Shown: one piece after another, positions 1 to 64,000 of the stretch
Layout of the letters: the number at the start of each line of letters is the position of its first letter
Position numbering within the stretch: position 1 is the first letter of the stretch
Source of the DNA: Antedon mediterranea
Lineage: Eukaryota > Animalia > Echinodermata
Assembly (NCBI RefSeq): GCF_964355755.1
Contig: NC_092671.1
Coordinates: 12,152,001 to 12,216,000, forward strand
Length of the DNA stretch: 64,000 nucleotides
Direction: 5' to 3'
Notes under the pieces: generated by a model
Told to the model about the DNA's origin: nothing
The model's database searches: none
Seen by the model: the letters and a program-made list of their open reading frames with translations, nothing else
Program-made: the position numbers and the translations under genes

Positions 1-2924
1 TTATCTATCCGAGATGTACCGCGAAACGTAGATTTGATAACATTAGTGTTCACGCCGACGCTATTGTTCCATATTTATATCTTAGGAAGATATTATAAAG
101 AGTTTTTGAACAACATTTATGATTTCAACATTAGATTTTCCTCTCAATTTCAATTCTTCCCGGTCAAAGTAATTTCCGGGTTTAAGATAAGTTCACCTTG
201 CAACAACCTTAGTTTCAAATATTTTCTCTCTTTTAAACACAAGGGAGCAGTTAAAATAATAGATTTGACCCTAAAGGTGACTGGAAACAGGCACTTTCCA
301 TCAATCAATACAGTGTCCCTTTGGAAGAAGAAAAAAAATCAGACAGTAGGAGTGGTTGGCCATTAGTCATAGCCATTTCAGTTTTTTGTTTATTTTAAAA
401 CATACCACGCGTGTGTGAAAGTACAGTAGTTAAATTATACTGCAAATTAATAAAGATCAAATTAAATATACGTCATAAAGAATCAGAATATATTGTGGGG
501 AATAGTATTATAAAATTACATAGGGAGATTTGATGATAAGACATTTTTCGAGTGAAATCCCGATAGCTGAGTTTTATTGAGTAAGCTTGCAGGAATAACT
601 GTAGGCTATCTTCCTGTGTCCCGTTAGGACCGAGATGTCTGCCCATGTTGCAAGCCGTAATGTCTTCTTTTTTGGGCCCACTCTGTCACGGCAGTTAGTT
701 TCAAAAGATGATGATGATTAAATTAAATAATGTATTAATAATTATTAGGATGATATTCATTTGAATAAACGCCTCTCCAATAAAACATCACTTTGAATAA
801 TAACACCCCCCCCCCCCCCCAAACCCAACTATCTAATAAACGTCCATCCACATATTTATAATAACAAAATTTTACTATTTGTAGTAGAATTCACCGCACT
901 GTTATCTACAATTTACCAATCATTTGTTATTCTTTTTAGCACTTTTCATATCTATTAGAGGATTTCATTTGAATATAAATGTTACCATATTATTAAAACT
1001 AAAAAATTTAACATATATCCCTCGAATAAGCACCTCCCTCAAATGACCTCCGCCTCTCCAAAGGGCCCTACCAAACAATAAAAACTATACTTTAAAATGT
1101 TATTAATCATCTAAAACACTGTGAAACAAAGTAGTTTAGTTTTACGAATGTCAAGCATTTTCAATAATGGTAACCGACAGAAAACGTATAAGGAGAACAT
1201 TATCATTCCGAGAACCATCGTCTACACACCCTCTAGTGCAAAGAATTGAAGTAGTCATACTAAAACCAAAGATAGTGTTGTATGAAACTTACGCGGTAAT
1301 TACATATAGGCCTGGTTTTAATGGGCATTATTGTTTTGGTTGCATAAAACTGTACAACTATATGCACGTCCAACAACACCAGGTCAGTGCAATGCAGTGT
1401 ATGGTGGTTCGTGGTTGTGAATTGGCGCGGCTGCTGCATACGCTGCAAATATAGTGAACACTATCTTAAACATAATATATAATAAAGCACTACTTCTGCT
1501 GCATGCTAAGAATTGTTAGTTTGGGGTTTTTTTGCCTGTTTGTTTACGACACATACATCAATTTTTGTTGGGATATCGCGTGAAGGACCAGGATATTTTG
1601 TTTATTCATCTATTTTTTTATATATTTGTTTTATTCGGGGATTGTAAATGTTCCTTTATAGAATAGTCAGCATTTCAAGGATGGGTTCAAGGATGCGCTG
1701 AAATGAGTCACGTGGGCGCTCTTTTTTCACTATATTCATTCACTGGAGTGAAAAAAGTGCGCAGCATAAAGGTATAAAACAAAATACCGATTGCGCTAGG
1801 CGCTGCATGATTTACGAGTAGAGAACTATTCGTCTAAAAACATTTAAAAACAAACAAACACACACCACCTGTATATTGTCAATTCAGGCACAAAGTTTTG
1901 GGCTAGGCTAGGCGGTGATTTCGTCGCCGAGCAGAGTGGTGCTTATGGCAGACCCATGTTATAAAACTGAAATACTGAATACTGAAATGCTTTATTTGTC
2001 CATCATCATCATAAAATAACAACAGAATTCTTCTTGAAGATTGACAATTATTAGTACAATAATAAATAGATATACAATATAATATACACACACATAATTG
2101 CAAAAAAAATATTATTTGTATATATTATTTGTATATTAACATAAAAGAACAATTAATAATAAGATAACCATCGTTTGCAGACAATTTTAATCGAACCGAT
2201 CAGATACAGTACACTAGTGAAAGCTACGAAAGCTATGAGTACAGTCCCTAAATATTATCCAATTACAATTCGAGATTTCGACATTCTAATTTGAAATTTC
2301 GATATTATTTTTTTTTAACTTTTGATTCGAACTTAGAGTAGGACATCACCATAAAGTGTTTAATGAACGGAAGGTGCGAAGTAATTACGGTGACAGTTAA
2401 ACACAATCTATTTCGCTTTCCTATCCTGATACATAAAATCTGGTGTCCTCCGAATCTGAAATAAAAGGAAGACATATTGAACCCTGTAGCCCTCACAAAC
2501 GATATGTTAAGTTAGGCCTATTGATTAAAACAATATTGAGTTGAATAACAACAAATTCTTACAACACTCAATTAAGCCAGGATTCCCCTGCACATAATCA
2601 CAGGCAAATTGTTTTCCACCACACAGTTCTTCACAATCTAGACCGTCTGTAACTATTTCTAATCCTAAAAGAAAACACTGATTAATTAACTGTATCGCAA
2701 GTGTTTGAATTGTGCGTATTGAATAACTTTAAAATAAATACATTTGAACTTCCAAATAAAATCCCGCCAGAGGACTTCATGTTAGTAATAGGTATGGTAT
2801 TGATAATAAACGTGTTGCATTTTATTGTAATAATGACGATAATTAACCGTATAATAATGACGCACTAATCAGTGACGATGTAGATTGATATTGCGAAATG
2901 TGAAAACCACCGTGAAAAACTTAC

Positions 2925-3004
2925 CTTCGGTCATTGCTACAATTAGTATAGCAAACAAAACAGCTCAAAACATTTTTATAAACTGACGTGAATAACTGAA
3001 TATT
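2925..3004 (-). pseudogene. Degenerate signal-peptide exon of a secreted/membrane protein gene (copy A)
   Basis: Minus strand reads ATG(2973) MF*AVLFAILIVAMTE-G then a GTAAG donor at 2924-2920 (phase 1), with an in-frame TGA at codon 3. Homologous to 6715-6810. A possible next exon starts at 2455 (DSEDTRFYVSG*ESEIDCV*) and also has stops. Confidence 0.4.
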
Positions 3005-3554
3005 CTACGGAGAAAATAGAGACAACGGGGTAAATAATATTTGCTAATCATAATAAATAATAACGCTAACTATTTATATAATTGGCGGAGCCAAAAGGAG
3101 GGTAGAAGATTAGACCACGTTTGTCAGGAGAAAAGGTAAAACAATTATTCCTTTGAATAACACTCATTTATAGGTACATTATTGTAAACTTAGGTTCTTT
3201 TATTGTTTAACGGTTTATGCGCGTTGTGCAGTGTTGTCTAAATTCTGGGTATGTGTCTCCTCCGTCAGGAAAAATCCTGGCGTCACCACGAACAAATTAC
3301 CTGGTAGAGAAATACTCGAATCTCAGCCTGGCCTGGCAAACATGAAAGAGTTTTTCAAAAAAAGATACGCCTATATTATTATCTGAAGACTTAGGCCAAC
3401 TATAAATTCTAACATAAAATAAAACCCTTTAAAGCAGCACCCAGCAGTAATGCCGAAGTAATAATAATAATGATGATAAAATCTATATAAATAACGAAAC
3501 AACAATGTCCAACAACAACGTTGATATTGTTATCAAGTGGAAATATGTAAATAT

Positions 3555-3635
3555 GTAAATAAATAAATAAATAAATAAATGAATAAATAAATAAATGAAT
3601 AAATAAATAAATGAATGAATGAATGAATAAATAAA
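3555..3635. repeat. (TAAA)n/(TGAA)n microsatellite
   Basis: Directly visible tetranucleotide run. Confidence 0.9.
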
Positions 3636-4491
3636 ATGAAACGGTAAAGAAAAGAATGCGACAACAAAAAAAGGTTTGGCTACTTACAAATCAATTCTGT
3701 TGAAACGTTGTGAACTTTTCACGGTGGTGACAGAACGCAAACTATAATGTTATGAAGTGTATGGCACGATTTATAGTAGTTAACTACAAGTTTGTTTTAG
3801 ATAATAATAGCTTAATAAAGCAATATTTAAATTCGCACATTAACATTTTGTTAAATAACATTGCTTTCTGTGACATTTGAATATTCGGTTGATCTTTTGT
3901 CCATTTGTCGATGTTATTAATATTAATGCTTTTTATTTGATAATAAATGATAATAAATTTGGTAAACATGTCCATATAAAATATCATCTATTTCATTAAA
4001 TTTATTATGAATCTAATAATTTCTGTGACATTTAAATTTGTCTATGACGTAATGGTTTTTTTTTTCACATTAACATTTTGTTAAATGACATAGCTTTCTG
4101 TGACATTTAACTATTCGCTTGATCTTTTGTCCATTTGTCGATGTTATTAATAATAATGCTTATATATTCGATAATAAATGATAATAAATTTGGTAATTAA
4201 AGTGTATTTGTGAATCTAATAATTTCTGTGACCTTTAAATTTGTCTATTATATCTAATTTCAACTTAATGATTTTTTTAAATGATAAATGAAAAGAAAAG
4301 TGGATTTGATATATCGTGACTTCTTTCTTTACATTCTATGAAGACAATTTGTTAACCCACACCTCTTAATCGATGACCATTAATTCTGGATATTCGTCTT
4401 CATGCAACGGACGATGATAACATTTATAAATTTTGAGAATTGATTTACTCACATAACCATGTCAGAGCAGCACTATGAATTCAATCATTTA

Positions 4492-4596
4492 AGCTTGGTT
4501 CCTTGACCAATCATCACGACGCGACAGATAATGCGTCGTGATTGGTCAAATCACTTACGTTGCGCTTGCATTGCGTCCTAGAGTGTGAACCAAGCT
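4492..4596. mobile_element. Degenerate MITE of the AGCTTGGTTC-TIR family
   Basis: Ends AGCTTGGTTC...GAACCAAGCT with internal palindrome GACCAATCA...TGATTGGTC; same family as 22925-23103 and 44079-44217. Confidence 0.6.
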
Positions 4597-5077
4597 CAAT
4601 CGCAAGCGCAAAGTACTGATAATGACTGGGTAATAATGTTCAGCGCTTAGAGAGATTGCTTGTATGCGTTATGTACGAATGAACTACAGTATTATTATTA
4701 TCAAGTTGTTGGACTAATTGAAATCGAATTGTCGCTTGTCATTGTTAAATTCGCCTGCGTTGCGTCTACATCTATGCATCTCATCGCTAGTGGGCGGGAC
4801 GCTTAAGATATGGATCGCGTGTTATAGAGTTTGTGAAAACATACGTATACGCATAAGTATCCGTGTCACAATACGTATACGGTCCGGATACGTTTGAGTT
4901 TCCTATAGCTTTTTTCATTTGGGCAACATTGAATTTACAGCTTTGTTTATTTGGGCAAAATCAAACCTAGGTTCATCGCATTAGCGCATCTAGCCTACAG
5001 GCCTATAGTCAACATTTTTTACTTCTTTGTTGTACATTTTTATACTTAAAATCTGTGTATACGTTTTGTTGTTAAAA

Positions 5078-5539
5078 TGTGATATGTGCCGCTAATTTCA
5101 ACGAATAAATCTTAAACGCATTAGAAATCGGTATCTTTAATAAATTACCATTCCTTAACAATACAGTAACATCTAAGTATCTACATGAACATTCTAGAAT
5201 AAGATGTTTTGATTTAAGAAACCATGTATAATTAATATAAGAACAATCAGGAACATTCCAGAAGTGCTAAAGAAACTGTAATCCAATAGAATAAGAAGTA
5301 TAAGGAATGATCTAGAAGGTTATGAACATATTGTAGGGGAAGTATGACAATTGTAAGGAGGGAGAAGGATTTTTTTATTGAAGCATTTATTTTGAAGAAG
5401 GTTGGATATTAGATTGTAAAAGTTATTGTGAAGCTGTTGTTTAAAGATTATTGAAAGTTGAAGTTGATTGGAATTAAAGCTTTGTTTTTTTAGTTATTTT
5501 ACAACTTTGTGGATTTTGTGTGTATACTTTTATGTCACA
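5078..5539 (+). mobile_element. Possible solo LTR
   Basis: Termini TGTGATAT...ATGTCACA are imperfect inverted ends (TG..CA); ATTAAA near the 3' end; no target-site duplication found. Confidence 0.35.
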
Positions 5540-6714
5540 AGAGAGTTCCTAAAGTATTTTCAACCACTCGGAAACATACGTAAAGGGAGTTCGTGTCAGT
5601 ATCACGTACGGTATTGATGTCACGCTATACACCTAATGTGTGTGACGTAGTTTACTTTAACATTTTAATACTGCAAAATCTACAGTCGCTTACATTAACA
5701 TTTTGTTTGTTAAATCGTATATACTTACTAATTAATAACTGCAATATCTGAATTCGTTTGAATAAATTGGTTAAATCGTAATAAATTAATATTCTATATT
5801 GTCTATTTGTCATTAATCGTATCGTTCGCTAATGATATTAGTTGCTAAAATATACATAAGAACAGAAACAAATGTAAATTTCATTTTGTAAAACTCAATA
5901 TTTCTTTAACAATGGTTATATATGACCTTTGTGGCCTTTAGATTAAACAATTACACATATACATATTTTTTTTTGTCAACATATGATACAATAATATGCA
6001 AAGAAGAAGTACAGTGAATGTTATCGCTCGCCCCTTAGTCACCTATTACTTTGTTTCATGTTATTCTAATTGGAATGAATTTGGCTCTCTTTGGACAACG
6101 GAAGACACAGTGCAGTTTGATAGTCTAGACAAGACTTTATAATACTCCACTTGTAAAGAAAGAGAGAAACCTTAGCACAATTCTAATAATAGATAATAGA
6201 GTTATAATAACGTTATAAGAAATCTGTAAGAACGAAAAATCGTCCCAGACTGAAGCGTTGGGTGTACTTACTAAACAAAACTTTCTCAGGCGTATATATT
6301 TTTACGTGACGTACACAGCTGTCACTGAATGATAACTCATACAAAAAGTATATTTAACTCAACTAGAACATTTATTCCTTGAAATTCGATTAATACATCT
6401 TTCTACCACTACCAGTCAAGCCTTAATATTTTCTTTATCATCTTTCCGTTTATCTACTCTGATCTTATTCTCTCTTCTCCACCTAATATCTTTTACATTC
6501 TACTTTTATACTGGATATGCAAATTTTAGGCTTCAGAGGAGGATAACATTTTCCCTCCTAAATTTACACGATTTTGATTGGCTAATAATAAGGCGGACCT
6601 GGTCTAAAGCATCCTTCTCTAAACACAGAGAATCACAACATCAATAATATGACAATCATATTAAGATTGTAATCTGAATTATTCCCCGTTTTACGAATAA
6701 AAAAAAAATCTTAC

Positions 6715-6810
6715 CTTTAGTCACTTCATGGCATAATGACTGACATAATTAGTATTGCAAAGAGTAAAGCTCGGAATATTTTGATAGCTGATATTAAATA
6801 ACTGAATACT
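6715..6810 (-). pseudogene. Degenerate signal-peptide exon (copy B)
   Basis: Reads IFRALLFAILIMSVIMP* with ATG changed to ATA, then a GTAAG donor at 6714-6710; aligns with 2925-3004 including upstream sequence. Confidence 0.35.
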
Positions 6811-7806
6811 CTACAACAACAAAAATAAGGGATAAAATTATTTGAAAACAAAACCTACAAAATAGAATATGTATAAAAAATAAAATAAAAAATAGCAACA
6901 ACATAAATCTCCTGGCAACGCATTCAGTCGCCCTTGCCACTAGGTCAATGGGGCTTTTTAGGACATCTCCAATTCCTATAATTATACAGTAATTTATTTC
7001 ATCTTTCTCAAGTGAGATGTGATTGGACCTTAATTAGGCCTAGTTCTAAAAAAAAAAACAGAGAAGAGTGTGTGTAATTCCACTCTTCTCTGAGAAAACG
7101 AATTTACCCGAACATAGATCGGTACGGTAGTAATTATTACTCTAACTAGAAAGCGAGAAACCGGTCTCTAATGAACCATAGAGATATTATAGGGACTTAT
7201 AATATATCTATGAATGCTAATAATAAATAATAGTACAGTAATAATAATGATAAGAAGTGTGGGAGAACGAAAGATCATTCCGATTGAAGCGAATGAAAAC
7301 AAACCTTTCCTGTTTTAACACCTCAGTACTGGTACCGGTACGACAACAAATGGTGTAATATATAATATGAAGTTTGTCAATTTATAGTTTTATCAACCTT
7401 TGCAATATCTACATTCGCTTACATTAACATTTTGTTTGTTAAATCATATACATTAATATTTCTGTAATATCTGAATTCATTTGAATTTAATTTTTTATAT
7501 CGTATACATAAAATATTCTATATTGTGTATTTGTCATTAATAAAAACTGTTGTTAATGATAATAGTTGCCATAATTTACATAAGAACAAAATCAAACATA
7601 AATTCCTTTTTGTAAAAGTCAATATTTTCTTAACAATGGTTATATTGTTATATGTGACCTTATGCGACCTTTAAATTGAACAATTATACATATAAATATG
7701 TGTTTATTGTCAACCTATGATACAATAATGTGCCAAAGAAGAAGTTGAATTTTATCGCTCAACCGATTCTGTAACCGTTACTAATTGTTCACCGTTGCGC
7801 AGTCAG

Positions 7807-8217
7807 GATACTGTCTGTCATCGGTCACCAGTGACGAAAGTTATCAAGATACTGTCTGTCATTGGCCACCAGTGACGAAAGTTATCAAGATACTGTCTGT
7901 CATCGGTCACCAGTGACGAAAGTTATCAAGATACTGTCTGTCATTGGTCACCAGTGACGAAAGTTATCAAGATACTGTCTGTCATCGGTCACCAGTGCCG
8001 AAAGTTATCAAGAAACTGTCTGTCATCGGTCACCAGTGACGAAAGTTATCAAGATACTGTCTGTCATCGGTCACCAGTGACTAAAGTTATCGAGATACTG
8101 TCTGTCATTGGTCACCAGTGACGAAAGTTATCAAGATACTGTCTGTCATCGGTCACCAGTGACGAAAGTTATCGAGATACTGTCTGTCATTGGTCACCAG
8201 TGACGAAAGTTACCAAG
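7807..8217. repeat. 41-bp minisatellite, about 10 copies
   Basis: Unit GATACTGTCTGTCATCGGTCACCAGTGACGAAAGTTATCAA repeated head-to-tail with few substitutions and no spacers. Confidence 0.95.
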
Positions 8218-11200
8218 TACATACTTGTCATGTGTATTAAATTTGTAAACTAGGACGGGTCATGATCAAATTACAAACCCCAAAGCACGTCTGGGAAAAG
8301 AGAGTCTATCAAAACATTTGCTGATAATACAAAATACCAAATTGTAACAACAGAATCTATACCCCATGTTATTAAATGACAAGTATCCTTTGACAAATTC
8401 TTAACAATTGCATGGAAAGAACGCAATGAAATTTACAATACTTTTTAATTACTTTATTGATTTTTGTACTACATATTTAAATATACAGTATATACAGTTT
8501 TTACTTTAATTTCAGTATTGTTTTTTTTTTCCTTTTTAATCACTTGTACTTATATTTATATTGTAATCAATGAAGTGTTTACTATTATCTGTGTACTATT
8601 ATATTATTTTGTAGACTTGCCCCAAGTCTGTATTATCTTTTTTTTTAATTTATTTGTTTTTATTTCGACCGCGATTTTTGTCTGAAAATACAGACTTGTG
8701 AAACACGTATAGAAATCGATTTGCAGACCGCAAACATACGATAAGAATGACGTAGGTTATCATACCGTATTTGGCTATATGGGGCGGGCGGTATGTAAAT
8801 ATGGATTTCGAATCAACCAATGATCATTTTGTTTCAAAATGAAAGAGATCGAGTACGTAGTAGGCCTACCAGTGCTTAATGTACGATCGAGACTGTTGAA
8901 ATATAAAATAGTAATGCCAAGTTGTTTTGTTTATTAATTGTTTAGTCCTTGGCCTAGGCCTCTTTCGTAGGTCCTACTCAACTCGCACGTATGACCTGCC
9001 AAATAAAACGCCAATGAAGTAGGCCTAGGCCTACATACCACCGGCACACAACAGGGCTACACCACTACACAGAACAGGACAGGGTCTGGGTGGGAATTAA
9101 ATCAAAATTATCTCCGCGTAATAAATGATCCATTCAATGTTTGATTTGCGGAGAAGCTAGCCTATCATATATCAAGACGAGTTTTCATGTTTCAAAGATC
9201 CCATCAAATGTTTACCAGACTACTAGGCATATAAAATAATTTCTAGCATTCAGAACTTTCATAAAATGTACCCAAGTACACATTGTCTAAACGTAACATA
9301 GCGCATGCGCATCATCTTAGTTGTTGAGTCTTTGAAATTCTGAAATATGAATATATAAACCGTGTACGAGAGAGTAGCCAATCGCATGCAGCTGAAACTA
9401 GTCAACCGGATAATCGTATGCACCAAGAATTCTTGGTGTCAAACCACGTGACTTGTGCGTGTTTCCCCAGACGGAGTATCCAAAATTACATTTCCACCTT
9501 TGGCCAGCAACACCCACAAACATTAATGTGGGTTATCATTAGACCTTATAAAACTGATGAGAACCTGTAAACTTGAATGCCATATTTCATCTAAATCCTT
9601 CTGTGAAGCGATTATTCGCAAATAACTTAAAGGATTTTGAGGTAAAGTGTTCATTGAATGTTCATTAAAGATATGACTAAAAATTAAACTATTGCATTAT
9701 TATTAGGCATTGGTAATTAACTTTAATAGTTATTTTTTGCTGTTTCGTTTTGGTAGGCCAACAAATTAAGCTAAAACAGATACACTATTTGAATTTACTA
9801 CGCCAAATGAAGCAATAGATGATGGTACATTGTGTTATGCTTGTCCTAGGTACGCATTTTTATTATTAATAATTTGTTTAAATTACAACTCCCTGGTTGC
9901 ATGTTATGCTAATTGCTTTTATTTAAAGTAAATTGATTTTAATTACATGTAGTCTTTTTTTCTTAGGGTAAAGGAACAAAAGTTATTTCCATGGATGCAA
10001 ATTTTGGCCTTATTAGAAGGAGGAAGGCAGGAACAAGTTTGGAGCCACCAAGGTACAAAACAACATTTTTCTTGGAAGACGAAGAATCCAATCAATTTGT
10101 CGAAAACTACAATGACAATGACTGTAAACATGTAAACAGTACACAACATGTGCCATATTATTTATAGAGTACGGTACTGTTATTTAACACCATCAATATT
10201 TCTGTAATAATGTTGTTACTTACATTTATCACATTACTAATTTATTCAACCGAAGTTGAGTTTTTTGCTTAGAACTTGTAGATCATAAACTACCAGCGAA
10301 TAGAATTGCTATTGGAGTAGCCGAATCATACACGTCAACCGTTTTATTAGTTACTCACCCTTGCGCGAAGACGACGACCGGCAGTATATCTCTCTCCCTT
10401 CCATGTCTCGTGGCGCGGGGCCCTTCTGAATCGCTTGACTTAGGTGATGGCCTAGCCTTCCTAGCTAGGGCCTCGGATTTGAACGCCGCTTTTAACACAG
10501 CCATTTTAACCCAATAAAAATGTTATTTCATTAAACAATTAAAATAGAAGTTCAAATATTATTTAGAGTTTTGAAAATTCCACGTTTAAGTGTAATTTGA
10601 ACTGTATATTTAAGGTTATATAGGCCTATACATTATTTTTAGTCGTTCTCCGTAAACGGGAAAATGGTAACTTTATCGTTCTAAAAAAGAAGACGACGGA
10701 ATTTCATGCTAAGCTCCGCCCACTTTGTTAAAGCTCATGCATACATTATTCATGAGCACCGTCCTATGGTTTCCTGTCATGTTTCGTCCCTATTGTATGT
10801 ATATTGTTACTGAATTTGTCATGAAAGTGAAAAAAAAATTTTGTCATATTTGGAGATACAGCACTGAGAATCGGGTGATTTCCGTTTGGTTATCATTAGT
10901 GATTTAATTAAGTTGTGATATTTAACAAAAAACTCGAATAACAAAATAGTAGTATGTACATCTCTTTATTTCATACGGTACAAGAGGAGAGGATAACCTT
11001 AAATGTTATTATACTATTTGAACTTATGGTATGGAGTTGTTTATAAATTAATGGAAATAATTAAAACCCTTTCCTTATCCATTGGGGAGAAAAATAAAGT
11101 TTGTATGTTAACCATCACGTTGATAGTTGTATATATGGTACGGTAGCAGTCATAAACAAAACCTCAACATTGAATATTTCTTGTATTCTATATTTTGCTT

Positions 11201-12854
11201 CCCTATCCTCCAATATAAAATCTTGTGCGCGTGTTTTCTGAAGAAGAAAAAAACAACACAATAATGGTAGCACTGAATGTACGCTATAACATGATTGGAT
11301 ATGTAAGTAGTAATACACAGCATAGTGGGCGATAAAAGCAATAGCCTATATGACTACAAAGGCTTATGGCATTAAATCTGGCCATTAGGCTCAACCGAGC
11401 ACGTAAAATTTGCTCCACATGTTGAATTTTGACACAGTGTTGGGTCAGTTCTTCCAAATCATAAAAAATTAAACATTAAAACAATTATAAAAAAGTGTTA
11501 CTAGGCCTATTATACTTTCCATCCTCAAATTGTGGAACTGGATATCTCCACCTTACCTCACAAGTTTTAATAAAATAATAATTGTTAGAGATTTCTAGAT
11601 AAATGGTAAAGACTACTTCGTATATATTGATTGATTGATCATTTTAATTCAGAATAAGTATTCCATGATACACAAATACAAAAACGGAGAATAAAATAGG
11701 ATTTTCTCCCATTTAGTGAAGAGATTTGAAGATCGTAACAGATAGTTCATAGCACACCTAACAAGATCATTTTCACTATATTTAAAACTCTTATTCTTAA
11801 ACCATAGACGCGCTTGTGTGCATGCAATTATATATGTATATATGTAGAAAATGTTGTATTTATAAAATGATATTTATTAAATCTATAAACCGCGGTGGTG
11901 CTTATAATCATATAAAGAAGAGATAGAATCTCATCCCCCGCGCACCGTTACAGTATAACGAGTAAAAATACAAACAGTATGTAGGCATTTACTTTCAGGA
12001 ATTACCGACACAATTAGTATTACAAACAGTAAAGCTTGAAACACGGTAGATAAATAAATAATCTATGACAAATAAGACATGGTAATAAAAATTAATATTA
12101 GACACAGTAAATAACATCCAGAATATATTATACACTATATAAATATATACAATACAAAATTGCCACAATAGCCAACTTTCGAACTTAATGATATGGGTGA
12201 AACTACCCGATTCATGAACTGTAGGCCCATATGGCATTGTCTGTTCAGTGTATTCTATACAAATTACAGTATGTAATACAGTTTCACATAATGTATAACA
12301 TACGGTGCTTGTATTATGTTAAGAGTTAGGTTAGGCTTATGTTTTTATAGGCGTCACATGTTATACATGTATCACAGAATGATGCAGAATAATAGATACA
12401 GTGCTATCGAGAGTCGGCCAGTGAAACAGTGACGTAGGCCTAATATAATGTGAAATTTTAAACGAGAAAATATGTAGGTCTATAGGCCTATAAGAGTAAA
12501 CGAATCAGTCACATAAAGGTACTTACCTTTCTAATGCAAACGATAACTAATCTGTGTTATAATGTATTTGTCAAACGAACATTTGTTTGCTAATTAATAC
12601 ATACATAATATTTTACTATTTGTTTAGTATGAAATTTGCAAAATCTACATAACTATTTATATTTTAATTTTAAAGTCAATATCCTTAACAATATTATGTG
12701 ACCTTTGAATTGGATTATGATTGAATAACACGAATCTATAAATTAGATTTAATTTTTAGGTAAACGGTAATAACATGGTTATAGTTTAATGATCTGTTTC
12801 ATGTACCATATATAAGTTTTAAACAATACAAATTGGATTATGGTAATATAGAAC

Positions 12855-13450
12855 AAATGTCATTTATGTTTAATTTGATGGTAATATAATTTGCAATAAT
12901 TGGTAATAAATATGAATTTTACACAATAGAAATACAATTATAGTAATATTGAACTTGTTTTCTTTTTTATCTTTTAATTATATTAATTTATTTGATCAGG
13001 TTGACCGAAATGTCATTTATGTTTAATTTGATGGTAATATAATTTGCAATAATTGGTAATAAATATGAATTTTACACAATAGAAATACAATTATAGTAAT
13101 ATTGAACTTGTTTTCTTTTTTATCTTTTAATTATATTAATTTATTTGATGAGGTTGACCGAAATGTCATTTATGTTTAATTTGATGGTAATATAATTGGC
13201 AATAATTGGTCATAAATATGAATTTTACACAATAGAAATACAATTATAGTAATATTGAACTTGTTTTCTTTTTTATCTTTTAATTATATTAATTTATTTG
13301 ATGAGATTGACCGAAATGTCATTTATGTTTAATTTGATGGTAATATAATTTGCAATAATTGGTAATAAATATGAATTTTACACAATAGAAATTAGATTAT
13401 AGTAATATTGAACTTGTTTTATTGTCTACTGTTAATTATATTAATTTATA
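12855..13450. repeat. 153-bp tandem repeat, about 3.9 copies
   Basis: AAATGTCATTTATGTTTAATTTG recurs at 12855, 13008, 13161 and 13314. Confidence 0.95.
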
Positions 13451-16112
13451 TGATAATAAATTATAATTGACAAGAACCTACATAAATACAGATATACAAT
13501 GTAAATTGATAATAAATGTGTATATATATATATTAAATATACGTAACACTTGCTTATTATAAATAACATGTTTATGTGTTTGGTACACTGTGTAAGAGTA
13601 TATAACACTACCCGTGTGACTGTCGATCTTACCCGAAAGAGCAGCTTTCGTTAAAAGTGTTTGTATGTGTACACAAACACCGATATACAGTATTGTGCAT
13701 CTTGTTCCCTGCAATCATTAAGAACCAGTAGGCCCTACAGATCACTAAAAAGTTACCCATGCATATATTAACGTAATGTCAATCAGTATTTAATCGTATT
13801 GTTTGAAATCATTCTTTAGTATAGGTCTACGTAGGCCTATCTAAAGAGGTCACGTGTGAAAACCCCTTTTCCAGATATCAACATTCAATTTGTGAAGTGG
13901 CTATATTGACCTGTACCTTTGAATGTTTTAGGTGAATACATAAACAAAAACTTACTTCGAATTCTCCATCACTTTCTGCTGTGTTGTCTGGTTTAGTGGA
14001 GGTAATGCGAAAACACGAATACAACGTATACTAAATAAAGCGGGCCGGATCACAGGATCAAGCCCTAATTTAGTTGACCTATTCAACAAAATTATAGTTA
14101 GGCCCCTACTAAGGCTACGAAAATATGTGAAGATTTAAATCATTCTTTATATAAATACTATGATAAATTGAGATCAAACATACTTAACTTGCTGAGATCG
14201 TGCAATAGTCGGTCAAAGAGATATTTTAATTCATGTGTAGGCCTACTGTAGTCCATCAGACTTTTAAATGACGTACAATTTTGTGACTTAACTTTTTTTT
14301 TATCTATATACCATTTTGATGTTTTTATATTTTAATGAAATGTGTTTTATATAAGTGTTTTAACAAACCGGGCGGTTTAGAATTAATGTTCATTGCCTGA
14401 TGTGTTTATATATATTATAATATATATATATATATATTCCTTTTTACTGAAGACTAAATAAAGTTTAAATTGAATTGAAACTGTAGTAGCCTGTGTTACA
14501 ATTTGTACAAAAAGCACTGGAAATTACATTTTAAGAAGAGGAATGGATGATTCAATATTTATTACTCTTAAAGAAAAACATTTTCCTTTAAAGCAGGAAA
14601 TTATTACGTGCTAATATGCACAATTAAAAGTAATAAAGACTGTGACGTCATCCGGTCCATTCCACCTGTAAAGTGTTTGCAGCAGCACTACGGAAACAAT
14701 CACACAACCTGTGTTTATAACTAGAATATGGATCGATACATGTATGAATAGAGCTTGTATAAGTTTATCACGCAAACCTGCAACGCGTTCACAGTGATGA
14801 TGACCATCATAGAAGAGCATACGACTAGAAACACCAATGACGCTAGGAAATCAACCACGTCTGTTATGTAGCCTTCCACGGATCACATCTACAATATTTT
14901 TACTATAGACAGGTAAGGGTAAACTTACATTATTATAAATAAGTCGAGCACTTAAACTAAGTATGTAAGAATTAAGTTAAGTAAAGAAGCGTAGTAGAGA
15001 TCACTTCAGTGTATTATCGATCTAATAGACAGCCTCTTTTGAAATAGGCTATAGATAATTGGAGTGCAAATCGCCGTTGTACGAGTAAGTAGGTCTTCAT
15101 TAGATATATACATGATCGATTAATGACTGTTAGCCTACACTTTTATAGAAACTACAATATATGAGTGGTATTGGATTTCTCATCAGCATGTCTATCCAAC
15201 ATTCAATTATGGTAACGTCTTACGACAGAAAAAATACGAGGTAACCAAAATTTCCCTCCGATTAAACTATACATATAGAGAGATACAGCACTGAGAATCT
15301 GGTGTGCTTGGTTCAATGGCCAAGTGTTGTGTATAAGAGTGATATGAAATAATATCTGGTTGTATATAAAACGACATTGAAACGTAAATATCACAGTACT
15401 TATTTTTCTTCAAGAGTTTCAATTACACCATGAGATCTTTTACAAGTGAAATAAACAATGTAAAACCCGGAATAATGTAACAAAGAAACCGAGAAATAGA
15501 AGAAACTACAGAAAACATGTTCAATAGAACCACTTTTTGTAAACATGTTTTGGTCCAGTGATTGATAATATATTTTTAATCTAATATATAGGCCTAGAAT
15601 AATTTTTACTCCATAATTTAATTTCTGGGCTGCTATTGTTATATTATTCTTATTCGTGTTTAAATAGCATTATGTCAACTGATGGCTTGAAGAAGGATGT
15701 GTTGGGAATCAACAATACTTGTTAAGTGTTTATTTACCAATGGTCTGTTGTTAAGACCGATTTCAATATGTCCGTGTTTAAACTAATGCCAGCCTCATTC
15801 ATTACATTATTCTTCTGAGACTTTAAACAATGAAATGTAAAATTGTGTTAAACGTGATCTCTCAAAAGCAAAACGAACTTACATTGAATAATTGAACACA
15901 ATCAACCGCACACACGTTTAAAATTGCTAAACGGTGAATACAAATTAGGCCTAAGGTTAAGAGATATACTGTGTAGAGATATAGAAAATAGTTTCTCTAC
16001 TTGAGCCAATTTACACAGACGAGCGGTAACGATAAGCGGAAACCCGCGTGCTTGTCCCACATAGAATATGTATCTATATCCGGAGCGGGTTTTAGCTCAA
16101 CCACCCATCGGA

Positions 16113-17357
16113 TTACAGTACAGTACGCCCCCCCCCTATTTTTTAAAGATTTTTTTTTTTTTTTTTAAATTAAATAGATTTTAAAAACACGTATCATTTT
16201 CATAGTGAAAATAGTACGTCGGAGCACATCGTCAGCTTGATCGCATTTCACCAAGCATGTACGTCGACATCCTTTGTGTACTATCAATCTCTAGCGTAGT
16301 TACCAACGATCATTCACAGTTAAGTGTAAAACTAAAAGGAGCAAGTTGATAAAAGCCACGTGGTGAGCTTGGTCGCGTTTTACTAAGCAGGTCGGCATCC
16401 TTTGTGATCGTCACTCCCGTATTGTAGAGTAGCGGTACGTACCTCCGACGATCAATAGAGTTTATGAAGTCACATGGTCAGTGCTACACTACGCGCCCAT
16501 TTATTAAATACAATAAAAACAAAGGCTAGGACTGTAGTGCCTATGAAAATTATCCCGTTATGCCTATATTTTATTAAAACATACTATTAAAATATTAACA
16601 ATGCTGCATGCAGAATTTCATGACCCTTGTAGTGTTTTATTTGCTTTTCCGTCGATGATTCTCATAAACAAATCGCGATGACAAAAGGGGTGTTTTGTTT
16701 TTTTCAAATCACTAAATATAATGTAATGATGATCGAGCCGGACCGCTAATTTTTAAACGATCGTTTAAACCAGGTCGTTGAATATGCCGTGATTTTAATT
16801 GTCAAAAACATGATCGTCAGTCGATGGCTCGGAGTTTCGATAAATCTCGCGTCGCATGTGTTGCGTGGTGGTGGAAAACACTCTCAGCAAGTTTGCTTCA
16901 TTAATATGTATGAGACTCTGTGACGACCCGCTTTAACGTGACGTCATTTTACTTTAGCTGCATGGATGATGGATGCGAATAAGTAGTCACCGCGATCGAC
17001 CCGGCGCGCGTGTAAGAAAATAATACCGGCCTAGGCTAGGACAAGTTTATGCTTATATAAAAGCTGAAAAACATCGTCGCGTTGTAAACATTTAGATGTA
17101 AAGTACAGGCAAGTTGTTATCTTGCTTTGGTACCCTAGGTAAGTATCAGCTGCATGTTCCACATGTTGTAATTTGCGAGCTTTAGAGTGTTTGGTAAATG
17201 ACATTATGAATTGTTTGTAAATCGTTTTAAACGACTTACAATGCGCTAGAACGCCAAAATTTCCAGGGGCCTTCGCCCCCTGGCCCCCAGCCAATGTTTG
17301 CTCGCTTCGCTCGCAAACCTACGCCCCCCCTATTTATAAATCCTGGATCCGCCCCTG
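16113..17357 (-). mobile_element. Non-autonomous hAT-like DNA transposon remnant
   Basis: Right end reads CAGGGGCGGATCCAGGA on the minus strand, a hAT-type terminus, with GC-rich subterminal GGGGCCTTCGCCCCCTGGCCCC. ACGCCCCCCCTATTT occurs near both ends. Left boundary uncertain. Confidence 0.45.
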
Positions 17358-17656
17358 GGATTAGCTCCGCGTTTTGTGTAAATAGGCATAAGAAATAATT
17401 AACATAGATTCTATATTTTTGTTGTCCGCTAGCCGTTTACCGCTTACCGACCAACACCGACCTCTCTTTTACGAACTGGATCCTTTAATACAGGGGTTAC
17501 AGGGTTATTCTACTGTGCGTTAAACTTGAATTTGATTTTTATAATTATAAATTTTTTCTCTTTCTTTAGTGTTATTCTGCATTTGTTTTAACGATTTTAA
17601 AACTTATATTTTAGACCTGCAAGCTTGATTGAAAGATACGCTTGAGTAATCTTCAT

Positions 17657-18817
17657 ATGATGACTTGGCACACGTCCGATCGACAAAACAGACTACGAAG
17701 TAGAAGTCTACACTGGATATTAGACGAGCAAAGATCTATGGGCAGACAAGCAATGTACTTTAGTAATATGGTCAATAGAAAAGATCGTCTGCTAACTGCA
17801 GAACATTACAACACGAAGCGCGCCATTTCCAGATTCGATGGCAACTGGTCATCTCGACGACAGCGATCCAATACATCACCTGCGCGACTTCAATATAATA
17901 GTTCTCGCTACTCCCAACTATCACTGCCTGCTCCACCTATTATCTTACACGGGCAAGGAATATTTGAAAAAGGACAAGAAGAAACGAATGGACATACACT
18001 TGTTATTTCATCTAAAAGTGTTGATAAGCCTGTAAAAAAATTACCACTCCAATCTTTAGTTCAATACATGAGCAATGTTCGCCATTTCGATCAACAATTA
18101 ATAGTAGCAGCTGAAGCTAAAAAAACACTTCTACCACATATATATGTTGAAAAAAAGCGTCAGCTTACACCGGCAAGAAAGCCGACGAAAGATAAACAAC
18201 TCGAACAAATCAGTAGACACTATCAGAAAATTAGTTATCGAATCGAAGACGAACCAGAATATTTTGTGTTACCAAAATGCAGAGGGTTGACATCTAGGTC
18301 TAACCGTTTGCCGTCTCTCGAGTATCTGTACAATAAAGGAAGAGAGCCTAAATTTAATGCTCCAAAATCGACACCACAAATATCGCGGCAGAATTCTTAC
18401 GAGAATTTATCAGATATGGTATTAACTGTTGACGACGAATGTGCCTCGATACGAGGAAAATTATTTGATCACTCTTTGTCTCATTCATTAACAAAATTAA
18501 AATGCTCTGAATTATTAACACCACATGATGTAAATAATGATAATAAAGCTGTAAAGATTTTAAATCATTCAATTAATATACTGAACTCTGTTAAGAGTCT
18601 TCCAAAAGTTACTTCACAATTGCCAGAAATAGTAATAACCCCACCTGTACATAAAGACCTTGAATGTCAATTTGAAACTTGGCAACAATGGAAGCTTCAA
18701 AAGTTGGTATGCCAACGTGAACTTCGAAGACGGGAACTAGTTCGATTGATAGAAGATATTAAAGAATTTAATGATTTAAATAAAACATTAGCTCAACAGC
18801 TTTTCACCCAAATCTAG
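17657..18817 (+). CDS. Uncharacterised protein of about 386 aa, single coding exon, basic and Ser-rich with a predicted helical C-terminus
   Basis: 1.17-kb stop-free ORF in AT-rich DNA; pyrimidine tract plus AG acceptor at ~17614 just before the first ATG (17657); AATAAA at ~18892 and ~19007; no transposon motifs recognised. Confidence 0.75.
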   Translation: MMTWHTSDRQNRLRSRSLHWILDEQRSMGRQAMYFSNMVNRKDRLLTAEHYNTKRAISRFDGNWSSRRQRSNTSPARLQYNSSRYSQLSLPAPPIILHGQGIFEKGQEETNGHTLVISSKSVDKPVKKLPLQSLVQYMSNVRHFDQQLIVAAEAKKTLLPHIYVEKKRQLTPARKPTKDKQLEQISRHYQKISYRIEDEPEYFVLPKCRGLTSRSNRLPSLEYLYNKGREPKFNAPKSTPQISRQNSYENLSDMVLTVDDECASIRGKLFDHSLSHSLTKLKCSELLTPHDVNNDNKAVKILNHSINILNSVKSLPKVTSQLPEIVITPPVHKDLECQFETWQQWKLQKLVCQRELRRRELVRLIEDIKEFNDLNKTLAQQLFTQI

Positions 18818-19042
18818 GCCTATGTATGTTATAAGTTCTTTGCTTTTCATATGACGCAACGGTTTGATTGAGGGATTCCGATGAATGGGAAAATAAAAAA
18901 TAATGTCGGTTGTAATAACATATAAAAATAATAATAAAACATAAATCATAAAAAATGTACAAACAATAATTTATTAATTTAAAAGAAAAGGGCGGGTATA
19001 AAAACAAATAAAGGTTTGCATGGCGAAATCAAATGTTGATTT

Positions 19043-19196
19043 AAAGTTTGCGGTACACTACGTATGTTAGTTCTGAAAAGGACTGTTGAGTTTCTCGACG
19101 TTTCGATCAATATGCTCATGAGGACGATCAAGCATATTCATCGAAACGTCGAGAAACTCAACAGTTCTTTTCAGAACTAGTGTACCGCAAACTTTA
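19043..19196. mobile_element. Palindromic Penelope-like terminal fragment with a hammerhead-like core
   Basis: Inverted repeat AAAGTTTGCGGTACACTA...TAGTGTACCGCAAACTTT with arms of about 65 bp; related fragments at 36608-36650 and 36811-36832. Confidence 0.6.
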
Positions 19197-19463
19197 TATC
19201 AAGAATAATATTGTAGCTTATGATAATACGCAACACTCAGTTCAAGGCTCGACATTTGAGTTTGATATCAACAATTGGACATTATTTAAAATCATAGAAG
19301 TAGCTGTAATTAGTCCATCAAGGTAAATTGTGACGTAACGACAACATCATGTAATCTCTTTTCAGCACGTATCAAGGAGGAATTAGTATGATCATTTACC
19401 AATAGTATTTAGATAAACATTAACCTTGTATTAATCTGCATATACAAAATGTAATTAGCATAA

Positions 19464-19718
19464 CTATTTAGAAATAGATGATGCTCCTTTCAAAGAGGAA
19501 TGGAAAGAAATAGCCAACTGTGTTCAAACTTGGGAAGAAAGACAACAAACTTGAACAAACATATTGTTAAAAGTAAAGCATACCTATTTAGAAATAGATG
19601 ATGCTCCTTTCAAAGAGAATAGAAAGAAATAGACCAAAATACAATTGAAGTAGCCGACTGTGTTCAAACTTGGGAAGAAAGACAACAAACTTGAACAAAC
19701 ATATTGTTAAAAGTAAAG
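19464..19718. repeat. Direct duplication of about 120 bp
   Basis: CTATTTAGAAATAGATGATGCTCCTTTCAAAGAG at 19464 and 19584, followed by shared sequence. Confidence 0.85.
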
Positions 19719-19846
19719 GCTGGTTTGATAATAAATTGGAATTGGAAGCACGTACAACAAAAACTTGTTAATTGTATTTTGTTCTAAATCAATGTTATAA
19801 TTATGAACATTAATTGCCCGTTTATCTTACATTCTAAAATATAAGA

Positions 19847-20110
19847 CTATTACAGGTAATTTTGGATTTGAGTTTAGTGTCTTGTCTCGTTTTCAAGAGG
19901 GCCTCTCCAAATATGTACTACAGCAACCATTGTACAATATTAGTAAATAAATAGCAATCCGTTATTCAAGACGTGCTATGAGATGAAATAATATTGGGAT
20001 GAAGTAGACAGGGTATAGACCTGGCATTGTTCTAACTACATTAAATCAAATATACGCATTTACTGTATACATTATTTAAATTTAATATATTTAATTATTT
20101 TATAGGCATA
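19847..20110 (+). repeat. Dispersed duplication of about 260 bp (second copy 22216-22490)
   Basis: TTACAGGTAATTTTGGAT...GAGTTTAGTGTCTTGTCTCGTTTTCAAGAGGGCCTCTCC is near-identical at both loci. Confidence 0.85.
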
Positions 20111-21018
20111 CATAATTTTTGCGCAATTTTACTATAAAATGGTCTTAACAAGAAATATTCCTTACAAAAAACGCCGCTTGCTTGTTGACGTAACAATTTA
20201 CCATTTTATTATAATAGTTATTCACGTTAACCAAAAAGTATTTACCTGAAAAAAATACTTACATTGTCTGTCAGACAATGGTTTTTGGTTAAAATTAAAC
20301 AGTTCTTTTTTCTTTTTATAAGTGAAAAATTTCTTTTTGTTACGGAAGTGATTAACTTTTGTATTTTTAAGTACAACAAGAATTAATACTTTGATATGTC
20401 ATAATTGTGCAATTAAAATTGAAAAATAAAAAATACTGAATCTGTATAAAAGATGATGTGCTTATTAAATAATTTAAATGAAAACGATGTCTAAATAATT
20501 TAATAAAGACCACTAAACAGACTCAATTTCTGTCACTTTAGTTTATTTTATTGCTGACAGTATTATAAAATCAGCCTAGATTGACAGTCAAATGGGTCAA
20601 GTGACCCATTGCCTACTTCAAAACTATGTTTACCATTTCTTCAGTTGCAAAGATTTATCGACTAAAGTCAATTATTTTGTAGAGGTTTATAGTAGACCTT
20701 TATGCCAGCATCCATGAACATTCTATAAAAACATAAAGTATTGAAGACCAAACCTATTGGTATTACAATTTCCCGTTTTCTTACATTCTTAAATATTAGA
20801 CTGTTAGAAGGGATTATGTTAGGCACTCGTTTACAAAATTGACCAAGGTAGGTAATTGTAGACGTACTGGTAGCCTATAAAAATTAACCAATTGGAGCAA
20901 CGGCATTTAGCTATCATTGTTATAAAAATCGTACAAGCATAATAGGACAAGAACCGGTAATGAGTATTAAACCAAAATTCGTTTGAATATGTGGATTTAT
21001 TTACAGTGAGTGTACGGA

Positions 21019-24000
21019 ATGGCAAATAATATAGGCCTACATGAATATGGCCAAGATGAAGTGGACTGGCGTAACTGTATATCTGCCATCGAGACAAGTC
21101 GCGGAACAGTTTTATTTTGCACTCGCGAACTCTTATCTTTGCGGCAGGATCTTCAAGTTGTCGGTCACTTTGGTCAGAGTGGACAGTTGATGCGTGGCGT
21201 TGTAATGTATTCAATAACAGCATACAATCCTATGAATAAAATAATTGAAGTTGTCGAAAATGTTAGACGTAACAAATTTTTAATGGAGGATTTACACGCC
21301 AAACTTCCGGGTTGTGAGATTTTAAACAATTATTCATTTTTTCCAAACTGTCCGAAACATTTTGAGAGAGGATTCACGATCGTGTTTCCCCTGGATTATC
21401 CAGTTAGTGACCATGATGGAATTGTCTGTGGGTTGGCGGTCAAGTACCATCAAGCCGCCTACTTTCGCAGTGTGATACACAATAATGGGGATGTTGAACA
21501 GAAATTGATATTAATGATTGATAATAAACCAAAAGAAGTGGATGAAGAACTGATGGTCATTGAGAGAATCAACTACCACCCTGCGTTTATGCACCATACA
21601 AACCATTCCGTGTTTCATGATTATAGAATTGCTCTCGACGTCTTGTCCCGTGTAAGTCGGTTATACATTATTAGAATATACAATATAATAATTGACAGTT
21701 CGAGTAGACCCACGTCTTCTCTGCCATTATTTAATTGTATGATAACGTTTATTCGTAGACAGATATAACCAAAGGTCGTTGTCACAAGTAACATCAATGA
21801 TATATGTAATGAGATTATAAATACACTGTTAATGTAGGCCTAATTATATATACAGGGTTGAAAAAACCCTCTTTTGATTTCAATGTATTTAGAAAAATAG
21901 TCGGGATGGATTTGTTAGGGTTTTGTTTGTTGGCGTACACAATTACATGCCGTTTTAGGCCTAGAATACACTATTATTACACAAATTGTGACAATTACGT
22001 ATACTATTTGTATAGCCTCATTGACAACATTGTTGAATTACCAGATTCATAAAGGCACCAAATAACTAATAAAATGCAGTATACAAAGTGTTGGCCTATT
22101 TTTCAGACAACTAAGCCTAACAATATTGTTTAAATACTTTAACCATGACATACTTGATTTTAAGTACAAATTTAAAATGCAAGTAAAAAGTTAAATAGAC
22201 ATAGAAAATTACAATTATTACAGGTAATTTTGGATACAAAATGGATTTGAGTTTAGTGTCTTGTCTCGTTTTCAAGAGGGCCTCTCCAAATCTGAAGTAC
22301 AGCAACCATTGTACAATATTAGCAAATAAATAGCAATCCGTTATTCAAGGCGTGTATGAGATGAAATAATATTAGGATGAAATAGACAGGGTTTTGCTCC
22401 TGGCATTGTTCTAACTGCACTAAATCAAATATACGCCTTTACTGTATATAATCTATAAATTAAATATATTTAGACATTATTGTATAGGTCTAACAATCAA
22501 TACATTTGTAATGTTTCAGTGGCAATCAAATTGCACCGCAGTGGATGAGTTGATCTCAATCGTTTCATCTCTTGACGAAAATGAAGCGGTAGTTAACAAC
22601 AATCTCTATCCTATTATTGCGATAGAAGGCCCAAAATTAAAAGGTAGATGCGATTTCTTCATCTTTGACTACGTTCCTTATTATGGTTCAAAATATTGCA
22701 CACCGGGTATCAATGATCATACTTGATATTATGACTATTTCCAACATTCATTTCTTGCCACGAGTCTAAATAATATATTTAAAATATTTAGCAAACAATA
22801 TCAGTTTGTATATACTTGTACACCATCATGCGTTCAAATGGTTTCTAATATCACAACGTTTAAGTATAGCAGACTTCATAAGAATTATTATGGAAACAAC
22901 CTAATGTACTAATTTTTGTTCTGAAGCGTGGTTACCACTAGCGACGCAACGCAAGGACGTAACGCAACGCAAGTGAATTGACCAATCACAAGCGATGGCT
23001 TATTCGCTTGTGATTGCTAACTGTCTATAACTTCGCTTGTCATTGGTTAAAACGCTTGCGTTGCGTTTACGTCCTTGCGTTACGTTCTAGTGGGAACCAA
23101 GCTTTAATGCGTTACATCTATAGGAATATGCCTAGGTACAGTGTGCAGGCAGTTAAGTTCTTCATTAGGGACAGTGTATTTGAATTCGATTCCTGTTTGT
23201 CTACAACACCTTAAAAAATCGTTCGACGCCCAACCTCAGTTTATTCGTGGTGCAATCTATGCGGTCAGTAATTACATATTGGGGCTGGAGCTTTCTACAA
23301 ACGCAAAGAATTCACCTGTTTTTATAGATAGGTATGTCATTATTTAATTGTGATTTTATGAATTTGACAAATGGAGAATATTGGCTATATACCTATTCTG
23401 GGAGGCTGAGTTTACAGGGCCTAATATACTATATTAACCTACGTACTAATCAACAATTTCAGTTTCAAGTTTCAATTTATTTTTTTCCAAATTGCATATT
23501 TATAAGATAATTTGATATAACTGTTTAGGCAAAGCAAAAAATGGAGGGAAAAAACAAAAGAGCAAAGCTCGTTTTTTAGACAATGTAAAATTAACTAGTA
23601 GGTAACAACTTAATTTCTGCTACGTTGTTAAAATTAAAATGCTACGTTAGTGGTCGATTTCTTTTTATACGTTATTGGTTAACATGACATTAGTGTTTGA
23701 TTATCGATCGTTACATTATATTATTATTATTATTATTATTATTAGTGAGCGATATATGAATAAAGGAATAGTGACGGAACAGGAGAAAACGTCAAATATT
23801 GAAATATAAAATGATATTGTTGTACTTTACTCACTGTAAGAAATCATAGGATTGTTGTCTTACTGTGAACTTAGTTTACAAGGTTACTCTTTAAATTTCT
23901 TTTTGAACAATAACAAAACGATGATACGCTAGCTGGCAATCCTAATCTATTATAATGCTTTCTAAATTATACTTAAACTCTACAACAATGAATAGGATTG

Positions 24001-26380
24001 AAATGACTAATAAACTGAATCCCTTTACCTTTTTTATCCTTTTATTTCGCATCATATGACCTAAATATAACAATGGAATATTCACCCGGAGCGGTTAATT
24101 GTTTATTTTTATTCCATCAATATAAAATAAAAGGGGTGTCTAGAAAACTCAGATCTAGAAAACTCAGATCTCAGATATATCTAACTTTTCTAGATCTAGA
24201 AAACTCAGATATCTGACTTTTCTAGATCTAGAAAACTCAGATATCAATATCTGAGTTTTCTAGTTCCAAAATAGAACTAGAAAACCCAGATCATCAAATG
24301 GATCGTTCCATTATTATTAGAGGGTAGCATATTTGAAATACTACACAGTAGTATACGTTTTCTTACTAATAACAATAATTATTGTAACTTGTAGTAGCAG
24401 CCTACGACTTAAATCATAAAAAAAATGCAGTATACACATTTTAAAATGTAGGCTTAGCATTTAGGCCGAGCTAAGCAAACTCAATTCAAGGCTCAACGTG
24501 TGGGCGCTATCGCGATGTATCGCGAAGAGTAGCCCTGGTCCTAGTGGTGGTCAACTCGTACCCAAAATAACTCGTACCTATTCCCAACTTGGCTAACTCG
24601 TAGTTCAACCAACTCGTACCCACACCAACTGGTACATACCTTATTCTTAAAGCCTATTATTTTAACGGTAACATGCACTGTATTTTCTTTATGATTTAAG
24701 CTGTGGGCCGCTTCTACATGTTACAATATTGGTAAGAAAACGTACACAGTAATCAGTTTTAATAATACTCTAGTATTTCAAATGACCTACCTGCTGGTTA
24801 ATAATGGGCGATCCAAATGACTTACCAACCGATCAAATGATGATCTGAGTTTTCTAGTTCCATTCTGGAACTAGAAAAGTCAGATATTGATATCTAAGTT
24901 TTCTAGATCTAGAAAACTCAGATATATCTGAGATCTGAGTTTTCTAGATCTGAGTTTTCTAGACACCCACATAAAAGCTATTTGCGTTTTGTCATGTTAT
25001 GATCATGCCTATTTTGTTTGTGTTTATAAACTCGGTTTAGGTACTGGAACAGCACTGTTGCACATTGTATTGTTAATGAAGTTGGAGATGGAATTGGAAA
25101 CTTACCACCTAAGAACCACATAGTGTATGACTGGCCAACTCATCTACCGGAACCTACTTCGGTTGTCCTTGTGAGCTGCAAGAAGAAACTAAGACAAATG
25201 AAGGAGAGAAGAGGAAAAACTACGTATGAAAACATGTAAGTTAGAAAAAAATTGGATTTATATAAATATATATACTCCACCCTGTCTCCTTTCTTTTATT
25301 CCTGTTCACCCAGGCAGCACTTGCCAGCTTTTATACCATGACGTTATACAAATTCCTTCACTTGCACTGATGAAGGGCTAGTGTTGCCTGAAAGCTCTGC
25401 TAACTTTTCTGGCTGTTTTACTTTATCGTTTTGATTTAGCTTTTCGCATTTTTTAGTATCTCCATTGAGATCCAGCCACTGATACCCACAGCATTGTCAT
25501 TTTTTCAGTTATTTGCCTTTGGATTTATATATATATATATATATGTATATGTACAGTGCGTAAACTGAGGACTAGTGCTGTTCCGCCGTACCACGGCTAT
25601 CCAATCGAGTTCGAACAATACCATGAAAGCCCCAGTGGTCTAATGGTTAGAACATCTGCATATCAAGCAGGCGGTCCGAGTTCGAGTCTCGGTTGGGGCG
25701 ACTTTTTCTCATTCTCACAGATTTCCTCATCTTTATCGTTTCAAATTAATTAATTAAATTTCAGTATATCACCGGGCGGTTTAGAATTAATGTTCTTTGC
25801 CTGATTTGTTTATAGTTCGAGTCTCGGTTGGGGCGACTTTTTCTCATTCTCACAGATTTCCTCATCTTTATCGTTTCAAATTAATTAATTAAATTTCAGT
25901 ATATCACCGGGCGGTTTAGAATTAATGTTCTTTGCCTGATTTGTTTTTATATTTATATATATATATATTTCGATGGGCTTTACACAGAACTGTTTAATGA
26001 GCTGCCTTATTAAATAAACGACGGTGAATGTGTTTCGAAACATTGTCTATCCTTAATCGAATCAGAAGATACAGATAGTACATTGCCCGGTCAGATTTGG
26101 CCACATAAAAACATTAATTTTAGCATATGGATTGAATACAGTGATGCAGTATGGATAATTCAGCATGTTAATTTTTTTTATTGTTTTTTTTTTATTCAGG
26201 GTTTTCGAAACTTTTCAGCGAATGCGAAACCAATCTTGGATTGAAATAGACATTGCGCAACAACAATGTACGGATACTTCCCTCGTAGTCTCACACATTA
26301 TCGATAAACTCCGAAAAAAAAACTTGTTCTGTAATAAATTGCCAACGTCATTCTGCCCTAGCACTGGGCTTCATCAATAA
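21019..26380 (+). CDS. CMPK2: CMPK2-like (UMP-CMP kinase 2 / thymidylate kinase family) protein, copy 1, about 446 aa, degenerate P-loop
   Basis: Exons 21019-21651, 22520-22643, 23124-23331, 25041-25235, 26200-26380, all GT-AG with compatible phases. Motifs IIAIEG, SPVFIDRYWNST, NLPPKNHIVYDWP and FQRMRN match vertebrate CMPK2 (VVAIEG, SPVIVDRYWHST, HLPPAHHPVYQWP, YQRMEN). Confidence 0.85.
22925..23103. mobile_element. MITE (Harbinger-like) in intron 2 of CMPK2-like copy 1
   Basis: TIRs AGCGTGGTTACCACTAG / CTAGTGGGAACCAAGCT with internal GCAACGCAAGGACGTAA inverted repeats; absent from the equivalent intron of copy 2. Confidence 0.8.
24134..24968. mobile_element. Foldback / Mutator-like non-autonomous transposon
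   Basis: Long TIRs built from CTAGAAAACTCAGAT sub-repeats starting GGGTGTCTAG; 9-bp TSD AAATAAAAG / ACATAAAAG (1 mismatch); internal AACTCGTACC repeats at 24552-24625. Confidence 0.8.
25275..25520 (+). mobile_element. Penelope-like terminal-repeat fragment
   Basis: Contains a hammerhead core; flanked on both sides by TTGGATTTATATA; a related inverted fragment lies at ~54653-54715. Confidence 0.55.
25364..25400 (+). ncRNA. Minimal type I hammerhead ribozyme motif
   Basis: GCA-CTGATGA-A-GGGC-TAGTGTT-GCCT-GAAA-GCT-C-TGC: conserved core, 4-bp stem II, palindromic AGCT stem III, stem I GCA/TGC. Confidence 0.7.
25629..25950 (+). mobile_element. tRNA-derived SINE with a tandemly duplicated 3' part
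   Basis: 25629-25700 folds as a cloverleaf with A and B boxes. The same body and tail recur at 25815-25950, 49146-49315 and 14367-14410. Confidence 0.8.
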
Positions 26381-27461
26381 ATCAAAGATACCCTTGCTTT
26401 TTAGACTTTTCCGGAAAAAACACATAATAATAGACGATGGAATGGCACATTTTCAGATCGATCCTGTGCCGAACTGTCCCGTCTTTGATTCTAAGATCTG
26501 GTGAACCAGATAGTACAAATACATGAGTGCGTACTATTTCATTGATTTTAAATAAAAAGCACATTTCCCCCATGGACTGACAATGAGGAACAAATGCGTA
26601 TTAGACAATGTACTCCTTGTTTTGCCGCCTGTGGTAAACATTAGAGTGAAACACAGATAGGCATCCACAAAACAATAATTAAAAAATAACACCTGTGAAT
26701 GATATATGAGTTTATACTGTACTGATATTGTACAATTGTGCATTGTACATAATTTTTAATTCGTATTAAATTTTAAATTTAATTTTTTATATATTGATTA
26801 TAAAATCAATTAATAATAATGAATAATTTATTGTATATTACATACCGTAAATAAAATAGACAAAATAACAAATAATTTACAAAGACCAAACCGTAATTAT
26901 TTTATCTTTCATTGTTTCAATAAAAATCTGTTTTGTTTTGAACTTGAATTAAAGAATATGCAAATATTAATCAATCAATTAAAAATCATTATTAAGCAGC
27001 TGTTTAATATTTTGAAAAACAGTAGGCTATGCGTAAAACAGCAGAGGGCTCTATCACGCGACAAGTGCACGAATTACATCATCATTTTCTTTTTTTCAAT
27101 ATGACGCAACAGTTTGATGGATTCCAATGAGAACCGGGATATTTATAACAATGCCAATTACTTGCAATAAAAAGAAAGGATGTTAATATAGATAACCATG
27201 ATATTACCAATTACCAATAAATCATATTCATCATCATGTATTTTTGAAACTGTGAAGTACTGTATTAATTATGTGGTTAAATGTCTATAATAACATGGAG
27301 CCACTGTTTACAAAATCGACTAGGCTAGTAATTGTTGTCATATAAAAATTTAACCAATTGGAGAGCAGCCTTTCTAGTACGCTTCATTTAACAATATCAT
27401 TGTTGTATATTAATCGTCTATCGAAAAGCACCGGTGTATTAAAAGGTGTACATACGTTAAG

Positions 27462-30035
27462 ATGGCTAATAATATGAATGAATATGGTCAAGATGAAGTG
27501 GACTGGCTTAACTGTATATCTGCCATCGAGACAAGTCGCGGAACAGTTTTCTTCTGCGATCGCGACCTCTTGCCTTTGCGGCAGGATCTTCAAGTTGTCG
27601 GTCAATTTGGTAAGACTAAGAGTGGACAGTTGATGCGTGGCGTTGTAATGTATTCAATAACAGCATACAATCCTATGAATAAAAGAATTGAAGTTGTCGA
27701 AAATGTTAGACGTAACGAATTTTTAATGGAGGAGTTACACGCCAAACTTCCAGGTTGTGAGATTCTAAACAATTATTCATTTTTTCCAAACTGTCCGAAA
27801 CATTTTGAGAGAGGATTCACGATCGTTTTACCCTTGGATTATCCAGTTAGTAACCATGATGGAATTGTCTGTGAGTTGGCGGTCAAGTACCATCAAGCCG
27901 CCTACTTTCGCAGTGTGATACACAATAATGGGGATGTTGAACAGAAATTGATATTAATGATTGATAATAAACCAAAAGAAGTGGATGAAGAACTGATGGT
28001 CATTGAGAGAATTAACTACCACCCTGCGTTTATGCACCATACAAACCATTCCGTGTTTCATGATTATAGGATTGCTCTCGACGTCTTGTCCCGTGTAAGT
28101 GGATTATAAAATATAATACAGTTTATAAACGTACTCTTGATCTGCTATTATATTACTGTTAAGGTTGATATAGGCTAATTGTATTTTTTGAATATATTAT
28201 ATATAAATACATAACAATTAGTTTGTTTATTATATATTTCAGTGGCGATCTTGTGCCGCAGTGGATGAGTTGCTCTCCATCATGTCATCTCGTGCCAAGC
28301 ACGAATTAGCGATTGTTCGCAACAACAAAGATCTCCACCCTATTATTGCAATAGAAGGCCCCAAATTAAGAGGTACTTTACGCGATTCTTTTATAGTTTA
28401 GCATTATGGTTCATACGATATTTATAATCATGTAACATTAACATTATATAGGCAAATATGGTGAAAAAAAGTTTGTACTTTTTTCATTTTTTTGTTCTCT
28501 TCTTGTACGTTTTACCTGTTGTATTTACAGTACAGTTTACATAAAATGTCCTTTTCTTGTGTAAGATCCATGCTATTTAAATAAATGTAAAATTGAATGT
28601 GCATCATGTAACAACTTTTCGATTTGCGAAAACCTAGGATACGAGCATACTGATTCGTTTGTCGTTACATAGACCTAGAATCCATTGGTCTAGGTTCTAG
28701 ACTGTGTATTAGTAAAAGATCAATACTCTGGCCCATATGATGTTTCATACGTAGCCTATAGTACGTACATTGAAACGCCGACTGGTTGGCGAAAATAAAA
28801 AAGACATTTAATACAGACTTGAGGAAAGAATCTACCAAAACTGTGTCAAGAAATTAAGCTCATTGTCAGAACAATCATCATGCGAGTTTAACAAATGTAA
28901 AAACAATTATTATAACAATGTCAATTTTATTTCTTCAAACATGCATTACATAGGAATAGGTGCAGTGTGCAGGCGGTTGAGTTCTTCATTAGGGACAGTG
29001 TATTTGAATTCGATTCCTGTTTGTGTACAACACCTTAAGAAATCGTTCGACGCCCAACCTCAGTTGATTCGTGGTGCATTCCATGCTGTCAGTAATTACA
29101 TATTGGGGCTGGAGCTTTCTACAAAAGCAAAGAATTCACCTGTTTTTGTAGATAGGTATGTCACCAATATATTAACTTGAAATTATGTGAATTATAATAA
29201 AACATTAGCATGAGAACACAACAGCTTTGTGTTCATATACTAAATAAAGGTTGATTCGTTTATCATTTGCATCGATTTTGGCATTTGTAGTGGCCTATTT
29301 TGTTTATGTAAAAATTATAATATATTATTTTTTATATATTAATATATTATTATTATATAAAATTGGTTTAGGTACTGGAACAGCACTGTTGCACATTGTA
29401 TTGTTAATGAAGTTGGAGATGGAATTGGAAACTTACCACCTAAGAACCACATGGTGTATGACTGGCCAACTCATCTACCGGAACCTACTTCGGTTGTTCT
29501 TGTGAGCTGCAAGAAGAAACTAAGACAAATGAAGAATAGTGGTCCCAAGAGAGGAAAAACTACGTATGAAAATATGTAAGTTAAATAAAGTTTAAAACGG
29601 TATTTCATATTCAGTGACTTGAGATACGATACAAAATCAGTGATCCAATACAAAATAAACTGTCTTACCTTTTCTTTATTCAGTGGAGAATTGATTTATA
29701 TATCGGGTTTTTTCTTTGTTTTACTTTGATCTAGGGTTTTTGAAACTTTTCGGCGAATGAGAAACGAGTCTTGGATTGAAATCGACTTTGCTAAACAACA
29801 ATGTACGAATACTACCGACGTAGTCTCACACATTATCGATAAACTCCAAGAAAAAAACTTGTTCTCTATTAAATTGCCAACATCACTCTGCCCTAGCACT
29901 GTGCTTCATCCAGAAATACCCCATGATACCATTGCTTTTGAGACATCCTTACCAGCAAAACATCTACAAGTAACATACGATGGAATGCAACATTTTGCAT
30001 TTCTAAGCTGCTCGTGCCCAAGTATCCCGTCATAA
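27462..30035 (+). CDS. CMPK2: CMPK2-like protein, copy 2, about 489 aa, degenerate P-loop
   Basis: Exons 27462-28094, 28243-28372, 28954-29155, 29372-29575, 29735-30035. Same intron positions and phases as copy 1, uninterrupted frame, motifs SPVFVDRYWNST and LPPKNHMVYDWP. Confidence 0.85.
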
Positions 30036-30643
30036 AAGTTCAATTTCAAAACTTTGAACCCGGATAATTCAACGATTTGTTCCCACTAATCAGTTTTTGT
30101 ACGACGTTGGCGTTTTATAGATTTACATCTTCATGACTACAGAACATATACAATTTAGTTTGTTTATTTGTTATAATAAATGAAAATAGATGCATAAAAC
30201 GCACAAAGGATGGGTTTATTTATCAAATCTAGGCATATATTTTCCGACACAAGACAAGACAAGATACTGTATGTGTTATTATTACTTTTTAATTTACCGA
30301 TTGGCGTCCAATACCGAATAATTTTCGAAGTCTAATCAATTACTCCAATCAAAGTACCATTTTATTATTGTTATCTATCAGAGAAATCTTTATCTATTGT
30401 AAATATTTTGAGCTTATTTCAAAGTAAAATCATACTTGTATTACTATTAATTACTATTATTATTAATTATTATCTAAACTATGTATACTCATGATTAAGG
30501 CTTACTACTTGAACGCAGGGGCGTAAGTGCAACGCAATTTGACCAATCATGATGTATCACCCTTGTCAACTATTGAATACAAACGTTATCAAAAATAAGG
30601 TTTCTTGTAACATTGCTACCTTAATCCATTCCATTCCAGTTTG

Positions 30644-33600
30644 TCAAAGCATGGTCTCGTTGATAAACTGAAAAATGAAAGACGAAATGAATACATTTTC
30701 TTTAAAAGTCACAATACAAGATAAACTGTATTTTAGACCGTATTATAAAATGTTTTACTTGAAAATGTAAATGAGCCTCTATGCATATAAAAAAAGTCGT
30801 GAGCCACGAAACAAGTCATAGACAGAAAGAAATTAAAATTATTATATTATGATTAGTTATTATTAATAATGATTATTTTTGTGTTTACTTTTTCGCACTG
30901 TTTCCATTCACACTTACCTCGTCCAATTTAAATGTTGATTCTTTGCCATTTGCTGAATGCTTCTGGAATGTTTCTAAAATGTCAACGCAACAATAATCTT
31001 TATTATCATTACTCTTTTGTCATTTCTAAACATTTTCTCATATACGTTTCTTATATCATCAAATAGATCAAACCATATACTAGGTTAACAATAATGTAAC
31101 GTCCGAAACATTAATCCTTTGGCAGATGTCTTCTGGTTCTCGTCCATTATCCCTACAATTTTGTCTAGGCTTATGTACGTCATACTACTCTCATACAAAA
31201 GGGACATTTACATAACAATAAAAGCAAATTATTTCTTACCATTCAAATGCCTGAGCTTTATTACGCATTGAATAAAGTCATCAATACCTATGGTTTTTGG
31301 ACCGAATCTAACAACCATCGCACTGACTAAACGGGTGCTCAGACGAAATCCTTTAAAAAAAAATGTTTACATCAAAAATCCTCCATTATATTTAATGTCT
31401 AACATCTGGTGAAAGGAACGAGGGAATAGTATCTACAGTGGGAAAGCCACTTCGCGTTTTGACCGTTAAATCGTGTAAAATCGACTTACTTCCGCATTGA
31501 CGATTTTGAAGCGCCAAATATCGTTGAAAACTGAAACCACGATTTTTCGTCGCCTAGCAAATAAGTGCTGTTTTATTTTAAGCTCTCATGAATATTTAAG
31601 AACCGCCCAACATTACCTATTATGGTAAAATCATTTCCTAATAAGTATAATTGAATAACCAATCGGTTTCCTTCAAAGAAACCGAAGCTAATACAATACA
31701 TTCGGCGACTGAAGTCGGGACTCGTGAAATTTATAAATGTGGTACGATTTGACTACTGTTTTGTTGTCCATTTTCTGAATAGTCGGAGGTGCATCCCAAC
31801 AAATTAAAAAGATTATAATCAATTGTTTTATCAAGAATAATATTAGTTTAATCGAGTATGATATATTTCTATCCTGTTCAAAATTTGTTGGTGTATTCTC
31901 AGGCCTCGAAAGGTAGGTACATTTTCTAGCTGTGAGCGTGGTTTCGGCAACGCGAGACACGTGTGTTAGTATAGGCGATAGCGAGACGTGTGTTGTACAC
32001 TGTGTTGATGCTGATCCGATAGTCGTTAAGTTGTACTGATTACGAGTATCATTGGTCCTGGCCGGCCTGGCCTGGTGATCTGATCCCCCCAAAAAAATAC
32101 TTTTTTTCAATCAGTATTAATATTATTATTTAATTTTTCATTTATTATTTGATTTATTAGGCTCAATAGATGCCTAGCTAGGTTACTAGTAGGCCTAGAT
32201 TATATAAATAATAATAGCAAATACTGTAATAATTAATTAATAAAATACAGCTTCCATTTGACATTAACATTTTTTTTTTAAATAATATTTATTTTCAGGA
32301 ATCGTTGATGATGCAGAGTTCTTTGTCTTTGTGACTTCAAACTGAGAGTGAAGTGGATAAAAAGATGACACCGGTACCTACCGACATTGTCATACCCAAA
32401 CTATAATTTAATTATTTAAAACAAAATGTTGAATTACAAATATATGTATGTTGCAGAGGATTTAGATGAATTACAATACAAATATTTATGTTGAATGCAA
32501 ACCTACTACACTATACTCTGTAAATTATGTTATTGTCATGTGGTAGACCTTAAAAATTGAATATTTATTGTATGTTAGGCCTATTTTATATTTTATTAAT
32601 ACTGTATTTTAATATTACTATTAATTTATATTATACAGTACTAGTTTGTACATGTTTTTACCCAAAAAAAATGAATAAATAATTTGTTATTCAATCTAAT
32701 TGCTTGTTTGTTCATCAATAACAAAACAATTGTAAGCAAGTATATAACAGTTCTTGTTAGCCGCTTATTTCAGGTCATATTATTAATATTAGCTAGGCCC
32801 GACGCGCTCGATCACAACGTCACTAAGTGACTTTCCGCCCCTGGAACAATCGCTCGCTAATAGGGCTAGGCCTCGGACTCGTATAAAAGCTATTATAATA
32901 GTTATGATAAATATTCCTCAACTAAAATGTATACTGTGATAAATAAACAAGTAATAATATACGTTGTATTGGAATGTATTTATTTATATGAATTCTTATA
33001 CGCGGACAATTATAAACATCGCGTATATCGTTCGCTATAAATAAATTCATAAACACGATGACGATGTGTTTACAAAATGGCGGTTTCGCTAGTTTTCGAT
33101 GGAACAAATAGTGGTACCTTTAGTTTGAATAGTCGGAGCTGCATCCCAACCACCGAATTTTGTATCTTAATATCGTATTCTGTAGATTATTAATTTTTCT
33201 AACAGGGATTTTAAATTCAGGACTGTTCAATTTTTCTAAATATTTTATTTTAACGATTTTCTAGGGTACAATTTCGGAAAAAAGACATTGGTTGATTTTG
33301 CCGTTAAATTACAGATTATCGTTTTGTTCAAATACATTTAATTTTACATGACAATATATTAAAACCATTTATGAATTTATTTCACTAACAATATTTTTCC
33401 GATAATCAGCTAAATTTACAAATATTGTGTTTTTCCAACACCCTAAAATTTAGCAATTTTGAACTAAATTAGAAAAGTAGGGCGCCCTCTCCGAGTCGAA
33501 ATTTGACACGATTTGTCGACTGGCTGTCCCACTGTCTACAGTACAGTCAACATCTTAGGGGAAACCCCTTTCAGAGGACACCTTGTCATGAGGTAATTTC

Positions 33601-36600
33601 CCGATCGTCAAAACGGTACTGGGTTTGGTCAACTACCGTTTTGGCTCCCAATCTGTCATCTATTCATAGAAGCACTAATGAAGAAAGTATATCCGTGGTC
33701 ACTATAGAATGGTCCCGGGACATGACTATACTTCGGCTTTAGTTGATAGAAGTTTTAAACCCCTTCATAGAGGTTGTACTATATTACAACATTTTTGTGA
33801 ATTTTCAGCGATGGTACGGTTAGGCTGAACAATTTAGTTTGAACAATAGTTATAGATGTTATCCACAATGTATTGGTAAGCTACAATTCAAAAATCCATT
33901 AAAAAAAAAGTTTAATATTAAGTCAGTACGGTAATAGAAACTTCTTACCAACTTCTTCAAGAGCTGGTTGTAATTCTACTACATTGACATTTTCACTGTC
34001 ATCTTTATCATACTTTTTGAAGATATCCTAAAGAGTGAGAATAAAAAAAATATCATATGCCTAGAACCGACTCGCAGATGACTATACGGTATCAACAAAC
34101 TAGCGTGGAGACGTTGTCCGAGAGAAAGACTGACCTAAATATTGAACTAGGACGGCTAAATGAAGCAGTGGGTAGGATTTGAATTTGGTCTAAACAATTG
34201 TTTAGTCAGATGCACACATCAACGCAAGCCTCACGACTCGAGAGCATCATCATCCATTGATTAGTCAACCCACTTGCGTTGAACTTTATGTCCCTGCCTG
34301 CGTGGAACTTTATGTCCCTGCCTGCGTGGCACTTTACGTTCCTCCCTGCGTGGCACTGTACGTCCCTCCTTGCGTTGCACTTTACGTCCTTCCTCTAGTT
34401 GCGTCCTACTATTTGCTATACTTTGTAAATGGTACTATATAAAAATTATTATTTTTTTTTTTTTTTTTATTTATTTAATTAATTACCAACAATTCCTTTA
34501 ATTCCATCCACACAGAGAAGAATTCGTCGAAGTCCAGCATACCCACGTTCTGAGAAATTTTTGTCAAAGATCATGAGTTATTCATAATGTTTCATATTTA
34601 ACTTCTTGTTAATTAATGTGAGGAGGAAAAATGATGTTTTTGTATCAATGTAACCCACACAACCCATCCGGTCCGGTATCATATTTATTCCTTTTAGTGA
34701 AATATAAAAAAGGGGCCACTAGGGAAATTCCGACAACTATCGCAAAAGGTCGTGTCTCCCAACTTAAAAAAATACAAATGGCAAAATGAATTATTTAGAT
34801 TACAAGATTAGATTACAAGAAGAAGGTCTACATTATGTAAAACAATGTTTGATCTTGCTTTGCGTTCTAGTGGAAAAATGAAAGTTCTCGTGACGTAAAA
34901 ACACACATTCTTCCTCCTCCAAGAAAAAAAATAAATATCGTTTAACTGTCCATTTCTGGATTGGTCATCCAGACATAGAACTCTTGTTTTTAAGATTAGG
35001 AGTCCAGCAGCTTAAACAAGAATTGCACAGATCCATGCAACTATACTCCAAAGCAATAATACATCTTAATGTAAATGGTAAAGGATACACTTCTGAGCGC
35101 CACTATGCTTCTGCAAGTTCCCAGGCTAAACTTGGATGAATCTAGAACTGAAAAATAAATATTCCATAACCTACGGTACTCATTTAAAATTCAATTAGAA
35201 TTTCACGATTCCATCTACTTAATAATATTTAAAAGTCTCCAATATCAGATATAGTGTCACTAAAACAATTTCTTCAATTACACTAACAAATCTAAATATG
35301 ATGCTGCTACAAAACATACAGTACGACATCATTATTATCATGTTGACAGTCAGGGTAAAACATACGTGCGCTATTAAAATCCCACCTATTAACAAATCTT
35401 ATTTCAAGAAGCTTTCTTTCAATTAATACTGTATAATATGAGTTTAAGCAAAGGTAGTTCACCCAATTTTTTGTGGAACTTTTTTTCACGTACTGATCGG
35501 AATTGATAGGAATTTATGCCATCGCTATTACTGTTGACTAAAAATCTGTGTTCAAAAATCAACCTGTATAGTGCGCGTCTTATAAAACATATCACCCTGT
35601 CCAACATTGGAGTAGTAGCTTCCTGGTCTAGCCTTCGAAAATAGTGGAAACAATGATCAATTGAATAAACGTTTACTTTAGAGCAGTACCGATAGGTGTG
35701 TTGTAAAACGTAATACTTTGTATTCGTTGAAAGTTCCATTCTCTGTTACGTCTCATTAAATAGTGAAGTAACTCATGAATATTATGATTAAACATGTTTA
35801 TACTAATTTAAAGTACCAACCCGTTTTGAAAGCAGAAGTCAAACATTCTTGAAGTTCAAAAGGATCAATTAATTCCTTAAAAATATGAAAACATTTTGTT
35901 TAAACAGATCAATCAAATTACCTCAATTAAAAAGGAAATAGCTGATATACATGTATACGTCGTTAAAATGTGATCCATCATTATGGGTAATCAAAAATAA
36001 ATACTATTATCTTAATTATAACACGTATTATATCCAGTTATATTATCATCAATTACATAACTCACAACATTTCTAGTTACTTCAGTTAAACTATTATTAT
36101 TACAATTACTTTAGTATATAATTATTATTATAACTCGCATCTTTTCCAGCTCTCTCGATTATACTATCATAACTCGCATACATTCCAGTTATTTCAGTTA
36201 ATACAATTATGATTACAGCTCACATTTCCAATTATATCATTACAGTATAATGATAACTCACATCTTTTCCAGCAATATCGTTGTAAACTGTTTCAAATTT
36301 ACTCTTCATAGCCTGTTCTTGTTCTAACTCTTCATCCGTCTTTTGCTGAAAGTGTATATAAAAGAGTAATTTGAAAAACGTTCAATTCAAAACTTAAATT
36401 CAGTGTAGTAGTACGTCCTGACAATTTCTTTTTATCTATGCCTGAAATAAAGTTAGAGTTAGATAGAAAAAACAAGTTACCTGAACGGTATCGAAACATT
36501 ATAATATAGGCCTATGATGTTTTTGTATACTGTACCTGTTTCGTAGTCACGATGACACCGGTTTGTTGATCCATCTCGCTGAAAGAACAAATACTTGCCT

Positions 36601-39600
36601 AATAATGCAAAGTTTGCGGTACATCAAGTATGTATAGTTCTGAAAAGTTTTTAATCGTTTTTTCAGTACTATTGACGTTGATTTGATTTGATTTATTCAA
36701 TATCGGCTCATTACAATAGAATACATAAAAATACAAAATGAAACAAAAAGCCAGGATTGTCAAAAGCGAACCCAATCACTGACGTTGCTTACCGCTAACG
36801 TTTATTATATTGATTTTCGCCATGCAAACCTTCCAACAATATAATAGTTAATTGAATTTGGTACATTCTTATGATAATACAGCATTAATAGAGAATAAGA
36901 CCAGTATGAAAATGTGTCTTCTGTTATCACAAGATTAGATTACGTACACAATTACAATAAAAAAAACAATAAGATTCGTCATCGAAATAGTAAATATTTA
37001 CATTATTACTTGCTTTGTTTGTTTGTATTGTCAAGTTATTGTCTCCTGATTTTAACTAGCTATATACCAACATGTCTATTGATTTTCAGGATATATTTGG
37101 TGACTCATTTTGCCAAATAGTTCGCTTAGTATACATGAGAGCTTAATATCTATGTTTAGTGTTTAACCAAAGACGATAAATACCATTCTTCCGGAACTCA
37201 AAAACTCACCTAGCATTAAATTTCTTCAAAGAGAAGATTCTCAAAAGATATTCTCCTACTTCGTTTGGCTTGAAAGTTGAAGGTATAATGCAATATTCTC
37301 CTTTTGGCAGTTTGAATCGATCACAGATCTCTCTTGAATTTATGAACTGATATGAACGAGCAGTTGTTTGGTGATACAGAAAGAAGTCTTTTGGCAACTT
37401 TTCAAACTGTTTGAACTCGTCGTCTATCTGAAAATTCAATAAGCAAAATTGCCATAACATTACTCTACCCTTTATGTTACTGTTTGTCCCGTGTATTTTT
37501 AAAGTTTGAAAAATATTAATCATATTGAAGATTTAAAAGGAGCTAATCATTATCGATCTATAATTTCCTCCCTGTTTCATAATTTTTATTGTGCCACACG
37601 ATTTTGTTGAAAGTAAGCATTTTCATATCAGTAGGAGAATAGTTCAAATTACACAGTCTTTTGTACACAACTTTTGAAAATAAAAAGGCATTTTTAAATA
37701 ATTAAGAAAAATAAACAGTTTGGTATAAATATCTTTTTTTACATTCAATTTAGAAAGACTTAATTCTTGATTTGTATAAAAAAATATTATTTATGAAACA
37801 TACAATTGTTGCCGATTCTCCTTCTTAATCAGATCATAGGCAAATACGATATGATACAGCATGTATCCCTTATCGTAGACCCTCAACCTAACGCTTAACG
37901 CTATACAGACATACGTGATAAACATACAATTATGTATTTAAAGATCTTCCATATAATATGATACAGGGCAGGCAATCTGATTCCCGCATACTATCATATG
38001 AATAATTGGTAATACAGCAGCTCATTCATATCACATGTAGTGCCTTTACCAAATATCTGAGATATTGTCATGTGTTAAGAATCGTAATTTTCACCTCGTA
38101 GATGGAAAATCCAATGGTCAGGTTCTTGTCTCCCTTGCTCTTAAGTCTGCGAAAATTTTTCTGCATCAAACAAACAACTAATGTACATTCTTCTTCATCG
38201 TCATCATCTTCCTCCAATTTCACTCGAAATTGAGGGTTTGTGTGAAAAGTGTCTAAATGTCGAAAATTGTATCATTATTAATCACCTGTTCGTAATTCAA
38301 AGTTACGTGTATCGTCCCAGGGGAGAACAACCATGAGTTGATCTGGGCCTCTGTGGTTAAAGATTTATTGTCCCGCAAATAATTTATAAAATCAAACTCT
38401 GAATAGGCAATTTTGCAGTATTAATGAAGTTATTCACTTCCATAAGAAAAAAAAACAAAAACAAAATATGATTTTACTGCTAAATTTAACCAAAAATTCA
38501 TTGTCTGACAGACAATTTTACTATTTTTTCCTTTAAATTATAGTTTTGTCAGGTAATAAATTATTTTTTTTTGACACAATTTTTGGTCAAAGTAAATAAC
38601 TATTGTGTGACATTAAAATAGCACATCACACAAACAAAATTTAAAAAAAAAAATTTTCAGAGGAAAAATATTATTATTATTAATTATATACGTGCTATGC
38701 TTATTGGTCTTGTTTCTAAGGTTTACAACCTGGGAAATTCCTGCATCCTCCAGCGGTAGAACCCTTCACCCAGCTGTGTTGGATAAGACTCATTTCATAA
38801 GACCTCGTGCTTGGTTCTGTGATTTCCGGTGAAAGGCTACACATTTCGAGTTTGGAGAATTTTTTGGTGAAATCGTCAAACGACATCCTAAATACACAAA
38901 ATTATCATTACGTTATTTAGTATTTAATCTCAAACAGCAAGACAACAAAATATTCTTAACCTTTAATAATCGTGAAAATTAAGCTATTCATTACATGACT
39001 TATGAAACGCTAAAATCCCTGTTCAAAGATCCAACCCCAGCATTTACCAGAATTCCCCATCATCTGAAAAATCCAGACCAAGTTGTTTCTTTTCCTCCGT
39101 AGTTACCAACGACCACTCGGCGGATCTGCAGTCAGAGAGATAAGTTTAAAGTAAAATCGGTTATAAAAGCAAGTAATGTATTTTTTTGGGTTTTTATATT
39201 TTATAAAGATAAATATTTTCTGGTTCTTTTATTCACAAATTCACAAATAAAAACACATAGATTAATCAAATTGGCCATAGTAATAAGATTAGAATACAAA
39301 AAGTACAAAGAAGGCCTATTTAAAAATATAGTTTGTTATAATTAATGTGTTATGCTGTTCGACAGTCGACTAGTAGCCCAAGTACTGGAATAATTTATTT
39401 GAATAAATTCCGAATTAAGTACATTCGTACACTCTGATTAGTGCGTGGTAATATTACTTACTTATCGCTCCAGGCACCTGTCCATTCACTTTCATTTCCA
39501 TAGGGATTGCGGATCCTGACAAGACTGACGTCTAACTGACCAGAGCCTGTTTTAGCATTGATCTGAAAAAAGATAATCAAGTTTAAAAAGTTCTGTTCTG

Positions 39601-42578
39601 TTTTAATATTCTAATGGGAATTTCCTTATGTGGGCATACTCTGTGCACTTCCGTTTGTCAATCGTAGAGGTCAATGTGACTATCGGGATCGCACTAAAAT
39701 CCCAAGCAGTACACAGTTTAGGAGATATAAAATTATGAATACCCTTACCTTACTTACACCTGTAATTGCATAGGCGTGTCCCTTGATGAGCCCATTATCC
39801 AATTTAGACTCTATTTCATTAGGTTTAGCATCAATGCTACATCCCATCAGAGAGCATCTAGCAAATCCTTCCTGCATTATCTTAAACAAATCCTTGGGAG
39901 CCTTCGAAAGTTTAAAAGTTTCTACAATACCTCCAGTAAAGTCAGTCATTGCTTCCGAGGTTTGACCTCCTTTTAATGATTCATATGAGCCACATAGTCT
40001 ATATTAGAGGTTTACAGTAAATTAATTACAAATGTGTTGTTAAGTATATTTCATATTGTGTGAGGAATCAAATCTAAATAAATTTGAAAATATATTTTGT
40101 TTAACGTGATTGTGTGAGTATGCATGAATGTAAATTTCCTTTTAAAAATATATATTATGTACAATATATCCATCTCATCGTGGAGGGGGAATAGGTAGAA
40201 GGAGAAGTATAAGGGAATAGAGGAGTACTGTAGAGCTTTGTTGCATACCGTATTGAGTGTTGCCACTGAATCGAAGAGAATTCATGTCTACTACCCCTTT
40301 CACACCAAAAGCAAAACTCCGGAGACACTCCGGAGACACCCCGGAGTTGACGTCCCGCTGTTTGGTGTGAAAGGTAAAATCAAGCAACTCCGGAGTTTAA
40401 AACTGCGGGGTTGAACAGCTGAACATTCTCCGGAGAGCGAACTGCGGGGACACCCCGGTGTTTTGGTGTGAAAGGTACCAACATCAAACTCCGGAGTGTT
40501 TCGGGTCAAAAGGTCATCCTCACACGATCACTCATTGCTTTAGTTTTATTTCAAAATACTTTAAATATTTGTACAACATATATAGCAGGTTCAAAAATAA
40601 TAAGTAGTATCAATAAAACATTATATTACTTCTGAGACTTTTGAAAGTAATTATTAAATTAAACATATTATTAATTAAAATGATTCTAATGATCGTCGCT
40701 ATGTAAACAAACAAAATAGAGGGCGACATTTACAATTTTATTTTATAAACCCCGGAGTTGCTAGGTTGGTGTGAAAGGGGTATCTCCGGAGTTTCTCGAC
40801 GTTTTGAATGGTCATAAACCCCGGGGTGTCTCCGGAGACACTCCGGAGTTTTGGTGTGAAAGGGGTATTAGTTTAGAAACTTGCTTTTCGTATATTCCTT
40901 GTAATCATTCTAATCACTTCCATTACAATTACTTCCATTACAAATCATTTATTTGATTTTAACTTTTTTGTAAAAAATTATCAATTCATATATACATACT
41001 TTGCATAAGCCTTCTCCATAAGAGCGCTCCAAAATTCATTGTTATTTTCTGAATGGAGAAATACTAGTTTTCCATTGTAAGTTGGTAGACGGTCATCTAC
41101 AACTACATCGATCCACTCGCCAAATTGCCAGAAACGAAAGTGGAAAATCCCGGCATAGTCTACTTTAAAATTTTGATCAACTAGACAGACCTTCTGAAAA
41201 AGAGATTGATTGGTACACAGGGACGAAACAGCCGACAACAACCAGCAATCACCTGAAACAAATACAATAAATAATTATAAAACAAACCGAAGGGGCTTTT
41301 ATTTGTAAATAAATACAATTTTAAAGAATGGAGAAATGATCATTTAAAATAAGGGTAGCTGAAACTTGCCCTTGGCTGTATTAGGGAGTATTGCGATTAC
41401 AGATTTTATTCTCGCTCTTCCCATGGTGGCAATTATTTCTTTATTGTTTTTAGTGTTAGAAATGAATTCGGACTTAGGATTAGTCATCACCAGAAATAAC
41501 AACAAAACAGAAAAAAACCAAATTACTTATTAGCTTTATGTAGGTTTTTCGTATTATTTATTTATTTCAAGTTTGCTTTAGTCTACAATATTCTAATACA
41601 ATTTTACTTAACCAAGCATTCCCTGGACAATGTCAAATCGACTTGCTCCTTCGGCAATAAATTCAGGATTTGGAACAATTTCCTGAAAGTAATGTTTAAA
41701 ATGTTAGTTATAATGTACAATCGACAGTAGAACCCTATTAAGGGTATTATACTGTTATACTCAGTTTGTTTCACGGAAAAGTTTCCACTTAACACGGTCC
41801 TCTGAAAATGGGTTAGGCCTACTGGTTTCAATTTAAGCCAATAATTATGTTCTGTGGGGTGATTGTGATGGTGCAATTCAGCCTGTTGGTGAAACTCATA
41901 TTGTATACAGCATTCAATAATTAGACTTAAACTTGGAAAATTATTGGGTTTTTTATTCAAATTTTTGCCAATAAATAAAAAACAAACAGGCCATGAGGTC
42001 AGTTGAATAATTCGACCGACCCTAGTCCTCTCTCTATTAATTGTTTCATTATTTTTTTGGTATACTATTACAAACACTCTGCCATGGTCGACAAGGGCAA
42101 CTCATTTGTTGGATTTTTAAAGCTGCATATATTAGATATAATAGGATTATAATGCTTTGGATAAAACCTAGCGGATTTCCGTGTAATTATAAAAAAACAG
42201 CAATCCTGAAAATGAATATGCATTTAAGAAGCCTGTGTACTCAAATCTCTAACAAAAGCTCAAGCCTATCTTTTTTCAACTTCCTTTCCTACAATAAACT
42301 GGGACTTTTTTTAAAGTACAGTAGATCTATAACTGGTCATGGTTGGTGATTTCAGATTAAAAGTTATGTAATAGTTATCTTATAAACCTAAATGTTTAGG
42401 CACAATAACAAATATGTATACTTACACTCGGTCGCTTCCATTGAAATGGTTTTGGTTGGCTTTTACTATAAAATAAACTTTCTTCGACTGCTGGGAATTC
42501 TTTGTCTTCAAATAAGGTCCCGGTTTTCAGACATTCCCTTTTTAGTTCTTTGTAATCTTGGTCTTTGATCATGATCAT
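30644..42578 (-). CDS. Classical calpain (CysPc + C2-like + penta-EF-hand), about 670 aa
   Basis: 18 phase-compatible exons: 42578-42426, 41682-41613, 41252-41000, 39998-39749, 39562-39462, 39125-39048, 38887-38730, 38252-38095, 37427-37210, 36578-36536, 36345-36262, 35875-35821, 35147-35089, 34549-34487, 34027-33949, 31350-31240, 30973-30918, 30667-30644. Catalytic motifs QGMLGDCW, GHAY and RNPYG; also TAGGCRN, NPQF and YCIIPSTF. Confidence 0.93.
31436..33534. mobile_element. 2.1-kb non-autonomous DNA transposon in calpain intron 15
   Basis: TIRs CAGTGGGA(A/C)AGCCA(C/G)T with shared subterminal AAATCGTGT.AAAT..CGACT; 4-bp TSD TCTA on both sides. Confidence 0.7.
34270..34395. repeat. 24-bp minisatellite, about 5 copies
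   Basis: CCTGCGTGG(A/C)ACTTTA(T/C)GTCCCT(G/C) repeats. Confidence 0.85.
34550..35088 (-). other. U12-type (minor spliceosome) GT-AG intron of calpain
   Basis: Donor GTATCCTTT; branch-like TCTTTGAC 13 nt before the exon; only a very short pyrimidine tract. Confidence 0.8.
36055..36275. repeat. Degenerate ~38-40 bp tandem repeat overlapping a calpain splice donor
   Basis: ATAACTC(A/G)CATCTTTTCCAG-like units repeated 5-6 times. Confidence 0.6.
40294..40865. mobile_element. MITE in calpain intron 3
   Basis: TIRs CCCCTTTCACACCAAAA / TTTTGGTGTGAAAGGGG flanked by TA; internal CTCCGGAG palindromic repeats. Confidence 0.85.
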
Positions 42579-44078
42579 CTTCCTTCTTTATGAAACTTCT
42601 AAAATACAAAAGAACACGTTGATTTTCCATTCCTAATTTTATTTATTTATGCCTGATATATTATGCAGATTGTGGGAGAAATGGGTGCACGCCAGATTTG
42701 CAGGAATCAAGAAAGTCGTAAGTAAAATGGCGAATCATTTATTTGCAAGAAATGTATTAAGAAAGGCAAAATAAATTAAATTGAAGGCCAGCAAATGGAG
42801 GATATTGCGAGAGTGGATAGTTTTTGTTTTCTTGGTGGTTGTGAAGTTACAGTTGCAAGAAGAAACAGATTTGGATGGACAAAGTTCAATGTGCTGGCCG
42901 TGGTAGGTTGTGTGGCAGAAGATTCACATTGGAAATGAAAGGAATATCTACAAAGCCTGTGTAAGGTAAACGATTGTATATGGCATCAAAACATGGAACA
43001 TGAAGGCAAGCCAAGAAGGAATTTTGAGAAGAACAGGGCAAAAATAAAAAATGTGTGGAAGAAGGAGAAATTTGACTCAAATAAAAGGTGATAATGAAAA
43101 TATTGAATGCTGTGACTAAAACCAATACAAAAAGTGGGTATGGATCACTATAATTTCTCCAACGTGCAAAATACACTCTGATCTCCATGCTATAGAAATA
43201 AGTGAATTTTAGCATTTTTTCAACATCTTGACATAATATTAAGCATTAAGCAGATGAATAATAATAAATATTAGAATTTATTAAATAACTATTATGAATA
43301 GTAAATACTTACTAGCGTCTCTAAAGTAGTATTCTAAGATTACACAACTTGCCTTTATACCAAAATCAAACCCAGGTGATCAAACAGCGTAGTCACAGAG
43401 TGTGTTTATACCGTCAATGTATAACTGCTTGACTTGAAAAAATGTGTTCTTTTAAATGGGATCTGTTATTTCAACCATGTCACTGTAAGATTAAATGTAA
43501 TCTAAATCAAGGTTTGTATTGTTGTCTCTTTTTCAGTTCGATTACCATGAGTGGTACACAATGACTTTGTTTGCATTGTTGGACCACGATTATATATCAA
43601 CTTGGTTTATTATTCCATAATCCCTTCCTTCATTTCGACAGTAATACAAAACCTTACTTGCACGTACGTACTGTATTGGTGGAGACGGAAATTGTAATCT
43701 CGAACCATTTGAAGTATAGAAATAATCCCAAACCATTCAAAGTATAGAAATGTAATAGAACGGCGGTGGTTTCTGTCTGGAAATGTCGCCTCGGTCCGAC
43801 AGGATTTGTGAAAGTAGCGTGAGAAGATACCGGTATACTGTATTCGTCAGGATTATCGAATGTTACTTATTGTCCCGAGAACGTTTCTGCCATAATTATA
43901 AAGACCAGGTCTGATTCAAAATTAAAACTGATCATAATGTAGGCTAGTTCATACTAACGAATCTATTATGTTTTAGTACGGTCTCATAAACTTACCTTAA
44001 CACTTGCCTTCACTGAGGTTTTAACATCATGTATTGCCTGATGCTGTGTTAGGTCTACGGAAGTACTACTGTCAATAG

Positions 44079-44217
44079 AGCTTGGTTCCCACTAGGACGC
44101 AACGCAAGGACGTAGACGCAAGGCACGCGACTGTTCGAATAATCCATCGCTTGAGATTGGTCAAACCTCTTTGCGTTGCGTTACGTCCTTGCGTTGCGTT
44201 CTAGTGGGAACCAAGCT
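44079..44217. mobile_element. MITE, AGCTTGGTTCCCACTAG-TIR family
   Basis: Perfect 17-bp TIRs; same family as 22925-23103. Confidence 0.85.
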
Positions 44218-44681
44218 TTACGAAGGTGTTGGACGTCTGGAGAATGGAATGTATAATTTGCATTTGCAATTAAAGGATTCTCGGTGCATACAATGTCGGT
44301 CGGGTGTCATTTAAAATCACGTGGCCTATGTTAAGAAGGCCACACTTAACACTGTTTTCAACCTAAATGTTTCTATGGTCAGAATCTCTCTGATGGCTAA
44401 ATTTGTACAGCAGGTTTTTGATTTAAATGTTATATTTAATGATACAGTATATTTAGATTTTTTTATAATTTCTAATGAGCTCAATGCATTTTCTTTTGGC
44501 TTTGACTTTGACGGAGCATCATGAAACGTCCTAAGTAGGCATAATAGTGAGATTTAGCGAAAACAGACGGTATACAGAATATTAATCTGCGCATCCGTGT
44601 AAGCCCACTTATACCACTCCGTTGCGTTCATTATCGCAACTGTATTTGGTCGATTTAACCTAGGCAATTGGGCCTATTGCC

Positions 44682-44912
44682 TTCATTTAACGTTCAGTCT
44701 GCGATAGAAGGAGCAACGTTTATGACGTCATTAAACTTTTCAAAATTAAAAAAATGGCCGATAAGTTCGAAAACTAAACTCAAAATATAAAAAATGTGCC
44801 TAACCGCGCGTGCATTCGCTTTGAACTGATCGGCCATTTTTTTTATATTGTTGATAAGTTTAATGACGTCATAAACGTTGCTCCTTCTATCGCGGACCGA
44901 ACGTTAAATGAA
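44682..44912. repeat. Long inverted repeat (arms of about 90 bp), probable MITE
   Basis: TTCATTTAACGTTCAGTCTGCGATAGAAGGAGCAACGTTTATGACGTCATTAAACTT and its near-exact reverse complement. Confidence 0.8.
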
Positions 44913-46776
44913 AGCATACGTATTTTATTATGTTATTATTATTATTATTATTATTATATGTTGCAGACGTTGAAGATGTTATTACTACACGGAGGTACTT
45001 TTTTTTACATGGGGAACTGGACTATATTTGGCAACAAAGCAAATGTGGACAGAGCACAATAAATACCCCTTTTGTGCATTTTGATATAGCCTACAGTGCA
45101 AGTTAGAAATCTGATCGAGTTTCTTCATTTTTCGTTTGAACGATACGAAAATCGCTAGGCAAGTGAAACTAATATAGACAAACGATTCCATGTCTTGTAT
45201 GGGTGTTCCCAATAAATTAATCAAAATCATACAAACGATTTAAATCTAATTTAAGTGCTTTTTGGTCTAAAAATGTTAGTTCCGATTGAGTACCATGTTG
45301 AATGTTATTGTTTATTCCCAGGCACAACAAACAATTGGCAACGCCCATCGGATTTCCACCGCCGAAATTGCAATACAGTACTCCGTTGTATTTAACGTCG
45401 GGAGTGCTTAAAAGGCCTAGACTAGTGCAGTTTGTCTAACATCATGTGACCCACAATCGTCAAATCAAATGAAAAGAATCTACTTAGATGTACACGCCTG
45501 CTTGTATATTCTTGCCATTTGATTGGTTAACGCATCAAACTCATAACCATAATTTGTATACGAATTATACTACGGTAATTTATATGAAGAGAATCTTGTA
45601 ATTTGATTGGATATTGGGTTACACTATACTTGGTAAACGATTGATACTCATTATCTATTTTGCTAACCTATAAACCGAATTTATTTAAAATGTTAATAAA
45701 GAAAAAACAAATACTGGTCTAAAAAGTAATATTGACTAAATTGTAATCGCTTATTTGCATACATTATACATTAATACTATTAATTTATTACGGTATATTT
45801 TTTAATAAAACTTCAGTTTTGCATGATAATCCCAAATAACGATATATAATGATTTATAAACGGCACAGCTCGAATAAAATAGTGTAATTTGATTGGACGA
45901 TATCGGGTCACATTACATTACGTCATTGAATTGATATTCGTTTTGTTTTGAAATATAACCCATTGTAATATAAAATCATGAAAATAATGTATGATCATCA
46001 ATTTGTGTAAAGCAACGCTAGCTACAGTTAAACTGAGTTTCGACTTAAGTAAGTGGAATTTTAATTTAAACTAATAGTTAATTTTTGAATTTTTGAATAT
46101 TGCCGTACATTAACATTGAGAAATTGTAAATTGTTTTAGATAATTGGAGAAAACATTTTCTATTATTATTATTATTGGGTTTTTTTTGCTGATGTTGTTG
46201 TTGATTATTATTATTTTGTTTATTCTATTCAAGAACAATGCTTCGATTGACAATAATCATAATGTGCATATTATGCTATCGGCCTATAAACTCTAGACCG
46301 CCAGGTTGGTAGTTCCTTTTATTTTTTTATAAAGAACTTTCCGTTATCAAACCTTTATCTGTTAGTGTTAATTAACATCTCTGTGTGAGATACATTATCA
46401 TAATGGTGTATAAATATTATAATTATCATAGCCAATTATAATACAATATATCTCAATCAATTTGAATTGAGAAAAATAACTTTCTGTATATTTCGATGTT
46501 TTATGTTTCTTTTATATTCATATAGGCTAAAACGTTATACTGTGTAAAACAATGTTCAGTATCCTCAACTGAATCAATTGTATTTGCAGGAATTTGGAGG
46601 AGGGGCTTAAAAATATGGAATAAAGTGCTGAAAATTAAATATTTATATATTTATTTTAATATTTAATGGCGTGAAAATCCCACCTTACGTACCCACTCTC
46701 TTTTTAATATATTTTCAATGTTGGCTAATATTTTTTGTTTAAGAGAGACTTCACTTAATTTTACTTTGTTTTTTGT

Positions 46777-48666
46777 TTCATATTCCCAAATTTCAAAAAT
46801 TAAAAAAATACTTTATCTATGAATTATACAAAATCTACATTATCAAACTAGTGTGCTGTGCAAAAACATGGTAGTGGTATGCCCAAATAGTGATATGCAC
46901 CAATATGGTAGCGATATGACATCATCATGTCTATAATTATATGGGCACATCACATTTGTTGCCACATAAAGTTTGATAGTGTAGACAGAGCTTTACTTTA
47001 TTCTGTTTTATAGACAAATCAGAGGATAAATTTTGTAGTCAATGTCCACCAGGCTATAAATGCAATGAGGAGAAGAAAGACTGTAGTAAGTTTTAATACA
47101 TGTTTTTAAAATGTGTACACAATGGCAAAACAACGGAATTTAATCATCGTAAATTTACGGAAGCGTATAGTGACCACGACATGTTTAAATCCTTTATTAG
47201 AAGATATGGCATATTATAGTCTATCACATCATTTGGAAGACCGCTATCAGGTCATGAAAACTTAGATCTACTATTCTACATCCATTAGAAAGAGATTTAA
47301 TTTCATTTATTTTGTCAGAAAAGAACAAATACCAAATGGTTCATCAAAATGGAAATTTAAAAGAGTACAATTATAATTAAAATAATAATTATAATATAAA
47401 TAAAAATCATTAATAACCAAATTTAAATAAATGAAATAGTTAAAATCTAAATATGTCTTATTATTATTATAACAATATAAATATCGCTTTCAGTGTAACA
47501 TTAGTTAAATTACTAAAACAAAGTAGTAATTCACGTAAAGTAAAGGCCTTTAATCAATATAATTAATTAGTTGAATATCTAAAACAAATAAATTGTAGTT
47601 TACGATTCAGTTGAATCACTAAATCAATTTGTAGTTCATCTAAAAGTAAAGGCCTTCAATAATTAAATAAATATTTAGATACTAATTACTAACTAAAATC
47701 AAATTGTAATTAGCACATAGCACATTCATATTCCCAAATTTCAAAAATTAAAAAAATACTCTATCTATGAATTATACAAAATCTACATTATCAAACTAGT
47801 GTGATGTGCAAAAACATGGTAGTAGTATGCCCAAATAGTGATATGCACAAATATGGTAGCGATATGACATCATCATGTCTATATATGGGCACATCACATT
47901 TGTTGTCACATAAAGTTTGATAGTGTAGACAGAGCTTTACTTTATTCTGTTTTATAGGCAAATCAGAGGATACATTTTGTAGTCAATGTCCACCAGGCTA
48001 TAAATGCAATGAGGAGAAGAAAGACTGTAGTAAGTTTTAATACATGTTTTTAAAATGTGTACACAATGGCAAAACAACGGAATTTAATCATCGTAAATGT
48101 ACGGAAGCGTATAGTGACCACGACATGTTTAAATCCTTTATTAGAAGATATGGCATATTATAGTCTATCACATCATTTGGAAGATCGCTATCAGGTCATG
48201 AAAACTTAGATCTACTATTCTACATCCATTAGAAAGAGATTTAATTTCATTTATTTTGTCAGAAAAGAACAAATACCAAATGGTTCATCAAAATGGAAAT
48301 TTAAAAGAGTAGGCCTACAATTATAATTAAAATAATAATTATAATATAAATAAAAATCATTAATAACCAAATTTAAATAAATGAAATAGTTAAAATCTAA
48401 ATATGTCTTATTATTATTATAACAATATAAATATCGCTTTCAGTGTAACATTAGTTAAATTACTAAAACAAAGTACTAATTCACGTAAAGTAAACGCCTT
48501 TAATCAATATAATTAATTAGTTGAATATCTAAAACAAATAAATTGTAGTTTACGATTCAGTTGAATCACTAAATCAATTTGTAGTTCATCTAAAAGTAAA
48601 GGCCTTCAATAATTAAATAAATATTTAGATATTAATTACTAACTAAAATCAAATTGTAATTAGCAC
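46777..48666. repeat. Recent tandem duplication, 948-bp unit, 2 copies
   Basis: TTCATATTCCCAAATTTCAAAAATT at 46777 and 47725; near-identical throughout. Confidence 0.95.
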
Positions 48667-48869
48667 GTAAAGTAAAAGTCTGTCATTTCAGCCCCGCATA
48701 TGTCCTGCCACTCCCTATTTCATATAGAATTAATATCAATGAGTTATTCATTGTGTCGTGTATCCGTATTTTCTGGACTTATCGACGAATAAAAATATTG
48801 AATTTCGTCACCAACGGCTATTATTTTGCGGGAAATCACGGAACCCGGAAGCCAGCTGATCAGCGTGAG

Positions 48870-49140
48870 TGTGTGAAAATAACCCTGTGATATCCACCAA
48901 TTTCGATAGGAAAACGCTAAAATTTGTCGTTGTAAAAAACAAAAATGGAACAATAGCGTAATACTGAAAACTAATGTTATCAAATGTACGTTTCGCGATG
49001 TGTGAAAATAACCCTGTGATATCCATCAATTTCGATAGGAAACGCTAAAATTTGTCGTTGTGAAAAAAACAAAAATGGCACAATTATAGCGTAATACTGA
49101 AAACTAATGTTATCAAATCTTCGTTTCGTGATACATCTGA
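48870..49140. repeat. Tandem duplication of about 120 bp within a dispersed repeat
   Basis: GTGTGAAAATAACCCTGTGATATCCA at ~48871 and ~49000; similar sequence appears inverted at window positions 10-75. Confidence 0.75.
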
Positions 49141-49145
49141 GATAC

Positions 49146-49315
49146 ACCCCCAGTGGTCTAATGGTTAGGACATCTGCATATCAAGCAGACGGTTCTAGGG
49201 CGACTTTTTCACACATTCACAGATTTCCTTATCTTTATCGTTTCAAATTAATTAATTAAATTTCAGTATATCACCTGGCGGTTTAGAATTAATGTTCTGT
49301 GCCTGATGTGTTATA
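49146..49315 (+). mobile_element. tRNA-derived SINE with internal deletion (family of 25629)
   Basis: CCCCAGTGGTCTAATGGTTAGGACATCTGCATATCAAGCAG head and the same tail; B box deleted. Confidence 0.8.
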
Positions 49316-50024
49316 TAAGAGATCCCGATTCGTTAATAAAATACTGAAAGATGAGGGCGTATCAATTTGATCTCTTAATGTCCACTTATGATATACACTA
49401 ATTATTCTATTTTCTCAGCTCTGCGTGGGCATACCAGCGTCTATGGCAGCTTTCATGACGCGACAAGAGTACGGTGAGAAGAAAATGGATAGCAATGACG
49501 TCACGTCTATCACGCCTCTTATATATTCGGTGATCAGACAGCAAGGCAATGTTAGAATAAAGTAACTTACGAATAGTCCTGCAGTGTATCGTCTTTCTTT
49601 ATTTCAACTCATCAATTTCCATTATATCTTTGTAACTATAAAGGGTCGGTTCAGACTTATCCGGAAAAGTTAACCGGATGTCCAAAAAATATAAAATCCT
49701 ATTAACATATTTATCATTAAATTACGCATTTGATCTTTCGGCTTAGACTCCTAAACTGTAGAGCATTTTAGGGGGTATACAAAACTCATATAGAAGGACC
49801 TGATCAGGCTACGACGACTTTTATGATAATATCTAAATGATTTCTGTCATTCATTTGTCTTTGGGTCGTTTTTCATCATTTATGGTTTCTTATCTTCATC
49901 AACATCATCATCAACATCGATCAAGATTGACCGTTAGGCTATTCTGGAGTAATCTTAATATAATTTATATATGGTCTTACGCAGTCTAGTTTCAGACGGC
50001 GATTGTGTAATACTGTAAAACCTC

Positions 50025-50905
50025 GATAAGAAGTCTTTTTGGTTGACAAAAGTAATCTCGAGAAGAAGCTTATATCGAAAAGAAGTTCATATCGAAAAGA
50101 AGTCAACTCTCTTTGGTTGACAAACGTAATCTTAAAAAAAGCCCATGTCGAAAAGAACCCAACTCTCTTTGGTTGGCAAAATATATCTCGAAATGAAGCC
50201 AACCTTGAAAAGAAGTCAACTCTCTATGGTTGTAAAAAATAATCTCGAAATGAAGCCCATATCGAAAAAAAGTCAACTGTCTTTGGTTGACAAAGTAATC
50301 TCGAAAAGAAGCCAATATCGAAAAGAAGCTAACCCTCTTTGCTTGCCAACCAGAAGTAATCTCGAAAAGAAGACCATATCGAAAAGAAGCTAACCCTTTT
50401 TGCTTGGCAACCAAAAGTAATCTCGAAAAGATAAAAGAAGCCCCTATCAAAAAGAAGCCAACTCTCTTCGGTTGACAAAGTAATCTCGTAAAGAAGCCCG
50501 TATGGAAAAGAAGCCAACTCTCTTTGGTTGGCCAAAGTAATTTCTAAAAGAATTTCATATCGAAAAGAAGCCAACTCTCTTTGGTTGACGAAGTAATCTC
50601 TAAAGAAGCCCATCTTGAGAAGAAAGCCATCTCTAAAGCAAGTCCACTGGGTTTCTTTTCGTAAAACCCATTATATTTTTCTCTCATATCAGGAATATTT
50701 TGGAAGCCGATCTGAAAAAAGAAGCCAACCCTCTTTGGTGGGCAAAAGCAATCTCTAAAAGAATTCCATATCGAAAAGAAGCCAACTCCTCTTGGTTGAC
50801 AAAAGTAATCTCTAAAGAAGCCCATCTCTAAAAGAAAGCCATCTCTGAAGCAAGTCCACTGGGTTTCATTTCGTAAAACCCATTATATTTTTCTCTCATA
50901 TCAGG
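50025..50905. repeat. Satellite-like array (~58-60 bp units) with a higher-order duplication
   Basis: TCGAAAAGAAGCCAACTCTCTTTGGTTGACAAAGTAATC repeated more than 10 times; block ~50510-50695 repeated at ~50720-50905. Confidence 0.9.
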
Positions 50906-53900
50906 ACTATAAGGACTACAGTATCTGTGTAAATTGGTCTTTAGGCGGTAAATGTTTGAACGATAAATATTTTAAACGATTGACATTCATTTTTTTTATG
51001 CTAAATAACCTTGAACTACTACGCTAACATTTTGAATACATTTACAAACATGTTATTTTAATTGTGCTAATTTATTAAATTCTATGCTGTATGATATTTT
51101 ATGATGATGTCAAATAATGAATACAACCTGAATATATTTTGTTTAATTGACATTGTATTGATAAACGATTTATAATAATTTAGGTTTTGCTGACCTAACT
51201 GGTGCAATTAAAACGTACGCATACTGATGGAAATAATCAATAATTGTTAGTTTATTTGATTATTTGCATACATTTACCAACATTATTTTTGTACTATACT
51301 ACGGGATACGGAAATTTATTTATATACATCTAGCTCAGTACAGCAGCAAGCCACTAGCTACCGTAAATCCGAGTTTCGACTAACAGTAAGTATAAGTTTG
51401 CTTCTTTTTTATCATTTATTATTATTTATTTATTCAAATTTCTGGCAGATAAAAAACAAGCAAATGAAAGGTAAGATAAAGATAAATAAAACAAATTTAA
51501 TCTACAACATCTACAAGAAATTGACCAACTGCAAACATTTCTGTCATTGGACAAAAAAAAAAGAATTTATGAGTTGTTTAGCATCATCATCGCAATATTG
51601 CCATATATATTTTATGTTTACACAGTATTTATAATATAATATAGAATTGAAATTTATTGTAAAGCTTTTAATTATGCGTTTTTCCATATATTCATATGAG
51701 AAACAATGCTTCGATTGACAATGATCTGAGATGTCAGGTTAGTATGTAACACTGTTACAGTACGATACGATACCAGTATTTTTTATTGTCATTTTAAGAA
51801 CGCGAAGTATAAATTAAATGTAGTTGGTTGTTTTACATTTTGATTTACATACAATTATACAATGAATAAAAGAAAGCGTGTAACCAATTAATCTTACGAA
51901 CTTGCTATTAAATACGTAGTGGGCTTAACTCTCAATTAGTATGTACGATACGATATTAATCAACCATCTTTACTTGTGTGATCTGCTTTATACTTAAAGG
52001 TGACCTGCGCAAGGGTGCTGAATGTAAACCATCAGCCATGTGTATTAATGGACAACCTATTATTGGTAAGTATTTTTTATTTTTATTTTTTTTATTTTAT
52101 TCAATTTCCAGGTAACATACAAAAATCATAAACAAGGTACGGCATCATTCAACAAAACAGAACAAAAGTACTATCAGCACCTGCCGGTAACCAAAAGTGG
52201 ATCAGTTCAAAAGAACTGCACTGTCGAGTGGCTTTCCCAACTAATAGTACGAAAAACGCAATAGACATAAAAACACAGTGATAGTCTAGATGAATTCGAT
52301 ATCAGTAAGTTATGAATTGAGTTGCGTGATTCGAACGCAAATTTCTTCGTTAAGTTAGTTTTCATACACGTGACAAGATACATATTTTGTTTTTGTTGAG
52401 CAAATATTTAGTCCATGCAGAGAAGAGTTAAATTATTAAATTACACTGAAATTTCACTGTATGGTTCATGTGTGTAGGCCTATTATTCTCTCAATGATAC
52501 ACTAATATTCTATTATCTTTTTATTGCAGGAACAACGAACAGAGTCTCTATGTTTTCCAACAAAGCAGATGTTAATAGAGCATTGGGATAAAATAGAAGT
52601 AGGTGATAAATGTTTGAGTCTTTTTGTGAATCGTTGTATTTACTGCTGCAGAGGCCGAACTGATTCTCGATGCTAGAATAAAATAACATACGCATATTTT
52701 TGTTTTGTTTGTCTTTCTTTATGTTTGTGAAAAGTTTAGAAGTCACGGTTTTTATTGACATTGTTTAATCTCAGGATAGATAGAACCCGAGATCTCAGCT
52801 GTGAGAGGCTGTATAGTCCGGTGGCAGGAGGGGAATATCAACACCCGACGGGTGACAAATTGTCATTCAACTTTTCTTGACCAGAATTTTCCGTATATTA
52901 CGAATCCGAATCAATCATGCTAAGGAAGCGTTTTAGAGATATGAGGGGTCAAAATTCAAATTGACCAATTACAAAAATATAGTATATTTTCAATTCACGT
53001 TTTAGACTATCTTTTATTCCAAACGCAAATATACATGTTTAATTCAAAATTTAAGAGAACTTTTTAATTCGATATTTTAATTGTTGCAATTTGTATTTTT
53101 TTTCGTATTTTTACCTATTTTTAATGTTTTTTTATAAGTATTTTAAATATTTTATATCCTGTATCTTGCCAAAGAAGACAATTTTCAAAAATAGTCTATT
53201 CTTTACGAATAAAGTGTATCTATGTCTAGTCGTTCTTTGGATAATAAATGCCGTCATGATAGAAACTCTATTACATTATGATTTAGCCTATAATTTGAAA
53301 AGAGAATCCTGTAATTTGATTGGTTGATAATCGTGTTACAGACCTACTTCGGATATTCATTAGTATATTGCTAACCTTATATAACCGCTAATGTTAATGA
53401 CCTTGTGTTTATATGTAATTTCTTTCTCTTCATCTGAACACAAAAATACAAATATATAAATACAACAAGCACGAATGTGTCGATTGACAATAATATGTAT
53501 ATATTATGCTATCGGCCTAAACTCTGCGCCGTCAGGTTGGTAGATGTCTTAAAAAAAAAAAAAGAATGCGTTGTTTATTTGCGCCACATCGCAGATAATA
53601 ATTTATGATTATATGATTGTATTCATAGCAAACATTTGTCTACTCAAGGATGACTTAAGTCTTGAAATAAATAAGAATTAGTCAGTATTTCTGAGAGACG
53701 TTTATTTCCACAGAGGTAATTTATATGAGATGAAAGTTTATGGAGGTTGATATTTATTTTAAGCAAGTTAGGCCTACTACTCTCGTTTGATAGTCATTAT
53801 TTGGATACCGGTAGTCATGATATAAACTAAGATGGTACAAATTATATTTATAATTTATGAAGAGAATCCTATAATTTGATTGGTTGATAATCGTGCTACT

Positions 53901-54839
53901 ATACTTAACGATGTATATTCATTATTTCTAACCTTATATACCGCTAATTATGACCTTGTGTTCTAATTGCTCTTCATCTGAACACAAAACTACAAAATAT
54001 CAAAAGATAAAAGCAGGAGAAACCCCATTTTCCAATTTTTTTTTCTCCGGTCATGGGACCGGAATCCGGACTCAATGTGAACTCACTATATCTTGTTTCC
54101 AGATGTCATCCTTAAATTAGTTGTATTTGCTTATTTGCATACATTTATAAACTTATTATTTTAATCATGCTAATTTATTAAAATATATATGACATTTGGT
54201 AATAGTGCGTGATAATGCCAAATGTTATAGACCTATGATAAAAACGACAATGCTTGAATAATTATAATCTTGACATTTCGTTGTTGATCGATCGGTGTTA
54301 AGCCTACTTTTATGAGTCAATAAACGATGGTGATAATGTATTAAAACTTATGCATAGTGTTAAAGTCAATAGCAGAAAAGATATAAATATCAATTAAAAA
54401 ATGGTTGTTGGTTTTTTATTTGCTTATTCATTTATAAACTTAGTTAATCTTGCTAATTTATTCAAATATATGCGGTATGATATTTAATAATAAACGATAA
54501 TTTATTAAAACTTATGCATTTAATGGGAAAGAGAATATCATGAAAAGTAAAAAATCAATCATAAATTGTTTGTTGTTTTTTATTTGATTGCATAAATTTA
54601 ACAACAAATATATAACTAATAATATAACATTATATATGTATATGTATATAATTGGTGGACAGGAATAAAAAGAAATACAACAAAGGAGACAGGGTGGTCA
54701 ATGGTGGGTGGAGACTGAATAAATGTAGAAAACAAAGAAGGTAGCTTGGTAGAGATATAAAAAAATTTGGAATGGAACTAAGAAACAGCTTAAATTGTGG
54801 TTAATATTGAAACTAAAATGTTGGTGTAGTCAATAGAAT

Positions 54840-54970
54840 ATTATTAATAATAATAATAATAATAACATTAACAATAACAATAATAATAACACTAATAATA
54901 ATAATAATAATAATAATAACAGGATTTTTATAGCGCACATACCACTCAAGAATGCTCAAGGCGCATTCAA
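54840..54970 (-). repeat. (AAT)n microsatellite attached to an L2/SINE-type 3' tail
   Basis: Minus strand GCGCCTTGAGCATTC...GTGCGCTATAAAAATCC followed by (TTA)n. Confidence 0.6.
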
Positions 54971-55121
54971 AAAAATAAACAAATCATACAAATGCCCGAC
55001 AAATAAAATGCAATTTCTTTGGAGGGTCCCCATATTACCGATCTGGGAGTATGTTCCTAATGTTAAGGCCAAAAGGTTTTGTGGTTTTAAGTGGTAATTC
55101 CCAGTGGTTTTCTTTGTATTT

Positions 55122-55350
55122 GCGAGTTGTGGCTTGGTGGTTATGATGCTTGGCTACCACTCCAAGGGTCCTTGGTTCAAGTCCCGTCACAGGTCAAGAT
55201 TTTTTCTAAGGACAAAATTACAACTCCACTCCCAAAGACTTTGTTTATGTAGAGCATCTTGTGTATGTTTGTCTTGTGAACCTTTGAGGGTCCCTAATGA
55301 TCAGCAATTGCTGGATGGATCACCCTCACCCTATCGTTTAAAAAAAAAGT
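55122..55350 (+). mobile_element. tRNA-derived SINE (second family)
   Basis: A box TGGCTTGGTGG, B box GGTTCAAGTCC, A-rich tail near 55340. Confidence 0.55.
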
Positions 55351-56334
55351 TTTGTCGCTCCATTTTACATCGTGGTCTATTGCAATAACTCTGAAATTTG
55401 CAATTGAGTGACCAGCTGAATTAAAATGTTTGGAAATGATAAGCTTTACGATGTTATTTTTATCTGCTTATATTTACATAAATAATAATAAATAAATAAA
55501 ATTTATCATTATTATTTTCTATTGCGCTATAATGTATTTAAATATATAAATATCACCCTGTGCCTAAACATTTATTAATCAAGTTGTGCAAAGCAAGCTT
55601 GCAAGTTACGGATTTACCTGGGTTTCAATAACAGTAAGTTATCTGCTAGCTAAACACAAAAACAATTATTTTTAAAACATGATTTTTATATAAGGATTAA
55701 GACACATGTATTCAAAATACATTAAATGTCAACCGAATTTTCTTTATTTTTTTATAATTTAATTTTTATTCTTTTTTTTTTTGGTAATTAATTAATTAGT
55801 TGGTTTTTCAATTAGCTCTTTGCTCTATTTTGTTCATAATATGTCTTATTATCATTATTTGTCCGTTCTTCGTAGAGTTCATTCCAGAAAACAAGATGCT
55901 TCGATTTACAATAATATTAATGTTAATATCGTGCTGTCAACCTAATGAGACACCTCACCGATCTAATAAAGGTTAGAAAAGTGGCAGAATTAGACCACTT
56001 AAATCTTTTAGTATTACAAACATAATACACCGCTTTTTATAATTCGGTAGTTTGAATATTTGTATTTTTTTTTATCGTATTTTTCTTTTTTTTTAATGTC
56101 TTCCTTATAAGTATTAAATGTATTTTATATTCTGTATCTTGCCAAAGAAGACAATTTTTCAAAATAGTCTATATTCTTTACGAATAAAGTGTATCTATGT
56201 CTAGTCGTTCTTTGGATAGTAGGCCTAAATGCCGTCATGATAGAAACTGTATTAAGTGTAGATTTATAATTTGAGAAGAGTATCCTGTAATTTGATTGGT
56301 TGATAATCGTCTTACAGGCCTACTTGTTAAGCGT

Positions 56335-56730
56335 AATGTAATGCGACATTTATATAGCGCAATTTCATGAAGATCAGAGCGCTGTGGACTTAGATGTTAC
56401 ACCATTTCTACAACATTCTTCTCCCCTAAGGGTCACATCGTGTCATCGGCAGCCAACTACGGCGCCATTACGTCTGTCCACGACAGTGTGTGGGGGTGCG
56501 TGTGTGTGTGTGAACTAGTACACCGGGGCAACCCCCTACTCGTCTCGAAAGATGTACAGTACTAGGTTCTTTAAAGTGCACACGAGCAATATACATACAC
56601 TGGTATATAGTCCTTATTATCCGAGAAGACTTGTTCTACCACCAGAACCATGGAGCGTAGTGAGCCTCGAACCCTTGCAGATGTTATAGCAATGGATTAC
56701 GGTTCCACTGTCTTAACCGCTCGGCCACTC
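56335..56730 (-). mobile_element. tRNA-headed SINE with Deu/Nin-type central domain and L2-like tail
   Basis: Minus strand head GTGGCCGAGCGGTTAAG...GGTTCGAG; central TTAAAGAACC...TTTCGAGACGAGTAGGGGTTGCCCCGGTG; tail AGCGCT...GCGCTATATAAATG(CATTA)n. Confidence 0.7.
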
Positions 56731-59347
56731 ATTACAATTAAACGATTACAATTAAAATAATGCAATACTAACGTCATCAAAACTCTGGAGTTTACAAACA
56801 CTGGTCAACTCAGGCGTTGTTTATGTGCGATGCATCGCAGAAGAACCGGTATTTTAGTCTTAATTAATTATTGGGATATTTTAATAAATCCCACATATGG
56901 TTTGTTTTCTTAAAGTGAAGCCATGTGGTGATAGTTGGTGTACGCCTACACATTGCGAATTTGACCCGGAACGCAATACACATTATTGTGGTACGTTATT
57001 ATATTTGTATTCATAGCAAACATTAGTCTGCTCAAGGATGACTTGCCTCTTAAAGCTCAGGTACAGGCATGAATTTTAAATATAATATCTGGTTAATTAA
57101 TACATAAATCAAATATTTGTTACAGAAATCAAGACGAAAAAACATGAATATCCCTTAATATGGCCAAATACAAAATTTGGCAAAATTCTGCCATAAAAAC
57201 CAGGAAGACTTTTTTCAGTAGTTTGGTAGTTTAAAGATGTATTGTCCCTTTGACTAATTTCAAAAAAAATTTTTTTTTTAAATTTTGAAAAAAAGGGGGT
57301 CATTTTGAAGTATCATAATAGTTATTAACTTTCACCAAAAATTAATCGAAAAAAAAAATAATTTAACCGAAATAAAGATGTTTTTTTGTTCAAAAAATAA
57401 CTTTGACTTCCAGTCAAAGTTTTCAATCAAAACATATCTCATAATGCAACGCGCTTGTTTGGCTACTCTGTATGCATAATCATAAAACTTCTTCGCGATC
57501 TGTGTGAAAACACCTTCTCAACCGTGACGAGTTGTAAACAATCCTAATTAGCATCATATATAATGCATACTCATGGTTTGAAATCTTTGTTTACTTTCGC
57601 TTGCGACGATTTCCCAGACGAAATGTAATCTAATTAATTTACCTGTTAATTACGTAAACTTGTTGTTTTTGGCTCGATTTTTCGACTTAAAGTGAATAAC
57701 TTTAATATTACTTTGATATGGCTAATTTGAATTTAGAATATTTTTTTTTCATTTTTTGTGTTTCAAGGGACAATACATCTTTAAGCTAATGTAATAACAT
57801 GTCTGGTGACTCCCTAGAAGGTGAAAAAAGATGATGGATATACGATGGATAATTTTTGCTATAGCATGAAAATAAAAATCTGAAGTTGAATAAAAATAAC
57901 AGAAATGTAAAATTCAAGTTATATTACCTATATTTAGTCATCTAACATTTTTTACCACCCCGTTTATTTTTCATAGCTTTTTAAAATTTTACAAAATTTG
58001 TGTACAAAAGAATAGAGATTGTACTTTGTATTTTCAACACGCTCGTGTAACACAAATAAAATCCCCCAAAATATATAAAATATGGGGTAAACTATAGATC
58101 GATAATTATTGGAATGATGATCAATAGAAATGTTTGCCCGCACCTGGCCTTTAAAGTAAAAATTAATATTATGTATGATATTAATTATATTCAATGATAC
58201 ATTTTGTAGGTAAACGTCAGTTGAAGAACCGGTATTTTAGTCTTAATTAATGATTGTGATATTTTAATAAATCACACATATGGTTTGTTTTTCCTAAAGT
58301 GGAGCCATGTGGTGATAGTTGGTGTATGCCTACACATTGCATATTTTACCACGAACACAATACACATTATTGTGGTAAGTTATTATATTTGTATTCATAG
58401 CAAGCATTAGTCTGCTCAAGGATGACTTGCGTCTTAAAGTAAAAATAATTTGAGTTACACATTAATATTATGTATGATATTAATTATAATACAATGATAC
58501 ATTTTGTAGGAAACGTCAGTTGAATACTGCATACAAAGCTAAATTGTGATTAAACTAACAGCTCGGCCACTTACTCATTACAATTAAACGATTACAATTG
58601 AAATAATGCAATAAACTGTACTAACGTCATCAAAACTCTGGAGTTTACACACACTCGTCAACTCAGGCGTTTATGTGCGACGCATCGCAGAAGAACCGGT
58701 ATTTTAGTCTTAATTAATCATTGTGATATTTTAATAAATCACACATATGATTTGTTTTCTTAAAGTGGGGCCATGTGGTGATAGTTGGTGTATGCCTAAG
58801 CATGTATGCAATTTTGACCCGGAACGCAATACACATAATTGTGGTAAGTTATTATATTTGTATTCATAGCAAACATTAGTCTGCTCAAGGATGACTTGCG
58901 CCTTAAAGTAAAAATAATTTGAGTTACATACTAATATTATGTATGATATTAATTATATTTAATGATACATTTTGTAGGAAACGTCAGTTGAACATTGCAT
59001 ACAAAGCTAATGTGGTTAAACTAACAGCTCGGCCACTTACTCATTACAATTAAACGATTACAATTAAAATAATGCAATACTAACGTCATCAAAGCTCTGG
59101 AGTTTACACACACTCGTCAACTCAGGCGTTTATGAGCGACGCATCGCAGAAGAACCGGTATTTTAGTCTTAATTAATTATTGTGATATTTTAATAAATCA
59201 CACATTTGATTTGTTTTCTTAAAGTGGAGCCATGTGGTGACAGTATGTGTATGCCTAAGCATGTATGCAACTTTGACCCGGAACGCAATACACATTTTTG
59301 TGGTAAGTTATTATATTTTTATTTATAGCAAACATTAGTCTGCTCAA
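56720..59347. repeat. Tandem repeat of about 460 bp, about 4 copies, first copy interrupted
   Basis: AGAACCGGTATTTTAGTCTTAATTAA at 56842, 58225, 58692 and 59151. Confidence 0.9.
57054..58150. mobile_element. Non-autonomous Kolobok-like DNA transposon
   Basis: TTAA TSD (57050-53 and 58151-54), AG termini, imperfect TIRs AGCTCAGGTACAGGCA / AGGCCAGGTGCGGGCA; the empty site CTTAAAGTAAAA is seen in the neighbouring repeat units. Confidence 0.75.
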
Positions 59348-60342
59348 TGATGGATCATTTTCTTAAATTATGTTTCTCACACTTTTGTTACACACTTTTT
59401 TTTTACAGCTAGCGATGACTTCACTGTTTTTGGCAGCCATGGAGATCTTGCAAGATCATTTGGTTAAATAAATTGCCTTCGATAAAATGGTTGATGCTCT
59501 GAAATGCATAAAGATAATGTGTACGTTTTGTGTGCTTAGAGGCCCAATTCTCGGTGGTGGTAGAATAAAATAACATATGCTTCTTGTTTTGTTTGTCTTT
59601 CTTCTTCTTCTAAGCGTCATATTTCTATATATAGGTATTTATTCATAAAAAAACACATAAATAGTACAAACAGAAGGCAGCCAACGGCTGAATAATTCTG
59701 CAAACAACGTACAAAGCAAAAATTCAAAAGAATCTAACAACAATATAATAAGTATAACACAGTAAATCAAATCATTAATAAGCCGTTAAAATTCTTTAAA
59801 ATGCCTAAAGACCCAGATTCAGTCGGTAATCATTAATTCATTCATTATTATTAATGCTATAATTTCAGTACTTAATTTTTGTGTGTATCTGTTAAACCCA
59901 CAATTCTCGTGCACCAATTGGTGGACAGCGATCACGAAAATTATGCGTGCGCTACAATTGCACAGTTTAATTCCACTATTTTGTTATAAAATCCACGTTA
60001 CGCGGAATATCAGCGAGACGTTTATTTCCACAGAGGTAATTTATATGAGATGAAAGTTTATGGAGGTGGATATTTATTTTAAGAAAGTTAGGCCTACTAC
60101 TCTCGTCTGATAGTCATTATTTCGATACCGGTAGTAAATGTCGTCATAATAGAAACTAAGATGGTACAAATTAAAATTATTTATAATTTATGAAGAGAAT
60201 CATGTAATTTGATTGGTTGATAATCGTGCTACTATACTTATGATGAATATTCATTATTTCTAACCTTACATAACCGCTAATTATAAACTTGTGTTCTAAT
60301 TTATTGCTCTTCATCTGAACACAAAACTACAAAATATCAAAA

Positions 60343-61357
60343 TGTTTCTCAATAATAGCCCGTAATGGAGGCAACCTAGGGTGATAGGATGTGACCAATG
60401 GCAATCTGGTCGGGTTTGGCTGACGTGGTTTTACGTCAGCGTTTGACATCGAGGAATATCTTTTGCTTTCTTTATAGCAGTTTCGATGTATTCCTTCTTG
60501 TAATTTCTATTCCGGAAATGTCCGGTTAGACTGCCGGTTAGTTCTTCGGTATGATTCTGAAAATCTAAATCTGAAGAACAGATTCGTCTGATACGTAATG
60601 CTTAACTGTACGGTATGTTCTTAGTACAGTGTCGGGGATGACAACTGCTAGGGAGCAGGTACATATTTTTGTCCGTGGGTTTACGGAATATGTCAGTTTT
60701 GAGTTTACCATTTTCTTTGGTCACTATAGTGTCCAAAAAATCAACGCTACTAGTGGATTTGGTAGCTGTAAATTTGATAGTTGGGTGTGCTGAATTAATA
60801 TTGAGAGGAAAAGATTCCAAATTATCTTCACCATAGGTCCAGATCATGAATATGTCGTCAATGTATCTAAACCAAACAAGTGGTTTATTAGGTTGGAGGG
60901 ACAGAAAATTGGCCTCAACTTGTCCCATAAATAAATTTGCAAAAGATGGCGCCATTTGTGTGCCCATTGCTGTGCCATGAATTTGAAGGTAATGGTCATT
61001 TCCAAAAATTGTTGGTTGTTAGAATCAACATGACCAGTTCTCGTAAATGAGCTTTAGTAGGCGTTTTGCCTGGAATTTGTAAGTAATTTAAAATACATGC
61101 GTCGGCTCCTTCTTCGTGAGGGATATTAGTATACAATGATGAAACATCTAATGTAGCCAGAACAGAATTATTAGGTAAATTTTGAATTTGGTTAATTTTG
61201 CGGATAAAATCCGTGGAGTCCTGAATGTATGAAGGGAGATCAGTCACATATGGTCTAAGTAAATCATCCACATATTCAGAAATTTTCTCTGTAGCAGTGC
61301 CATTGCCCGAAATAATGGTTCTACCAGGATTGCCTGCTTTGTGGATTTTAGGTAGGT
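60343..61357 (-). mobile_element. Penelope-like element reverse transcriptase fragment (disrupted)
   Basis: LPKIHK.GNPGR.IISG, LATLDVSSLYTNIPH, G.AMGTQMAPSFANLFM, WFRYIDDIF, DFLD, FRKPTD..YL...SCHP; frameshift near 60995, stop at 60602; the GIY-YIG part is absent. Confidence 0.9.
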
Positions 61358-61359
61358 TC

Positions 61360-64000
61360 TAATGTTTTTATTATATTTGGATTTCGATACCTTAAAAACA
61401 TCCCCCCTGGTTTGCGGGTATTTAGATCTTTCTGCCTCGATATTATCAAATTATGAAAGATTTTAAAAGTTTGAATTAAATCCATTCTTTTCTTTCTAAA
61501 AGCAAATCCAATAACTTCAATCTCTCTGCATATGGCTTACTCCTCAATTCATATACTAACCTTGTGGATCTCTGTTGGACTTTTTCTAAATGATTGTAAT
61601 CTTTCTGATACAGTGGTGTCCAAGAACTACCACCATATTCCAATATAGGTCTGATCATAGATTGTACAGATACATATTCTTTCTTTTCATTTCTTTCATT
61701 TATTTGGCATCTCAATAAATAACCTTAAAAATACATCAATAATATATAAAATCACCTTAAATATTAATATACATGTAATTGTTATAATATATAACTCATA
61801 CTATCAAGATACTTGAAAGATCTAGTCACCATACCGAGTATTCTGTTAGCAGATTTAACAACCTTGGAAGTAATTTATGATCAATCAGTATTCCTAAATC
61901 CGTTTCTTGAGAAACGCTATCAATACCAACTTTGTTACACCAAGGCCAATAAAGTATTCATACATCAAATTCTTTGACCTAAAATGAATGACTTTACACT
62001 TGGTCAAATTAAACGGTAGCTGCCAAAATAAAGTATTAATACATCCAATTCTTTGACCTAAAATGAATGACTTTATACTTGGTCAATTTAAACGGTAGCC
62101 GCTGCCAATCATGAGACCATTTGCACATTGCAGCTATGTCAGTCTGCATTAAATTTCTATCTGAATCGGATTTAATTATTCTGAACAACTTTGTATCGTC
62201 TGCAAAGAGCTTAATGACCGATTGGGAAATAGCGTCTGGTAGATCATTTATAAAAATGACAAATAATAATGGCCCCAGGACACTGCCCTGAGGCATTCGG
62301 CTAATAAAATCTCGCCACACCGACTTATTCCCATTTACCACAACTCTTTGTTTTCGATCACTCAAAAAAGACTCGATCCACCTTAACAAGTTGCTAGAAA
62401 TACCACAAGACCTGAGTTTAGATAGCAATCTACCATGAGGCACTTTATCAAAGGCCTTCTGAAAGTCAAAATAAATACAATCAAAAGAAAAACCTTTATC
62501 CAACCATACTGACCACAAATCAATTACCTCAATTAACTGAGTTGTACACGACTTGCCAGAGCAAAAACCATGTTGTTGATCTGAAATTAAATGATGTGAT
62601 TCTAGATGTTTGTATATTTTGTCTTTAACAAGTTTTTCCATTGACTTACACATTACAGAAGTTAAGCTAACTGGTCTTTAATTGAGAAGTTCAGACTTAT
62701 CACCTTTTTTATACAAAGGGACAACATCGGCTCTTCTCCAAGAGCATGGAACTACTCCTTCAAACATCAATTTATTAAAAAGTAAAGTAACTACTCCATC
62801 AGTTGTTTCTGAAGTTTCTTTCAATACATGAGAATTAATCATGTCTGAACCAGGAGATTTATTTACATCTAAGCTCTTGAAATATTCAATAACTTCGTCT
62901 ACTTCAAACATAACTGAATCGATCAAAGCATCCGTCTTTACTTCATCAAAATTGGGAGGTTGGGTTAAATCTTCCTCAGTAAAAACCTAAATAAAGGCAG
63001 TATTAAAAACTTCTGCTTTCATTGAATTAGAAGACACAAAAACTCCATTTTTATCTTTCAAGTCAATCTCCAACTACTGTACTAAAATGTGATATGAATT
63101 GAAATTTTCTACCTTCCTTAACAAATCTTCAAGCAACTCATTATTGGCCGGTGTACTATTGGGACTTCTATAAATACATCTGATCCAAATTGTTTCATCT
63201 GTTGAAAGTTTCAAATTTAAACAAATGGATTCAGTATACTCTGCCTTCAAACAAACGTCTAACACTGAATCCCAATACCCTGAACTGAGTTTTCTGGATG
63301 AAAAAACTGATACCCATTAAGACACAAACAATTGAAGTAACTTTCGAATAAATAATTCTTAGGGAAAACTTTGGTTAAAAAAATAAAATCAGGTTGTTCG
63401 TTAGCTATTCTTGCAACCAACTCATCCTTCTTATTAAACAAAGAGTCACAATTTGTGTAAAAACAAGAAAAAAAATGAAGAATTCTTTAAACTAAAGTCT
63501 TTTTCTGATTGCCTAATATGTTCTGTGTTAAATACGCTGAGGTTTTTTCTTTATATGGCCACATCAAATTTCTAGATCCTTCTCGCCCGCCTCGATCCTA
63601 GCATTTAAAGCATGCCGCAACTTTTTATATTCAGACCGCTCTGCTTGGGTTCTATCATGAGATATACTTATATTACAATCTTTATTATTACGGACGCCAT
63701 GCATAAATCTAAACTTGTTCTCCTCATCAAAAAATATAGTTTTTAACGGCCTATATCTATCATCCTCTCGTTTGCCAAGCCTATGACAAAATTTTACTGA
63801 CAATTCTCCATCAATTAACTTCTTTAGCGAGTTAAAATCCTGCAATTTCCTCTTTTTACCATCAGCAGAGTCACCCTCCTTAAGTTTAAAGACAATAACA
63901 TTATTTCTCCGACTAAGTCTTTCAGTCATGTCATCAAATTTCCTTTCAACCATCTCTTCGAAATTTGTATCAGTTTAGTGTTCAGTATGTGTTACTGAAA
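61360..64000 (-). mobile_element. CR1/L2-group LINE, degenerate (ORF1 + AP endonuclease + RT)
   Basis: ORF1 63564-63953 (RRNNVIVFKLKE, RLGK, RPLK, ISHDRT); endonuclease YTNCDSL, IYRSPNS; RT KSPGSD, YFDFQKAFDKVPH, PQGSVLGPLLF, LFADDTKL; multiple frameshifts and an internal deletion. Confidence 0.92.

Follow-up and report, generated by a model that had tools for sequence, protein, structure and literature searches.

An exon-1 domain of two crinoid CMPK2-like genes is related to DUF3293 and predicted to adopt the SAM-lyase fold

The first exon of a CMPK2-like gene of the crinoid Antedon mediterranea encodes a domain that, as judged from its sequence, is a divergent relative of the prokaryotic family DUF3293 (PF11697) and not a curated member of it. 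Its shared ancestry with DUF3293 and with vertebrate CMPK2's N-terminal domain is almost certain, and modelling indicates that it very probably has the SAM-lyase fold, a ferredoxin/PII-like arrangement that is closest to the T3 enzyme. Two residues of the SAM-lyase active site, a Glu and a Gln, have counterparts in the domain, and the kinase domain attached to it has a degenerate P-loop.

Vertebrate CMPK2 (UMP-CMP kinase 2) is induced by interferon and partners viperin. The N-terminal domain of human CMPK2 suffices to restrict translation of Zika virus, a flavivirus, and Pawlak et al. (PMC10150978) describe its function as unknown and its homology to other proteins as low. Shomar et al. (bioRxiv 2023.09.13.557418) report that the domain is common in deuterostomes and term it a recent innovation of animals. 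The relationships described here give this antiviral front domain an ancestry, with a predicted fold, a family among prokaryotes and identified residues of a putative pocket, which makes its function directly testable, and give DUF3293 its first functional hypothesis. In the literature surveyed, which largely excludes subscription papers, no link of the CMPK2 N-domain to SAM lyase or SAMase was found, and ECOD/TED may record one; there was no paper on DUF3293 and none on the CMPK2 N-terminal domain with Foldseek, and nothing relevant on CMPK2 with lyase or pseudokinase among the matches listed, judged by title and start of abstract.

The tandem CMPK2-like genes and their kinase domains

The window, by which we mean the whole stretch of 64,000 nt that was analysed, is AT-rich, intron-containing animal DNA with two CMPK2-like genes in tandem on the forward strand, gene A at 21019-26380 and gene B at 27462-30035, whose exons have canonical AG/GT sites and matching phases. 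Exon 1 of gene A (21019..21651), which encodes the N-terminal domain, is an open frame of 211 codons from an ATG to a GT donor, identified from the open frame, Pfam, the structural model and the exon structure; its 211 residues are the start of the database protein P0002, "UMP-CMP kinase 2-like", of A. mediterranea. Exon 2 (22520..22643), bounded by AG/GT sites, terminates within a degenerate P-loop, EGPKLKG, and the kinase-like exon 3 (23124..23331) supplies the remaining P-loop, with Ile for Lys, and a DR motif. Exon 4 lies at 25041..25235. Exon 5 (26200..26380) is a predicted one, because P0002 ends at the exon 4 donor and the exon is absent from it; it is in frame after an AG, and its likeness to the gene B exon 5 is 81%.

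Gene B encodes P0003, a protein of 489 aa, and its exon 1 (27462..28094) carries a second copy of the N-terminal domain. Exon 2 (28243..28372), with the P-loop EGPKLRG, is followed by exon 3 (28954..29155), exon 4 (29372..29575) and exon 5, which runs to the stop (29735..30035). A 1522-nt contig, probably from an RNA run, joins exon 1 to exons 3, 4 and 5 with the introns absent, and its 128 unplaced bases are consistent with exon 2 (130 nt). The contig's last two exons mapped onto gene A because the compared stretch was 20700-29250. Run X1 gave zero cover on gene A exon 1 and is uninformative on expression. The two exon-1 copies have 91% protein identity with identical key residues, and a pN/pS of 0.39 that is weak in coming from only 27 differences. 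The view of viperin and of CMPK2 paralogues is that of the 64,000-nt window, in which no radical-SAM match and no viperin gene was found in 119 of the 140 longer ORFs, nor by motif, searches that short exons can escape.

The C-terminal domain is thymidylate-kinase-like and falls within the CMPK2 clade, and the DR motif (the human D330 region) is kept in the window genes. In the P-loop, CMPK2 has EGLDATGK(T/S) whereas the window genes have EGPKLKGIC and EGPKLRGIG, the Walker A Lys-Thr being replaced. Among 56 kinase domains in the tree, from which rows lacking a pattern-detectable P-loop were left out, 50 have the Walker A GK[ST]; the six without it, from two crinoids, a brittle star and a sea urchin and including both window genes, form a long-branched echinoderm clade (support 100/99) that sits among deuterostome-like CMPK2s (87/82, not a starred node). 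A kinase that lacks the Walker A lysine can usually no longer transfer phosphate, and the attached echinoderm kinase domain is likely to be inactive, as predicted from these residues. The identity of the kinase part is 38-54% to echinoderms and vertebrates alike and 72% to the other crinoid, and that of the DUF3293-like core is 48-76% among echinoderms and 13-26% to vertebrates; the pattern of core and kinase conservation in echinoderms is opposite to that in vertebrates. An earlier sequence-only reading of this DNA contained neither the SAM-lyase fold, nor the second gene copy, nor the broken kinase P-loop.

Relationships to DUF3293 and to vertebrate CMPK2

The sequence-only reading had likened exon 1 to DUF3293 on the strength of a series of motifs, all of which are there: ITAYNP (21214..21231; by motif and profile alignment the TAxNP of DUF3293, with SAFR at the equivalent place in the T3 SAM lyase), ENVRRN (21256-21273), FERGF (21361-21375) and LAVKYHQAAYF (21433-21465), all on the forward strand. 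The resemblance holds up in that DUF3293 is the sole Pfam family at E≤1 for gene A exon 1 (E 0.0024, 18.9 bits); the gene B copy scores 22.2 bits with the whole model covered, and both copies lie below the PF11697 cut-off of 25 bits. Four of the first five homologues likewise match DUF3293 below threshold. Of 27 further ones 11 match it, three of which (P0047, P0078 and P0175) exceed the cut-off at 36.7-43.9 bits and have the domain fused to an intact CMPK2-type kinase behind it. P0175 is a cluster mate of P0078. None of the nine vertebrate proteins among these 27 gave a Pfam match to DUF3293. One further segment that the reading had aligned, VFHDYRIALDVL (21610-21645, forward strand), lies outside the DUF3293 domain; it matches short CMPK2-like kinases that have no N-domain and was therefore excluded from the domain tests.

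The profile built from 83 bacterial DUF3293 cores gives exon 1 a score of 32.1 bits, where 1000 shuffles stay at or below 3.8 and 185 reversed proteins at or below 4.4, and hhalign relates the echinoderm-type N-domain to bacterial DUF3293 at 98.2% (E 4e-14), with TAxNP, N-x3-N-x2-L, the Glu and the Gln in register between the crinoid domain and DUF3293. The bacterial set derives from 120 loci found by DNA pattern, 106 of which carry the motif within an open frame; the 83 that also have the downstream Glu and Gln were retained and the other 23 dropped, so that the invariance of these letters is by construction. Because this set was chosen with a motif from the crinoid-type family, the independent tests are the Pfam and fold searches. 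The crinoid domain differs from DUF3293 in having Ser where 66 of 83 bacterial rows show the conserved Gly, an extra N-terminal beta hairpin (predicted by the model at residues 21-35 of gene A exon 1), a kinase-like fusion partner and a spliced animal gene, in contrast to the small bacterial and phage proteins of DUF3293.

In a domain tree of 97 columns, 17 eukaryote-type cores form a separate clade (SH-aLRT 96), and the tree points to no particular donor. Word-index searches matched only echinoderm-type proteins (2, 7 and 2 of them). Searching phages with exon 1 by tblastn yielded just two weak Vibrio phage matches (E 0.3), and the P0078 N-domain matched nothing among phages and plasmids; a family-alignment search of viral contigs found no related locus among 101 candidates, and PHROGs holds no family for the domain.

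On the vertebrate side, degu (XP_004644662), frog (XP_075720013), lizard, turtle, bichir, pipefish and lamprey stood in for human CMPK2, and the known-system comparison set also took in amphioxus and Ciona. Searching 1.84 billion proteins with a profile gave 150 rows, with named CMPK2 proteins from frog, lizard, turtle, lamprey, amphioxus, sea urchin, degu, bichir, pipefish, Ciona and Xenia; human CMPK2 was absent among the matches. With a profile of the N-domain only, frog was reached at 26 bits in round one (reversed decoys ≤10.7 bits), and the lizard, turtle, degu, bichir, pipefish and lamprey N-domains joined in later rounds. The iterative profile recruited 28 of 61 N-terminal fragments; the 33 left unrecruited include many long N-termini and the soft coral Xenia, at 16.5 bits against a threshold of 20.

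Profile-profile comparisons covered residues 17-176 only, with the kinase-linked helix removed. Vertebrate N-domains align with echinoderm-type ones by hhalign at 83.5% (E 8e-6, 138 columns) and with the wider non-vertebrate set at 97.2%, and directly with bacterial DUF3293 at 4.6%, which is not significant; reversed controls in these N-domain comparisons reached at most 1.4%. Since the crinoid type links to both bacteria and vertebrates and those two do not link directly, it is a true intermediate, as anticipated in the sequence-only reading's proposal of a bridge from the vertebrate CMPK2 N-domain to a prokaryotic DUF. The crinoid proteins and vertebrate CMPK2 have in common a two-domain layout, an N-domain homologous over ~140 residues, and the T3 lyase as best fold match. 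They differ in that vertebrate CMPK2 is mostly without TAxNP, N81, N85, E116 and Q145, all present in the crinoid domain, and in that the crinoid proteins have an acidic N-terminus (by eye), no Arg-rich leader, an extra C-terminal tail and two tandem copies.

Predicted fold and pocket residues

The crinoid domain was modelled from 36 alignment rows with a pLDDT of 90, and the model places the DUF3293/SAM-lyase-like core at residues ~60-175 of gene A exon 1. Compared with 48,161 chains, the T3 SAM lyase 7OCK_L is the sole match at Z≥8 (Z 11.0, rmsd 3.7, 128 of 152 residues aligned), followed by a designed protein and then by Svi3-3 (6ZM9) at Z 7.9, and the predicted fold is thus held in common with the phage SAM lyases (T3 gp0.3, Svi3-3, PF23780). 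The SAM-AMP lyase of CorA-type III CRISPR (9GAB), which together with AcrIIIB4 belongs to the same superfamily as these phage enzymes, is a weaker structural match at Z 5.6, in the range of unrelated folds; ferredoxin-like folds are frequent, with Z 5-7 for numerous unrelated chains. We know of no SAM-AMP signalling in animals. With Foldseek against the PDB, 6ZM9 ranks first (prob 0.96, E 0.011), with no match at E 0.001. Against viral models the first rank goes to a phage DUF3293 protein, A0A6J7WWE9 (E 9e-7), and named SAM hydrolases are at ranks 9 and 33. The best ESM Atlas clusters, a lead only, have PF23780 SAM lyase in 27-79% of their members, and the degu N-domain had no usable match there.

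As a guard against circularity, the model of the degu domain was built from 16 vertebrate rows alone (pLDDT 80). Among the 48,161 chains 7OCK_L was again the sole one at Z≥8 (8.7, rmsd 3.9, 128 aligned), with Svi3-3 at 5.8, and the top viral match was again A0A6J7WWE9 (E 3.6e-3), so that the structural comparison with DUF3293 proteins that the sequence-only reading had suggested returned one and the same protein for both models.

Direct sequence comparison does not extend this far. The exon-1 domain has no match to PF23780 at E≤1 (the T3 control gives 143 bits), the crinoid family and the T3 family compare directly at 0.2-0.4%, which is not significant, and likewise for any CMPK2 set; searches of PDB sequences with crinoid-type family or phage DUF3293 profiles reached no SAM lyase, and the crinoid domain has 6-14% sequence identity to the lyases. 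Among phage DUF3293 proteins, six of eight stretches also match PF23780 below its cut-off (17-28 bits), three of six proteins in another set match both PF11697 and, sub-cut-off, PF23780, and such proteins retain G-x-Y/F, E-x-S and Q-E/D as SAM lyases do. Bacterial DUF3293 and the T3 family align at 46% (E 2e-4; reversed 0.1%). Of 19 viral pattern matches, six were DUF3293 proteins and the remainder chance. It could be argued that the resemblance to SAM lyases reflects convergence on a widespread ferredoxin fold, or the link to DUF3293 chance, given the sub-threshold Pfam score of exon 1 and a Foldseek E of only 0.011. This is extremely unlikely: two separately built models choose one chain among 48,161, the motifs are collinear from the crinoid domain to DUF3293 to the lyases, and three relatives exceed the Pfam cut-off. 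For DUF3293 it is already largely refuted.

Three residues of Svi3-3, Gly56, Glu69 and Gln104, are invariant in SAM lyases (Guo et al., PMC7877911). That paper reports that G56 packs on the ribose and that its change to Asp kills activity, that E69Q nearly abolishes activity with SAM and MTA still bound, and that SAM-lyase active sites lie between subunits of a trimer. In the crinoid domain Glu116 (21364..21366) aligns with the catalytic Glu (T3 E68, Svi3-3 E69) and Gln145 (21451..21453) with the invariant Gln (T3 Q94, Svi3-3 Q104), and Ser106 (21334..21336) takes the place of the invariant Gly (T3 G55, Svi3-3 G56), all on the forward strand. This mapping is chained, from T3 to phage and bacterial DUF3293 and on to the crinoid, and comes from profile alignments, not superposition; its weakest link is the step from T3 to phage DUF3293, at 5%. 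With two of the invariant residues present and one absent, the domain resembles a SAM lyase in its predicted build but is not classed as one. The ancestral functional residues that the sequence-only reading thought might persist can now be named as the Glu and Gln of SAM lyases. Elsewhere, Svi3-3 Glu105 and Ser71 correspond to Ala146 and Gly118, and the SAM-lyase G-x-Y and Q-E/D are S-F-F and Q-A.

E116 and Q145 are present in all nine echinoderm-type rows, as is Ser106, and the Glu and Gln are kept in most cnidarian-like and most unnamed rows too. Among the vertebrate rows, frog, lizard, turtle and a further amphibian-like row retain the Glu at position 116, degu has Gln there, and the fishes and lamprey have lost it; Gln145 is kept in just two of nine rows, and the degu domain has lost both the Glu and the Gln. 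A trimer prediction of the domain, in which the alignment was unused, scored 0.00 in two runs and speaks neither for nor against a trimer. The extra N-terminal hairpin and the 250-residue C-terminal partner may alter assembly.

Candidate functions

Tentatively, and as something short of probable, we favour a reading in which the domain, carried on a pseudokinase, uses E116 and Q145 to bind and cleave SAM or an adenosyl-sulfonium akin to it. A prokaryote-type DUF3293 domain would have been fused once to a CMPK2 kinase; the echinoderms of this clade would then have kept the active-site residues of the domain while the kinase decayed, and vertebrates would have done the reverse, preserving the domain's fold while its pocket wore down, so that it may serve as a binding surface or ligand sensor. 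The echinoderm versions and the DUF3293-kinase fusions would be the likeliest to be still active. The weakest steps of this proposal are that cleavage would yield MTA and homoserine lactone at a subunit interface, and that it would lower SAM for methyltransferases, or set viperin's SAM supply, during an immune response. Viperin is a SAM user, and lowering SAM would oppose it. By analogy with vertebrate CMPK2, the crinoid genes may have an immune role.

The same ancestry and fold could instead belong to a non-catalytic PII-like sensor that binds SAM, MTA or an adenine nucleotide and signals to partners through the pseudokinase. We regard this as fairly unlikely, though SAM lyases are members of the PII/GlnB-like superfamily, whose proteins bind ligands (PMC12255297, PMC7877911), the equivalents of Gly56, Glu105 and Ser71 are altered in the crinoid domain, and the rodent has at the catalytic position the very Gln with which Svi3-3 still binds SAM and MTA. 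The Glu and Gln in every echinoderm-type row suit chemistry, but would suit tight binding too. That the domain serves only to bind proteins, either viperin or translation factors, both in echinoderms and in mammals, with the kept residues structural, is very unlikely. Viperin binds CMPK2 1-257 in mouse macrophages (PMC13525419), the human N-domain requires cysteines to restrict flavivirus translation (PMC10150978), and the TAxNP, Asn and Gln positions are lost in vertebrates; yet what echinoderms have in common with bacteria is the residues of the putative polar pocket and not surface patches, and only one of six degu N-domain cysteines aligns with a crinoid Cys.

A broader form of the cleavage proposal would have the antiviral N-domain of CMPK2 come from a SAM-lyase family of prokaryotes and phages, DUF3293 be unrecognised SAM-type lyases, the echinoderm branch be an immune enzyme that actively degrades SAM while joined to a dead kinase, phage anti-defence chemistry thereby be turned into animal defence wired to viperin, and the mammalian domain be a Glu-to-Gln SAM-binding remnant. 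Taken as a whole this is doubtful.

The genomic context of bacterial DUF3293 bears on a further possibility. The sequence-only reading had pointed to defence or nucleotide-metabolism genes as neighbours, an expectation that was not borne out: 317 neighbours from 50 loci were clustered, and 66 of the 80 nearest together with seven long ORFs were scanned, and no recurring defence or nucleotide gene was seen in these neighbourhoods. Among the scanned loci, a defence gene adjoined one and a SAM synthetase gene adjoined one. The commonest neighbours, RraA and a response regulator, come from seven related Vibrionaceae loci, and DUF3293 fusions among the seven long ORFs are to SfsA (2), phosphopantetheinyl transferase (2) and HPPK (1). 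These varied metabolic contexts would fit an enzyme of the same ancestry and fold acting on another substrate, such as a nucleotide-linked or damaged sulfonium metabolite, in a housekeeping and not an immune role, which we consider unlikely. The TAxNP motif is unlike the SAFR of T3, and, according to Chi et al. (PMC12255297), SAM-AMP lyase has structurally only the Glu and Gln in common with SAM lyase and does not cleave SAM; its Glu/Gln pair matches that of the crinoid domain. Against another substrate stand the phage DUF3293 proteins, which keep the SAM-lyase G-x-Y/F, E, S and Q-E/D and match PF23780.

DUF3293 proteins of phages and bacteria

The DUF3293 proteins of a phage clade (loci L020-L032) contain the complete set of SAM-lyase motif letters, G-x-Y/F, E-x-S and Q-E/D, and also match PF23780, the Pfam family of phage SAM lyases, at scores below its cut-off. 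If any SAM lyases have so far gone unrecognised, these proteins are the most promising candidates. Bacterial DUF3293 forms the rear part of fusion proteins at loci L062, L084, L066, L095 and L097, with the partner ahead of it being an SfsA nuclease (two), a 4'-phosphopantetheinyl transferase (two) or HPPK (one). Elsewhere it adjoins SAM synthetase (L114) and BREX BrxL (L063).

Kinase fusions and the end of exon 1

Metagenome proteins P0047, P0078 and P0151 have a DUF3293 domain fused to a kinase with an intact P-loop, and all are deep branches; the DUF3293 match of P0151 is under the cut-off. They are possibly of non-animal origin, and may display the ancestral fusion of two enzymes.

Eight relatives (P0010, P0012, P0059, P0066, P0091, P0103, P0117 and P0130) are open reading frames with the N-domain alone, and their alignment ends exactly at the end of crinoid exon 1, often at a Val codon (GT). 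These frames likely correspond to exon 1 read through into the intron, which suggests that the intron position after exon 1 is old and common to the crinoid and these relatives.

Repeats and flanking genes in the window

A non-coding segment upstream of gene A (19848-20106) is a copy of its intron 1 sequence (22216-22488; 87% identity), and is either a repeat or a remnant of a further duplication. Inverted-repeat (MITE-like) elements lie at 22924-23104 and 24134-24968, and a high-copy element of tRNA-like appearance (25630-25950) is doubled in tandem inside intron 4 of gene A, with further copies at 49148-49317 and 14367-14431.

A short distance upstream of gene A is an open frame of 394 codons (17633-18817, plus strand), for which no Pfam family was found and which is likely a large last exon. 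A calpain gene (37209-42587, minus strand), with exon matches to Peptidase_C2 and Calpain_III, is convergent relative to the CMPK2 pair. A long imperfect tandem repeat (50100-50900) contains minus-strand open frames, and a broken LINE-type reverse transcriptase and fragments resembling ORF1 occupy 60600-63974 (minus strand).
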